In this document: piece by piece, positions 1 to 64,000 of the stretch
Layout of the letters: each line of letters opens with the position of its first letter
Numbering within the stretch: the stretch's first letter is position 1
Origin: Malacoraja senta
Taxonomy: Eukaryota
Direction: 5' to 3'
Assembly: GCA_038087875.1 (NCBI GenBank)
Contig: CM075980.1
Location: 15,128,001-15,192,000 of the forward strand
DNA: 64,000 nucleotides
Notes under the pieces: generated by a model
The model's input: the letters and a program-made list of their open reading frames with translations, nothing else
Database searches by the model: none
Told to the model about the DNA's origin: nothing
Program-made: the position numbers and the translations under genes

Positions 1-91
1 CTCAGTCTTAAAAAGGTTGCTGCAAGGCATAAAAGGGAACAATGCACTGAGAATGGATTGATCATTAGCCTGAATGTATATTTTTTTGCAG

Positions 92-121
92 CCACTCATA
101 CCCGGCACGAACGTGTCAAGG
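92..121 (+). CDS. CLUH: CLUH-like, putative 30-nt coding micro-exon (THTRHERVK)
   Basis: TTTTTTTGCAG acceptor and AAGG|GTAAGC donor; phase 1-1, joins the next exon in frame (G|AT=D). No recognisable homology in so short a peptide. Confidence 0.55.
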
Positions 122-1081
122 GTAAGCGACCACATTCTGTGGAACAATTTGCTCAAGCAGTGTACATCAGCATGCTGCTGTGCAGTTACTGTTTCATTGT
201 GACCCTAGCCTTCATCCACATTTTGGTTTTAGGTGAAGTTTCGAAGTTGAACAATAAAAAACAGATGCTGAAGGAGCTAGGGTTTGTTTTTAATGCCTTC
301 ATTTTTTTTTCAGAGCCTGAGGGTCACTAAAAAAGCCCAGTCTTTACTGCCCATCTCTCATTGCTTTGCAACCAAATGGCTTTCTAGACCACCAGGATAA
401 GTTTGGTGGGCTTCCTCCTCTGAAGAATATTTATGAACATTGTGGGTTTTGAGGTTATTATGAGGTCAACATTACTAATGATATTTTAAACAAATCCCAG
501 ATTACTCACAGATTTTCCACAGATGCCATGGTGGGATTTGAACATTAACCTCTGCGTTATTACTGCAGGCCTCTGGATTACCAGTCCAGTGACCGCCCAC
601 TGTGGCATTTATCTGTATTAGAAGCTGTTCTCAGTGAAGCCCATAGCTGGGGATGCTGAGGATAGTCCTGATGAAATGCGCTATTCTTATTGGATAATGG
701 CCACAATATTATCCCTGAACACTTTGTAAATGAGCACTAATTGAATAGCACTCATTTTTTGTGCTGAATGACATGGGGTTCATATAACAAAGGGCACTGT
801 TTCCTACAGGGATAATGCTGGTCTTAGCTCATTGTCTGTGGCCTCTGCCTGCCGGCACTTGCTGTTCCAGGTGCAGAGCCCTGAGCAAGCTGATCCTCGG
901 CATCAATGGGGATTTGGCAAAGTCCATTCTGTCTTTGGGCAGCATGTCGAGAGGCTCTGCTCCAATTGTCAAAGGCTGGTTAAAAATGCTTTTCAAATTT
1001 TTAAATAGACTTTTCAATTTTTAAAGAGTGAATTTTAGAATGTGTAAAGACTATTAAAACATTTTAAAAACTTCAGACTGA

Positions 1082-1200
1082 TCTCGACTGAAAGGTCACC
1101 CATTCCTTCTCTCCAGAGATGCTGCCTGTCCCACTGAGTTACTCCAGCATTTTGTGTCTATCTTCAGTTTAAACCAGCATCTGCAGTTGCTTCCTACACA
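1082..1200 (+). mobile_element. Short Penelope-terminus-derived repeat
   Basis: GTCACCCATTCCTTCTCTCCAGAGATGCTGCC...GAGTTACTCCAGC...CATCTGCAGTT core, shared with the ends of the GIY-YIG elements in this window. Confidence 0.75.
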
Positions 1201-2175
1201 GATGATATTACTGACAGGATTCCACAACCAGCGAGTTGGCTCTATATGTTACGATAGTCATTACAACAAAGATAGAAGCTTACCTAATCCTGACATTTAA
1301 GCAGTGCATTTAGTAGCCACAGATGGAAGTGCATCCCTGGTTCTGTAGAGATACGTAAAATCGTGAACAGGTCAGGAACAAGTCCAGAGATGGGGAGAAA
1401 AATACAATAAAATGTAAGGACTAAATCGCAGCAAAATGGAACTTGCGCAAAAATAAATACTGTCATTGCAATTTCTGAAGCTTCCTATAGCATGTGTATC
1501 CAGGAATAGAGTGAAGCAATCCGAATAGCAAGGCTCGTATTCACGGTGAAGCCTTGCTTGGGTTTATTTGGTTTAACTTGCAGCCATGTTTTACTAATTC
1601 AGATATGCAAAGATCAGTCATTGGTGTCCCTACCACCTTCTTAAATAGCCACACTCCTGCTGTATATCCAACCAGATATATCCAAGGACACTGAGAAGCT
1701 GAAGAGGAAATTGCCCTGGCTGAGAGTTACGAGTCACCATGAGGTGCTGGAAGACTCTGACTCAATAACTATGGGTGTAGCAAAAATGACCACCCGGTTC
1801 CCAAACTTTCCCTGAAGTTTTGATAATTCAAGAAAAAAAATTCTCAAAGGTGCAATAAAAAAATCCAAGAGAAAATCCTTTTGGAGGATTTTAAAAAGTG
1901 ATTTTTGTTGAAGGTTTTCCTATAATAGTTGTTACTAGATTCTATTTGGAGAAAATGGTTTGTTTAATGAAACAGAGTGGTTGGAGATGGGAAGTGGTGT
2001 GGTAAACCTGTCAGGGATGCACTCTGACAGAATTGGCAGCCCTCTGTACACATGGCTCAGTGGGCAGTTATTCACCATGCTTGCCACCATCAGTATTGGA
2101 CTGTCTACTGACTAATGAGAATAATCTGTCACTTTGCAACCGAGCCTGTCATGAAACACACACCACAAGGCACTT

Positions 2176-2251
2176 TGACCAGAAACGTCACCCATTCCTT
2201 CTCTCCAGAGATGCTGCCTGTCCTGCTGAATTACTCCAGCTTTTTGTGTCT
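2176..2251 (+). mobile_element. Short Penelope-derived repeat with a 14-bp TSD (ACCACAAGGCACTT)
   Basis: Direct repeats at 2162-2175 and 2252-2265. Confidence 0.8.
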
Positions 2252-2497
2252 ACCACAAGGCACTTCCCTTTCTCAGACTGCATGAGTTTCTTTTTTCCCC
2301 ACAATCTTTTAATGGAAACTTCACACCAAAGTGGAGAATGCAATTTTTTGTTTTCAGTTTGCCTTTTCCAACCTATATTTAATTGTCTTTTTAAACTTTC
2401 TTAAATTGTGTTGGGGGAGCATTGATGCTTGTGATGTCTGAAAACCCTCTCCTAACTTGTACAGAAGTCTTTAACCTTTTTTTCTTCTTCTTCACAG

Positions 2498-2602
2498 ATT
2501 ATATAAGAGATGCTGAAGTGTTGAGGGCTACATGTCAGGAGGTGGGCTCCATCAATGAAGGCATCTTTGACATTCGCTTCAATCTAAACGTGTATGCCCC
2601 AG
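2498..2602 (+). CDS. CLUH: CLUH-like coding exon (DYIRDAEVLRATCQEVGSINEGIFDIRFNLNVYAP)
   Basis: Matches the CLUH motif AC.AVGSIS..FDIRFNPD.FSPG; polypyrimidine-CAG acceptor and CAG|GTAAT donor. Confidence 0.9.
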
Positions 2603-3629
2603 GTAATGTGCAGCATTTGAGCCACAGATATTTATTACTAAATCATGACAAAATATTGGGTAAACCTTTGGATTTTCTGTGGCTGAAAGGAGTATTGAAG
2701 AGTTTATGATATTGCAGTTTTTGCTGTTAATTTCCATTCTTCAATAAATCTTTAATATATTCCAAACAAACCTTATTGCAAGGGGATTAGATTTGTTTGT
2801 TGGATCATATTCTAAACTTGGATTAACGCACTAGTATTTGGCGTAGAATTATCACTGAATCTCCACGTTTAGAACCAAAGTTTTCTTTTATTCAGTTGGG
2901 TACACGACTTGGCGATATTTTGGGCCATCTAGCACAATATTCCACAACGTATTTTGTGCCTATTCGTGCATTTGGCATGAAAAATACTACCACATTTGCC
3001 ACAAATGAAGCGGGTGGTAGGTTCACCAGAGAAAGTTTTCAGTTGTAATGATGGGTTTAAAAAAAAAAAGAAGCATTTGTCTATTGTCTATTGTCATTTC
3101 TACTTCTAATTTCAACTGTGCTCCTATTTTCTCCATAAAACATTCTGAAAATGTTATACCATGTTGTGAGCTTCTTTCATGTACTACTGTGTCACTATAA
3201 TGTATTTGGCACATTCTCTGCCTCTTTTAAAAAAAAATTAAAACATTATGGATGTTCATTGTAATGCTTCAGATTTTTGAACTAATATTTCACTTTCTAC
3301 CTTTTAATCCCATGTGTGTTCCCATCTTTATTTCAAGCTTTTATTTTGAAAACAAGTTAAAAAAATTAATTAAAAAGCCATGGGACAATTTCATTACAGA
3401 TGGATGTCAAGTCATCTTGGTTACATTAATAGTCACAAAGTGCAGGAGTAACCAGCATCTACAGATCCTTGTTTCTACCTTGGTACCATTAATGCTGCAG
3501 GATATCAGGGATGGTGCCTGCCACCAGTTATCGTTGGAGAAGACAGATCCAGGCTGAGAAATTGCTATGGGCAGGGTTCATACTGTTGACCACAAAACCC
3601 AGACACTTTTTAGAAAGTGGGTGAGAGTT

Positions 3630-3920
3630 GAGTCAAAGTTTAGACTTTAGAGATCCAGCATGGAAACGGGCCCTTCGGCACGCTGAGTCTGTGCCAATCA
3701 GCGATCACCACGTAACACTAGCACTGCTACACACTAGGGACAATTTACAAAAATCAATCAACGTACAAACCTGCATATCTTTGGGATGTGGGAGGAAACC
3801 AGAGGACACTGGGAGAAAACCCACACAGTCACAGGAAGAATGTGCAAACTCCATAATGACAACACCCATAGTCAGGATCGAATCCAGGTCTCTGTTGCTG
3901 TAAGGCAGCAGCACCACTGT
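3630..3920 (-). mobile_element. tRNA-derived SINE (HE1-like)
   Basis: Reverse complement of the 12506 SINE: B box GGATTCGATCC and CTAAA-type tail. Confidence 0.75.
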
Positions 3921-4511
3921 TGAAAGTTGAAAAAACCCCATTTAGAATAAGTAGGTACCGCAACAGAATGTTGCTGATTGTTGGTGCTTCCAGACAAATG
4001 TGAAAGTGAGCAGCATACAGGTGCCCCCTGGGTGGGATGGGTTTGTGTTTCCAGAAAATGGCCAGTATAGTGTTTTTTCTCCAATATGAAGAGATGGGCA
4101 TAAAATCTTTGTTTATTTTCTTTTCGTATGAATTCCATGAGTGAATTTTAATCTATATCTCACAATTTTAGGAGTGATTAGTGAATTTTGTCAGGGTAAA
4201 TTTCTATTACGTGATCAACCATAACATGGGTAGGTGGGGGAGTTCCTCTGTACCTGGGACTGAAACTGAGACCACACTTGCCATTCACTTAGAGATATGC
4301 ATTAAACCAGCCTGCTTATTGATGATCATAAAAGCGATCAGGCATGTCAAGTGGACATTGACCTTTGCCTACAATGTAAATAATTGGTTCAGAGCATGAT
4401 AAACATTGTTGTTGGAAGTGTTTTTAATCACTTGTGCATCATGTAACAACTGGCATGTTTCTTGGATGAGATGTTTTGAAGGAATTGAAATGAAAATGAT
4501 TTTTGTTGCAG

Positions 4512-4612
4512 ATGTAAGATTTCCTGAGTGTGAACTGGAGTCTCTAAAAGTCCAGAAGCGACTGATGAAGGACATTGCAGCCTTTGTTGTGTCTGTACAG
4601 ATTCCCAGCTTT
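4512..4612 (+). CDS. CLUH: CLUH-like coding exon (DVRFPECELESLKVQKRLMKDIAAFVVSVQIPSF)
   Basis: Homologous to CLUH VRFPE...QKQLLKDAAAFLLSCQIP; AG/GT sites; frame continuous. Confidence 0.92.
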
Positions 4613-4840
4613 GTAAGTGACTGCATGGGGAAAAACTCATTATGTTGACAAGAATGAGATCTGATAAGAGAAAACATCAGTATTTGTGTCAAACTTAAAC
4701 GCATTTAAAGCTATATTATCAGAGCATATAAATTGAATGGAAATTCAAAGAAAGCATTATACTTTGTATAATTGGTTGGTGAATTAATAAGCAGAAGCAC
4801 CTACTTGCTAGTACGAGAAATATTGAGAGCGGTTGAAAGA

Positions 4841-5127
4841 GGCAAGGTGGTGCAGTGGAAGAGTTGCTGCACCAGAGACCCGGGTTTGATCCTGACTACG
4901 GGTCTGTATGGAGTTTGTAAGTTCTCACAGTGACCTACGTGGGTTTTCTCCGAGAGCTTGGGGTTTCCTCACACACTCCAAAGAACCACAGATTTGTAGG
5001 TTAATTGGCTTGGTAAAATTGTAAATTGTCCCTAGTGTGTGGAGGATAGTATTAGAGAGCGAGGATCGTTGGTCGGCGTGGACAATGGGCCGAAGGTCCT
5101 GTTTCCGTGCTGTATCTCTAAAGTAAA
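4841..5127 (+). mobile_element. tRNA-derived SINE (HE1-like)
   Basis: A box TGGTGCAGTGG, B-box-like GGTTTGATCC, 3' end GCTGTATCTCTAAA. Confidence 0.8.
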
Positions 5128-5463
5128 CTGTTTTAACACACATAATTGCTTGGATTCATCATGCTTATCACGTCACTCATGAATTGAGTAAAAAATATTT
5201 ATGAAGGGAGGTATCAGCAAATGCTTGAAAGACCATATTGAAGAGGGAACAGGAAATATGATTAGAATTGACTATTCTGCTAATAAGTATCATGTCTCTC
5301 AAAATCTGGGGGCTTTGGGGGTAAAAGGGAGCATTTTTGGGTGGAATGTTATCACATCTGCAGTTTGTCATGCCCTGGCTGTGGGGCAAGTATCACAGGG
5401 TTGTGGGTGTTGGGATATGCCTGCTACACAGACTGACCTCCTCTCCTCCCGTTTGATGTCCAG

Positions 5464-5616
5464 ATCAAAGACTGCGAGGGTCATGTCCTGATGCCCGCAG
5501 ATGGTGCCACAATTACGGATGCTCTGCACAAATACGGAATTAACATCCGATACATCGGCAAAATAACACAGCTGATAAGCCAGTCAGAAAACAAGCAGTA
5601 CCTGGAGCATATCTCG
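5464..5616 (+). CDS. CLUH: CLUH-like coding exon, Clu central domain (IKDCEGHVLMPADGATITDALHKYGINIRYIGK...)
   Basis: P.DG.T...+H.RGIN+RYLGK motif; not in the ORF track, read manually; 153 nt, phase 0-0. Confidence 0.93.
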
Positions 5617-6509
5617 GTAGGTATTCCATCAAGCGAGAGATCGCTTTAAGGGAGAGGACAGATTGCTAAACCAATTAATAATCATGAAGCATCAAGATTT
5701 GGTTCATTATTGCACTGCACGGTTGAAGTCCAGCCATTCAGTGCAGGGCAAACCAGGTTGTCCATGCTCAATTTGCTGATCTCAGTAAGAGTATGACTGA
5801 GGACGTGGAGTTGGCCATGGTATCCCTGGATATGGGCACGAATGGACCTTGTTGGATTTGGCTGTGCTATATTTACACGTGCATTGAAGGCATGTGGGTA
5901 ATGTCCAAAGGCATTAAAGGTCATTATGTTCATGAATGGAAGGCAACAAAGTAGAGGTGGTAAGAAGAAAACATTTGATATTTATTCAACATGCAGATGA
6001 CATGGTGTGGCGGAGGCATCGTGACTACCAGTTATATCTCTGTGTTGGGGGGAATTGACCTTACCTGAGACAAATAATTGGTCTGCATATTCAGAATGCA
6101 GCACAGATCTGGCACCTGGTGAGGACAGGATTCCGTTCCTGAAAACTATTCATAACCCAGTCTGCTGGTATGAAATGTGGTCATGAACCAAGTCCCTGCC
6201 CGCGTGAAGATGCCTGTAGCAGCCATCGAATCCATCCCGCCTGTCTCCCAAACGCTCGGTTGTGCAAAGGTCAGGTGTCTGTAAACTGGGGTGGACCTGT
6301 CGTGTAATTCTATGGCCTTAATCTCTTCTCTCTGATGTGGTGATTTATGGCTTTTTAAAGTAGCAATCTCGCACACTGTTAAAGTGAGATTTAAGTATAC
6401 CTCTGAAAGTGATAACCCAACAAATATAATATAATTTGGGCATCAGTGTTCTGCGCTTGACCTTTGAGTAGGTAGTCACTGTTTAAGATTATGTTTTGCA
6501 TTTCCACAG

Positions 6510-6572
6510 AGACTGCTAATTGGTGAAATCATCACTCGAGTTGCAAAGCATGTCGTAGTCCTCTACCAACAG
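6510..6572 (+). CDS. CLUH: CLUH-like coding exon (RLLIGEIITRVAKHVVVLYQQ)
   Basis: Matches IGELITRSAKHIFKTYLQ; canonical splice sites. Confidence 0.9.
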
Positions 6573-7381
6573 GTACCGGTTCTGCTCATAGAATAAACAG
6601 CACTTTCTTCCAGCGTAACTAATACATGTTAAATTTCAGAGTGGAAATGCCTCGGGTTCAGCCTGTGGTTTGTGCAGTATTTGTGAACCTCATTCAGTTC
6701 AGTGGCAGTGAAATGGAGCCTAGTCACTTTCAACTTGGTCTCTCTCTAATCCTTGAGTGCTTGTGTTAGAAGGTTTGTTTGGGAATTGGGATCTACCACA
6801 AGACGTTGCTCTTTGCAAGATTGGAGCGTACTTTGGGAGGGGGCAATAAAATCCAAGGGAACCAAGATAAATTATCTTGTTTTTGTCAGTTTTCATGAAA
6901 TTCACACCCATTGTCATCCACCTCATCCCCCATTCCTGCAACTTGTTGGATAAACTTTATTACTGTGTAATACAATTAAAGCTAATGTTCATGAAAACGT
7001 AACAATAATCTGGAATATGGATAAAATGTTACAATATTAGAGGAGGTTCATAAAGACACTCCTATATGTGATTGTGGCCAGACAAGTGGGAAGTAATTAA
7101 AAACGCATGAGTAATGTTAAAACTCTCTAAAATATCAGTTAAGCTACTACTTTTTTATTTATTGCTCCTGTTGAGAATCAAACAGAATTGAGTTACAAAA
7201 TTGCATTTGGGCCATGCTAAGGGAATACTGCAGACTTGAAGGGCATTGAAGGTTTATGAACCACATAGGTTTTCACTGCAGTCCAGTGCAGGTGACTCCT
7301 ATGGTAGGGCCATTCGAGTTGCATAAATCCACACTTGCATAGTTCACAAATCCTCTTTAATATGCCAAGTCCAAGATTGAG

Positions 7382-8469
7382 TGTGTAGGTAGGAACTGCA
7401 GATGGACACAAAAAGCTGGAGTAACTCAGTGGGACAGGCAACATCTCTGGAGAGAAGGAACGGGCGATGTTTCGGGTTGAGACCCTTCTTCGCGAGCTGC
7501 AGATGCTGGTTTAAACCGAAGATAGACACAAAAAGCTGGAGTAACTCGGAGGGGCAGGCAACATATCTGGAGAGAAGGAATGGGTGACGTTTCGGGTCTG
7601 AAGAAGGGTCTCGACCCGATAGGTCTCCCATTCCTTCTCTCCAGAGATTCACCAGGGGGCGCCGCACGATGGCAGCCTCGCCAACAGTCCGTCTCTTTTC
7701 GGTAGTTTTTGTTAGTTTTAGTGTGTTTTAAAAGTTTGTGTTGATGTTCTCTGGTTTGTTTTATGTAGGAGGTGGGGGAGGGGGTCGGGGAAACGTTTTT
7801 TCAATCTCTTACCTTGCCGGATATGCGATTGTTTCCCGGATCGTATCTCCGGTCACTCTGCGGCCTAACATCATGGAGCTGGAGGCCTTGCTCGGGACTG
7901 AATTTGAGCCCCACTGCGGGGATATGGACTTACCATTGGAGCCGACCCCTTGCCTGGGATCAACGTCCGACCGCGGCCTGAGGATTTCACCATCGAGGAG
8001 CTCGCAGTCTCGGGTAGAGACCGATGTCGTGAAGCTCCAAACGACGCAGAAGGTTTTGACCCGCAGTCCGATTTCCCAGCGCTGGGGAGGTGAGATCCCC
8101 CCCCCACCCCCCCGATGCAGGAGCTTGATCGCCTCCGAGGGCCCAAACATCGCCGTCTACAGGAGCCAAGATCGCCCCGTCAACGGAAGGCTTGAAGCTC
8201 CTGTCCGCGGGAGAACAAAGAAGGGAAGAGAATAAACTTTTTTTTCGCCTTCCATCACAGTGAAGAATGTGGAGGAGTCACTGGTGGATGTTTATGTTAA
8301 AATGTATTTTGTGTGTTCTGTTGCTTTCTATTGGCAACTGACTGTATGGCAAATGAAATTTCTTGTATGTTGCAAACTTGGCGAACATACTTGGCTAACA
8401 AAGTATTATTATGATTATGATTATGAGATGCTGCCTGTCCCACTGAGTTACTCCAGCTTTTTGTGTCTA
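7382..8469. mobile_element. Composite insertion: tandem and inverted Penelope-derived units containing a nested ~776-bp retroposon
   Basis: 12-bp TSD TCCAAGATTGAG at 7370-7381 and 8470-8481; inner element 7649..8424 has a GAGAT TSD and a (TTATGA)n tail. Confidence 0.75.
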
Positions 8470-8870
8470 TCCAAGATTGAGAATGTTCAGTGACAAGGAT
8501 ATGCTGGAAAAGCTGGGATGATTGTTCTTGGCGAAGGGAAAATTAAGAGAAGGGTTCAGAATTCAGATAGGTTACAGAATAAGTGTAAGGTATGAAGAAT
8601 CATCCAGAGGTGACATGAGGTTGGAAGTAAGTTTTGCAAATCATTTTAACTGGAATTCAATGGAAGCTGATTCAGTTGGGGCTTTCAAAAAGGAATTGAT
8701 ATTTAAAAGTAACATATCTGCCGAGGTCTCTGGGAAGGCCAAGGGAATGGGGTCATCTGGCTTGATCTCAGAAGAGCAAAAATCTGCCCCTTTGCTACAC
8801 TCATTCTGATTAATTTGTTTGCAGCTCACAGAAGTTCTTCTAATTCTCTTAATTTTCATTTTTCTCACAG

Positions 8871-9109
8871 AATGTGGAGATATCAGCTCTTTCACTTGCC
8901 ATTAGTCACTTTCTGAATTGCTTCCTGAGCTCCCATAACAATGGTGCTGCACATCTGCTTCCGGGCGAACTGGCATCACGCAAGAAGAGAAACAAGCGCA
9001 AGATGCGGATTCCTGAGAATGACTTGGCTTGGGCCAGCCTGACCTGTACGGAGCTGTGGAAACAGATCAACAGTGAAGCCGTTGAAAGCTTTGACTACGC
9101 TTTGGCTTG
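8871..9109 (+). CDS. CLUH: CLUH-like coding exon (NVEISALSLAISHFLNCFLSS...ELWKQINSEAVESFDYALA)
   Basis: AISHFLNCFLSS is a CLUH hallmark; canonical splice sites. Confidence 0.95.
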
Positions 9110-9669
9110 GTACGTTATGGCATGGGCGGGTGCACAGATTACTTTCTACATCATCAATTGCTGTCGCTGAAGGAATTGATATCAAGGTGTGATCTGAATC
9201 TTGTTGATGCAGGAGTGGGATAGTTCTCATTGAACATTAAAATTCCAGTACAGCTCCCTGGACACACGGGCTAGCACAAGCCCTGATTGGTTGCCAAAGG
9301 AGGACAGAGAGGCAGTCTTTATGATCCTCAACATCTTCCTAACCCCTGGTTTTCGATAGATGTCGATTCCTATTTAGGGTCGACGAACATTGCAGTGGCC
9401 TGAGAAGGCTCATTAATGCAAGTAAAATCTTTCCATATTTGATCTTCCAACCTAATAGTCATCCAGTTACATTTCTGAGAGACACGTCCAAATACTGCAG
9501 TATGGAGTGGGAGTGAAATTTAATGATGGGTGAAAGCTTGGCACAGCCGAGCTGACAATGCTTTTAGCCAGAATGATGAAAGGGCATTGGTAATAAGATG
9601 TCTTTACCGTTCACTTAGTTTATCTCTTCTCTCTGCCATGACCTGATGTTTATGATTGGTCCATTCCAG

Positions 9670-9754
9670 TGACGGGGTTGATCAGGCAGTGGACAAGTTT
9701 AGCCTGCAGAAAGTCTCCCTTCTGCGCGAGTTCTGCTTAAAGGCTGGAATTCAG
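9670..9754 (+). CDS. CLUH: CLUH-like coding exon (DGVDQAVDKFSLQKVSLLREFCLKAGIQ)
   Basis: Matches [26 protein letters not shown]. Confidence 0.93.
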
Positions 9755-11017
9755 GTACTGCTGATTCTTTCATAATCATTATGTCGCTTGCAAATGATGT
9801 GCCATTGCTGTATTAAACCTTCAGCGTGTATCCTCACCAACTGTGCCTTGTTTTGCTTGGTTCATCAAATTAGCATTCCAGTACATTGCTCTGAAGCTAA
9901 CCTAATGATTTTGCAAACTGATTGAAATGTGACAGTTAATGGAGAATAGATTGAATCTAGTATACTATTTTGCAAGAAAATTAACCAGAAAAATGAAATG
10001 AAATAGAACAAAATGGTAGAAATACTAAACGGGTCAGGCAGCATCTGCTGAGAAGAACAACAGGGCTCATGCTTCAAGTCAATAATGTTTATTCAGAAAA
10101 AAATGTGCTGTGTCTGCGTGACTTTATTGGACTGAGTGTGGAAGACTACTGCTGCTTGTGTGAAAGTTGGTCAGAGAAGATTTTGTCCCTTAAATATTGC
10201 AAAATTCTGTTTCCCCCCCCCCCCACCCCCCATTGGAGATTGCTCACAGTGAAAAGTTCCTTAGTGATTGAGTTACTCTCTAAGAAATAAGAGAACAATG
10301 GGAGGAAGAAATCAAATAACTTTTCATTGTAAAAGTTACGGTTGGGAAAATGCCAGTTTATTCCTAGTAAAGCACAAATTGTTTACACAATCTAAAATTA
10401 CTTTGCAGCTGCAATTAATAATTTAAGAATCTCAATTTGTATCAACAATCAGATCTGATTTAGAAGTCAACAGGGGTATTCTTGATTTATTTGCATGTAA
10501 CTAGAACGTCCAATATAGTTTAGTGAACTGGAGCACTATCACACAATATTTAGTTTAATACATTTGTGTTTTAATAGCCAATAGTCAATACTGATTCAGT
10601 CAGTAATTAAGGTCTGTTTTCATCCCTATGAGACGTTGCTAAGAATTTTTTGGGGAGAAATTTGGAGCCAGTGACTTGAATGAACCAAAAGGACACAAAA
10701 TACTGGAGAAACTCAGCGGGTCAGACAGTATCTCTGGAGAACATGGAAAGTGATGTTTTGGGTAAAGACCCTTGTTCAGAAATGAACCATTTAGTATTAG
10801 ATAACATAAGGAGACCATCTACTGTTTACGGGCATGAGCAATTACGTCATTGCAGTAGTTGTGCTGCCCCACTGAACACTGTACAAAGGATTGTGTGGAT
10901 TTTACTGGTCTTTGTGAATAGTGTGTATGGTACCCTTGCTGAGCTATTTCAAGAATCTGCCGTAATGTTTTTTTGATTGATTGGTTGTTCATGATATTCT
11001 TGGATATTTTCTCTCAG

Positions 11018-11171
11018 ATTCTGCTGCGAGATTATAACTTTGACAATCGCCACAAACCCACTTTCACAGAAGATGATATCCTCAATACATTCCCTGTGTT
11101 CAAGCACATTGTTGTGAAGTCGACGGATGCGGAGAGAGTTTATCAGAAAGCACAAATGAATATTCAGAAAG
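11018..11171 (+). CDS. CLUH: CLUH-like coding exon (ILLRDYNFDNRHKPTFTEDDILNTFPVFKH...)
   Basis: Matches [29 protein letters not shown]. Confidence 0.95.
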
Positions 11172-11840
11172 GTACAGTCATGTTGACGGAACAATGCTGA
11201 CATAATTGGGTGGAAGAGAGGAAAAGATGTCCTTTCACCATAGGGTTCAAATAGAGTATGATACTTATTTTAGATATTATTAAGGATTGAGAGTGAAGTT
11301 TGATCTGAATGAGGAGATGTACTGAGCAAGTAGTTCACATCTGAAACGGCTCCACATTATGTAAAAGACTCTCTGGGAAACCAAGCTCTGATAACTGTGT
11401 GGCACTATACATTACAATATTGCGTTAAGTGTGGAAGTACTGATGGTGGGGATGTGCAACAAAAGTTGAGTTGCCCATCCCCTTTAACACCAAAAAACAA
11501 AAAAGTGCAAATGCTGGAAAATGAAAACAAAAATGCTAAATATAGTCAGCAGGTCAGGCAGCATCTGTGGAGAATAAATGGAGTTAACTTTTTAAATCAT
11601 TGAATACCAATACAAAGAAAGGTTACTAACCTGAAACTTTGTCTCTGTCATCTCTGTCTCAACTTGCAGTGCACTTTTAGAATTTTCTGATTGCTGTTGT
11701 CTTATAAATATCAACTTTTGGTGAAATTTGTATCTGTGTAATTTGCTTACAATTACAATCCTTTCGATGTCCAATATTGAGAATGAACAGGAAAATAAAT
11801 CTCCTTTCTCATTTATAACTTTCATTGTTTTTGTTTCCAG

Positions 11841-11980
11841 GAAACATTAAGGAAGGTTTTGAGTTAATGAAAGAATCTTTAAACCTTTTCAAAAATGTGT
11901 TTGGCCCTTTGCACTTGGATGTCTGTGCTTGCTTGCACATGCTTGCGCAGTTAAACTACATAATTGATGACATCCCTGAG
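11841..11980 (+). CDS. CLUH: CLUH-like coding exon, TPR region (GNIKEGFELMKESLNLFKNVFGPLHLDVCACL...)
   Basis: Matches [32 protein letters not shown]|GTGAG donor. Confidence 0.94.
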
Positions 11981-12505
11981 GTGAGCGATGCTTTTAACTT
12001 TGTGCTGGAGGTTTTTACTCCAGCGAAGAGTGGCTAGAAAATATTAAAAAGAGAAAATAGTTCACAGAATAATGAATGTGATATGAAATATTTATTGCAC
12101 TTTTACCAACACTGTCAGACTGTGATCGTACTGTCTACATGTGGACTTTAACAGGAGAGTCTGATTGTAAACTGATCCTTCACTTTATACCTGTGAGATA
12201 GACAATTAAATTGATCTTTACCTACTCCCTCATCTGTAAATATGCAGCTTGCAATTCTTCGCATGTGCACACTAGACGTACCTGTGACCACTGCAACTGC
12301 CGTCTGGGTGTTCAGATGTTGATCAATTGTATAATTGCAGTTGAAGTACCTGCAGATTTGATCTGTTTTCGCATTTTTATATTTTCTAGCCACTCTTTGC
12401 TGGTATTCACAGGAACATTTATCCAGTGGGATTTTAATATTGGGGCAATACCAAATAATAACATCTACTCTAGAATAGGTGCATTAACAACTTTTAGGGT
12501 GGAAT

Positions 12506-12768
12506 GGTGGCGCAGCGGTAGAGTTGCTGTCTTACAGCGCCAGAGACTGGGGTTCGATCCTGACTACGGGTACTTTCTGTACGGAGTTTGTATGTTCTCC
12601 CTGTGACTGCGTGGGTTTTCTCCAAGATCTTCAGGTTTCCTCCCACACTCCAAATATGTACAGGTATGTAGGTAAATTGGCTTGGTATCGGGGGTCGCTG
12701 GTTGGTGCGGACGCGGTGGGCCGAAGGGCCTGTTTCCGCGCTGTATCTCTAAACTAAACTCAACTAAA
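12506..12768 (+). mobile_element. tRNA-derived SINE (HE1-like), best-preserved copy
   Basis: Pol III A box TGGCGCAGCGG, B box GGTTCGATCC (12551-12560), (CTAAA)n tail. Confidence 0.85.
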
Positions 12769-13567
12769 CAGGACGGCTTCTTGCAGGATTCATCGCTTTT
12801 AATACAAATAAGATGCTGTCACTCGTGATTACACAAGACGCATCTTTTTTTTTCTTGATTTGTAGAGCTTTCTACCTCTGCACTGTTTGGTCACGGTGAT
12901 GTTAGTGTGTACAATGTGTGGACAATACATTGTGGGCATCAACAACTTTCAACATGTTTAATGTCTTTTAATGTGGCAAAATAGCCAAGGTACAGTACAT
13001 GGGTAATTGAAAAAACTGATAAACTCCAGAAGGAGATATCAGAACATAGGACATAAGGTATGGCAAAAGTGGTAGATTTTAGAATGGGGAAAGTAGTGGA
13101 GAATGTTTGGGATGAAATTCCAGAGCTGGTGCTAAACACCAATGATGGAGCAATCAAAGTCAGAGATGTGGAGTGGTCAGAATTAGAACGTAGATATCTG
13201 ACAGTTTAAAGGCCCGTGGAGATTGTGGAGATAGAAGTTGAGATTGTGGAGAATTTAAAATAAGGAATTCAAGTTTTACAATCAAGGCACTGCTTAAACA
13301 AGGGCCAGTAAAGATCAACGAGCATGGGGAATGAATGGGACACAGACAGCATAGAGCGAAGAAGACACATTGGAATAGTCAGATCTGGACTTGAGGTAAA
13401 AGGTTCCACCACCCACAGAGCCTGTGGTGAGGCTGGAGTTGAGTGATGTTGAAGTTATGGCCTCACTGTGTGAAGGATAAGAGGGTTAAAACTTGATGCA
13501 AAATCAAGATATACTAATGCTTGCAGTCTGGTTCAGTTTTGCATAGATACCAAGAAGAGCAGAAATA

Positions 13568-13690
13568 AGGGTCTCGCCCCGAAACATCACCCATTCCTTC
13601 TCTCCAGAGATGCTGCCTATCCCGCTGAGTTACTCCAGCATTTTCTGTCTATCTTTGGTTTAAACCAGCATCTGCAGTTCCTTCTTACAC
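13568..13690 (+). mobile_element. Short Penelope-derived repeat with a ~12-bp TSD (AGAGCAG/AAAATA); duplicated near 23410
   Basis: Flanks 13556-13567 and 13691-13702 differ at one base. Confidence 0.75.
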
Positions 13691-14220
13691 AGAGCAAAAA
13701 TATTATTGGATAGATGACAGAATATGTGATGGGCACCGAAGACAATGACGTCAGTCTTTTCAATGTTTAGTTGGAGGACGTGTTTGCTTATTTCTGTCCT
13801 GTCCACAATGTCACCAAGTAATCCGACAAGATGGAAGGGTTATGGTGAGATCAAGCTGTTATGCTCCCAGTGTACATGTGGATATTGATGCAGATGGATG
13901 AGGTGGAGAGATGGAGCGAAACCTCAGAGAGACATAAAGGAGCAGGTGCAGGAAGAAAAATCCACTCCTGTAGATTATTTGGCAATGACTGAGTGAATGC
14001 AATTCACCCGGATGAATGATGGAAGAGAATTGTCAGGGCAGGATGGTGTGGTTGGCTTTGGCAAAGACTGCAGACAGGTTGAGAATGATGAGGAGGGATA
14101 GTTTACATTTGTCACTGTTGCATTGTGAAGAATCCCGATAGATCAGAGCGATTTCTCCCAAATGCTATTGCATTTTCTCTCTCTCTTTCTGAACACTGGT
14201 GCCCTTCCTCTTTCACACAG

Positions 14221-14301
14221 GCGATAAAGAACCAGCAAAAAGCTGTCATAATCAGCGAGCGAATCCTTGGCTTTGATCATCCCAATACAATTCGTGAATA
14301 T
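14221..14301 (+). CDS. CLUH: CLUH-like coding exon, TPR (AIKNQQKAVIISERILGFDHPNTIREY), copy 1
   Basis: Matches [24 protein letters not shown]; 81 nt, intact. Confidence 0.94.
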
Positions 14302-15194
14302 GTGAGTTATCATTTCATTCGCTCTTCATTTGAAACATGTTGGATTATATGTTTACATGCACACTGTTCTTATTCAACTGTCATTATTTACACAAACCCA
14401 GACGTTCTTCCTGATATTGTCAATGTGGAACCGCAGTGTAGTAAACATGCACACCTGCATGCAGTAGAAAGTGAACGATAACTGTGGGCTCTTCTTTGCC
14501 TGCAAACTGGGGAAGCTGAGGCCCGTAGTAATGTCATGCTTGCACACGTTGCTGAAGCTGGTTAACACTATGCAACAAAGCTCCCATGTAGTAAAGACCA
14601 GGAATGGAATGTGAGAGCCTTGTCATATAATGCGATTGGGTGTGCGATTATCTAAGATTATTGTCTCTGGTGAAATTGCTGGAAATGTGGACATGTCAGT
14701 TGTGTTTCTCCATGCATTTAATTTTTGTCCATAAATCCCTTTAGGAATGCACACTAAAGGGCCAATCAGATATGTAGCTGGTATCACTGTCGGTGGCTGT
14801 TATTTGCCCGTCTCTGCAGTAACTCTGACATAGAGGCAAGCAGCGCCTGTGGTTGATCATGTTTCATAATGTAAATAACTGGAAAGAAACATTTAATTAT
14901 TACACACTGCTCCATTATTACCCATGCTACTGCCGAGCCTTTTCATCGCTCACTCTATAATTAAACTCTTGTCCAGTATCCTTCCTTTGACCAGTGCATC
15001 ACTTTGTCTTTGGTGTAGCTTTACAGAGCAGTTTGTTGCTGTGGATTTGAAAAGAAAGGATGCTGGTTCTCTGCTGAATGGAATTATTTCATTTCTCCTT
15101 CAGATAGAGAAGGAGACCATTTGGCCCTTTGAGTCTTTGTTGGCTATCAGATGTATCCTGTCGATCCTATTCTCCCAGTTACTTCCCTGTATCA

Positions 15195-15202
<8 letters not shown>

Positions 15203-15256
<54 letters not shown>
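15203..15256. repeat. (TC)n microsatellite; longer allele at ~25042-25106
   Basis: Direct reading. Confidence 0.95.
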
Positions 15257-15257
<1 letters not shown>

Positions 15258-15401
15258 AGTCCATCAGCTTTCTACTGATTCTCTCACCACCCACCTGTGT
15301 GGTGGCAATGCCTGGGTACCGATCAATGCCCAGCACCCAGGTAGCGATGCCCTGGGACGCGACTGTTCCGAGCACTGCATTATCCTGTTCTACCTCCACA
15401 G

Positions 15402-15527
15402 GTCAGGCTGGGTCTCTACTGCTTTGCCAACAATCAGAATGCAACAGCACTGAGGCTGCTGTACCGTGCCCAGCAACTGATGCTGACTGTCTGTGGAGAG
15501 GACCACCCTGAAGTAGCTGTTCTTGAT
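15402..15527 (+). CDS. CLUH: CLUH-like coding exon, TPR (VRLGLYCFANNQNATALRLLYRAQQLMLTVCGEDHPEVAVLD), copy 1
   Basis: Matches LALYCFA...[24 protein letters not shown]. Confidence 0.94.
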
Positions 15528-16850
15528 GTAAGTGTCGAATGGCAGAATCTCTTTTGGGCAGAAGAGGGTTTAATGCCATCATTAACTGTGTGGATGGAAG
15601 GAAGTAGGGAGATCCGTGTTAAAAACTCTTTCCAGGTGGTATTCATTTGGGGTTGGATAAGAGTCGCCGACCTTATGAACTTCATGATTGGAAGGTAGTG
15701 TAAATTACATTTAATTAGCACCTCTACTGCAGAAGTTCATAAGCAGTTCTGTGGCGCTCCATGGTGGTGGAAGGAGTTGTTGTTAATGTTAAATTAGAGC
15801 TAATTGGGACTGTGAAACTAGCATAATCTAAAGAGTTACCTTTAGGGGCCATCTCAAAATAGGAGAATGAGGCAGAAAGATTCATGAAAGAATTACATAA
15901 TTGATAGCCCACATACTAATGATGACTAGGTGGTTGTTGAAAGGTGTGGTGCATTGAAGAGCAGAATAAGGTGGAATTCACCAAGCTAGGCAAAAGTGGG
16001 GTCATGAGAGAGTGTACCAAGTTATTAAACTGGGATCATCCACGGTAGTGGAGGGAAATAGAATTGGAAGCTCGAGATGGGATGAATAAGAGTTTTGCCA
16101 GAACGTGTTCTGAGACAGTGGCACAAACAGCCATTGTTACAAAAGTAAAGGCAAATGCTGTTTATAATGGAGAGGCAATGACTTTGAAATTCAGTCTGGA
16201 ATCGGATAGGATAGCAAATTTCAACCCAGAATGTGGCCAAGGACTGAATAGAGCTGGAAACATAAATTGCAATATGTGATTGGCCAAAGATTGTCTAATG
16301 TGTAACTGGAGAGAATTGTGGCTCCCTCAAATTGGCTTCATATATTTAAGTTGAATGCTGTGACTGTACTTTTCTAACCTGATGCCGATGTTACAGAGGG
16401 ATTATTCTGCTTGTGGTATTATTGCTCAATTTAATAATCTCCTGAATAACCTATGTTACTCCACTGACTTTCATCCACAACTATTGCACATTGTTTTGCA
16501 AGCAGGGACACATAAAGCTCCAATAATTCTAATGGAACATTCACCCCTTCCCTTTCCCCGTGCAAGGGTGGATGATGAGCCTGCATTCACCATTTGGGTA
16601 ACCAGGGATGAGAGTGGAAGTTATATGCGTTGGACTGCTTCTACCATGCATGTTTCCAGTTATTCAACCTGCAGATCACACTGGAGCTTCCCTGCATCTT
16701 CCCAACACACACCCCTACACAACATCACCTTTAATGGTGCTGAAGGAGAGTGCGTCAACACAGATGCTCAATTATTGTAAAGTGGAGAGTCTAGCAGGCT
16801 GGACTTAATCTGATTATTGTAAAATTCACTTTGTTTCCATGTTCCTACAG

Positions 16851-16972
16851 ATTAACATCGGTCTTGTGCTCCAAGCTGCACTGGATTATGACCTTGCAAT
16901 TCGATTTTTGCAGAAAGGTCTGGAATTAAACTCCAAATATTCTGGACCCCAGGCGCTACAGACTGCCCTTAG
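16851..16972 (+). CDS. CLUH: CLUH-like coding exon, TPR (INIGLVLQAALDYDLAIRFLQKGLELNSKYSGPQALQTAL), copy 1
   Basis: Matches [20 protein letters not shown]. Confidence 0.93.
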
Positions 16973-17474
16973 GTAGGGTTGAAGATAAATTTAGCACAAA
17001 AATTCTATGGGATTAATTTACCTGCAAACCCACATTTCCTTATCAACTTTCTGGGGTGGCGTGCACAGTGGAGGCCGTCCAGAAGAGATTCCCCAGGCGA
17101 ATCTCAGTGATGATTAGGTTTTCTTATCATGAGAGGTTCAAGAATTTGAATCTGTTTTATTTGGAGCTTGGAATAACGAGGGGTGAGCTTCGTGAAACAG
17201 ACAATTTCCGTAGAGGGCAAGATAGGTCGACACTGAGATATTTCTACGTGAGAGAATCACGAAAGGGGGAATGTCGTTGTAAAATAAGGGAACAGTCAAT
17301 AAAAACCAAGGTGGAATTTTCTTATGGTGATGGTGGTGGACCTGTGAAATTCTCCAATGGTGGGAGCCAGATATCAGAGGTATTTAAAGTGGAAGTGGGT
17401 GGACACAAGAGACTGCAGATTTTGGGATGTGGAACAAAGAACAATCTGCTGTAGGACAAAATGTTTACGAATGA

Positions 17475-18570
17475 ACTGCAGATGCTGGAAAAATCGAAGG
17501 TAGACAAAAATGGTGGAGAAACTCGGCTGGTGAGGCAGCATCTATGGAGTGAAGGAATAGGTGACGTTTCGGGTCAAGACCCTTCTTTAGACTGATGTGG
17601 GGGGGGGGGGGAAGAAGAAAGGAAGGGGCGGAGGCTGTGGGAGAGCTGGGAAGAGGAGGGGAAGGAGGGAGAAAGCAAGGACTACCTGAAATTAGAGAAG
17701 TCAATGGTCATACCACTGGGGTGTAAACTACCCAAGCGAAATATGAGGTACTGCTCCTTCAATTTGCGGTGGAACTCACTCTGGCCATGGAGGAGGCCCA
17801 GGACAGAAAGGTCGGATACGGAATGGGAGGGGGAGTTGAAGTGCTGAGTCGCCGGGAGATCGGGTTCGTTAATGCGAACTGTGCGGAGGTGTTGGGTGAA
17901 GCGATCGCCAAGTCTGCGTTGGTCTCACCGATGTAGAGCAGTTGACACCTAGAGCAGCGGATGCAATAGATGAGGTTGGAGGAGGTGCAGGTGAACCTCT
18001 GTCTCACCAGGAAAGACTGCTTGGGTCCTTGGATGGAGTCGAGGGGGGAGGTAGAGCGACAAGTGTAGCATTTCCTACGGTTGCAAGGGAAAGTACCAGG
18101 GGAGGGGGTGGTTTGGGTGGGAAAGGACGAATTGACCAGGGAGTTGCGGAGGGAGCGGTCTCTGCGGAAAGCAGACAGGGGAGGAGATGGAAAGATGTGG
18201 CCAGTGGTGGGATCCTGTTGGAGGTGGCGAAAATGTCGGAGGATTATCTGTTGTATGTGGCGGCTGATAGGGTGGAAGGTGAGGACAAGGGGGACTCTGC
18301 CCTTGTTACGAGTGGGGGGATGGGGAATGAGAGCGGGGCTACGGGATATAGAAGAGACCCTGGTGAGAGCCCCATCTAAAGTTGAAGAGGGGAAGCCCCG
18401 TTCCCTAAAGAATGAGGACATCTCCGATGCCCTGGTTTGGAACACCTCATCCTGGGTGCAGATGCGGCGTAGACGGAGGAATTGGGAGTCGGGGATAGAG
18501 TCCTTACAGGAAGCAGGTTGGGTAGAAGTGTAGTCCAGATAGCCATGGGAGTCAGTGGGTTTGTTGAACT
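17475..18570 (-). mobile_element. Penelope-like retroelement 3' fragment (RT C-terminus/linker plus GIY-YIG endonuclease, frameshifted); duplicated at ~27325-28420
   Basis: ORF 17759..18445 contains PLVLTFHP, C..C linker and NLIYCIRCSRCQLLYIGET; a 1-bp deletion follows YIGET. Confidence 0.88.
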
Positions 18571-19455
18571 CAGCAGGTCAATCAGTGTCATTTGTTGGGG
18601 GGGGGGGGGGGGGGGAATTGTCAATATTCCGGGCAATGCATGGGTTTCGACCCAAGATATCATCAATTCCTTTCCTTTACCCACTGAGTTCTTTCAGTAG
18701 TTTGTTTGGTGAATACTGGTGTAGGCCATGTTAATATACGTGCAAGGACTTGATGGCTTGTACTTTGAAGTCAGAATTTACACACATTTGCAAATACCCT
18801 GAGACAATGCCCCAGCAGGTCTGAGTGGAAGGATCCATCTTTGGGAATTATGGCCAAGAACAATCCTTTGGTTATTGTCAGTCTTAAAAAAATCAGGAAA
18901 ACCAGAACAAAAGGTAGCAATTTGATAGCTGAGAGCGTGAGGTTTATCGCAATTGCCCTAAATAACTCTATCCCATTAACATTCTTTTGTTTGAAAACCA
19001 CAAAACACAGACCATGTTTCAAGTTGTAGGTAATTGCCGTGCTTGTGTGGGCCAGACTTGGAAAGTGATTTTATGCAGCTTTGTCCTGTCTCTTGCTGAA
19101 GATGGTGGCTCGACTTCTATGGTCTCATTGTGATGAGTTTGATTGATTCCCTCCCATCTCTTTTGCATAAAAATTCATTTAAAGCATTTTGTTTAATACA
19201 AAACAGAAGCCAGCTTCTCAACTTTAGTGGTGATTCTGAAAGTTCAACCACATATAAGATAACTAAGTACTGAACCTATTTTGAAATTGCTTCGTCATTA
19301 AATGACCACAATAACCTCTAGTTGGAGGGCTGATCGTGTGGTGCAAATGCATTGATTACTTGTGGGAATTTGGATCTAAACCTTTGCGTCTACAAATAGA
19401 AGCTATGATTTGAATGTGCTTGTGTCTAATTACTTTTTGTTTGAAAACCACACAG

Positions 19456-19549
19456 TTATCATCTCCTGGCCCAAGTCAACGCCAGCAAGGCTGACTTCCG
19501 AGCAGCTATGCAGCACGAGAAGCAGGCCTACATCATCTACAGGGATCGG
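19456..19549 (+). CDS. CLUH: CLUH-like coding exon (YHLLAQVNASKADFRAAMQHEKQAYIIYRDR), copy 1
   Basis: Matches [28 protein letters not shown]. Confidence 0.93.
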
Positions 19550-20079
19550 GTTAGTTATTCCAAAATGTTTTCTCTGTGTTGTAGTCCGGTGGCATTTAAG
19601 TCAACCTCTGAAAGTTACCTTGGCCGATTGCACTCAGTGGAATATAAGGCGAGGGTGCACACTACATGTTGCTGAATCAACTCCAATTTTCTGTCACAGC
19701 AAGTAACGCATTCTGCAATAAGTGAAGATTTCCCACGTTACAAAGCAACTTATGTTGTCAAATATGATGTTAAATAGGTGCCATCATCTATTCTTATTAC
19801 TTGTATATACTACAGGATATGACTCAATTGTGTTTTTTTCTGTCCACACTACCTTAACCCATTCTTTCACAGAGGGGCAGTTTGTGATGCAGACAGGAAC
19901 ACGTATTTTGACGTATACTGCATTTAATAGAAATAGACATTTGGTCCAAAATAAGTCCTCCCCTTTACATATCACCAGCATTCTGTACTGCCAATTGACA
20001 ATCTTGGAAAACCCCAAAACACTGAATATTTGGAAATATGGCAAAATTAATTCATTTGGATTTTTATTTTCAAAAATAG

Positions 20080-20214
20080 CTTGGGGAGACGCACCTTAAA
20101 ACGAAAGGAAGTTCTGAGTTCCTGAAGCATTTTACTCAGCAGGCAGTTAATCTCCAGAGAACCATGAATGAAATTTACAAGAATGGATCAAATGCTAATC
20201 TTTCTCCAGTACAG
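20080..20214 (+). CDS. CLUH: CLUH-like coding exon ([45 protein letters not shown]), copy 1
   Basis: Matches [37 protein letters not shown]. Confidence 0.94.
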
Positions 20215-20264
20215 GTTGGTGCCCCTTATTAACCTACCTTGCCTTTTGTTCCAGTGTAAAATTT

Positions 20265-20700
20265 CCTTGCCTGGATTAGAGGGTTTCAACTACAGGGAGA
20301 GGGATAGACTTGGATTGTTTCTCTGGAACATCAGAGGTTGAGGGGAGACTTGATAGAGGTATATACAATTATGAAAAGCATAGGTATGATAGAAGTCAGA
20401 ACCTTTTTTCCCCAGGGTGAAAATGTTCAGTACTAGATGGTATAGCTGTAAGGTGAGAGGGATGGTTTATGGAGCTGCGTGGGGCAAGTTATTTTACACG
20501 GATGGTGGTGGGGTCTGGAACACCTTGCCAGGGATGGTGGTGGAGGCAGATATGATAGCTGCGTTTAAGAGACTTTTGGATAAGCACATGAAAGTGCAGG
20601 AACAGAAGGATATGGATCACATGCAGGTAGAAGAGATGTGTTTAGCTATGTTCAGCACAAACATTGTGGGCTGAAGGGCCAGTCGTTTGCTATATTGTTC
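20265..20700 (+). mobile_element. CR1-type LINE 3' fragment (degenerate); duplicated at ~30115-30550
   Basis: RL..LGLFSLE.RRLRGDL.EVY-like remnant, VWNTLPG.VVEA..I..FKRLLD.HM, and an HE1-like 3' tail. Confidence 0.75.
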
Positions 20701-20756
20701 CATGTTTCATAGACAAACAATCTGATTGGCTATGTTTGATATTGAATTTTTTCCAG

Positions 20757-20830
20757 ACCACATCCCTGAGTAAAAAAATGATGCTGGAACAGCTTAATAT
20801 AATCAATGGAATTGTTCTCATGGAAACGAG
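20757..20830 (+). CDS. CLUH: CLUH-like coding exon (TTSLSKKMMLEQLNIINGIVLMET), copy 1
   Basis: Matches LEQLNVINGI. Confidence 0.9.
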
Positions 20831-21154
20831 GTAGGCCTGCCTTTCATTTCCTATCTTCCCCTTGAGACTATGGTGCAATCTAAATTAATATTGTTTAGGG
20901 TTGAGAACTAATATCAGCGCAGGAGTATTCAAACATCATCAATCAACAACATGGCCAGAGCAATGAATAATTATATCAAGGAATGTAAATACTTGACCTT
21001 TCTAAGAAATGTATAATTTATGTCTAAATTGTGAGTGGTATTATGTCGTAAAAGCACTCGACTCCCTGATAATCCATCTGTCTAGAATGCTGCCAAACTG
21101 GATCCTACACAATTTTAAAAAGTCGATCGCAGTAAGGAAACGTTATAGTGCGTC

Positions 21155-21745
21155 GGATGGAACTGCAGATGCTGATTTACACCTTAGACACAAAATGCTG
21201 GAGTAACTCAGCAGGACAGGCAGCATCTCTAGATAGAATGGGTGATGTTTTGGGTCGAGACCAGACTGAGAGTCAGGAAGAGGGCACCACAGAGATAAGG
21301 AAGTGTAAGAGATCAAATGAGATGAAGAATAGATCATTGTTAGCTGGAAGATGACACAAAGCAGAGATAAAATGTAATCAAGGGGACAGTCAGACTGGTC
21401 AGAGAACTGGGAAGGGGGAGGGATGGAGAGAGAGGTAAAGCAAGGGTTATTTGATGTTAGATAAGTCAATATTCATACCACTGGGGTGTAAGCTGCCCAA
21501 GCGAAATATGAGGTGCTGTTCCTCCAGTTTGCACTGGGCCTCACTCTGGCAATGGAGGCCCAGGACAGAAAGGTCAATGTGGGAAAGGGAAGGGGGTTTA
21601 ACATTGAGCAACCGGGAAATCAGGTAGGTTTAGGCAAACTGAGTTGAGGTGTTCAGCGAAACGATCGGCGAGCCTGCGCTTGGTCTCGCTGATATACAGG
21701 AGTCCACACCTGGAACAGCGGATACAGTAGATGAGGTTGGAGGTC
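21155..21745 (-). mobile_element. Penelope-like GIY-YIG fragment with terminus; duplicated at ~31005-31596
   Basis: NLIYCIRCSRCGLLYISETKRRLADRFAEHL. Confidence 0.85.
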
Positions 21746-22572
21746 CGAAAGGTCAGTGTGCTGCATTTATGTCTCTGCTGTGCAGCAATGAAGATACTAC
21801 TGATTGGTCTTTCATTTCTAAGCAAAGGGGGGGGGGGGGGGGGGTGTCACCATGCCTTGCTCACAGTCACAGTTCTGTGAATCTTTTGGACATCTGGATT
21901 CATGACGTTGTGAGTGATCTTGTCTTCAGTTCTTTCATTGTCGGATATCCTGCCAACGTGCTTGAATAATGTTTTGTCTTTCAGTGAGTCAACTCAAGCT
22001 GAGTTGAAAAATAGCCATCGATGAGTAAAATATAGACTGGGAAAGCAATGACAAAGGGGGCAAAGAGGGCGAGCAGTTTTATGTGTGCTCAGGAGATGGT
22101 TCTTGATGGGGGTGGGGGAAGGAATGTCTAGCAAACAGTGATCATTTCATAGGGCGTAAAATAGAAAAAGGGTACGGACCACACCAAGGCAAGAATAACC
22201 AATTGGAGAAGGCCCAGGTAAATTGGAAATGACGTTTGGTAGACTAAACTAATTTTTAAAATGGGAGGAATTTAAAGTGAAGATGTTTTGCCCATTCTGT
22301 TAACGTTGCTCGTCCAGGAGGCAAATTAAACCATGGTGTTGGAAGAGGGTTGGATAAGATTCTGAAAGGAAATAATTTGTCGGGCTGCAGGGTAGGATGG
22401 ATATTGCATTGAGCTGCATTGTTCCTATGTGAAAGACAAATAATTACCGTACAATCTGATGGTATGAACATTGAAATCTCCAATGTTAGATAACTAAGCT
22501 ACAAACAACCCCTTTTCCCTCCTCCCACCATTTCCCATGTTCTTCAACGGCAATGATGAAGTGATTTTTTTT

Positions 22573-22772
22573 NNNNNNNNNNNNNNNNNNNNNNNNNNNN
22601 NNNNNNNNNNNNNNNNNNNNNNNNNNNNNNNNNNNNNNNNNNNNNNNNNNNNNNNNNNNNNNNNNNNNNNNNNNNNNNNNNNNNNNNNNNNNNNNNNNNN
22701 NNNNNNNNNNNNNNNNNNNNNNNNNNNNNNNNNNNNNNNNNNNNNNNNNNNNNNNNNNNNNNNNNNNNNNNN
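22573..22772. other. Assembly gap (200 N)
   Basis: Run of N. Confidence 1.
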
Positions 22773-24061
22773 GTGGGCATCAACAACTTTCAACATGTTT
22801 AATGTCTTTTAATGTGGCAAAATAGCCAAGGTACAGTACATGGGTAATTGAAAAAACTGATAAACTCCAGAAGGAGATATCAGAACATAGGACATAAGGT
22901 ATGGCAAAAGTGGTAGATTTTAGAATGGGGAAAGTAGTGGAGAATGTTTGGGATGAAATTCCAGAGCTGGTGCTAAACACCAATGATGGAGCAATCAAAG
23001 TCAGAGATGTGGAGTGGTCAGAATTAGAACGTAGATATCTGACAGTTTAAAGGCCCGTGGAGATTGTGGAGATAGAAGTTGAGATTGTGGAGAATTTAAA
23101 ATAAGGAATTCAAGTTTTACAATCAAGGCACTGCTTAAACAAGGGCCAGTAAAGATCAACGAGCATGGGGAATGAATGGGACACAGACAGCATAGAGCGA
23201 AGAAGACACATTGGAATAGTCAGATCTGGACTTGAGGTAAAAGGTTCCACCACCCACAGAGCCTGTGGTGAGGCTGGAGTTGAGTGATGTTGAAGTTATG
23301 GCCTCACTGTGTGAAGGATAAGAGGGTTAAAACTTGATGCAAAATCAAGATATACTAATGCTTGCAGTCTGGTTCAGTTTTGCATAGATACCAAGAAGAG
23401 CAGAAATAAGGGTCTCGCCCCGAAACATCACCCATTCCTTCTCTCCAGAGATGCTGCCTATCCCGCTGAGTTACTCCAGCATTTTCTGTCTATCTTTGGT
23501 TTAAACCAGCATCTGCAGTTCCTTCTTACACAGAGCAAAAATATTATTGGATAGATGACAGAATATGTGATGGGCACCGAAGACAATGACGTCAGTCTTT
23601 TCAATGTTTAGTTGGAGGACGTGTTTGCTTATTTCTGTCCTGTCCACAATGTCACCAAGTAATCCGACAAGATGGAAGGGTTATGGTGAGATCAAGCTGT
23701 TATGCTCCCAGTGTACATGTGGATATTGATGCAGATGGATGAGGTGGAGAGATGGAGCAAAACCTCAGAGAGACATAAAGGAGCAGGTGCAGGAAGAAAA
23801 ATCCACTCCTGTAGATTATTTGGCAATGACTGAGTGAATGCAATTCACCCGGATGAATGATGGAAGAGAATTGTCAGGGCAGGATGGTGTGGTTGGCTTT
23901 GGCAAAGACTGCAGACAGGTTGAGAATGATGAGGAGGGATAGTTTACATTTGTCACTGTTGCATTGTGAAGAATCCCGATAGATCAGAGCGATTTCTCCC
24001 AAATGCTATTGCATTTTCTCTCTCTCTTTCTGAACACTGGTGCCCTTCCTCTTTCACACAG

Positions 24062-24141
24062 GCGATAAAGAACCAGCAAAAAGCTGTCATAATCAGCGAG
24101 CGAATCCTTGGCTTTGATCATCCAATACAATTCGTGAATAT
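24062..24141 (+). pseudogene. Duplicate copy of CLUH-like exon 14221..14301 with a 1-bp deletion (80 nt, frameshift)
   Basis: GATCATCCAAT here versus GATCATCCCAAT in copy 1; lies in the duplicated block. Confidence 0.8.
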
Positions 24142-25034
24142 GTGAGTTATCATTTCATTCGCTCTTCATTTGAAACATGTTGGATTATATGTTTACATGC
24201 ACACTGTTCTTATTCAACTGTCATTATTTACACAAACCCAGACGTTCTTCCTGATATTGTCAATGTGGAACCGCAGTGTAGTAAACATGCACACCTGCAT
24301 GCAGTAGAAAGTGAACGATAACTGTGGGCTCTTCTTTGCCTGCAAACTGGGGAAGCTGAGGCCCGTAGTAATGTCATGCTTGCACACGTTGCTGAAGCTG
24401 GTTAACACTATGCAACAAAGCTCCCATGTAGTAAAGACCAGGAATGGAATGTGAGAGCCTTGTCATATAATGCGATTGGGTGTGCGATTATCTAAGATTA
24501 TTGTCTCTGGTGAAATTGCTGGAAATGTGGACATGTCAGTTGTGTTTCTCCATGCATTTAATTTTTGTCCATAAATCCCTTTAGGAATGCACACTAAAGG
24601 GCCAATCAGATATGTAGCTGGTATCACTGTCGGTGGCTGTTATTTGCCCGTCTCTGCAGTAACTCTGACATAGAGGCAAGCAGCGCCTGTGGTTGATCAT
24701 GTTTCATAATGTAAATAACTGGAAAGAAACATTTAATTATTACACACTGCTCCATTATTACCCATGCTACTGCCGAGCCTTTTCATCGCTCACTCTATAA
24801 TTAAACTCTTGTCCAGTTTCCTTCCTTTGACCAGTGCATCACTTTGTCTTTGGTGTAGCTTTGCAGAGCAGTTTGTTGCTGTGGATTTGAAAAGAAAGGA
24901 TGCTGGTTCTCTGCTGAATGGAATTATTTCATTTCTCCTTCAGATAGAGAAGGAGACCATTTGGCCCTTTGAGTCTTTGTTGGCTATCAGATGTATCCTG
25001 TCGATCCTATTCTCCCAGTTACTTCCCTGTATCA

Positions 25035-25107
<73 letters not shown>

Positions 25108-25251
25108 AGTCCATCAGCTTTCTACTGATTCTCTCACCACCCACCTGTGTGGTGGCAATGCCTGGGTACCGATCAATGCCCAGCACCCAGGTAGCGATGC
25201 CCTGGGACGCGACTGTTCCGAGCACTGCATTATCCTGTTCTACCTCCACAG

Positions 25252-25377
25252 GTCAGGCTGGGTCTCTACTGCTTTGCCAACAATCAGAATGCAACAGCAC
25301 TGAGGCTGCTGTACCGTGCCCAGCAACTGATGCTGACTGTCTGTGGAGAGGACCACCCTGAAGTAGCTGTTCTTGAT
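25252..25377 (+). CDS. CLUH: Duplicate copy of CLUH-like exon 15402..15527
   Basis: Same sequence as copy 1, inside the duplicated block (likely assembly artefact). Confidence 0.6.
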
Positions 25378-26700
25378 GTAAGTGTCGAATGGCAGAATCT
25401 CTTTTGGGCAGAAGAGGGTTTAATGCCATCATTAACTGTGTGGATGGAAGGAAGTAGGGAGATCCGTGTTAAAAACTCTTTCCAGGTGGTATTCATTTGG
25501 GGTTGGATAAGAGTCGCCGACCTTATGAACTTCATGATTGGAAGGTAGTGTAAATTACATTTAATTAGCACCTCTACTGCAGAAGTTCATAAGCAGTTCT
25601 GTGGCGCTCCATGGTGGTGGAAGGAGTTGTTGTTAATGTTAAATTAGAGCTAATTGGGACTGTGAAACTAGCATAATCTAAAGAGTTACCTTTAGGGGCC
25701 ATCTCAAAATAGGAGAATGAGGCAGAAAGATTCATGAAAGAATTACATAATTGATAGCCCACATACTAATGATGACTAGGTGGTTGTTGAAAGGTGTGGT
25801 GCATTGAAGAGCAGAATAAGGTGGAATTCACCAAGCTAGGCAAAAGTGGGGTCATGAGAGAGTGTACCAAGTTATTAAACTGGGATCATCCACGGTAGTG
25901 GAGGGAAATAGAATTGGAAGCTCGAGATGGGATGAATAAGAGTTTTGCCAGAACGTGTTCTGAGACAGTGGCACAAACAGCCATTGTTACAAAAGTAAAG
26001 GCAAATGCTGTTTATAATGGAGAGGCAATGACTTTGAAATTCAGTCTGGAATCGGATAGGATAGCAAATTTCAACCCAGAATGTGGCCAAGGACTGAATA
26101 GAGCTGGAAACATAAATTGCAATATGTGATTGGCCAAAGATTGTCTAATGTGTAACTGGAGAGAATTGTGGCTCCCTCAAATTGGCTTCATATATTTAAG
26201 TTGAATGCTGTGACTGTACTTTTCTAACCTGATGCCGATGTTACAGAGGGATTATTCTGCTTGTGGTATTATTGCTCAATTTAATAATCTCCTGAATAAC
26301 CTATGTTACTCCACTGACTTTCATCCACAACTATTGCACATTGTTTTGCAAGCAGGGACACATAAAGCTCCAATAATTCTAATGGAACATTCACCCCTTC
26401 CCTTTCCCCGTGCAAGGGTGGATGATGAGCCTGCATTCACCATTTGGGTAACCAGGGATGAGAGTGGAAGTTATATGCGTTGGACTGCTTCTACCATGCA
26501 TGTTTCCAGTTATTCAACCTGCAGATCACACTGGAGCTTCCCTGCATCTTCCCAACACACACCCCTACACAACATCACCTTTAATGGTGCTGAAGGAGAG
26601 TGCGTCAACACAGATGCTCAATTATTGTAAAGTGGAGAGTCTAGCAGGCTGGACTTAATCTGATTATTGTAAAATTCACTTTGTTTCCATGTTCCTACAG

Positions 26701-26822
26701 ATTAACATCGGTCTTGTGCTCCAAGCTGCACTGGATTATGACCTTGCAATTCGATTTTTGCAGAAAGGTCTGGAATTAAACTCCAAATATTCTGGACCCC
26801 AGGCGCTACAGACTGCCCTTAG
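26701..26822 (+). CDS. CLUH: Duplicate copy of CLUH-like exon 16851..16972
   Basis: Same sequence as copy 1, inside the duplicated block. Confidence 0.6.
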
Positions 26823-29306
26823 GTAGGGTTGAAGATAAATTTAGCACAAAAATTCTATGGGATTAATTTACCTGCAAACCCACATTTCCTTATCAACTTT
26901 CTGGGGTGGCGTGCACAGTGGAGGCCGTCCAGAAGAGATTCCCCAGGCGAATCTCAGTGATGATTAGGTTTTCTTATCATGAGAGGTTCAAGAATTTGAA
27001 TCTGTTTTATTTGGAGCTTGGAATAACGAGGGGTGAGCTTCGTGAAACAGACAATTTCCGTAGAGGGCAAGATAGGTCGACACTGAGATATTTCTACGTG
27101 AGAGAATCACGAAAGGGGGAATGTCGTTGCAAAATAAGGGAACAGTCAATAAAAACCAAGGTGGAATTTTCTTATGGTGATGGTGGTGGACCTGTGAAAT
27201 TCTCCAATGGTGGGAGCCAGATATCAGAGGTATTTAAAGTGGAAGTGGGTGGACACAAGAGACTGCAGATTTTGGGATGTGGAACAAAGAACAATCTGCT
27301 GTAGGACAAAATGTTTACGAATGAACTGCAGATGCTGGAAAAATCGAAGGTAGACAAAAATGGTGGAGAAACTCGGCTGGTGAGGCAGCATCTATGGAGT
27401 GAAGGAATAGGTGACGTTTCGGGTCAAGACCCTTCTTTAGACTGATGTGGGGGGGGGGGAAGAAGAAAGGAAGGGGCGGAGGCTGTGGGAGAGCTGGGAA
27501 GAGGAGGGGAAGGAGGGAGAAAGCAAGGACTACCTGAAATTAGAGAAGTCAATGGTCATACCACTGGGGTGTAAACTACCCAAGCGAAATATGAGGTACT
27601 GCTCCTTCAATTTGCGGTGGAACTCACTCTGGCCATGGAGGAGGCCCAGGACAGAAAGGTCGGATACGGAATGGGAGGGGGAGTTGAAGTGCTGAGTCGC
27701 CGGGAGATCGGGTTCGTTAATGCGAACTGTGCGGAGGTGTTGGGTGAAGCGATCGCCAAGTCTGCGTTGGTCTCACCGATGTAGAGCAGTTGACACCTAG
27801 AGCAGCGGATGCAATAGATGAGGTTGGAGGAGGTGCAGGTGAACCTCTGTCTCACCAGGAAAGACTGCTTGGGTCCTTGGATGGAGTCGAGGGGGGAGGT
27901 AGAGCGACAAGTGTAGCATTTCCTACGGTTGCAAGGGAAAGTACCAGGGGAGGGGGTGGTTTGGGTGGGAAAGGACGAATTGACCAGGGAGTTGCGGAGG
28001 GAGCGGTCTCTGCGGAAAGCAGACAGGGGAGGAGATGGAAAGATGTGGCCAGTGGTGGGATCCTGTTGGAGGTGGCGAAAATGTCGGAGGATTATCTGTT
28101 GTATGTGGCGGCTGATAGGGTGGAAGGTGAGGACAAGGGGGACTCTGCCCTTGTTACGAGTGGGGGGATGGGGAATGAGAGCGGAGCTACGGGATATAGA
28201 AGAGACCCTGGTGAGAGCCCCATCTAAAGTTGAAGAGGGGAAGCCCCGTTCCCTAAAGAATGAGGACATCTCCGATGCCCTGGTTTGGAACACCTCATCC
28301 TGGGTGCAGATGCGGCGTAGACGGAGGAATTGGGAGTCGGGGATAGAGTCCTTACAGGAAGCAGGTTGGGTAGAAGTGTAGTCCAGATAGCCATGGGAGT
28401 CAGTGGGTTTGTTGAACTCAGCAGGTCAATCAGTGTCATTTGTTGGGGGGGGGGGGGGGGGGGGGGGGAATTGTCAATATTCCGGGCAATGCATGGGTTT
28501 CGACCCAAGATATCATCAATTCCTTTCCTTTACCCACTGAGTTCTTTCAGTAGTTTGTTTGGTGAATACTGGTGTAGGCCATGTTAATATACGTGCAAGG
28601 ACTTGATGGCTTGTACTTTGAAGTCAGAATTTACACACATTTGCAAATACCCTGAGACAATGCCCCAGCAGGTCTGAGTGGAAGGATCCATCTTTGGGAA
28701 TTATGGCCAAGAACAATCCTTTGGTTATTGTCAGTCTTAAAAAATCAGGAAAACCAGAACAAAAGGTAGCAATTTGATAGCTGAGAGCGTGAGGTTTATC
28801 GCAATTGCCCTAAATAACTCTATCCCATTAACATTCTTTTGTTTGAAAACCACAAAACACAGACCATGTTTCAAGTTGTAGGTAATTGCCGTGCTTGTGT
28901 GGGCCAGACTTGGAAAGTGATTTTATGCAGCTTTGTCTGTCTCTTGCTGAAGATGGTGGCTCGACTTCTATGGTCTCATTGTGATGAGTTTGATTGATTC
29001 CCTCCCATCTCTTTTGCATAAAAATTCATTTAAAGCATTTTGTTTAATACAAAACAGAAGCCAGCTTCTCAACTTTAGTGGTGATTCTGAAAGTTCAACC
29101 ACATATAAGATAACTAAGTACTGAACCTATTTTGAAATTGCTTCGTCATTAAATGACCACAATAACCTCTAGTTGGAGGGCTGATCGTGTGGTGCAAATG
29201 CATTGATTACTTGTGGGAATTTGGATCTAAACCTTTGCGTCTACAAATAGAAGCTATGATTTGAATGTGCTTGTGTCTAATTACTTTTTGTTTGAAAACC
29301 ACACAG

Positions 29307-29400
29307 TTATCATCTCCTGGCCCAAGTCAACGCCAGCAAGGCTGACTTCCGAGCAGCTATGCAGCACGAGAAGCAGGCCTACATCATCTACAGGGATCGG
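29307..29400 (+). CDS. CLUH: Duplicate copy of CLUH-like exon 19456..19549
   Basis: Same sequence as copy 1, inside the duplicated block. Confidence 0.6.
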
Positions 29401-29930
29401 GTTAGTTATTCCAAAATGTTTTCTCTGTGTTGTAGTCCGGTGGCATTTAAGTCAACCTCTGAAAGTTACCTTGGCCGATTGCACTCAGTGGAATATAAGG
29501 CGAGGGTGCACACTACATGTTGCTGAATCAACTCCAATTTTCTGTCACAGCAAGTAACGCATTCTGCAATAAGTGAAGATTTCCCACGTTACAAAGCAAC
29601 TTATGTTGTCAAATATGATGTTAAATAGGTGCCATCATCTATTCTTATTACTTGTATATACTACAGGATATGACTCAATTGTGTTTTTTTCTGTCCACAC
29701 TACCTTAACCCATTCTTTCACAGAGGGGCAGTTTGTGATGCAGACAGGAACACGTATTTTGACGTATACTGCATTTAATAGAAATAGACATTTGGTCCAA
29801 AATAAGTCCTCCCCTTTACATATCACCAGCATTCTGTACTGCCAATTGACAATCTTGGAAAACCCCAAAACACTGAATATTTGGAAATATGGCAAAATTA
29901 ATTCATTTGGATTTTTATTTTCAAAAATAG

Positions 29931-30065
29931 CTTGGGGAGACGCACCTTAAAACGAAAGGAAGTTCTGAGTTCCTGAAGCATTTTACTCAGCAGGCAGTTA
30001 ATCTCCAGAGAACCATGAATGAAATTTACAAGAATGGATCAAATGCTAATCTTTCTCCAGTACAG
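29931..30065 (+). CDS. CLUH: Duplicate copy of CLUH-like exon 20080..20214
   Basis: Same sequence as copy 1, inside the duplicated block. Confidence 0.6.
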
Positions 30066-30607
30066 GTTGGTGCCCCTTATTAACCTACCTTGCCTTTTGT
30101 TCCAGTGTAAAATTTCCTTGCCTGGATTAGAGGGTTTCAACTACAGGGAGAGGGATAGACTTGGATTGTTTCTCTGGAACATCAGAGGTTGAGGGGAGAC
30201 TTGATAGAGGTATATACAATTATGAAAAGCATAGGTATGATAGAAGTCAGAACCTTTTTTCCCCAGGGTGAAAATGTTCAGTACTAGATGGTATAGCTGT
30301 AAGGTGAGAGGGATGGTTTATGGAGCTGCGTGGGGCAAGTTATTTTACACGGATGGTGGTGGGGTCTGGAACACCTTGCCAGGGATGGTGGTGGAGGCAG
30401 ATATGATAGCTGCGTTTAAGAGACTTTTGGATAAGCACATGAAAGTGCAGGAACAGAAGGATATGGATCACATGCAGGTAGAAGAGATGTGTTTAGCTAT
30501 GTTCAGCACAAACATTGTGGGCCGAAGGGCCAGTCGTTTGCTATATTGTTCCATGTTTCATAGACAAACAATCTGATTGGCTATGTTTGATATTGAATTT
30601 TTTCCAG

Positions 30608-30681
30608 ACCACATCCCTGAGTAAAAAAATGATGCTGGAACAGCTTAATATAATCAATGGAATTGTTCTCATGGAAACGAG
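30608..30681 (+). CDS. CLUH: Duplicate copy of CLUH-like exon 20757..20830
   Basis: Same sequence as copy 1, inside the duplicated block. Confidence 0.6.
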
Positions 30682-32486
30682 GTAGGCCTGCCTTTCATTT
30701 CCTATCTTCCCCTTGAGACTATGGTGCAATCTAAATTAATATTGTTTAGGGTTGAGAACTAATATCAGCGCAGGAGTATTCAAACATCATCAATCAACAA
30801 CATGGCCAGAGCAATGAATAATTATATCAAGGAATGTAAATACTTGACCTTTCTAAGAAATGTATAATTTATGTCTAAATTGTGAGTGGTATTATGTCGT
30901 AAAAGCACTCGACTCCCTGATAATCCATCTGTCTAGAATGCTGCCAAACTGGATCCTACACAATTTTAAAAAGTCGATCGCAGTAAGGAAACGTTATAGT
31001 GCGTCGGATGGAACTGCAGATGCTGATTTACACCTTAGACACAAAATGCTGGAGTAACTCAGCAGGACAGGCAGCATCTCTAGATAGAATGGGTGATGTT
31101 TTGGGTCGAGACCAGACTGAGAGTCAGGAAGAGGGCACCACAGAGATAAGGAAGTGTAAGAGATCAAATGAGATGAAGAATAGATCATTGTTAGCTGGAA
31201 GATGACACAAAGCAGAGATAAAATGTAATCAAGGGGACAGTCAGACTGGTCAGAGAACTGGGAAGGGGGAGGGATGGAGAGAGAGGTAAAGCAAGGGTTA
31301 TTTGATGTTAGATAAGTCAATATTCATACCACTGGGGTGTAAGCTGCCCAAGCGAAATATGAGGTGCTGTTCCTCCAGTTTGCACTGGGCCTCACTCTGG
31401 CAATGGAGGCCCAGGACAGAAAGGTCAATGTGGGAAAGGGAAGGGGGTTTAACATTGAGCAACCGGGAAATCAGGTAGGTTTAGGCAAACTGAGTTGAGG
31501 TGTTCAGCGAAACGATCGGCGAGCCTGCGCTTGGTCTCGCTGATATACAGGAGTCCACACCTGGAACAGCGGATACAGTAGATGAGGTTGGAGGTCCGAA
31601 AGGTCAGTGTGCTGCATTTATGTCTCTGCTGTGCAGCAATGAAGATACTACTGATTGGTCTTTCATTTCTAAGCAAAGGGGGGGGGGGGGGGGTGTCACC
31701 ATGCCTTGCTCACAGTCACAGTTCTGTGAATCTTTTGGACATCTGGATTCATGACGTTGTGAGTGATCTTGTCTTCAGTTCTTTCATTGTCGGATATCCT
31801 GCCAACGTGCTTGAATAATGTTTTGTCTTTCAGTGAGTCAACTCAAGCTGAGTTGAAAAATAGCCATCGATGAGTAAAATATAGACTGGGAAAGCAATGA
31901 CAAAGGGGGCAAAGAGGGCGAGCAGTTTTATGTGTGCTCAGGAGATGGTTCTTGATGGGGGTGGGGGAAGGAATGTCTAGCAAACAGTGATCATTTCATA
32001 GGGCGTAAAATAGAAAAAGGGTACGGACCACACCAAGGCAAGAATAACCAATTGGAGAAGGCCCAGGTAAATTGGAAATGACGTTTGGTAGACTAAACTA
32101 ATTTTTAAAATGGGAGGAATTTAAAGTGAAGATGTTTTGCCCATTCTGTTAACGTTGCTCGTCCAGGAGGCAAATTAAACCATGGTGTTGGAAGAGGGTT
32201 GGATAAGATTCTGAAAGGAAATAATTTGTCGGGCTGCAGGGTAGGATGGATATTGCATTGAGCTGCATTGTTCCTATGTGAAAGACAAATAATTACCGTA
32301 CAAATCTGATGGTATGAACATTGAAATCTCCAATGTTAGATAACTAAGCTACAAACAACCCCTTTTCCCTCCTCCCACCATTTCCCATGTTCTTCAACGG
32401 CAATGATGAAGTGATTTTTTTTGGGGATTAAAATTTAAATGTTTCCACTACTTTCTTCAACTGATCAACTTTAATGTTTATTTTAG

Positions 32487-32721
32487 AAAATCTGCTTTAG
32501 AAAAAACAACTGAGCAAATGCGGAACCTAATTCTGGAAGAAATCCAAGCATCACAGAGGTTGACCATGAACCTTGCTGGCATTGGCGTGGATGACCAGAT
32601 ACTGGTCAATGGAAGTGAAGCCTCAGGAGAAATTGTACATGATGCAGAGAAAACGCTTGGGAAAACCCTGATCAACGACAAAGCAGAGACTAGCTGTGAG
32701 GCATCAAAGGTTTCTGTGTAA
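32487..32721 (+). CDS. CLUH: CLUH-like terminal coding exon (KSALEKTTEQMRNLILEEIQ...EASKVSV*)
   Basis: TTTATTTTAG acceptor; phase 2 matches the preceding exon (AG|A=R); open to the TAA at 32719-32721; acidic, poorly conserved tail as in CLUH. Confidence 0.8.
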
Positions 32722-33169
32722 CGGTTTCTCAGCTGTCAACAAAATGAGCGATCGAACTTTCCAGTTATTGCCACAAATGTAAATACTCTTTTGTATCACA
32801 GCTAGAAGGAGTGATCACATAACTGGGTCCCTGTAAATACTGGCAGCTGGGGTTTGAAGGCTAATCACAGACTGGAAATTGGATCATGTGACTGTTACAA
32901 TTGGAAAACGTTTTCGCTTTAAATGACTAGATTTTTAATAATTGTTTTAATAATCAGATAGTGGGTTTACTATTTCTGAACACTGAATGTAGTTACGAAT
33001 TCCAGACTTTTGGACCCAACCTTGCAGTTGGGCAGGACTTTGCCAAATCATTGGTAAAAGTATAAAATTGTGCTTCATAGCTGTGAAACATCAGGACATT
33101 GGGAAAACAGCAGTGCAGAATATCCACACTTTTATATCTTCATCATATTATACAAATGATACGTAAGAG

Positions 33170-34090
33170 GGGGGAGCTGGCATGTTTCATAAGTTTGCAG
33201 ATGACATTAAAATTTGATGGTATACTAGATTGTGAATGTAGATCAACTTTGAAAGTGGGCAAATGGAATTAAATTCAGACGTGTGTGAAATGATGACATT
33301 TGGGATGCTAAACCGGGGTCTCGACCCGAAACGCCCAAAATGTCCTTTTGTGTATTAACCAGCCAGCATCTGCAGTTTTTTGTTTTTACACCCAGTGAAT
33401 GGCAAGATCCTTTGTAGTATAACTGAACAGTGAGATCTTGGGATACTACTAGTTCCAGCAAAGTAGTGACACAGATAGACAGTGAAAAGGTATATGTCAT
33501 GCCTGCACTCATCAGCTGAGGCACTGAATATAGGAATTGGGATGTTGTGTTGCAGTTGCAGAAGTCTTGGGTCAGTATTGACGTATTTAATTATTGTGTG
33601 CTGTTCTGGTGGCCACATTATAGGAAGGATGTGAATAGAGGAGGTGCAGAAAATATGGACAGGAATGTTGCTGGACTGGAACGTTTGAGTTATAAGGGGA
33701 GGTTGGATGCTGGGAATGTTTCCCCTGGAACAAAAAAAAGGCTGAGAGGTGACCTGAGGGGTTTATAAAATCAGGAACCCAGATAAGATGGGATGTTCAG
33801 TATTTTTCCATTGGTAGGAGAATCTCAAATCCACAGGACATGGGATTAAGATGAGAGGGGAGATTTAAAGGAGAATTTGTCCACACAGAAGTTGGTGGCT
33901 ATATGGAATGAGCTACAGGAGGAAGTAGTTGAGGCAGGTACCACAACATTTAAACAACATTGGGACAAGTACATGGAGACGAAAGGTTTAGAGGGATACG
34001 AGCCAAACACTGGCAAATGGAATTAGCATAGTTTGGCTTCTTGATCGGCATGGATGAGTTGGTTTGAAGAGCCCTTCTGTGCTGTCAAAC
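33170..34090 (+). mobile_element. Degenerate CR1-type LINE RT/3' fragment with a short Penelope-derived insert (~33313-33390)
   Basis: KFADD remnant (AAGTTTGCAGATGAC), YCVLFWWPHYRKDV and RLRGDL. Confidence 0.75.
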
Positions 34091-34777
34091 TTCACTTTGA
34101 TATCAAAACAACCAAGTCTTTAACTCCCATAAATAGCGTGTGGTATATTTATTGATTCATTCATATCATGTTAATACAGCGTGTTAAACCAGAGATATGA
34201 TGTAGGAATTGGAGATTGATAAAACATACTGTCATCGAGCAGCTAACAGATGTGGAGAAGGGCCACATTCTCCTCATGAGGCTAAACATGGAATTTCCCC
34301 AGTTTTTAATCAAACATTTTGAACTGCGATTATGAAAGTTTTCAATTTTCATATTATCGCTGATAATTTTTGTAACTTCCCGTGGGAAACATGCTTCTCC
34401 GCTGACGGACTCCGCAGCATTATCACAATTGCCTTTGGCTGATACATACATCCAACTGTCCAAATCTTTTGTCTATTCAAGTTTAGCTTGCCATTTGCTT
34501 TCATGTGTCCATAAGTTCAGAATGAACATAGACTACTGGCGTCTGGGGAAAATACACTAGGTCCAAGGCAGATTTTTAACATTTTTAATTCACCTTTTGT
34601 GCTGCTTTATTCTAGTATTCAAATGTGTGCATCAAATCAGAATTGCCGTTTGCAGTTTTATTCTTGCTTTTATTCATACATCATCTGTAAGCATTGTTAA
34701 ATTGTGAGGAATATCTTTTTGTTATGGAATAATTTAGTTTTTACAAATGTTGTAATACTGTGATCTGTTATTTCAGT

Positions 34778-34783
34778 AATAAA
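34778..34783 (+). terminator. Candidate polyadenylation signal AATAAA for the CLUH-like gene
   Basis: First canonical AATAAA I found downstream of the stop, in an AU-rich tract; earlier ATTAAA alternatives exist. Confidence 0.45.
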
Positions 34784-35313
34784 ATACAGACATTAACATC
34801 GTCTTTCTACTCACTATCAACAGACACAAAGCATCAAAAGATGCACCAACCACTGGCAATTGGGTAAAAACAGTGTTGGGGGATTATTCAGCCAGCAGGT
34901 CAGTTGAATGAAAAGGGAAAAGATTGGGCAGGAGAGAGTGACTTTGGTTGATGGCATCCGAGGGTTTCTCACCACACAGGCACTTGCATTCCAAAGCTTG
35001 TGAAACAGTTGCAAACTATTTGGTCCCTGACTTGTTGTATCAGGCAAGGTCTCGGCTGTCGGCGACAACAGCAGAGGTTTACCAGTTGAAAATTTAGAGC
35101 AGCAAATTTTGCCAGTCATTTTTTTGTTAAAAACTCTCCTTTCCACAGAGAGGGAATCCACTCTCACTTGCTGATCAGAGGCCAGGTTGTGCAATGTTTA
35201 CATTCTGAAATTCTTAAAGTTGCACTTGAAAGCTTTTTTTAATCCCATTTCTTTGGACAATACAGTGCATTTCACCTGGATTTTTCTCCCAACTCTGACA
35301 ATGAAAAACATTC

Positions 35314-35499
35314 TCAGCCATTCTGGATTATTTCCAAGTCCTCACACTGCTGGTACATTGGTTCGGCTGCACCCTCCCAGAACTCTCTGGGCTTTGCATC
35401 CAGTTTTGCTCTGGGAAACTGATGAATGGAGGTATCATTAAATACATCCCGATATCTATTGCTGTCAGCGAATGCTGCCTCTTCGGTCACTGCCAATAT
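35314..35499 (-). CDS. SRRD: SRRD exon 7, last coding exon (ILAVTEEAAF...DVFNDTSIHQFP...CEDLEIIQNG*)
   Basis: FNDTS.H.FP and CEDLEII match the SRRD C-terminus. Confidence 0.93.
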   Translation of the reverse strand: MLAVTEEAAFADSNRYRDVFNDTSIHQFPRAKLDAKPREFWEGAAEPMYQQCEDLEIIQNG

Positions 35500-36303
35500 C
35501 TGTGCTGTATGGTTAAGGTTTAAAACATGCAGGCTGCTTTGACAATAATGATGCATTCTTAATAGAAAATACAAACCATGTGCAAGATGTTTCACTGCAA
35601 ACCCAGAACTGTGGAGGCAACCCACAATGAAGGAGGCCATTGGCCCAGAGTGCTGCCTTGTCTAACCCAAACCATTCTGCAACTAGGTGCTTCAAATATT
35701 TATCTAATTACACCACAAACAGACTCAATACTAAATCAGACACCATGATCCCCTCTTAACTCTATGGCTATTTCTCAGTAATAGTAAATGAGATTAGCTA
35801 TTTCTCCTCCAATGGTAAATGCTTCTCGTCGTTGTTTAATGAATAATCCAAAGTGCTGGAGGTACTCAGTGGGTCAGACATCAGTGTCAGGAAATGGATG
35901 GATGACATTTTGATTTGGGACCTTCAGACAAAAGATTGAAGATTCCAGTATCTGCAGTCTCTTGTGCCTCCAGCAATTGCTTTGTATCTGGGTAATATTC
36001 AAGCTGTACTTTCTGAAATATTTCCCCCATCATTCGTCCATACTAGATGTGAATAATTCCGTGGGAGGATTATTCTTGTGTTGATGTAACTTACTACCAG
36101 TGTATTATACAATGGTAGATACTAAATGATTTACTTCAAGATGGGCCTACATGTCCACCTCCTATCTATGACTGTACAGACCATTCTTTCTTCACCAAAA
36201 TACAATTTTACATTTATCATCAGTTATAGTGAAATAAGATCAATGTTAATAAATTTCTGCTTCAATAATCTTCTGTGCTCACTATGAAATCAGTGAAGGA
36301 TAC

Positions 36304-36349
36304 ATAACTGATGTACGTGTAGTCTCTCTGTAGTATCCTGGCTGGCGAC
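36304..36349 (-). CDS. SRRD: SRRD exon 6 (SPARILQRDYTYISY)
   Basis: Matches ARILQKNYPYI; phases 2-0 fit both neighbours. Confidence 0.88.
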
Positions 36350-36612
36350 CTGCAGTCCATTGAACAAAGATTAATCCCAGCATTATTTTGATAATCTTCA
36401 TTACCTTTTGCTCCAGAAATAAATGTAGCCCATAATGGTCACCAGGGGTCACTTATCCACTGTAGCTACATTCCAGTTGAAGATTTATCAATCACTTCTC
36501 TTCTTAATCCAAATTCTTCACTATTTTCAAGTGGATCTACGAGTTTCTATCGATCCCCACTTTTCAAATCCCACCTTCAACTTAACGTGAAGGATGAACA
36601 GTGTTTCCTTAC

Positions 36613-36764
36613 CTCTCCTCTATCCCTTTAAAACTGTTTCCAATAAGAATGGTTTGGGAAAGTTGTTGTGGTGACCAGTTTCTCCACAGAAGGTTGTTAT
36701 AGAGAGCCTTTCCACAATGAACCATATAGAAGAGGGTTGGTCGGTTGATGGGCCGCTTTCCTTC
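36613..36764 (-). CDS. SRRD: SRRD exon 5 ([31 protein letters not shown]...[10 protein letters not shown])
   Basis: SRR1 domain motif PT+[16 protein letters not shown] and IGNSF. Confidence 0.95.
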
Positions 36765-36931
36765 CTAATACATTTACAAAGGAAAAATCCATTCATGTTA
36801 CAGGATCAAGAATATACTAATTTGCTATTTAAATTATTGTACTATTATTACATGCATTCAAAGGCTACTTAAAAAACTAAATTTTCATTTTTGTCTGGCT
36901 TGAGCGAAATTGAAATCTGAGTGCCACTCGC

Positions 36932-37030
36932 CTCATTTTCTGTGATCACCACCATCCCACAGTCCTTCAGGAAACTCTTCTCCCATTCTGTAAACAACGG
37001 ATCAAAGAGAAGGCAGCTCACTCGAGGGAT
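36932..37030 (-). CDS. SRRD: SRRD exon 4 (IPRVSCLLFDPLFTEWEKSFLKDCGMVVITENE)
   Basis: DP+F motif of SRR1; the 3' boundary is a GC donor (GAG|GCGAGT). Confidence 0.9.
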
Positions 37031-37658
37031 CTGGTGGACACATGGAGGAAATATTGAGAACGTTATAGAAAGATTAACAACGATGTACCGCGGCCAGTTT
37101 AGTGCAGCACCCTGTTCTTGGTGATATCCATTGTCTGCACAGTGGTGATGGGCTGCTGCACTTTGATAATTACAGGGGTACGCATTCTGTTCCCCCAGTT
37201 CTCGGGGAACCTCCAGCTCAAGCCCTCTTTCTTCTGTGCAACGGAGATCGGAGGGAGAGGCACACACCTACACAACTGCTGCCAACTGTAAATGCTTTCA
37301 TCATAAACCCACGTGTAAAACAAAAGATGAGCTGATATTCCCATCTAGTATTTCAGGATCAGAAGCTGGATTCCAAACAAAACTACCACTGAACTCTCCC
37401 AAAGAGAAGTTCTTGGTTTGATGTCTTTCCCCTGCATCTTGAAAAGTAGCTCTGATTTGGGCACATGAGTTAACATGTACATCACCCCAATGACTTGCAC
37501 ATTTTTTTAAAGCACAATATTGTAAGTTCTTTTCATAACTTTATCCATAGACATATATTGTTCTAAATGTAGCCATCCGTCAGTGACTAGTTTCCACACA
37601 AATACTGGGCAACAGATTTACTTGTCTTGCTCCACCTTTGGCATCTTGCTATCCTTAC

Positions 37659-37885
37659 CTGTAGAGTCTCGAGCAGCAGAAAGAGCAGGGCCAACTGATA
37701 GCGAGATGCAACCGAATCGGTAAAGTTTCCAATCCCGTAACATACTACGTCGAGTGTAGTTTGACAAAGATCTATATCATCCTTCTGATCCTCCGGGACT
37801 TTGGCACCTCCAACATCCAGCGAGCGACTTGACGCTGGTGTCTTTGAAGTGGTGTGATATTTGTTTACCGCTCTCTGGACTGTTT
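37659..37885 (-). CDS. SRRD: SRRD exon 3 (ETVQRAVNKY...VVCYGIGNFTDSVASRYQLALLFLLLETLQ)
   Basis: SRR1 motif VCYG+G.F...+R.QL. Confidence 0.94.
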
Positions 37886-37961
37886 CTGAAATCAAGTGCG
37901 ACAGTCACCATGATGGAAGCATGGTTAAATTATCAAAAACATCGATAGTCTTACAACTCAC

Positions 37962-38002
37962 CACGGCAAATGGCCCAGAATTCTGAACTCCGCAACTCCT
38001 CT
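37962..38002 (-). CDS. SRRD: SRRD exon 2 (EELRSSEFWAICR)
   Basis: Matches L..S.FW; TTTCAG acceptor and GTGAG donor; phases 2-1 fit. Confidence 0.88.
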
Positions 38003-38164
38003 CTGAAACAAAGTTCAATAGTTTGAATGCATTGAAAGCTTTGATTATTTTAGTGATTGGCATCTTCAAAGGCAAGGCCAATGATGAGAAGTCCCACTCT
38101 CCATATCTCTGATTTCCATGAGTGTTAAATATAAACGTTTGGAAAAGATTGGGTAATTATTGAT

Positions 38165-38451
38165 TGATTAAAAGATACAGCATGGAGACAGGCCATTTGG
38201 CCCTCCGACTGCACACCGTCGATCACCCGTTTACAATAGTTCTACATTATCCTACTTTCTCGTCCACTCCTATACACTAGAGGCAATTTACAATGGCCAA
38301 TTACCCTACAAACCCGCACCTGTGGAACGTAGGAGGAAGCCCACATGGTCACAGTGAGAACATGCAAACTCCACATGCACAGCACTCGAGGTCAGGATTG
38401 AACCCGTGTGACTGGCACTGTGGTTCTACCGGGTACTCCACTATGCTGCCC
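38165..38451 (-). mobile_element. tRNA-derived SINE (HE1-like), degenerate
   Basis: Similar to the reverse complement of 12506..12768. Confidence 0.7.
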
Positions 38452-38573
38452 AAAGTTCAGCATCACCTCCCTGCTATTGTATTTATTGCCCTGCCCTGGC
38501 AGAATCCTACAGCCTTCATAACCACTTTATCCACCTCCACCCCCAACTTTCTGAGGATCATTGGACTTGTAAC

Positions 38574-38601
38574 CAAAGATCATAGAGCTCTATGATCTTT
38601 G
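38574..38601. mobile_element. 28-bp perfect palindrome with an 8-bp TSD (CTTGTAAC); putative TIR-only micro-transposon
   Basis: CAAAGATCATAGAG|CTCTATGATCTTTG; direct repeats at 38566-38573 and 38602-38609. Confidence 0.75.
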
Positions 38602-39054
38602 CTTGTAACTAAGGTACCTCTGTTCCCACCCCTAACTTCCTACCACTTGTGGGGTATGTCCTAGCCCCAGTCCCAAAATAAATCACCTCACATCCACCAG
38701 GATTAAATTCCATCTGACATTGCCAAGGCTATTTCACCAACACATGGCATTTCCTCCATAACTTTTGCGTTTTGTTTTTAAATGCCAAGGCTTGCTTTGC
38801 TTCCAGAGCCCTGTGGAGGAGGGTGTTGAAGCACGATGGGCTTTACAGAGCCTCACTAGTCTGCAGGTTGCCCTTTGCTGCTGCAGTGTGTGGGTCTGGA
38901 TGCCCCGCACTGAGTGATGTGTCTGCACTCGGGCCCTCCCCTCCCTCCTGTCGGTACCGGACAGGGGCTCCCTCCCGAGATACGCCCTGGCCCGGCTCCA
39001 ACCCTCCTTCTCATCTCCCCGGTCCCGGCCCTGGCCCTGGCCTGACTGACTTAC

Positions 39055-39194
39055 ACCGTCTCCCGCAGCCTGTGCCGGACACTGTCCCCCTCACACACGC
39101 TCGGCCGTTCGGCCGTCCGCCCACCGGCCTCTCTCCGCTTCGCCCTCTGCCTGCCGACCGTTTGCCAGCCTCCGTGGGCCGGGCCGGCCGCCAT
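39055..39194 (-). CDS. SRRD: SRRD exon 1 (MAAGPAHGGWQTVGRQRAKRRE...HRLRET)
   Basis: Strong Kozak context GGGATGG, W..V..R motif typical of SRR1 N-termini, GTAAGT donor; total CDS 891 nt = 296 aa. Confidence 0.88.
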
Positions 39195-39334
39195 CCCGGG
39201 CTCGCCTCCCAGTGGCCGAGTGTCCCCGGGTAACGCTCCCCTCGCAATCCCACCCCCATCCCCACCTTGCGGGCGGAACCTTCAGTCGCGTTCCTTGTTT
39301 CCGCCGGTGGCAGCGGCGCGCCGGGCCCTAACAA

Positions 39335-39517
39335 GATGGCGGGCGGGGTGTAGGGAGCGGGCGGCGGGGAGACAGCGAGACTCGGTCAGGAGGGGAGCGA
39401 CAGCGAGCACCGGCCCATCATTACTCCCCTCACCCTCTGTTCCCGCGTTGCCTCAGGTGTTGTTCACACACTGACACCGTTGATCATCTATCGGGCTCAG
39501 AACCCGCACCAACGCCG
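39335..39517 (+). other. TFIP11: TFIP11 non-coding (5' UTR) exon 1; start approximate
   Basis: Consensus donor CCG|GTGAGT at 39517/39518; pairs with the acceptor CCTCAG|GC at 41918, 5 nt before the ATG. Confidence 0.7.
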
Positions 39518-39585
39518 GTGAGTGCGGCTGTTCCCGGGCCCCGCGATCCCGGCCCCTCGCCGAGCCATCTCCAGTCCCCGTCCCC

Positions 39586-41893
39586 ACGCCGTCCCGGTAC
39601 CCCGCCGCCCCGGTACCCCACCGTCCCGGTACCCCACCGTCCCGGTACCCCGCCGTCCCGGTACCCCGCCGCCCCGGTACCCCGCCGCCCCGGTACCCCG
39701 CCGCCCCGGTACCCCGCCGCCCCGTTACCCCACCGTCCCGGTACCCCGCCGCCCCGATACCCCGCCGTCCCGGTACCCCGGTACCCCACCGTCCCGGTAC
39801 CCCGCCGCCCCGATACCCCGCCGTCCCGGTACCCCGCCGTCCCGGTACCCCACCGTCCCGGTACCCCGCCGCCCCGGTACCCCGGTACCCCGCCGTCCCG
39901 GTACCCCACCGTCCCGGTACCCCGCCGCCCCGATACCCCGCCGTCCCGGTACCCCGCCGTCCCGGTACCCCACCGTCCCGGTACCCCGCCGCCCCGATAC
40001 CCCGCCGTCCCGGTACCCCGCCGTCCCGGTACCCCGCCGCCCCGATACCCCGCCGTCCCGGTACCCCGCCGTCCCGGTACCCCGCCGCCCCGGTACCCCG
40101 CCGCCCCGGTACCCCGCCGTCCCGGTACCCCGGTACCCCGCCGTCCCGGTACCCCGCCGTCCCGGTACCCCGCCGCCCCGGTACCCCGCCGTCCCGGTAC
40201 CCCGGTACCCCGCCGTCCCGGTACCCCGCCGCCCCGGTACCCCACCGTCCCGGTACCCCGCCGCCCCGATACCCCGCCGTCCCGGTACCCCGCCGTCCCG
40301 GTACCCCGCCGTCCCGGTACCCCGCCGCCCCGGTACCCCGGTACCCCGCCGTCCCGGTACCCCGCCGCCCCGGTACCCCGCCGCCCCGGTACCCCGCCGC
40401 CCCGGTACCCCGCCGCCCCGGTACCCCGCCGTCCCGGTACCCCGCCGCCCCGATACCCCGCCGTCCCGGTACCCCGCCGTCCCGGTACCCCGCCGCCCCG
40501 GTACCCCGGTACCCCGCCGTCCCGGTACCCCGCCGCCCCGATACCCCGCCGCCCCGTTACCCCACCGTCCCGATACCCCGCCGTCCCGGTACCCCGCCGT
40601 CCCGGTACCCCGCTGCCCCGGTACCCCGGTACCCCGCCGCCCCGGTACCCCGCCGCCCCGATACCCCGCCGCCCCGTTACCCCACCGTCCCGGCACCCCG
40701 CCGCCCCGGTACCCCGGTACCCCGGTACCCCACCGTCCCGGTACCCCGCCGCCCCGATACCCCGCCGTCCCGGTACCCCGCCGTCCCGGTACCCCACCGT
40801 CCCGGTACCCCGCCGCCCCGGTACCCCGGTACCCCGCCGTCCCGGTACCCCACCGTCCCGGTACCCCGCCGCCCCGATACCCCGCCGTCCCGGTACCCCG
40901 CCGTCCCGGTACCCCACCGTCCCGGTACCCCGCCGCCCCGATACCCCGCCGTCCCGGTACCCCGCCGTCCCGGTACCCCGCCGCCCCGATACCCCGCCGT
41001 CCCGGTACCCCGCCGTCCCGGTACCCCGCCGCCCCGGTACCCCCGCCGCCCCGGTACCCCGCCGTCCCGGTACCCCGGTACCCCGCCGTCCCGGTACCCC
41101 GCCGTCCCGGTACCCCGCCGCCCCGGTACCCCGCCGTCCCGGTACCCCGGTACCCCGCCGTCCCGGTACCCCGCCGCCCCGGTACCCCACCGTCCCGGTA
41201 CCCCGCCGCCCCGATACCCCGCCGTCCCGGTACCCCGCCGTCCCGGTACCCCGCCGTCCCGGTACCCCGCCGCCCCGGTACCCCGGTACCCCGCCGTCCC
41301 GGTACCCCGCCGCCCCGGTACCCCGCCGCCCCGGTACCCCGCCGCCCCGGTACCCCGCCGCCCCGGTACCCCGCCGTCCCGGTACCCCGCCGCCCCGATA
41401 CCCCGCCGTCCCGGTACCCCGCCGTCCCGGTACCCCGCCGCCCCGGTACCCCGGTACCCCGCCGTCCCGGTACCCCGCCGCCCCGATACCCCGCCGCCCC
41501 GTTACCCCACCGTCCCGATACCCCGCCGTCCCGGTACCCCGCCGTCCCGGTACCCCGCTGCCCCGGTACCCCGGTACCCCGCCGCCCCGGTACCCCGCCG
41601 CCCCGATACCCCGCCGCCCCGTTACCCCACCGTCCCGGCACCCCGCCGCCCCGGTACCCCGGTACCCCGGTACCCCGCCGTCCCGGTACCCCGCCGCCCC
41701 GATACCCCGGTACCCCGCCGTCCCGGTACCCCGCCGCCCCGGTACCCCGCCGCCCCGATACGCCGCCGTCCCAGTACCCCGCCGCCCCGGTACCCCGGTG
41801 TCCCGCCGCCCCGTTACCCCAATACCCCGCCGTCCCGGTACCCCGCCGAGCCGTCCCCTCCGCCCCCTCACCCCGCCGAGCCGTCCCCTCCGC
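39586..41893. repeat. GC-rich minisatellite, 16-bp unit GYCCCGGTACCCCGCC with 8-bp half units, roughly 140 units
   Basis: Directly visible tandem array filling TFIP11 intron 1; source of the 725-1051 aa low-complexity ORFs. Confidence 0.97.
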
Positions 41894-41923
41894 TCTGTTC
41901 ACCGAATCTCACCCTCAGGCACG

Positions 41924-42123
41924 ATGTCGATGGCACATCTGTACGGGAAGGACGGCACCGACGATGAGGTGGAGATGGAACGATTTGAGATCTCGGACTG
42001 GGACCTGGAAAATGAGTTCAATCCGGACCGTGTCCGCCACCGGCAGACAAAGGAAGATGCGATCTACGGCATGTGGGCCGAGAACGACTCTGACGACGAG
42101 AGACCCAGTTTTGGGGGGAAACG
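41924..42123 (+). CDS. TFIP11: TFIP11 first coding exon ([11 protein letters not shown]...[18 protein letters not shown]...RPSFGGK)
   Basis: TIP_N domain motif FEI.DWDL.NEFNP.R...QTKE.A.YG+WAE. Confidence 0.96.
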
Positions 42124-42359
42124 GTAATTTTGTGATTCATGACGTTTACCTCTCAGCACCTGGCTTGCTTTTCCTCCATAACCTTTTGCTCCTATGGAAG
42201 CTGAATCTGGATGTTGAGCAAAACACACAGTGCTGGATGAACTCACATCGGGATGGACAGGCGATGTTTCGGGGCAGGGACCCACCATTTCTTGATTTTG
42301 TTGTATGGATACATGCCTGCTGGCAGCTTGGCATCCCATTCGATGACCACTGGTCAACA

Positions 42360-42790
42360 TTTAGAACAGTACAGCATAAAACAGGCCCCTTGGCCCACAA
42401 TACCTGTGCCGAACATGGTACCATGACCATTGCTTATAGATCTGCTAGTAACCCATATCCCACCATTCCCTGCATATCCATATGCTTATCCAAAAATCCC
42501 TTAAATGCCACTATCATATCTGCTTCAACCACCACCCACCACAACTTGTTCCAGGCACTCGCTGCCCCATGTGTAAACAAAACTTGCCTCACACATTTTT
42601 CTTTAAACTTTACCTCTCTCACCTTAAAATTAAGCCCTCTAGTATTTGATTTTTCCAACCTGGGAAATAGGTTCTGACTGTTTACCTTATATATATGCCT
42701 TATCATAATTTTATATACTTCTACAATCTCCAGTGTTCCAGAGAAAACAAGCCAAGTTTATCCAACCTCTCCTTGTAACTAATAGCCTGT
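42360..42790 (-). mobile_element. CR1-type LINE 3' fragment
   Basis: NLFPRLEKSNTRGLNFKVR...WN.L...VVEADMIVAFKGFLDKHM. Confidence 0.8.
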
Positions 42791-42819
42791 AACTATAACA
42801 GAGGGTATTTGTATAGGTG

Positions 42820-42953
42820 GTAGAAACACAAATGCAAATGCTGGTTAATATACAAAAGGACACAAAGTGCTGGAATAACTCAGCTGGTCAGGCAGCATCT
42901 CTGGAGAACATGGATAGCTGACATTTCAGGTTCAAGACCCTTCTTCAGACTGG
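42820..42953 (-). mobile_element. Short Penelope-derived repeat with a hammerhead-like core
   Basis: Minus strand reads CTGAAGA-AGGGTCTTGAACCT-GAAA-TGTC. Confidence 0.7.
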
Positions 42954-43190
42954 CAGTTTGGACTGGGCCTGGCCCCAGACCTGCTGGCGGCCGGGATCGG
43001 CGGAGTCAATGGTTGCAGCGGGCGGTCGGAGAGTAGGTAAGGGGTGGCGGTGGCAGGTGCGGCCTGGAAGTGTCCAAGGAAGCTGCCGGCAAGCTGGGGG
43101 TGGCGTCGCAGCCGTCTATAGGTCAGTCCACTATAAACAAAATTCATTATCAAGAGGTTTGTTAAAATGAGAGTTTACTGTATCTAGCGC

Positions 43191-45441
43191 AATAGACAAT
43201 AGGTGCAGGTGGAGGCCATACAGCCCTTCAAGCCAGCACCGCCATTCAATGTGATCATGGCTGATCATCCACAATCAGTACCCCATTCCTGCCTTCTCCC
43301 CATATCCCCTGACTCCGCTATCTTCAAGAGCCCTATCTAGCTCACCGTTGAAAGTTTCCAGAGAACAGTCCTCCACCGGCCGCTGAGGCAGAGAATTTCA
43401 CAGACTCACAACTCTCTGTGTGAAAAAGTGTTTCCTCATCTCTGTTCTAAATGGCTTACCCCTTATTCTTAAACTGTGGCCCCTGGTTCTGGACTCCCCC
43501 AACTTCGGGATCATGTTTCCTGCCTCTAGCGTGTACAAACCCTTAATAATCTTATATGTTTCAATAAAATACCCTCTCATCCTTCTAAATTCCAGAGTAT
43601 ACATGCCCAGCCGCTCCATTCTCTCAGCATATGACAGTCCCACCATCCTGGGAATTAATCTTGTGAACCTACGCTGCACTCCCTCAATAGCAAGAATGTC
43701 CTTCCTCAAATTTGGAGACCAAAACTGCACACAATACTCCAGGTGTGGTCTCACTAGGGCCCTGTCCAACTGCAGAAGGACCTCTTTGCTCCTTTTCTCA
43801 ACTCCTCTTGTTATGAAGGCCAACATGCCATTCGCTTTCTTCACTGCCTGCTGTACCTGCATGCTTACTTTCAGTGACTGATGAACAAGGACCTCCAGAT
43901 CCCGTTTTACTTCCCCTTTTCCCAACTTGACATAATTTAGATAATAATCTTCCTTCCTGTTTTTGCTACCAAAGTGGATAACCTCACATTTATCTACATT
44001 TAACTGCATCTGCCATGCATCTACGCACTCATCCAACCTGTCCAAGTCACCCTGCATTCTCATAGCATCCTCCTCACAGTTCACACTGCCACCCAGCTTT
44101 GTGTCATCTGCAAATTTGCTAATGTTACTTGTAATCCCTTCATCGAAATCATTAATATATATTGTAAATAGCTGCGGTCCCAGCACCGAGCCTTGCGGTA
44201 CCCCACTAGTCACTGCCTGCCATTCTGAAAGGGACCTGTTAATCCCTACTCCTTGTTTCCTGTCTGCCAACCAATTTTCTATCTATATCAGCACTCTACC
44301 CCCAATACCATGTGCCTTAATTTTGCCCACTAATCACCTATGTGGGACCTTATCAAATGCTTTCTGAAAGTCCAGGTACACTACATCCACTGGCTCTCCC
44401 ATGTCCATTTTCCTAGTTACATCCTCAAAAAATTCCAGAAGATTAGTCAAGCATGATTTCCCCTTCGTAAATCCATGCTGACTCGGATCGATCCTGTTAC
44501 TGCAATCCAAATGTGCCGCTATTTCATCTTTTATGATTGACTCCAGCATCTTCCCCACCACCGACGTCAGGCTAACTGGTCTATAATTCCCTGTTTTCTC
44601 TCTCCCCCCTTTCTTAAAAAGTGGGATAACATTAGCTACCCTCCAATCCACAGGAACTGATCCTGAATCTATAGAACATTGGAAAATGATGACCAATACG
44701 CCCACGATTTCTAGAGCCAATTCCTGAAATATCCTGGGATGCAGACCATCAGGCCCTGGGGATTTATCAGCCTTCAGTCCCATCAGTCTACCCCAACACC
44801 ATTTCCTGCCTAATATGGATTTCCTTCAGTTCTTCCGTCACCCCAGATCCTCTGGCTAGTACATCAGGAAGATTGTTTGTGACCTCCTTAGTGAAGACAG
44901 ATCCAAAATACCTGTTCAACTCATCTGCCATTTCCTTGTTCCCCATAATAAATTCACCCTTCTTCAAGGGTCCAACTTTGGTCTTTACATTTTTTTCCCT
45001 TCACATACCTAAAGAAGCTTTTACTATCCTTCTTTATATTCTTGGCTAGCTTACGTTTGTACCTCATCTTTTCTCCCTGTATTGCCTTTTTAGTTATCTT
45101 CTGTTGCTCTTTAAACGTTACCAAATCCTCTGGCTTCCCGCTCATCTTTGCTATGTTGTTCTTCTTCTCTTCTATTTTTATACTGTCCCTGACTTCCCTT
45201 GTCAGCCACGGTCGCCCCGTACTCCCCTTGGAATCTTTCTTCCTCTTTGGAATGAACTGATCCTGCATCCTTCTGTATTATTCCCAGAAATATTTGCAAT
45301 TGTTGTTCCACTGTCATTCCTGCTAGGGTATCTTTCCAGTCAACTTTGGCCAGCTCCATCCTCATGGCTCCATAGTCCCCTTTGTTCAACTGAAATACCG
45401 ACATCTTCGATTTACCCTTCTCCCTCTCAAATTGTAGATTA
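43191..45441 (-). mobile_element. CR1-clade LINE, 5'-truncated, disrupted reverse-transcriptase ORF2
   Basis: KSPGPDG, NYRPVSLTS, YLDFQKAFDKVPH, GVPQGSVLGP, KFADDTK and VRPHLEYC motifs spread over 4 broken ORFs. Confidence 0.93.
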
Positions 45442-45702
45442 TAAAGAGTCCAGAGAGGAAACTAATAATTTCGCTGGTCAATAATCATACGAAACACCTG
45501 CAATTACACCTCTGCTCATTAGTCAAAAGTACAGTAGCTTTAATCATTGGGAGAAAGGCAGAACTTGTGTGGAACCTTCAGGTTTGTGTGTATTTGATGC
45601 TCCCCTCTGTCCCCACTTCCAGCAGTCACTCAACAGTACGTTGACGTTAACAATTGCGGTTAGCTTGTAATGGCTCTGATTTGAAATTTGTGCTCGTCAT
45701 AG

Positions 45703-45862
45703 CTCCAAAGATTACACAGCTCCGGTGAACTTCATCAGCGCTGGACTCCGTCGAACAACAGATGAGGAAAATGAAAAAGAGAAGGATTCCGATGAATCTG
45801 ATGAAGAGAAGGTTAAAAGAGAAGAATTTCAAAAAGAGTTTGCGCCACAGAAATTGAAAACT
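45703..45862 (+). CDS. TFIP11: TFIP11 coding exon 2 ([15 protein letters not shown]...PQKLKT)
   Basis: [11 protein letters not shown] motif; canonical sites. Confidence 0.95.
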
Positions 45863-46217
45863 GTAAGTGTTTGCCAGTGCTGGGGTGTTGTGTGTGGATG
45901 GGTTCTGGTCCATGTTGAAGCATATGGTCCATACCAAGGTGCTGCCACTCTATGACGAGACTTGTATTTACATAACACCTTTCATGGCTTCAGGAGAAAC
46001 CAGAGCATTGTAGAAACAAGGAACTGCAGATGCTGGTTTATATCAAAGATAGACACAAAGTGCTGGAGTAACTCAGCGGATAGGCAGCATCTCTGGGGAG
46101 AAAGAATGGGTAACAACCAGACCAGTTAAGTAGATTTTGAAGAGTCTTTTGAAGAATCTACAGTTACACCTTTGTAAAGTGGCAGTAAAGCTTCATGCAG
46201 AAAGCTGGATAAACTGT

Positions 46218-46919
46218 GTAGGAAAGAACTGCAGATGCTGGTTTAAATCAAAGGTAGACACAAAATGCTGGAGTAACTCAGCGGGACAGGCAGCATCTCT
46301 GGAGAGAAGGAATGGGTGACGTTTTGGGCAAAACCCTTCAGACTGATGTCAGGGGAGTGGGCGGGACAGAGATAGAATGTAGTCAGAGACAGTAACACTG
46401 GTGGGAGAGCTGGGAAAGGGAAGGGGATGGAGAGAAAGGGAAAGCAAGGGCTATTTGAAGTTGGAGAAGTCAATGTTCATACCGTTGGGGTGTAAGCTAC
46501 CCAAGCGAAATATGAGGTGCTGTTCCTCAAATTTGCGCTGGGCCTCACTCTGACAATGGAGGAGGCCCAGGACAGAAAGGTTAGATTGGTAATGGGAGCG
46601 GGAGTTAAAGTGCTGAGCAACCGGGAGATCAGGTAGGTTAAGGCAGACTGAGCGGATGTGTTCAGCGAAACGATCACCGAGCCTGCGCTTGGTGTCGCCG
46701 ATGTACAGAATTTGACACCCGGAACAGCGGATACAATAGATGAGGTTGGAGGAGGTGCAAGTGAACCTCTGCCTCACCTGAAAAGACTCTGGGTCCTTGG
46801 ATGGAGTGGAGGGGGGAGGTAAAGGGACGGGTGTTGCATCTCCTGCGGTTGCAGGGGAAAGTACCTGGGGAGTGGGTGGTTTAGGTGGGAAGGGACGAGT
46901 TGACCAGGGAGTTGCGGAG
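46218..46919 (-). mobile_element. Penelope-like element 3' fragment with an intact GIY-YIG ORF piece and an 11-bp TSD
   Basis: ORF 46451..46777 reads NLIYCIRC..C.ILYIGDTKRRL..RF.EH...GMN; GGATAAACTGT at 46207-46217 and 46920-46930. Confidence 0.9.
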
Positions 46920-47386
46920 GGATAAACTGTTAGTTGAATGACAAAATGCTCTGTTTGAGGCTTTGTTTTGAGGTGAAAGGAGGCATGGACATGGAACTGG
47001 CTGAGAAATCAGCACCAGAATAGTGGCAAACACTTGTCACCAAGCTGAGGGCAAATTTAAACGTTACCTAGGGATTGATGGAGGACTATCCCTCGTAATT
47101 AACAATCATTAACAAATTAATAGTATAAGCTAACAATTTCAAACTCTGTGGATAACACTTAGATAGTGAACGACATTGGTCCCTCAGGGATTGTTTACTT
47201 CCTTCCAGCCAGTTCTTAATCCAACATGATGTTATCTTTATTACTGAAGGATTTAGTTTGTAAAGGAGTCTTTGTGTTATATTTTACCAAAAGGATTTTA
47301 GAATTCTAAGCCAGTTGTTGCTACCAGGTTTGTATCTGCACAATCTTCATTACTCCGTCCACCAAATAATGATTCTGTATCCACAG

Positions 47387-47543
47387 GGTGGCTTTTTCAA
47401 ATCTCATTCGAAAGGATTCACAGGAGGATATCGGACAAACCAGGAAATCGGCACCTGGGAAAAACACACAAAAGGGATTGGACAGAAGCTGTTACAGAAG
47501 ATGGGTTACGTGCCTGGGAGAGGTCTTGGAAAGAATGCCCAAG
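47387..47543 (+). CDS. TFIP11: TFIP11 coding exon 3, G-patch ([29 protein letters not shown])
   Basis: G-patch domain essentially identical to vertebrate TFIP11. Confidence 0.97.
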
Positions 47544-47988
47544 GTAATGTCGTTTATAGCATTGACTTTGTCAGTGAGAATCACCTTGCCTCGCTTTGTG
47601 CTGAAGTGTTGGTCTTCCCGTGAAACTGGTATTACAGTGAACAGTTTTAGAATGGAACGTTTAGCATCAGCTGAAGACCTGTTCAGACATGACACATTAT
47701 TTAGTACTCCAGATAAGATACTGGCAACAGGACTGACATTTGAATTTCCAGGCAACATGGTTTTCAACTTGCCACCCATGTGTAAGGCCAGTAGTGTGCA
47801 TAGGTTCAGAGATTGCTCTCTAGGAATTTTGGTTAATGCAACTCTACCTTGGGGCTTGATGTCAAAATGAGATAGATTTTGGAACTGTATACAATTTAAA
47901 CACCAGGATAAAAAGCAGCTCTGAATGACCCTGTTCCATCTTCTGCCTCTGTTTAGGAGATCAGTGTTAACATTGTATTATTGCGCAG

Positions 47989-48116
47989 GTATCGTAGCAC
48001 CAATTGAGGCAAAGATGAGGAAGGGGAAAGGAGCAATCGGTGCTTACGGGTCTGAACGAACAGAGCAGTCGCTGAAAGACTTTCCCATCGTCGACTCGGA
48101 TGAGGATGCTGATGAG
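47989..48116 (+). CDS. TFIP11: TFIP11 coding exon 4 ([42 protein letters not shown])
   Basis: End of the G-patch; GAYGSERT motif. Confidence 0.95.
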
Positions 48117-48169
48117 GTTTGGAATGATAAAGTTCTTCCCCGTTTATTTGCATGTATTTTAAATATCCC

Positions 48170-48890
48170 AGCTGTATCTACAAACCCCACAGAAGAACAC
48201 CAGGCTATCATCTTCCAGAGCATTATTGATCTCATCGCCTCTGGCAATCTTCTCTCCACAACCTCCACCCTTATAGTTCCCCAGCCGTTTCCCATGTCCC
48301 TCCTCTTCGTTAACTCCCCTGCCAGCCTTCTGCCCTCTCCAGAACTTTTTATTTCCATCTGCTGGCGTGACATCAACCGTCTTGACTTCTCCACTTACCT
48401 TACCCACTCCAATCTCACCTCCACCAAACGCACAGCCCTTCACTCACACAGCAATAATACCGATATTGTTAACAAACCTGACGACAAGGGAGGTGTTGTA
48501 GTAGTCTGGCAGGCTGACCTCTACCGTGCAGAGGTAAGGCGCCAGCTCATATCTACCCCTCATATCCATCCCTATCCCATGACCCCACAGATGAATGCCA
48601 GGCCTTCATTCCCAGACTGTTACTGATCTCATCACCTCTGGCTATCTCCCCTCCACAGCCTTCAACCTTATAGTTCGCCAGCCCTGTACAGCTGTTTCTA
48701 TCTCCTCAAAATCCACAAACTGGACTGCGCTGGCAGAGCCATTGTTACTGCCTGCTCCTGCCCCACAGAATAAAAAGAGTCCTGACCCAAAACATCACCT
48801 ATCCATGTTCTCCAGAGATGCTGCCTGACCTGCTGAGTTACTACAATACTTTGTGCCTTTGGAAACCAGCATCTGCACTTTCTTGTATCT
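48170..48890 (+). mobile_element. Degenerate Penelope-like RT fragment plus terminal repeat
   Basis: SNLT..KR.AL..L..N.DIV.KP.DKGG.VVV motif (Penelope RT N-terminus); terminus at 48775-48890. Confidence 0.75.
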
Positions 48891-49106
48891 CCAGCCCTTA
48901 GCCCTTTTCCACCCTTTCCTAATCGGAAGGTACTTGGTGAGGATGGATCAGTAACAATTCCTAGTTTGGCTCTCTGTCACAGGGAACACAGAGCCATTGC
49001 TTCGTGACTCCACCCCGGATCAATGTTAACTTCATTGAACTAATGCTCTGCACTTGTAGGTGTTTTAGGGTCTGAAAAATGAGAGTCTGTTAGTGTGTAA
49101 TGACAG

Positions 49107-49131
49107 CTAACTAACTAACTAACTAACTAAC
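49107..49131 (+). repeat. (CTAA)6 microsatellite forming tandem branch-point consensus sites before TFIP11 coding exon 5
   Basis: CTAACTAACTAACTAACTAACTAAC ends 13 nt before the AAG|G acceptor. Confidence 0.85.
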
Positions 49132-49144
49132 CGTTTGTGTGAAG

Positions 49145-49303
49145 GAGTTCCTGAAAGAGATGAGCCAGTGGCGAAAGGATCCCACAGGTGGAAAGAAAAA
49201 ACCGAAGTACAACTACAAAACGGTGGAGGAGCTGAAGGCAAAGGGAACAACAAGCCTAGGCAGGAAAATGGCTGCACCGCAGACTGAACTCTCACAAGTC
49301 AAG
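49145..49303 (+). CDS. TFIP11: TFIP11 coding exon 5 ([13 protein letters not shown]...[13 protein letters not shown]...ELSQVK)
   Basis: Matches TFIP11; 159 nt, phase 0-0; AAG acceptor. Confidence 0.94.
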
Positions 49304-51145
49304 GTGTGTAGGGAAAGCCTTCCCTTCAAATGTAATAAGTTACAACTTTTAGCAGGCAATTATGAATTACTTCATACCTGTCCTTTAAAGCAGCTCTCAG
49401 ACATTTATCCAAGTAGGTCAATAATTGACAGGCAGAGTAAAACCGTTATCATAAATAGAATTTATGAAACTATTGATAGTTACATTAATAATGTTGGTCT
49501 GCAAAATGCTGATGTTGGCTGATTAATTAATCAGAATCTGCCGAGCTTTACCATGAGTGATTGTCAACTTCAGGTGTAAGTAGAAATTCATTTTTATTTC
49601 TGGTTGTTTCTATATTACAACTCATACCCTGTTCGACATTTTATGTATCATGCTCTGACACTATTTGTTCTTTGCCTTTTGTTACTTCTAGAAGTGTGAA
49701 TGACTGATGATAGACAGTCTATAGTTCAGCTTTCTCATTAGTGACACAACTCTGAGAGTATAACCACGTGCCAGAAAGGAGATGTTTGCAGAATGAAGTC
49801 GCAGCTGACTTGTGCTGCAGTGCTGTGATATGTTGACAGCAGATGGCACAGCACTGCAAATGCATTGCTGTCCATTCTCAACTATAGGGATAACTCGCAT
49901 TCATTAGTGAAGTGCAACTGGGTATGCTGAACAAACATTTCTGAATGCCGTGGATGAGAATATAGTGATGTTGTGCTTGATCATCCTGGTGTGTCTTTTT
50001 CATGTTGGACAAAGCACCAGTTACAAAGGGTGGTTTCCCAATGCAGAACAGTTTGACAGCATTACACTGTGATCTGTTGTGCGCATTAGGCATCTGGCAA
50101 GAAGGATTCGGCTTATCCGTTTTCACCTTTGTGGATGTATTTGTGTAGGTGCATTGACAAGAGTGTCTTACTGGCATTGCTTTGTTGGTTGAATTTCTTC
50201 TCTAAACATTAGGAGTTCCACTCGAGCCAGTAATAAAAGTTGAAGAAAAGCTCAAAGCTTCCCCAGAGCCTTTTTACCAGCTGCAAATAAAAGTTTTTAA
50301 AAAATGGAATTAATCTTATTTATGACCCTCAAATGTATTGCATACACTGCCCAGCACCCAGCCAAGCCACTTCATGTAAAAGATGGAAAATAATACCGTT
50401 GCTGTTATTGCAACACTCTGCATCATTGTTGGTACGCTACCACCTGTTGCAAAGAGTGTTTCCTGAATTTTTCCATTTGTCAGCTTAAAATAATGCGATG
50501 CAGAAAGGTGGTGGTATTTCCAATTTCCTATACTACTAGTGTGCTAGTGCACAAGGGCAGGGCTGGGCTGGGAGGTGGGGGTTAACAGCAGGGTAATCTA
50601 CCCACATATGCTAAATCACAAACTGTGCTCCAGGGTCTAGACTACCTATAGGATATGTCAAAGCTCATAAATCAACTTACTTTAATGATTCTTTCCAATG
50701 CTTTCCATGTGCCTGTGATATGAATGCTTTCAGAATTCTATTCTTCCAGTAACTGAACTGAACAAGAAGTTGAAGTTGTGCATTGCCCATACGTGCAGCG
50801 TTTAACTACTATGATAAATGTTGACCGTTTCCAAGGTGGCCATAATTACTCAAATGTGCCCAAAACTTGCAGGTGGCAGGAGCTAAACCGGAATTTGAAT
50901 AAATCAGCTGTTACTGTGTTGTTAACTACTGAGACCGTTATCAACTGATCTGTCCTAAAATTACAGCTTGCAGATGGCATGATTTAATAATAGTGGGCAA
51001 CTTCTAACAGCTAGTTACAGAACTCGTTACCTGCGGGAGTACACCAGAGAGTATCTACCTTGGCCGATTAAACTAGCTATCAGTTGGGTAATGTTTCCAT
51101 TGAAATTGCGTGCTATAACACTGACATGTTTCATCTGTCGTGTAG

Positions 51146-51649
51146 GTTATAGACATGACGGGAAAGGAACAGAAAGTGTATTACAGTTACAGCCAGATAA
51201 CCCAGAAGCACGACATTCCTGACGATATGCAGTCACTGAGCAAAGATGCCAAGTCAGAGGGGTTCTCCCTTCCAGAGCTGGAGCACAACCTGGAGCTGCT
51301 GATCGAGATGACGGAGCAGGAAATCATCCAGAATGATCGCCAGCTGCAGTATGAGAAGGACATGGTAATCAACATCTCCCACGAGAACGAGAAGCTCTCT
51401 GAGATCCTAGAGCACGAGGGGAAGATCATAGACAAGCTCAGCAATATCCTGCAGATCGTGGAGGATTGCGAGAAGAGACTGCAGCCCAACTGCGAAAACC
51501 CATTGACATTGGAAGAATGTGCAGACATTTTTGAAATGTTGCAGGAGAAATATTTTGAAGAGTATAAGATTTTTGACCTGGCGGAACTTTCCATTGCCGT
51601 TGTATTTCCACTGCTGAGAGAATACTTTAAGGCCTGGAATCCTTTGCAG
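51146..51649 (+). CDS. TFIP11: TFIP11 coding exon 6 ([18 protein letters not shown]...LPELEHNL...WNPLQ)
   Basis: VIDMTG and PEL.HNL motifs. Confidence 0.96.
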
Positions 51650-52080
51650 GTACAGACTAACAGCATAGAATTGAATGACCTTGGTGCATTTAATGGTGGT
51701 GGGTCATGCAAACTGGGACAGAGTGCAGGTTTGATGTCCCCTGTGCCTCTAGGCTTCTCAATTCTGATAGCTGACTCCTGTTGGATGGTAACTGGCAAAT
51801 TCCATCAACACTGATTTTCTTGAAGACTTGCTAAAGTAATGCATTAAAAGTTAATGACAATAACTGGGGTCAGGTGCGGTTCCAGCAGAGAAGTGTTGGG
51901 TTATGTAGTATACCGGGCAAACACAGTCCCAAACTGTTTGTCACTGAGCCCAGACTTTGCATGTCCATTTTTTTAATACAGTAACTGTGGACTAACGATG
52001 GAAGAGTCAGTTCATCCCTAACCAATTTGGCATAAAATGGGCATAAAAAAATGAGGTAACAGTTTTGTCCCTTCATTTAG

Positions 52081-52187
52081 GATAACGAGTATGGTTTGGA
52101 GGTCATGTCTAAGTGGCGGAAACTTCTGGAACGAGACCAACTGCAACATGGAGGTTGTGACATGTTGTCTATGGACCCCTACCACAG
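52081..52187 (+). CDS. TFIP11: TFIP11 coding exon 7 (DNEYGLEVMSKWRKLLE...MDPYH)
   Basis: Read manually; frame fits both neighbours; GCFC domain. Confidence 0.92.
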
Positions 52188-53574
52188 GTAAAAATAAAAT
52201 AATTGGTAGAAACTTCTGTATTTTGGAACACATTTGCATCCCGACTCTCAAGCAGACATCGCGCATACCTCATTTCAGCTTGTTTCATCAGTATGAAGAG
52301 ATGTCCCGACTTGAAACATCACCTGTCCATTTCCTCCACATATGCTGCCTGACCGGCTGAGTTCCCCCAGCACTTTGTGTTTTTCTCAAGATTCCCACAT
52401 CAGCAGTCTCTCGTATCTCCTCATTTCAACTATTTTCAGGCTTTAATTCATTGAGGTCCGAGTTCCAAGGAGCACTGTTCCTCAAATATATGTAGATCAG
52501 AGCATCCTGTGTTTGGTTCACTACGCTGTGCTGAATACAGCTGAGCAGAAGGAAAATCAAAGCTTTGGTGTTTTTCTTCCTAGGACATTGCAAAAGCTGA
52601 GCAACGGACATTTCTCTCAACACTTTTAACATATGTTCACATCAAAGTGGAGCTTCCATCAGCAGGCCCAGTCTTATAAACAGAATCTGTGCCATTTGCT
52701 GTGGAGTAGAGTTACAGAATTACCATATTCCCATCTCGGAAAGGTGGTGAATAGCTTGCATCTGACTTTAAAATAAATTTTAAATCCAATTGATTGATTG
52801 GCGAGATACTTTAAAATGAGAGAGGCAGATCAAGATGCTCATAGTTTAACTTACAATGACTTACATATGTTATGTTTATAAATGAGACAACCTGAAATTC
52901 TTGTAGATCTTATTGGCTGCATTCCTGATTAATGAAACATAACACCGTGAAACTCCTCTTACTGCTTGTGGCATTGACAGTGCAAAGGAGAAAGTTTAAA
53001 AATACCAGAAGACCAGCATTTCGACTTGGTGACTAGGAAATCAACTGAGGAATACAGAGTGAACCCCTGCTTCCACAGTCACATCTTATTCTGTCAATTA
53101 TTTTTTACTATATGTAGCCCAGATCTTCTTGGATCAAAACTTCCTTGATGCTGGAAGTGTTTAAAATGTAATGAGTTAGTCTGTAAGTTCATGGGCAGGC
53201 CAGCAATTTTAAGTGCACATTCCAATGATAACTGATGCTTTGATTGTCATACCATTTGTCTCTGGAACCAAATCTCTGGAGTTGATCAAAGAGCAACTCG
53301 CATTGTATGGACAGCTGTGCTTCCAGCTTTGTTTTAAAACATGATCACTTGAGCTTTGCTTCCACCATACACTGACTTGTTTTAACATTGTTTTCCTATT
53401 TCCCATATTTGACACAGAGTATGAGTGAACAAAAGAAAGAGCCGGGAAGGAACGAGCTGAAAATATGTTAATATTGGGAACCTGATAATGAATAGTTCCA
53501 GTTTGTTGGAAAATGAGGGACTAAATGAACTTTTCTTACTTCTTACTGGCCTTTCTACCTCCTCAAATGCACAG

Positions 53575-53743
53575 GTTAATGTGGGAGGTGTGGATGCCGT
53601 CCGCACGTAACATTGTGTCCCAGTGGCTGCCCAGGAATTGTGATCCCATGGTTGATTTCTTGGAGAACTGGATGCCTGTGGTCCCTCTTTGGATATTGGA
53701 CAATATTCTTGAACAATTGGTTTTTCCTAAACTACAGCGTGAG
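53575..53743 (+). CDS. TFIP11: TFIP11 coding exon 8 ([29 protein letters not shown]...FPKLQRE)
   Basis: GCFC domain match. Confidence 0.95.
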
Positions 53744-54356
53744 GTTAGAACCTTTTCCTGTTATTATAGGTCTGGTAGTTTTCAATCTGCTAAATTCTGC
53801 TTCATTGATAATGTTTAATTATTAGAAAACACTTGTACAATTTAGAACTTTTTCATTGAGTTTATCAACATATAGATTAATAACTACATGAAGAGATATA
53901 AACTAAAAAATGAGATACAAAGACACACCATTCGGTGTAACAAAGACCATGTTGCTAATCAGGTGAATGTAAAGAAAATGAGCAGGCAAAGAAAATACTG
54001 ATACATCAAAACTGAGGGAATGGAAATTAAATGGGAATAATAGAAAGGGTTTGTGCCGGAGGGAATAAAAGAGACATGGGATTGGAAGATTCAAAACAAA
54101 ACAGTTCTGCAAAAAAGGAAAAGTTCAAAAATGGGGGTCCTGATTCACAGATCAAAGGATGCAGCCTTGTTTACAGGGATTGATCAGCACCATGGTATGA
54201 GATGGAACTAATATGAACAGAGGAGGGACAGAGCTTTATGAAATCAGTTGTGCTGCACGCTATTTGATAAACAACAGTTGAGAAATGAGAAACACAAGAA
54301 CATAATTAACCACAGCCTATTGCGCTCATCTACACAATCTTTGGCATTCTTTTTAG

Positions 54357-54600
54357 GTTGAAAACTGGAATCCCTTGACGGACACGGTCCCGATCCATGC
54401 CTGGATCCACCCCTGGCTGCCTCTAATGCAGATGCGCCTTGAGCCACTATATTCCCCCATCCGCAATAAGCTTTCCAATGCATTGCAGAAGTGGCATCCC
54501 AGCGACTCGTCTGCAAAACTGATCCTGTTGCCCTGGAAAGATGTGTTTACACCAGGATCCTGGGAAGCCTTCATGGTTAAAAATATTGTTCCAAAATTAG
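54357..54600 (+). CDS. TFIP11: TFIP11 coding exon 9 ([22 protein letters not shown]...KNIVPKL)
   Basis: [18 protein letters not shown] motif. Confidence 0.97.
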
Positions 54601-55504
54601 GTGAGAAATAGCTGAATATAATTTATATTAGAGCAGGAAAAAATCTATTTTGTTTTCATCCCTTTTCTAAAGGAGTTAGTTCAAGGTGCTGTACCAATCT
54701 TTTCAGTACTTCAGTCAGATTCATTGGCATTGACGTGAGAACCACGAGTGAGGTTTCAGCAGCTCATTCGATATCACAATTAAGATATTTTCTGTTCTGA
54801 CCCCTCATTAGAAATGCAGCATTCCTATTCATTTTTGAATTTTTTGAACTTTTCAGCCTGCTTTTAAAGGAGGAATTGTCGACCCCTCCTCATGTTTGAT
54901 GATGTAATCAACTAAAACATGATTCTTGTTCTCAGTAAGACCTGTCTACACATGATCCCAGGATTTATCAATCTTGCCTTCTAGGCTTGAACTTAAGATC
55001 TTCATGCCTTCATATCTCTTCATGACCTTACCCATCCATGCTACCTTCATCTCCATCAGCCCTACATCTTGTAAATTCTACTCTCACATTTTGGCTTCTT
55101 GTGTATCGCTGCTATTGTTCTGCCTTTAATGATTATTTATGTCTTACGTTGCTCGGAGCTAAACTCCACCATTCCACCCTCTGACTTTCTACCACTCTCA
55201 TGCACTTTCATTTAAAGTGGTCTTTAAAATCTACCTTTATAATTCACCTTTTGGCCACCTATTCTTTTGTTTGTTTATGTGGTTCAGAGTACGATTTTAT
55301 CCGATAGTCACTCCCACAACATTTTTTGGTCATTTTATTGTTACTGTTTTCTTATCTATTTCTATTTCTCTTTTAATGTGCTTCTTGATCGAGCAGTGCA
55401 GAATATAACAAACTGCTGCATGAAGAAAGGGTATCCTCCTCTCCCTGCTGATCTCTTACTAATTATCTATCACCATTCTCTGGTTACTGATGCTTGAGTT
55501 GTTT

Positions 55505-55800
55505 CATAGAATGTAGAAAAAAATGCACAGGAACGGGCCCTTCAGTCTCCAATGTCTGTGCCGAATATGATGCCAAGATAAACTAATCTCCTCAGCCTGA
55601 ACATGATCCATATCCCCCATTCCCTGCATATCCATGTGTCTATCTAAAAGTCTCTTAGACACCATTACTGTATCTGCCTTCATTGCTACTTCTGGCACCA
55701 TGTTCCGGGTACCCACTTGTGTAAAGAAAACTTCCCATGCATCTCCTTTAAACCTTGCCCCTCTTACCAAAAGCTATGCCCTCTAGTCTTTGACATTTTC
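55505..55800 (-). mobile_element. CR1-type LINE 3' fragment
   Basis: VRGARFKGD...FFTQ...KRLLDRHMD. Confidence 0.75.
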
Positions 55801-55849
55801 ATGGGGCTGTTGTTAAACATGTAAGAAACAACAAACTCCTATCTACACA

Positions 55850-56038
55850 GTAGTTCTCCCTGTGACACGTGGGATTTTTCTGGGTGCTCCGGTTTCCTCC
55901 CACATCCTAAAGACATATGGTGTAGGATACAAAACTGGGATGACATAGAACTAATGTACAGTTGATCGTTGATCGGCGCTGACCCGGTGGGCCAAAGGGG
56001 CTTGTTTCCATGCTGTATCTCTAAACAAAATTAAACAA
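55850..56038 (+). mobile_element. Partial HE1-like SINE
   Basis: GGTTTCCTCCCACATCC core and GCTGTATCTCTAAAC tail. Confidence 0.65.
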
Positions 56039-56172
56039 ATAATCTCCAAAGAAATGATTGAATTAAAAGAAAACAAAATTAATGTGGTTTTGAAAAGAGT
56101 GAGACTTTGATTGCTGCTCGATCGTTAAAGAGAGAATGCCTCATGAATGTCCGTTTCTGACCCCTTACACAG

Positions 56173-56315
56173 GAATGTGTGTGTCTGAGTTTGTAATCAA
56201 TCCCCACCAGCAGCACATGGACGCTTTCCACTGGGTGATGGACTGGGAGGACATGATCTCACCATCTAGCCTCATCGGATTGCTTGAGAAAAATTTCTTT
56301 GGAAAGTGGTTGCAG
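56173..56315 (+). CDS. TFIP11: TFIP11 coding exon 10 ([25 protein letters not shown]...KWLQ)
   Basis: [11 protein letters not shown] motif. Confidence 0.96.
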
Positions 56316-56616
56316 GTACTGACGAACGAAATGATCTAGCTGACAATTAAACATTCTTGATTCTCTTGAAGACTCGTAATGATCAAATTAATATCTGTAA
56401 AATTCTTGCTTATATTTTATCTTTATGATTACTACTGTTGGCAACAATATTGTATTTTGTTGTCGAATGTTGGGAATAGGTAGAGTTTGATCCTTTGCAA
56501 TTAGGTGAAGCAACAAATGTATTTTACAATAAATATGTTTTAACTGAAAATGTTACTTTTTTTTGCAACTTGTAACATGCCTTCCTTATTCTGTGGTGAA
56601 TTTCCTCGATTTACAG

Positions 56617-56782
56617 GTGCTGTGTTCGTGGCTCAGTAACAGCCCAAATTATGAAGAGATCACAAAATGGTACCTGGGCTGGAAGTCCATGTTCTCGGAC
56701 CAGGTTCTGGCCCACCCGACCGTCAAAGAGAAGTTTAATGAAGCCCTGGACATCATGAACCGTGCTGTCACCTCCACAGTTG
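56617..56782 (+). CDS. TFIP11: TFIP11 coding exon 11 ([26 protein letters not shown]...[10 protein letters not shown])
   Basis: [14 protein letters not shown] motif. Confidence 0.97.
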
Positions 56783-58059
56783 GTAAGAGATTCTTCATTT
56801 TATCTTATCTGGGACTCTTCCAAAAGGTGGGAGATGTATCAGGGCTCTCGCTTAACTTTTTTTCCCTGTTGCCAGCCGGGCAACCTTGGTAGCTTTTTAG
56901 GTTGCCAACTGACAGTTTAGGCGGTCATTTAAGATGGCTTGCATGATGTGTGCGATAATGTGCTCGGACGAAGTGCGTAGTTACCAGTCGGAATTATACT
57001 CAATGAAGCATTCACATATTATTTCTGCTTCAAATAAAGTCACAAACTAAACATATTCACCAATCAAGACATGATATATCCCACAATGACATGCAGCAAA
57101 ATTATAAGACAGTATCTCAACTCTTTTTACACATTGCAATTGATGCAATTTCTATTAGTTCTTTCCACTTCCAAACAACAATGTGGTTGGATTATTCAGC
57201 ATATGATCAACCTGTGTCAATAAATCCTGGACCATGGTAACATATATGCTTAACCATGCACACTACAGATTGATTGATGCAAGCATGTTTTCTTTGAAGG
57301 ACCGAAAATTACCATAACATGGCCATAGCATGGGTCGTTATTGCTATTGGTACAGAAACACTCTCGCTTCCCACATAATTTATCCACAACAAAATATACA
57401 GGTTGCAAGGACATTTCTACAGGCATTTTATGATAATAGCTGTTAAAACCAACTATACCCATCTGACAGGTTAAACATTACACTAGCTGACAAGAGATGG
57501 CCAAAGGACATAACTGCAGCAAATGTTCTTTTGGTAATATGTTTAAAGGTGTCAAGACGCCACATTACCGGACATTCAGATTAAATGTACGTGTTGTGAA
57601 CAGCAATGAAGATACCCAGTTTGTAAGCATCAGATTTAAAAAAAATTATTGATAAACGCTGTTTTCATCATTCCCACTTCAGAATTATCATTAAAATTTC
57701 AACTGAAATATCTCCTGACCAAATTTGTGATGTATATGATTGACTGTAGAAGTAAAACCTGGATAAATCCTACGTATAGTTGTGGATGTTGCTCATTAAA
57801 TAACTACAGTACTGATACTCCATATTAAGAGCATTGATTTACTGTTAAAATGAATTCTGTAATAACGTGTCAACGGCAGTAGTGACAATCGAACACTGCG
57901 GTTTTAATGTTTCACGTGTTCACAATTTAATTAATCGATCTTTATGGATTAAAACAAATAATAACATTGGGAATTAAAACACATTTGATTGCATTCCGTT
58001 ATCAAACATAGTCAATGTTCGCTCTGAAGACATTTCCAGCACAATAGGGTCAGGCAGGG

Positions 58060-58900
58060 GGGTGTATGTGAATCAGTGCGGGGTGGATAGATGGCGGGTG
58101 TGGGGGGGGGGGGGGGGGTTAGAAGGCAGTCGGTGCAGAATGGATGGATTGAGGCAGGTGAATTAGTACATGTTGGTTGGAGTAGGTAAAATTGTGAGGG
58201 GAGAGCACGGGGGATGTCAGTGGTGTTGAATGGGGCGGTTCAGTACAGGATGGATGGGGATAGACAAAAGTGCTGGAGAAACTCAGCGGGTGAGGCAGCA
58301 TCTATGGAGCGAATGAAATAGGCAAAATTTCGGGTCGAGACCCTTCTTCAGACTGTTCCCCCCCCCCATTCTTGAATGGGAGGATCAGTACAGGATGGAT
58401 TGGGGGGGAGATCAGCGCAGGATGAATGGGGGGGGGGGGTCAGTACAGTGTGGATCGGAGGGTCTGTGCAGGATGAATGGGGGATCACTACAGGATGAAT
58501 GAGGGGAAGGGGGAAGGTGCAGGGTAAATGGAGGTGGGTTAGTACGGGATGAATGCTGGATTAGTACAGGATGGATGGGGGATCAGTACAGGATGGATGG
58601 AGGAGAAGTGCAGGATGGATGGGAAAGAGGTAAGTACAGGGTGAATTGGGGAACCAGTGGAGGATGGATGGGGGGGTGGCAGGAGAATCAATGAGAGGTG
58701 GATAGGGTGATCAGCGCAGGATGAATAGATGGGGGGGGGGGGTTGATGGGGAGGGGAGCACAGGGGATGTCAGTGAGGACTGAATAGAGGGCGGAATGGG
58801 GATCAGTGCGGGATGGAGTGGAGGGGTCCCAGGATAAGGGGGGGGGGTGGAGGGGGCGTACAAGAGAGGGAGAGAGGGAGAGAGAGAGAGAGGGAGCGAG
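58060..58900. repeat. Degenerate purine-rich tandem repeat (GATCAGTACAGGATGGATGGGG-like) with G runs
   Basis: Direct reading; lies inside the hAT-like element. Confidence 0.75.
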
Positions 58901-59039
58901 GTGGGGAGGAAGGAAGGTCAGCGCTCCTCGGACAACATCGCCTCGGTTGACAACAGCTGCCTTGGCCGTTGGGATTTCCTCGCCACCGCCTCCCTCCTCC
59001 GCCAGCCAACAGCAAGGTGCAGGGCCGAGCGGTGCAGCT

Positions 59040-59067
59040 CAGAGATCCTCTAGCTATAGGATCTTCG
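59040..59067. mobile_element. Second 28-bp near-palindrome with an 8-bp TSD (GTGCAGCT)
   Basis: CAGAGATCCTCTAGCTATAGGATCTTCG; direct repeats at 59032-59039 and 59068-59075. Confidence 0.7.
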
Positions 59068-59081
59068 GTGCAGCTGCTTCA

Positions 59082-59341
59082 GAAGGGTCGGAGCGAATGA
59101 CGGGCCCCGAATAGCGGCAGCAGCGGCCGCGAGAGCGGCTCCATCTCCTCACCCTCCCTGATAGCTGCCGCTGCTTCTTTCAAAACAAACCCTCCCGCAC
59201 GCCGAGGCCTCCCCATCCCTCCCTCCCTCGTCCCGGCCTCGGCGTGCGGGAGGGTTTGTTTTGAAACAAGCAGTGGCCGCTATCAGGGAGGAGGAGGAGA
59301 TGGAGCCGCTGTTCGGGTCCCGTCATTCGCTCCGACCCTTC
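59082..59341. repeat. Long inverted repeat (hairpin), arms of ~110-130 bp, 25-nt loop
   Basis: Perfect 32-bp core stem 59178-59209 / 59235-59266. Confidence 0.9.
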
Positions 59342-60589
59342 CTCACCCCGCACCTAGTATCTTTGCCCCGCAACACAGCCGTCGCCGACACGAAACGTCG
59401 CGTTCCTTTTCTCCAGAGATGCTGCCTGACCCGCGGAGTTACTCCAGTTTTTTGTGCCTATCTTCGGTACAAACCAGTATCTGGTTGCCAAGCCGGTCAA
59501 AATGACTCGGCGTTTTGGTTGCCCGGCGGCGCTTTGAGTGGTCAGGGGCACCCGGGCAACCGCTAATTTCGAGCCCTGTGTATGTATATGGAAAGGGAAG
59601 GAGAAGGAATGAAATTTAGAGAGGAATCTGAAAGGCAAATGCAGCAAAGAGTTGAAAGGAAAATAAGTTTTTTTTTAAGCAGAAATTGTGAATGTTTTGG
59701 AATCCTTTGAATGCAAAATATCTAAAGTCTGAACCTCGGGACCTCCCAATAAGTTTGAGTTAATGAAGTCATTAAAAAGTGTGGTTAATACTAGAAGCAC
59801 TTGCCAAGGTTTGTGCAAATGGGAAAATAGATCCCTTATTTGCTTTGAACAGCATTAATGCAGGCTTCAAAGGGCGTTGAGTAATTGAAAATTGGTTCAC
59901 ACTTGCCGGGCTTGGACTCTGATTATGCGGAGGGGAGGTTTCATTTTAATTGGGAGCTTCTTACAAAACTGGTCCAACCATATCCTGTCGCCAAAGATCG
60001 AGTGCTCCCAAACCCATTACCCTTTCAACACCACTTTACGTTAATCCTGTGCAAAGCCCTGCTCTCCTCCTGCTGTACTGGACACCTGCCACAAACCCCT
60101 GCTTTGCCCCGCCTGCTGCTGCAGCTGCTCCCTGAGAACCAGCCAGCTCCAAGCACGGGCATCGCTGGAAATTGGCAACATGCACTCATCCCCTGAGCAC
60201 CCGATCTCATGGTCTCTCTGATAACCTACCAGATATGATGGAGCCAGCTGTCCCTACCTTTCTTTGGGTGCACAGTCCTCCCAGCCCAGAGATCATGATA
60301 ACAGCTCTGGCCAAGGACCACAGTTGTGAACAACAGTTTAATAAGATTACCAATGAATTATTATATATTTAAATATATTATTATGAAATAAGATGATCAA
60401 ATCTTGGTTACCAGTTGCTACCACCTATTCCCCATTGACTTGGTGCCTCAAGTTGTAGGGTATCAACTGTACAGTGTTTTTCAGCTATCACCTCCTAACT
60501 CGGCGTTTGACTGTAAAGTGCACTTAATCCAAATGCCATTTATTGCCTGTAGAATGCAGACTTTCCTTCATTGTTTTGCCTTTAAACAG

Positions 60590-60945
60590 GTGGCTACATG
60601 CAGCCAGGAGCTCGAGAAAACATTGCCTACCTGACCCACACGGAACGCCGGAGGGACTTCCAGTACGAGGCCATGCAGGAGCGGCGTGAGGCTGAGAACA
60701 TGGCTCACCGCGGCATCGGAGTCACATCAACCTCCATCCCCATGAACTTCAAGGACCTGATCCAGGCCAAGGCTGAAGAGCACAACATTGTCTTCATGCC
60801 TTTGATGGGCAAACGTCATGAGGGGAAACAGCTCTACACCTTTGGGCGGATCATCATCTACATTGACAGAGGGGTTGTGTTTGTACAGGGAGAGAAGACT
60901 TGGGTGCCAACGTCACTTCAGAGCCTCATTGATATGGCTAAGTAA
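60590..60945 (+). CDS. TFIP11: TFIP11 last coding exon ([14 protein letters not shown]...[14 protein letters not shown])
   Basis: C-terminus matches TFIP11; summed CDS 2493 nt = 830 aa. Confidence 0.97.
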
Positions 60946-61296
60946 TATAAATAGGAGACGTTCTGTACTTTTATTGCAGTGACTGCAGTTGTGCAAGATT
61001 TTCACCCGTCTATTTGGGCTGTGATATGACGGGGGACTCTCACAGTGCAGACAGATCTTCACTGCACTCTTTCCTTTGGCTCCAGGTCCCCAAGTGAAAT
61101 CAATACTGACTCCAGCATTTGGTTCTTATTCAGTCCCCCTATGTTACTTGTAGTATTTTGTTAAACAAGAAATGCTATGTTCATTTTAATATGTCGTTTT
61201 TTTATGAACAATTTGTCCCGGATTCTAAAGCCAGAATGGTATTGATTTGATGTTTTGGTCTCGGTTCCGCTGTCCGATGCTGAACTGACAAACATC

Positions 61297-61302
61297 AATA
61301 AA
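61297..61302 (+). terminator. Candidate TFIP11 polyadenylation signal AATAAA
   Basis: AATAAA about 350 nt after the stop codon. Confidence 0.55.
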
Positions 61303-64000
61303 CCAGAGTCCATGCTCGAACAATATGTTGAAAGAGTCCATTGACTATTTTACACGATACAGTCCATCTCTGAGCATCAGAAACCATGCTGACTGCAACA
61401 CTCTGGTCTTTGTTTGACAATTAGTTTGCATTGTTTTCAACATTTGTTCTCCCGAGGGTACACACTGGAGTTAAAAATAAATGAGGTGGATAGATCGTGC
61501 TTTGAGCCAGTTTCGTCCAACCATTCACCTGTTGATCTTGTCTGTTTCTCTCGGTCTCACGGGCAGAGAAAACCAATCTCATTCCCAGAGACACCAGCTG
61601 TTGATGAAATGGACCATTGAAAAACGGGACGATAGTTGCAGTCTGTGTGGTTGGGACCTTACAGCATGACCCTCCCCTTTTCTAGGGTGAGATCGATAAA
61701 TGAGCCATGTCTGAATTCTGATAGGGTCACAGAGTAATTTATCAGTGTAGTTTTTTATTAAATACATGATCCGCATAAGAAATAATGTAAACCTTGTGTG
61801 CCAGTGATACATAAAGGGAGTGACATTTGTCTCATTAGTGTGCTGGGAACAGATCTCAGCGGATAAACAACATGTGCATCACACAAGCACTCATTTGAGG
61901 GCAAGAAAAGAAAGTTGTCACTACCGTGTAATTTTACCCTTGATCAAGTGAACACAAGGACACAGGGATCTTCAACCTAAAAAGTTTAATCGGCAATTAC
62001 GATGAGCTTTCAATGAACTTCTAGACTATTTGCAGCTTTCTGACTTGTGAAAGACTTGATCAAACACATCTTTTGGAGTCGGAGTGGGTCATTGATTCAC
62101 TTCAACCTGTTCATTCACTGATATCCTGGGTAATCCATCACCTCACTCTGTACCCCTTAATACCTTTGGTTAAAACAAAATTAGTCCATCGCAATTTTTT
62201 AATTCATATTTGATGTGGCATCATTTGTCATGTTCAAAAGAGTATTCTGAACTTGTATCAGGTTTTCTGTATCAAGGCATTTTCCACATTTACACCTGAA
62301 AGGCCTGGCTTTATATTTTAGTCTCTGCTCCCTGGCTTTGCATCCTCAGGACTTTCCTCTCAGTCCCTCCTAACATCATTGTAAATTTCAATCAAATTAG
62401 CCTTCAACCGTATACATTACAGGAAAAGCAACCAAGGGTGAAATAATTCTTCCTTGGAGTCCAAGTATCATTTTGGTAAAATATACTTGAGTCCAAAGGA
62501 GCTGAGCATTTTCTTCATCTATTAATGATGCAAGCTGTCTGTTGATGGATTTTAAAAAAATGAGTGTATAGAATGGGTCTTAATTTAAGCTTGTTCAAAG
62601 ATTTTTTTTAATCAATCAACTTTTTGGAACCAGCTGCAAAATTAAGCTTCTGCATTTAGCAAGCACTGCAGAATCACTGACAAAAATAAAATTTACCCTG
62701 GTACATCCATATTGTTCATAAATATTTTGCAACACCTTGAAAATGAGACGTGCTCTGTCCTTATTCTGCCAAGGTTTGTTACAGGTCACGGGCTTTATTT
62801 ATGTTTACAATTGTCTGTTGAAACCCTCCAGAAAAACTGTTGCTCCCAAGTAACACCAAGGCTGCATTTGAGGTACATTACGCTGTAAAGTTTCATGGGT
62901 TCTGGGACAGAGTGAGTTGGAGATGGTATCCTCGGGTGCGATGTATATGAAACATTCTCAACTACAGTGTCAATTTCAGTACATTTTTTTGGTTCCAATA
63001 TCTCACTACTGCGGCCGCAACCATTTTTGTATATTTACTTATGGGATCTTATCGGCAAAGCTGATATTTATTATCTAAACATCCCTGGTGACACTACAGG
63101 AAATGAGTTGGTTTCTTGAATCTCTATAATCCTGCAGTGGGAATTCCAGGATTTGAACTGAGTGACCACGAATAAATTAAAACATATTTCCAATTAATAC
63201 ATTTAATTTCCAATTAAATATGATTTAAAATATTTTATAAAATCTTCCCATTTCCTCATTAATGTATCTTACTCCATTTCTACTAAGCAGTCTCTAGATT
63301 ATTCAAATTTTAAACTATGTCAGTGTGATTGGTCTGTTTGGTTCTCCCACCTTAGATTTTTTAACCATACTGAAATGTTTGCTCACCGTTTAGTATTTTT
63401 TGGTTTTGGTGATCATTTAGGAATGAAAGATTAACATTGTTTTACTTTTTACAGATATGACCCACCTGTTTCTTCCATTATTTTTAGAGTAGATTTCAGG
63501 AGAGGATGCAACCAAGATGATTAACTTTTTACAGAGTTTATTTTCATAATATTTCTAAAGCGCGTGGTTGAGAGAACTGGGGACAAACTATTCCAAGTCT
63601 CGTATTAGGAAACTGCCACAACTTGCTTCTCATGACTGGGGTTCTGCAAAATAAGCTGGTCTAAAAATGAGATGACAAAGATGTGTGCAGAGCTATAAGA
63701 AATCAAGAGTTTTACAGTATAAATTGAAATAGAAATAAGAATATTCAGACCGAGGTTGAAAGTGTGAAGGCCAGGGGTGAGAAAAGAGGTTAGTAATCAG
63801 ATCTTCTGTTGTGGAAACTGAGCCTTTTTTTTAGGTTGAATATTATTTCCACACTTAATTCCTCCCGCTCAGCATGTTCCCTGTGTTAAGTATTCTATCG
63901 GTGATGTAATGACGGACTCCTGCTATGACAGCTGTTGTGCTGCTTAAACAAGGATGATGTCATAGGACAGATTTCTCAGGGAATGTGTATCCTCGCTTGC

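What the first reader, a model, noticed from the sequence alone, without database searches (positions are those of the whole stretch)
38566..38609. 28-bp perfect palindrome with an 8-bp TSD: a TIR-only micro-transposon candidate
Seen: CTTGTAAC-[CAAAGATCATAGAG CTCTATGATCTTTG]-CTTGTAAC in SRRD intron 1, two 14-bp arms with no spacer. Known: CA...TG ends and 8-bp TSDs with nTnnnnAn bias are hAT-superfamily signatures, but MITEs are normally much longer and ordinary excision footprints do not retain both TIRs. A related 28-mer with its own different TSD is at 59040, so this looks like a family. Inference: either an extremely small mobile unit, or the scar left when the whole interior of a larger element is precisely removed at the central AG|CT. 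Either case would point to an unusual mechanism.
Basis: partly seen in the sequence, partly recalled or inferred. Interest (0 to 1): 0.8.

Follow-up and report, generated by a model that had tools for sequence, protein, structure and literature searches.

The report
P-element excision scar, not a micro-transposon
The 28-bp palindrome with its 8-bp duplication is most likely the scar left when a P-type "cut-and-paste" transposon jumped out and the cell rejoined the two short stubs it left behind, a repair product known from fruit flies but here fixed hundreds of times in a vertebrate genome.

Summary
Window 38566-38609 is CTTGTAAC, a perfect 14+14 palindrome, then CTTGTAAC. The 1.94-Gb genome holds 75 near-identical 28-mers (reversed control 0), mostly at unique sites with their own 8-bp duplications.

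It is not hAT and is probably not a mobile unit. Its ends match the ends of resident elements that encode a P-element/THAP9-type transposase. The 28-mer is one class in a discrete series (28, 30, 31, 33, 35, 38 bp; 31-36 bp for a sister end type). In that series two terminal stubs are joined at a self-complementary dinucleotide, joined blunt, or joined with filler. No stub exceeds 18 nt (sister type) or 20 nt (this type). Published Drosophila P-excision junctions (17-nt staggered cut) have the same anatomy. Sixty-three unique duplications give G-T-Y-n-n-R-A-C, like the fly P target core GTCCGGAC.

Hundreds of copies share its flanks, so it is one old scar carried inside a dispersed repeat. A 12-nt one-armed scar lies at 59354.

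First readers of this scan had already flagged such palindromic inserts elsewhere in this genome as candidate P footprints. My tests support that reading. No occupied allele was seen.

Verdict: new member of a known kind; moderate interest.

The parts
38566..38573 (.). Left copy of the 8-bp target-site duplication, CTTGTAAC
   Evidence: It fits the G-T-Y-n-n-R-A-C target profile at T2, Y3, R6, A7 and C8.
38574..38587 (+). Left stub: the first 14 nt of a P-type terminal inverted repeat (CAAAGATCATAGAG, 'CAT' end type)
   Evidence: The same 14-mer occurs 1,931 times in the genome against 8 for the control. In longer elements it continues as ..CGGAGC...
38588..38601 (-). Right stub: the same 14 nt in inverted orientation. 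The joint lies at the self-complementary GC (positions 14-15 of each stub, window 38587-38588).
   Evidence: 15+15-2 = 28. The 33- and 38-bp classes use this GC and the second GC at positions 19-20.
38602..38609 (.). Right copy of the 8-bp target-site duplication, CTTGTAAC
59032..59075 (-). Second scar ('CCT' end type): GTGCAGCT + 28-mer + GTGCAGCT. It is a diverged copy of one ancestral scar carried in a dispersed repeat.
   Evidence: The core occurs at 1,247 places against 17 for the control. Nearly all of the first 100 listed copies share the flanks GCAGCTGCAC / AGCTGCACCG. The window copy has them on the minus strand.
59346..59373 (+). One-armed scar: CCCCGCAC + CTAGTATCTTTG (the last 12 nt of an 'ACT'-type right end) + CCCCGCAA
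   Evidence: The 12/12 match to the autonomous element's terminus plus a 7/8 flanking repeat stands out, and four control motifs gave 0 such structures.

Best explanation
The 28-mer is a donor-site scar (excision footprint) of a P-superfamily transposon. Steps 2-4 below are inferred from anatomy and from the Drosophila precedent; the rest is shown.

1. A non-autonomous or autonomous P-type element with CAAAGATCATAGAGCGGAGC.. termini inserted at CTTGTAAC and duplicated those 8 bp.
2. A P/THAP9-type transposase later cut it out. As in Drosophila, the cut was staggered: exactly at the tip on one strand, and about 18-20 nt inside the element on the other. Each flank therefore kept a 3' single-stranded stub of the inverted repeat.
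3. The two stubs have the same sequence, so they cannot pair along their length. End-joining paired them at a short self-complementary motif, here the GC at positions 14-15.
4. The flaps were trimmed, the gaps filled and the nicks ligated. Both stubs were joined at the same position, so the product is a perfect 14+14 palindrome between two intact duplications.

Shown here: the structure, the family, the independent sites, the series of junction classes, the cap on stub length, the P-type partner with the same termini, and the P-like target motif.
For: 1. Termini. Five 97.7-98.7% identical copies of an element share a left boundary that starts CAAAGATACTAGAGGA. They carry open frames of 758-786 aa with TNP-like RNase H N and C, the GTP-binding insertion domain and the P-element HTH. 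A THAP exon lies upstream. At least 124 P-transposase matches exist genome-wide. MITEs with the 28-mer's exact end type have interiors like that element's left end.

2. Junction series with exact 14-nt arms.
- CAT type: 28 bp x14; 30, 31, 33, 34, 35, 38, 39, 40, 42 and 51 bp make up 36 places.
- ACT type: 283 short forms. In the first 50 listed, 34 bp (18+18-2) x16, 32 bp x10, 31 bp x3, and blunt 18+18 = 36 bp x1.
- The sizes 28, 33 and 38 are what pairing at the two GC dinucleotides (positions 14-15 and 19-20) predicts, and 30 is what CG (15-16) predicts.

3. Cap. No stub runs past ..GGAGC, which is 20 nt in the CAT type and 18 nt in the ACT type. Longer forms are full stubs plus filler, for example 20+11+20 and 20+25+19. 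True MITEs start at about 93 bp, so the length distribution is bimodal.

4. Independence. 63 different perfect 8-bp duplications were seen.

5. Target motif. The symmetrised profile is G 0.56, T 0.73, Y 0.73, n, against the Drosophila P core GTCCGGAC (PMC2577343).

6. Precedent. Drosophila P transposase makes a 17-nt staggered cut and an 8-bp duplication (PMC7776569). Sequenced P{wa} excision junctions are duplication + up to 17 nt of repeat + (AT/TA microhomology, blunt join or templated insert) + up to 17 nt of repeat + duplication (PMC2895639).
Against: - No site was seen in both states (element present in one allele or species, scar in the other). Contigs of two other organisms lack a 63-nt block that includes the scar, both duplications and 18 nt of flank. 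That is neither a clean empty site nor an occupied one.
- An autonomous partner with exactly the CAT-type ends was not identified.
- The stagger length is inferred from scars, not measured. The cap also coincides with the length of the inverted repeat itself.
- Some complex junctions recur at different sites (for example ..GGAGTATCTC.. twice and ..GGATACTC.. three times). That could mean reproducible repair, or copying of a short form.
Confidence: 0.8

Rival explanations
1. The 28-38-bp palindromes are themselves mobile: 'TIR-only' micro-transposons moved in trans by the resident P transposase, so that identical copies at different sites arose by transposition of the short form.
For: Identical short forms sit at many independent sites, each with its own 8-bp duplication. 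One class dominates each end type (34 bp for ACT, 28 bp for CCT and CAT). A few unusual junctions recur at separate sites. A 38-mer is nested in a 38-mer with an 8-bp duplication, CTCCGCTC/CTTCGCTC.
Against: Many junction classes coexist. Their sizes follow the positions of self-complementary dinucleotides, with blunt and filler-containing variants, as repair products do and as copies of a master element would not. Much of the apparent abundance of one type is hitch-hiking inside another repeat. From established knowledge of Drosophila P: the transposase's THAP domain binds subterminal sites tens of bp inside each end, which a 28-mer lacks, and two ends 0 bp apart could hardly be synapsed. That was not tested here.
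Confidence: 0.08
2. The short forms are internal-deletion derivatives made in place, not end-joined excision stubs. One route is abortive gap repair (synthesis from the sister copy that stops early and is then joined). Another is hairpin or slippage deletion of the interior of a foldback MITE.
For: The family includes long foldback MITEs (186 bp with arms of about 75 bp), which are prone to centre deletions. In Drosophila most wild-type repair products involve incomplete synthesis followed by joining (PMC2895639).
Against: Such processes should give arms of any length. Here there is a sharp cap at 18 or 20 nt and a gap up to about 93 bp. Asymmetric classes (20+15, 18+14, 8+20, 0+12) and blunt full-stub joins are not what hairpin deletion gives. 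The ACT type, whose parent is a 6-kb-plus non-foldback element, shows the same series.
Confidence: 0.08
3. It is a hAT-superfamily element or hAT footprint, as the first reader proposed from the CA..TG ends and the nTnnnnAn duplication.
For: The duplication is 8 bp, with T at position 2 (45 of 63) and A at position 7 (47 of 63), which also fits hAT.
Against: The partner with these termini is P-type. hAT excision forms hairpins on the flanking DNA and leaves no inverted-repeat sequence (established knowledge). The target profile also has G1, Y3, R6 and C8, as in GTCCGGAC.
Confidence: 0.02

Closest known systems
Drosophila melanogaster P-element excision footprints (P{wa} repair junctions, Chan, Yu & McVey 2010, PMC2895639; the 17-nt staggered cleavage of Beall & Rio 1997 as cited in PMC7776569)
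   Same: Both 8-bp duplications are kept. A capped piece of each inverted repeat is kept. Joins are at self-complementary dinucleotides, blunt, or with templated filler. The products are often perfect or near-perfect palindromes of about 30 bp.
   Different: Here the scars are natural, germline-fixed and number in the hundreds in a vertebrate-sized genome. The cap is 18 or 20 nt rather than 17. The microhomologies are GC and CG rather than AT and TA, because the repeat sequence differs. The cut itself was not measured.
Vertebrate P-like elements: zebrafish Pdre2 / zfTHAP9 (PMC10983969)
   Same: 8-bp duplications, a THAP9-type transposase, and internally deleted relatives.
   Different: Pdre2 has 13-bp terminal repeats (CATACCTGTCAAC) and about 50 copies. 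Here the ends are CAAAGAT.., with thousands of termini and over 124 transposase matches, many with open frames. That paper does not describe a genomic census of footprints.
hAT elements and their footprints (Ac/Ds, hobo, Tol2)
   Same: 8-bp duplication with T at position 2 and A at position 7, and CA..TG tips.
   Different: hAT footprints are a few changed bases between the two duplications with no repeat sequence. The coding partner here is not hAT.
MITEs
   Same: Short, non-coding, with inverted ends and duplications at many sites. Real MITEs of this family (93-206 bp) exist in the genome.
   Different: The 28-mer has no interior at all, and it belongs to a heterogeneous junction series rather than a uniform amplified unit.

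Membership tests
P-superfamily excision footprint | Both copies of an 8-bp target-site duplication retained around the scar | tested here: met
   all of the 28-38-bp forms held; about 45 perfect duplications and about 15 with one mismatch, among 77 forms.
P-superfamily excision footprint | Stub sequence equals the tip of elements that encode a P-type (THAP + split RNase H + GTP-binding domain) transposase | tested here: met
   The ACT-type tip is the left boundary of five copies with P-type frames. The window's CAT type differs at 3 of the first 14 positions and was linked only through MITEs with a P-like interior. No CAT-type autonomous copy was identified.
P-superfamily excision footprint | Retained repeat length capped by the staggered cut (17 nt in Drosophila) | tested here: met
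   There is a cap at 18 nt (ACT) and 20 nt (CAT). Blunt 18+18 joins occur, and filler forms keep full stubs. That the cap equals the cut position is inferred.
P-superfamily excision footprint | Junction spectrum of end-joining: short self-complementary microhomology, blunt joins, templated inserts | tested here: met
   compared with Tables 1-3 of PMC2895639.
P-superfamily excision footprint | P-like palindromic target preference (core GTCCGGAC) | tested here: met
   63 unique duplications give G-T-Y-n-n-R-A-C (PMC2577343). This is not discriminating against hAT at positions 2 and 7.
P-superfamily excision footprint | The same site seen occupied by the full element in another allele or species | tested here: inconclusive
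   Organisms G and A lack a 63-nt block spanning the site. A contig of organism B begins inside the right stub. No occupied allele was seen.
hAT superfamily | Partner hAT transposase with the same termini, and a footprint without repeat sequence | tested here: not met
   The partner is P-type. The structure keeps 14 nt of each repeat. A direct search for hAT genes with these ends was not run.
MITE (mobile non-autonomous element) | A uniform unit with its own interior, amplified as such | tested here: not met
   There is no interior, and there are at least 10 length and junction classes per end type.

The most novel reading that the evidence does not exclude
Some of the dominant short forms (the 28-mer and the 34-mer) are not only scars but can be picked up again by the P transposase. 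That would make them the smallest known eukaryotic transposons, consisting of nothing but two abutted terminal repeats. The recurrence of identical complex junctions at separate sites and the 38-in-38 nesting are the observations that leave this open.
Probability: 0.08. Interest if true: 0.8.

Novelty: new member of a known kind. Interest (0 to 1): 0.4.

Why it matters
P elements are the only well-studied eukaryotic cut-and-paste transposons that leave a long, recognisable piece of themselves at the donor site, so their past excisions can be counted and read. This genome holds an unusually rich natural record. Thousands of P-type termini, over 100 transposase matches with open frames, and hundreds of scars together amount to a catalogue of germline end-joining outcomes in a vertebrate. 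The scars give a testable prediction for this family's staggered cut: 18 nt, or 20 nt in the subfamily whose repeat is 2 nt longer, against 17 nt in flies. They also suggest that the cut tracks a sequence position rather than a fixed distance. For annotation the practical point is that such 28-38-bp palindromes with duplications should be labelled as P scars, not as new micro-transposons or hAT relics, and that raw copy counts can be inflated by scars hitch-hiking in other repeats.

Tried and rejected
- **Strict pattern for the 59040 type.** Requiring both arms to be CAGAGATCCTNTAG found nothing. The tips of the window copy are diverged; the consensus is CAAAG.
- **Flanks by padding with N.** R anchors with N{12,12} gaps worked.
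- **Right end of the autonomous element.** So its right repeat, its full length (over 6.2 kb) and its own duplication remain unknown.
- **L061.** It looked as if it might show the right end, but it is a rearranged copy that abuts a MITE and a 46-bp short form without a matching duplication.
- **The 186-bp 'MITE' copies L021-L023.** They sit inside a larger palindromic repeat (flanks CTCAAGAG/CTCTTGAG), so they do not show clean duplications.
- **The 9-nt candidate scar at window 45706.** It is at chance level (about 0.5 expected) and was dropped.
- **Circle-junction reading.** This is rejected because the tips face the flanks, not each other.
- **Literature.** Searches found no census of natural P footprints in vertebrates. 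That is not proof that none exists.

Full report
**1. The observation**

Window 38566-38609 reads CTTGTAAC, then CAAAGATCATAGAG|CTCTATGATCTTTG, then CTTGTAAC: a perfect 28-bp palindrome with no spacer between two identical 8-mers.

It is not chance. No shuffle of the window gives a match at up to 3 mismatches. The 1.94-Gb genome holds 75 places at up to 3 mismatches, 14 of them perfect, against 0 for the reversed pattern.

Of the 14 perfect copies, 9 have a perfect 8-bp flanking repeat and 2 more have one mismatch. The flanks differ from copy to copy, except for L011 and L014, which are one locus assembled twice.

**2. It is one member of a series, not a fixed unit**

I kept the two 14-nt arms exact and let the spacing vary. 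The results:

| Spacing between arms | Places | What they are |
|---|---|---|
| 0 | 14 | The 28-mer |
| 1-30 | 36 | Short forms of 30, 31, 33, 34, 35, 38, 39, 40, 42 and 51 bp, plus compound 57-mers |
| 31-130 | 16 | Mostly real MITEs of 93-150 bp |

- In longer forms the arm continues CAAAGATCATAGAG-CGGAGC.
- The common sizes are those produced when two copies of that 20-nt stub pair at a self-complementary dinucleotide. GC at 14-15 with GC at 14-15 gives 28. GC at 19-20 with GC at 14-15 gives 33. GC at 19-20 with GC at 19-20 gives 38. CG at 15-16 with itself gives 30.
- Other forms are blunt joins (15+20 = 35) or full stubs with filler (20+11+20 = 51; 20+25+19 = 64).
- No stub runs beyond position 20.
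- All short forms present in the DNA I hold (28, 29, 30, 33, 34, 36 and 38 bp) have 8-bp flanking repeats.

**3. The partner is a P element**

- The arm 14-mer occurs 1,931 times, against 8 for the control.
- The Pfam P-transposase HTH domain (PF12017) matches at least 124 places, many in open frames of up to 790 aa.
- Five copies, 97.7-98.7% identical, share a left boundary that begins CAAAGATACTAGAGGA.
- Their 758-786-aa frames carry TNP-like RNase H N and C, the GTP-binding insertion domain and the P HTH. An upstream exon carries a THAP domain, E 1.5e-10. The nearest feature-space clusters are named P transposase or THAP9.
- MITEs with the window's exact end type have interiors that resemble this element's left end.
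- This 'ACT' tip occurs 2,275 times, against 5 for the control.

**4. The sister end type repeats the pattern at larger scale**

With ACT arms there are 283 short forms. Among the first 50 listed, the 34-mer (18+18 with the terminal GC overlapped) occurs 16 times, the 32-mer 10 times and the 31-mer 3 times. There is one blunt 18+18 36-mer and several forms with filler. No stub runs beyond ..GGAGC (18 nt), although the element itself continues AAGATG.

A flank-revealing pattern listed 77 of these forms. Almost all are at unique sites. About 45 have perfect 8-bp repeats and about 15 have repeats with one mismatch, across seven size classes.

Different junctions at different sites cannot be copies of one another. 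They are independent events.

**5. Match to known chemistry**

- Drosophila P transposase cuts with an unusually long 17-nt stagger and makes 8-bp duplications (PMC7776569; PMC10983969).
- The donor flanks therefore keep 17-nt non-complementary 3' tails.
- Sequenced P{wa} excision junctions have this form: duplication, up to 17 nt of repeat, then AT or TA microhomology or a blunt join or a templated insert, up to 17 nt of repeat, duplication (PMC2895639, Tables 1-3).
- The series here has the same anatomy, with GC and CG in place of AT and TA because the repeat sequence differs.
- The symmetrised profile of 63 unique duplications is G 0.56, T 0.73, Y 0.73, n. That is G-T-Y-n-n-R-A-C, the outline of the fly P target core GTCCGGAC (PMC2577343).

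**6. Mechanism proposed for the window's 28-mer**

A CAT-type element inserted at CTTGTAAC. It was excised by a P-type transposase, which left stubs of at most 20 nt. The stubs were trimmed to 15 nt, paired at GC, filled in and ligated.

The stagger lengths (18 nt, and 20 nt where the repeat carries two extra bases) are inferred from the caps. The cap falls at the homologous ..GAGC in both types, which suggests the cut tracks sequence position rather than distance from the tip. That is inference.

**7. The second element, at 59040**

Its 22-bp core occurs at 1,247 places, against 17 for the control. There are 416 places with exact cores, and the 28-bp junction makes up about 68% of the first 50 listed.

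However, nearly all of the first 100 listed copies share the same flanks, GCAGCTGCAC|28-mer|AGCTGCACCG. The window copy has those flanks on its minus strand, plus two substitutions inside the 28-mer.

So this is one old scar (duplication AGCTGCAC) inside a dispersed repeat that later amplified. A few independent CCT-type scars do exist, with duplications ATTCATAC and GTCCAAAT. Raw counts of such palindromes therefore overstate the number of events.

In the window this copy lies next to a 260-bp foldback (59082-59341). On the other side of the foldback is a one-armed scar: CCCCGCAC, the last 12 nt of an ACT-type right end, then CCCCGCAA (59346-59373). Four control motifs gave no such structures.

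**8. Other genomes**

Public runs of several coded organisms hold part of the stretch. Contigs of organisms G and A join 38527 to 38628 with 28 intervening letters that align 25/28 to 38537-38564.

They therefore lack 38565-38627: one base, both duplications, the 28-mer and 18 nt of right flank. The left breakpoint sits at the edge of the duplication, and an AC microhomology is present.

This is neither a clean empty site nor an occupied one. It could be a different, deletion-type repair of the same insertion, or an unrelated deletion. I cannot tell which.

A contig of organism B starts inside the right stub and continues through the duplication, so B has at least that end. No occupied allele was seen. 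That is the main gap in the case.

**9. Rivals**

- **Re-mobilised micro-transposon.** Not excluded (identical forms at many sites, a few recurring complex junctions, a 38-mer nested in a 38-mer). The heterogeneity of junctions and the lack of any subterminal sequence argue against it.
- **In-place internal deletion (abortive gap repair or hairpin loss).** This should give arms of any length and mostly symmetric products. The cap, the empty zone up to about 93 bp and the asymmetric classes argue against it.
- **hAT.** Contradicted by the partner element and by the retained repeats.

**10. Limits**

- The organism was not identified here. Earlier notes of this scan call it a cartilaginous fish, and I did not verify that or the 'SRRD intron 1' label.
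Class counts come from the first 50-100 listed places, and tool counts are lower bounds.
- Earlier first-stage notes (s1-187576, s1-177984) had proposed P excision footprints for similar inserts elsewhere in this genome. I reached the same idea from the sequence before reading them (note) and tested it independently.

Noticed in passing
window 12932-22572 and 22773-32422: Two 9.66-kb blocks, 99.7% identical, are separated exactly by the 200-N gap at 22573-22772. This looks like a false duplication (a haplotype assembled twice around a gap) rather than a real tandem duplication.
   Followed up: partly
window 39550-41900: A tandem array of about 2.3 kb, with self-matches at many offsets at 85-95% identity. 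The unit was not determined.
   Followed up: no
window 38123-38450: Contig depth is 3-4 orders of magnitude above the neighbouring sequence in all four runs, with many loose ends. This is a very high-copy interspersed repeat about 120 bp upstream of the scar.
   Followed up: no
window 59082-59341: A 260-bp foldback (arms of 37 nt at 95% and 76 nt at 93% complementarity) lies between the 59040 scar and the one-armed scar at 59354. It may be the body of the dispersed repeat that carries the 59040 scar.
   Followed up: partly
L060:5345-5396 (the same place in L061-L065): Every sampled copy of the autonomous P element carries inside itself a 36-bp hybrid short form between GTCGGAAT repeats: an ACT-type stub joined to a GATTATAG-type stub. 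A second 38-bp form lies about 70 bp upstream. So a P-type element once inserted into, and left, the ancestor of this P family.
   Followed up: partly
G000 C731:144690-144773, with copies on C2215, C4238 and C4582: A 38-bp short form is nested in another 38-bp short form, with an 8-bp duplication CTCCGCTC/CTTCGCTC. It is present in several copies, presumably inside a larger repeat.
   Followed up: no
window 38565-38627, against contigs of organisms G and A: The orthologous sequence lacks a 63-nt block that begins 1 nt before the left duplication and ends 18 nt after the right one, and also lacks 9 nt at 38528-38536. This may be an alternative deletion-type repair of the same insertion. It is unexplained.
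   Followed up: partly
L021, L022, L023 (G000 C1:24476486, 42221721, 37854232): A 186-bp foldback MITE with CAT-type ends and arms of about 75 bp sits inside a larger palindromic repeat (flanks CTCAAGAG/CTCTTGAG and beyond). L023 carries a 145-bp insertion at its centre.
   Followed up: partly
L060:2483-4609: A 708-aa open frame with a reverse-transcriptase domain lies just upstream of the P copy. It is an unrelated retroelement.
   Followed up: no
window 45698-45722: CATAGCTC + CAAAGATTA + CACAGCTC could be a 9-nt one-armed scar, but one such hit is expected by chance (about 0.5), so it was not counted.
   Followed up: yes

What the first reader, a model, noticed from the sequence alone, without database searches (positions are those of the whole stretch)
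59032..59075. Second 28-bp micro-palindrome with its own 8-bp TSD and symmetric compensatory changes
The structure is GTGCAGCT-[CAGAGATCCTCTAGCTATAGGATCTTCG]-GTGCAGCT. It has the same length and central AGCT as the 38574 element and 21/28 identity. Positions 9/20 (A:T to C:G) and 12/17 (G:C to T:A) change in mirrored pairs, preserving the palindrome. Two independent insertions of identical size within 21 kb argue for an abundant family with subtypes rather than chance.
Basis: seen in the sequence. Interest (0 to 1): 0.72.

Follow-up and report, generated by a model that had tools for sequence, protein, structure and literature searches.

The report
Transposon excision scar, second copy
A 28-base near-palindrome between two copies of an 8-base target duplication, in an intron of the TFIP11 gene, is most likely the scar left when a cut-and-paste transposon jumped out and the cell rejoined the two stubs; it is probably not a tiny transposon that moves by itself.

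Summary
GTGCAGCT (59032-59039), a 28-bp near-palindrome (59040-59067) and GTGCAGCT again (59068-75) are there. The 28-mer is 21/28 identical to the perfect palindrome at 38574-38601, which has its own 8-bp duplication. Chance expectation is about 1e-7.

The 28 bp read as 12 nt of a left transposon end, a shared AGCT, and 12 nt of a right end. This is the architecture of the commonest repair junctions after Drosophila P-element excision (14+AT+14 and 15+TA+15 between intact 8-bp duplications, PMC2895639). There, 17-nt 3' tails anneal at a self-complementary microhomology. AGCT at positions 13-16 of both end variants explains why both scars measure 28 bp, so equal size does not show a mobile family. 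The mirrored differences reflect two parent subfamilies, each with matching ends.

Best reading: a P-type excision scar (0.58). Rivals are a deletion derivative from abortive gap repair of an 8-bp-duplication transposon such as hAT (0.22) and a truly mobile micro-element (0.07).

The parent element, an empty site and the superfamily could not be tested.

The scan has already reported similar scars elsewhere in this genome, including the sister at 38566-38609. Those notes call the genome a skate; I did not verify that.

The parts
59032..59039 (+). left copy of the 8-bp target site duplication, GTGCAGCT
   Evidence: exact 8/8 match to 59068-59075
59040..59051 (+). left arm: first 12 nt of the left transposon end (CAGAGATCCTCT)
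   Evidence: 9/12 identical to the left arm of the sister element at 38574
59052..59055 (.). central self-complementary AGCT, read as the microhomology where the two retained ends annealed (positions 13-16 of each end)
   Evidence: the same centre in both elements; analogous to the AT and TA microhomologies in Drosophila junctions
59056..59067 (-). right arm: first 12 nt of the right transposon end, read on the minus strand (CGAAGATCCTAT)
   Evidence: differs from the left arm at positions 2, 3 and 11
59068..59075 (+). right copy of the 8-bp target site duplication, GTGCAGCT
38566..38609 (.). sister scar: CTTGTAAC, a perfect 28-bp palindrome (12 + AGCT + 12) and CTTGTAAC

Best explanation
This is an excision scar of a cut-and-paste DNA transposon that makes 8-bp target duplications and cuts its ends with a long stagger, as the P element does. 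Inferred steps: (1) an element whose ends began CAGAGATCCTCTAGCT (left) and C[A/G]AAGATCCTATAGCT (right) inserted at GTGCAGCT in the last intron of TFIP11 and duplicated those 8 bp. (2) On excision the transposase cut the transferred strand at the element tip and the other strand about 16-17 nt inside. Each flank therefore kept its target duplication plus a 3' single-stranded tail carrying the first 16-17 nt of the element. (3) The two tails have the same sequence and are not complementary, but they can pair at the self-complementary AGCT at positions 13-16. Gap filling of 12 nt on each side and ligation give duplication + 12 + AGCT + 12 + duplication. Shown directly: the architecture, the exact duplication, that the insert is foreign to the site (it is not an inverted copy of the flanks), and its relatedness to the sister element. 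Inferred: the stagger, the joining route and the P-type identity of the parent.
For: The architecture is exact. Each retained end is 16 nt counting AGCT, within the 17-nt limit of P-type tails. Sequenced Drosophila P excision junctions have the same form. The commonest are 8-bp duplication + 14 nt + (AT) + 14 nt + duplication (14 isolates) and 15 + (TA) + 15 (5 isolates); both are perfect palindromes between intact duplications (PMC2895639 Table 1). The 17-nt stagger and 8-bp duplication are P-element hallmarks (PMC7776569 and PMC10983969). Characterised hAT, Mutator and Transib enzymes instead form hairpins on the flanking DNA and leave no transposon end behind (PMC5499845). Both scars use the same AGCT although their arms differ, which fits deterministic microhomology joining of tails of fixed length. 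The three arm mismatches are allowed because each arm is copied from its own tail. The insert shares 21/28 with the sister while the flanks are unrelated, so it is not templated from local DNA. The scar lies in a CpG-island-like patch, and the sister lies about 200 bp from the island between the divergent SRRD and TFIP11 genes. This weakly fits the P-element preference for promoters and open chromatin.
Against: No parent element with these ends was seen, and no THAP or P transposase domain was found among the scanned ORF segments of the window. The superfamily therefore rests on scar shape alone. The start CA(A/G)AG and the 8-bp duplication also fit hAT (TIR consensus YARNG, from my own knowledge). 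The sister's duplication CTTGTAAC fits the hAT target pattern nTnnnnAn. A long stagger has not been demonstrated for any vertebrate P-like transposase; the zebrafish study reports mostly flanking deletions. No empty or filled orthologous site could be examined. With only two scars, the length ceiling of 2 x 17 nt cannot be tested here.
Confidence: 0.58

Rival explanations
1. This is an extreme internal-deletion derivative made by abortive gap repair. After excision of an element that makes 8-bp duplications (hAT or any other such superfamily), the break was repaired from the sister chromatid. Synthesis stopped after about 16 nt at each end, and the nascent strands annealed at AGCT. The result is an immobile miniature of the element, not a direct joining of transposase-made tails.
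For: It gives the same final architecture. Synthesis-dependent repair followed by end joining is the usual fate of P{wa} breaks in wild-type flies. Microhomology-mediated miniaturisation is documented for a Tc1/mariner element (PMC3814204, listed). The CA(A/G)AG termini with an 8-bp duplication, and the nTnnnnAn-type duplication of the sister, fit hAT (and my own knowledge).
Against: Repair synthesis tracts vary widely. Two independent events from different subfamilies both stopping within the first 16 nt on both sides is unexpected unless tail length is fixed by the enzyme. No intermediate-size derivative with these ends is in the window.
Confidence: 0.22
2. This is a truly mobile micro-element. 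The 28-bp palindromes are themselves the transposing unit, an abundant family with subtypes mobilised in trans. The mirrored changes are kept because both ends must be recognised.
For: There are two copies of identical length, with exact duplications and a conserved core, within 21 kb. The mirrored changes are non-random.
Against: Twenty-eight bp leave no room for subterminal transposase-binding sites. Both Drosophila P (internal THAP sites and 11-bp sub-repeats) and hAT elements (subterminal BED sites within ends of about 450 bp) depend on such sites. Ends 28 bp apart cannot be brought together by bending duplex DNA (general knowledge). Identical length is already explained by the AGCT microhomology. 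The two copies are only 75% identical, and this one has asymmetric arms. Earlier notes of this scan (leads only) list remnants of this kind with many different lengths (12-46 bp).
Confidence: 0.07
3. This is chance, a sequencing or assembly artefact, or hairpin-opening (P-nucleotide) palindromes templated from the flanks.
For: None specific. Short palindromes flanked by repeats do arise by chance at low stringency.
Against: The joint chance is about 1e-7. The arms are not inverted copies of the adjacent flank. The two sites share the insert but not the flanks. I noticed no resemblance to common sequencing adaptors (by eye).
Confidence: 0.02

Closest known systems
Drosophila melanogaster P-element excision footprints (end joining of the 17-nt 3' tails; PMC2895639, PMC7776569)
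   Same: Both copies of an intact 8-bp target duplication flank 12-16 nt of each transposon end in inverted orientation, joined at a short self-complementary microhomology. The product is a 28-32-bp palindrome, and the same junction recurs in independent events.
   Different: Here the scar is a fixed, natural one in a vertebrate genome, not an experimental product. The microhomology is 4 nt (AGCT) instead of 2 nt. The end sequences are unrelated to the fly P element beyond the initial CA. The parent element and its transposase are unidentified.
Vertebrate P-like elements (zebrafish Pdre2 / zfTHAP9; PMC10983969)
   Same: 8-bp target duplications, short terminal inverted repeats starting with CA, and a vertebrate host.
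   Different: The Pdre2 ends (13 bp, starting CATACC) are unrelated in sequence. No retained-end footprints are described in the passages of that study I read, which mention deletions of flanking donor DNA and small deletions at one end.
hAT superfamily elements and their MITEs (Hermes, hobo, Ac/Ds)
   Same: 8-bp target duplication. Ends start CAGAG or CAAAG, like the hAT consensus. The sister's duplication fits nTnnnnAn.
   Different: hAT excision seals the flanking DNA into hairpins and removes the whole element, so its footprints alter the duplication and do not keep 12-16 nt of each end. Known hAT MITEs are several-fold longer and keep subterminal binding sites.
MITE birth by microhomology-mediated miniaturisation (PMC3814204)
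   Same: An internal deletion joined at a microhomology leaves the two ends and the target duplication.
   Different: Those products are MITE-sized (much longer than 28 bp), still mobile and amplified. Here only 12-16 nt per end remain.

Membership tests
P-superfamily excision footprint | target site duplication of 8 bp (7-9), both copies retained | tested here: met
   GTGCAGCT at 59032-59039 and 59068-59075, 8/8
P-superfamily excision footprint | no more than 17 nt of each transposon end retained, in inverted orientation | tested here: met
   12 nt per arm plus the shared AGCT gives 16 nt per end; the limit is taken
P-superfamily excision footprint | junction at a short self-complementary microhomology, or a blunt join or small filler, within the tails | tested here: met
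   Central AGCT in both scars; Drosophila junctions use AT or TA
P-superfamily excision footprint | parent element with the same termini that encodes a THAP plus P-type transposase | not testable with these tools
   None among the scanned segments of the window (Pfam on 118 stop-free segments; end searches).
P-superfamily excision footprint | an empty or filled site at the orthologous or allelic position | not testable with these tools
The metagenome scan found 0 hits. The ORF across the site has no relatives.
hAT superfamily remnant | 8-bp duplication with target pattern nTnnnnAn | tested here: inconclusive
   GTGCAGCT has T2 but C7. The sister CTTGTAAC fits fully. Pattern taken.
hAT superfamily remnant | termini of the form (T/C)A(A/G)NG | tested here: inconclusive
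   The left end CAGAG fits; the right end CGAAG does not at position 2. The consensus is from my own knowledge, not from a tool.
hAT superfamily remnant | excision footprint made by flanking-DNA hairpins, with no transposon end left | tested here: not met
   12-16 nt of both ends are retained and the duplications are unaltered; hAT chemistry
MITE (mobile non-autonomous element) | terminal repeats plus the internal or subterminal sequence needed for transposase binding | tested here: not met
   28 bp in total with a 4-bp interior; binding-site requirements of P and Hermes ends
MITE (mobile non-autonomous element) | many near-identical copies at unrelated loci that share internal sequence | tested here: inconclusive
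   Two copies in 64 kb, 75% identical; a genome-wide count was not possible

The most novel reading that the evidence does not exclude
The 28-bp palindromes are themselves mobile and would be the smallest cut-and-paste units known. They might be handled as hairpin or cruciform DNA, with subtypes whose two ends co-vary because one transposase must recognise both. A more moderate novel reading (probability about 0.55) is that these scars are a natural fossil record showing that a cartilaginous-fish P-like transposase cuts with the same stagger of about 16-17 nt as the fly enzyme.
Probability: 0.07. Interest if true: 0.85.

Novelty: new member of a known kind. Interest (0 to 1): 0.4.

Why it matters
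If the P-type reading is right, scars like this one record, base by base, where a vertebrate P-like transposase cut its ends. That geometry is established biochemically only for the Drosophila enzyme; the zebrafish THAP9 passages I read do not resolve it. A genome-wide catalogue of such scars would give the cleavage stagger, the favoured repair microhomologies, the target preferences (here a CpG-island-like patch and a promoter region between two divergent genes) and the history of germline excision, all without an active element. This single locus adds a second end variant. It shows that scar length follows from the AGCT microhomology, which is a useful rule for telling scars from true micro-elements. 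On its own it is a small, ordinary relic in an intron with no evident effect on TFIP11.

Tried and rejected

(3) A metagenome scan with a degenerate 28-mer covering both variants found 0 hits. This was expected, since that collection is unlikely to hold this animal's DNA.

(4) The 102-aa ORF spanning the scar was used as a handle to find allelic or orthologous ORFs with or without the 12-codon insert. No relatives were found.

(5) Parent element in the window. Searches with the 14-nt ends at up to 3 mismatches gave only chance-level or exonic hits, such as 51399 and 51420 inside a TFIP11 exon. A scan for inverted ends plus an 8-bp duplication over 40-8000 bp found only pairs of a dispersed repeat. 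Pfam on 118 stop-free segments found no THAP, P, BED or hAT domains.

(6) The predicted alternative 12-bp scar, joined at the inner GATC, is absent from the window.

(7) A paralogous empty site in another copy of the 'host element' is not available: 58920-59345 is unique in the window.

(8) A literature search for terminal-motif consensus strings found nothing useful.

(9) Earlier scan notes searched by sequence returned nothing.

(10) Rejected ideas: an RNA-type compensatory structure (there is no evidence of function, and the DNA hairpin energy is modest, -4.8 kcal/mol); P-nucleotide palindromes (the arms are not copies of the flanks); an adaptor or assembly artefact.

Full report
**Observation.** The sequence is as described. 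GTGCAGCT lies at 59032-59039 and again at 59068-59075. Between them is a 28-bp insert at 59040-59067, made of a 12-nt arm, a central AGCT (59052-59055) and a second 12-nt arm. The sister object at 38566-38609 has the duplication CTTGTAAC around a perfect 28-bp palindrome with the same AGCT centre.

The two 28-mers differ at positions 3, 9, 11, 12, 17, 20 and 27, which gives 21/28 identity. Only 11 of 14 mirror pairs are complementary; pairs 2/27, 3/26 and 11/18 are broken. The left end reads CAGAG...CT and the right end, read inward, CGAAG...AT.

**More than chance.**
- A scan for exact 8-bp direct repeats around a palindromic spacer finds only these two objects outside a GC-rich minisatellite. 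Shuffles give 0.06 per window for spacers of 40 bp or less.
- Allowing one mismatch in the duplication adds only chance-level 10-11-bp items.
- The core motif AGATC-N4-AGCT-N4-GATCT occurs only at the two sites.
- The joint chance of 21/28 identity to the sister plus an exact 8-bp duplication is about 1e-7.
- Two or more mirrored complementary pairs among seven random substitutions have P of about 0.017, so the symmetry of the differences is real.

**What it is made of.** The arms are not inverted copies of the adjacent flanks. The two loci share the insert but not the flanks. The 28 bp are therefore foreign DNA that arrived with an 8-bp target duplication, that is, the two tips of a cut-and-paste transposon with almost nothing between them. 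Counting the shared AGCT, each end contributes 16 nt.

**Mechanism.** My first guess was an internal-deletion derivative of a hAT-like element. Earlier notes of this scan on the same genome, including one on the sister element, proposed P-element-type excision scars. I treated that as a lead and tested it against published junction data.
- In Drosophila, P transposase leaves 17-nt non-complementary 3' tails on the donor flanks.
- The commonest end-joined products are 8-bp duplication + 14 nt + (AT) + 14 nt + duplication (14 isolates) and 15 + (TA) + 15 (5 isolates). These are perfect 30- and 32-bp palindromes between intact duplications, joined at a self-complementary microhomology near the tail tips (PMC2895639 Table 1).
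- The stagger and the 8-bp duplication are also described in PMC7776569 and PMC10983969.

The object here has exactly that form, with AGCT as the microhomology: 12 + 4 + 12 = 28. Both end variants carry AGCT at positions 13-16, so both scars must come out at 28 bp. Equal size is therefore predicted by the repair rule and is not evidence for a transposing 28-bp family.

Each arm is filled in from its own tail, so the arms may differ wherever the parent's two ends differed or where later mutation hit. The three mismatches against none in the 16 duplication bases are not significant; by my own calculation P is about 0.2. The mirrored differences from the sister are what two parent subfamilies, each with matching ends, would give.

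**Why P-type and not hAT, and how firm that is.** Characterised hAT, Mutator and Transib enzymes seal the flanking DNA into hairpins and remove the whole element, so their footprints do not keep 12-16 nt of each end (PMC5499845). The P element is the only characterised eukaryotic system I know of with such a long stagger.

The assignment still rests on shape alone. The start CA(A/G)AG with an 8-bp duplication also fits hAT (consensus from my own knowledge). The sister's duplication CTTGTAAC fits the hAT target pattern nTnnnnAn, while GTGCAGCT fits only at position 2 (pattern from PMC10368747).

A deletion derivative made by abortive gap repair of any element that makes 8-bp duplications would look the same. 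What speaks against that is that two independent events both kept 16 nt or fewer on both sides.

A truly mobile 28-mer is unlikely. There is no room for subterminal binding sites, which both P and Hermes ends use, and ends 28 bp apart cannot be synapsed by bending duplex DNA.

**Context.** TFIP11 runs on the plus strand. Its G-patch exon is near 47.45 kb, and GCFC-domain exons lie at 51146-51811 and 53525-53815. Its last exon is at 60586-60942, where the reading frame ends in a TFIP11-type C-terminus. The scar therefore sits in the last intron.

It lies inside a 900-bp CpG-island-like patch (58801-59700, GC 0.58, CpG observed/expected 0.78). It is 6 bp to the left of a 260-bp fold-back (59082-59341, arms 93-95% complementary) that has no other copy in the window and no target duplication.

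The sister scar lies about 200 bp from the large CpG island (38801-42400) between SRRD and TFIP11, which are transcribed in opposite directions. The SRRD exons are on the minus strand at 36872-37267 and 37590-37904. This is weakly in line with the P-element preference for promoters and open chromatin. With two sites the association is only suggestive; my rough estimate is P about 0.02.

**What could not be done.**
- The metagenome scan, the ORF handle and the search of earlier notes by sequence gave nothing.
- The window holds no element with these ends and no THAP, P, BED or hAT domain among the 118 stop-free segments of 84 aa or more that were scanned.
- The predicted alternative 12-bp scar, joined at the inner GATC, is not in the window.

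**Verdict.** The structure is real and transposon-derived.
- P-type excision scar: 0.58.
- Abortive-gap-repair deletion derivative, hAT or other: 0.22.
- Mobile micro-element: 0.07.
- Chance, artefact or flank-templated palindrome: 0.02.
- Something else: the remainder.

This is another member of a class the scan has already reported several times in this genome. The earlier notes call it a skate genome; I did not verify the organism. What this locus adds is a second end variant and the rule that scar length follows from the AGCT microhomology. Novelty: a new member of a known kind. Interest is moderate (0.4).

Noticed in passing
window 59082-59341: A 260-bp fold-back starts 6 bp to the right of the scar. 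Its arms (59082-59209 and 59235-59341) are 93-95% complementary, with about 21 extra nt in the left arm and a 25-nt loop. It is CpG-rich, has no target duplication and has no other copy in the window. Its origin is unknown: an inverted duplication or a fold-back element.
   Followed up: partly
window 58030-58850: A G-rich array of degenerate 22-28-bp units (of the type GGATCAGTACAGGATGGATGGGG) is followed by an (AGAGAGGG)n stretch at 58863-58901, just upstream of the scar. A copy of the dispersed short repeat is embedded at about 58259-58360.
   Followed up: partly
window 39574-41848: A very GC-rich minisatellite has about 149 copies of a 16-bp unit (GTCCCGGTACCCCGCC) with a 120-bp higher-order period. 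It lies inside the 3.6-kb CpG island between SRRD and TFIP11, which are transcribed in opposite directions.
   Followed up: partly
window about 12900-22570 and 22780-32400: There are two near-identical direct copies of a block of about 9.8 kb (offset about 9840-9850 bp), separated by the 200-N gap at 22573-22772. This is either a tandem segmental duplication or an assembly duplication around a gap.
   Followed up: no
window 43401-47008 (minus strand): Retroelement remnant with reverse-transcriptase hits at 43401-44282 and 44337-44825 and a weak, below-cutoff GIY-YIG hit at 46454-47008. If one element, it is Penelope-like, and it sits between the CpG island and the TFIP11 G-patch exon.
   Followed up: partly
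window 59387-59488 and at least 15 other places (e.g. 1103-1190, 7500-7598, 13594-13674, 46232-46324): A dispersed short repeat of about 80-100 bp (78-89% identity) occurs on both strands. Earlier notes link it to hammerhead-bearing Penelope derivatives, but no Rfam family reached its gathering score anywhere in the window.
   Followed up: partly
window 38566-38609: The sister scar sits in the 5' region of SRRD, about 200 bp from the promoter CpG island shared with TFIP11. Its duplication CTTGTAAC fits the hAT-type target pattern nTnnnnAn, which keeps the superfamily question open.
   Followed up: partly
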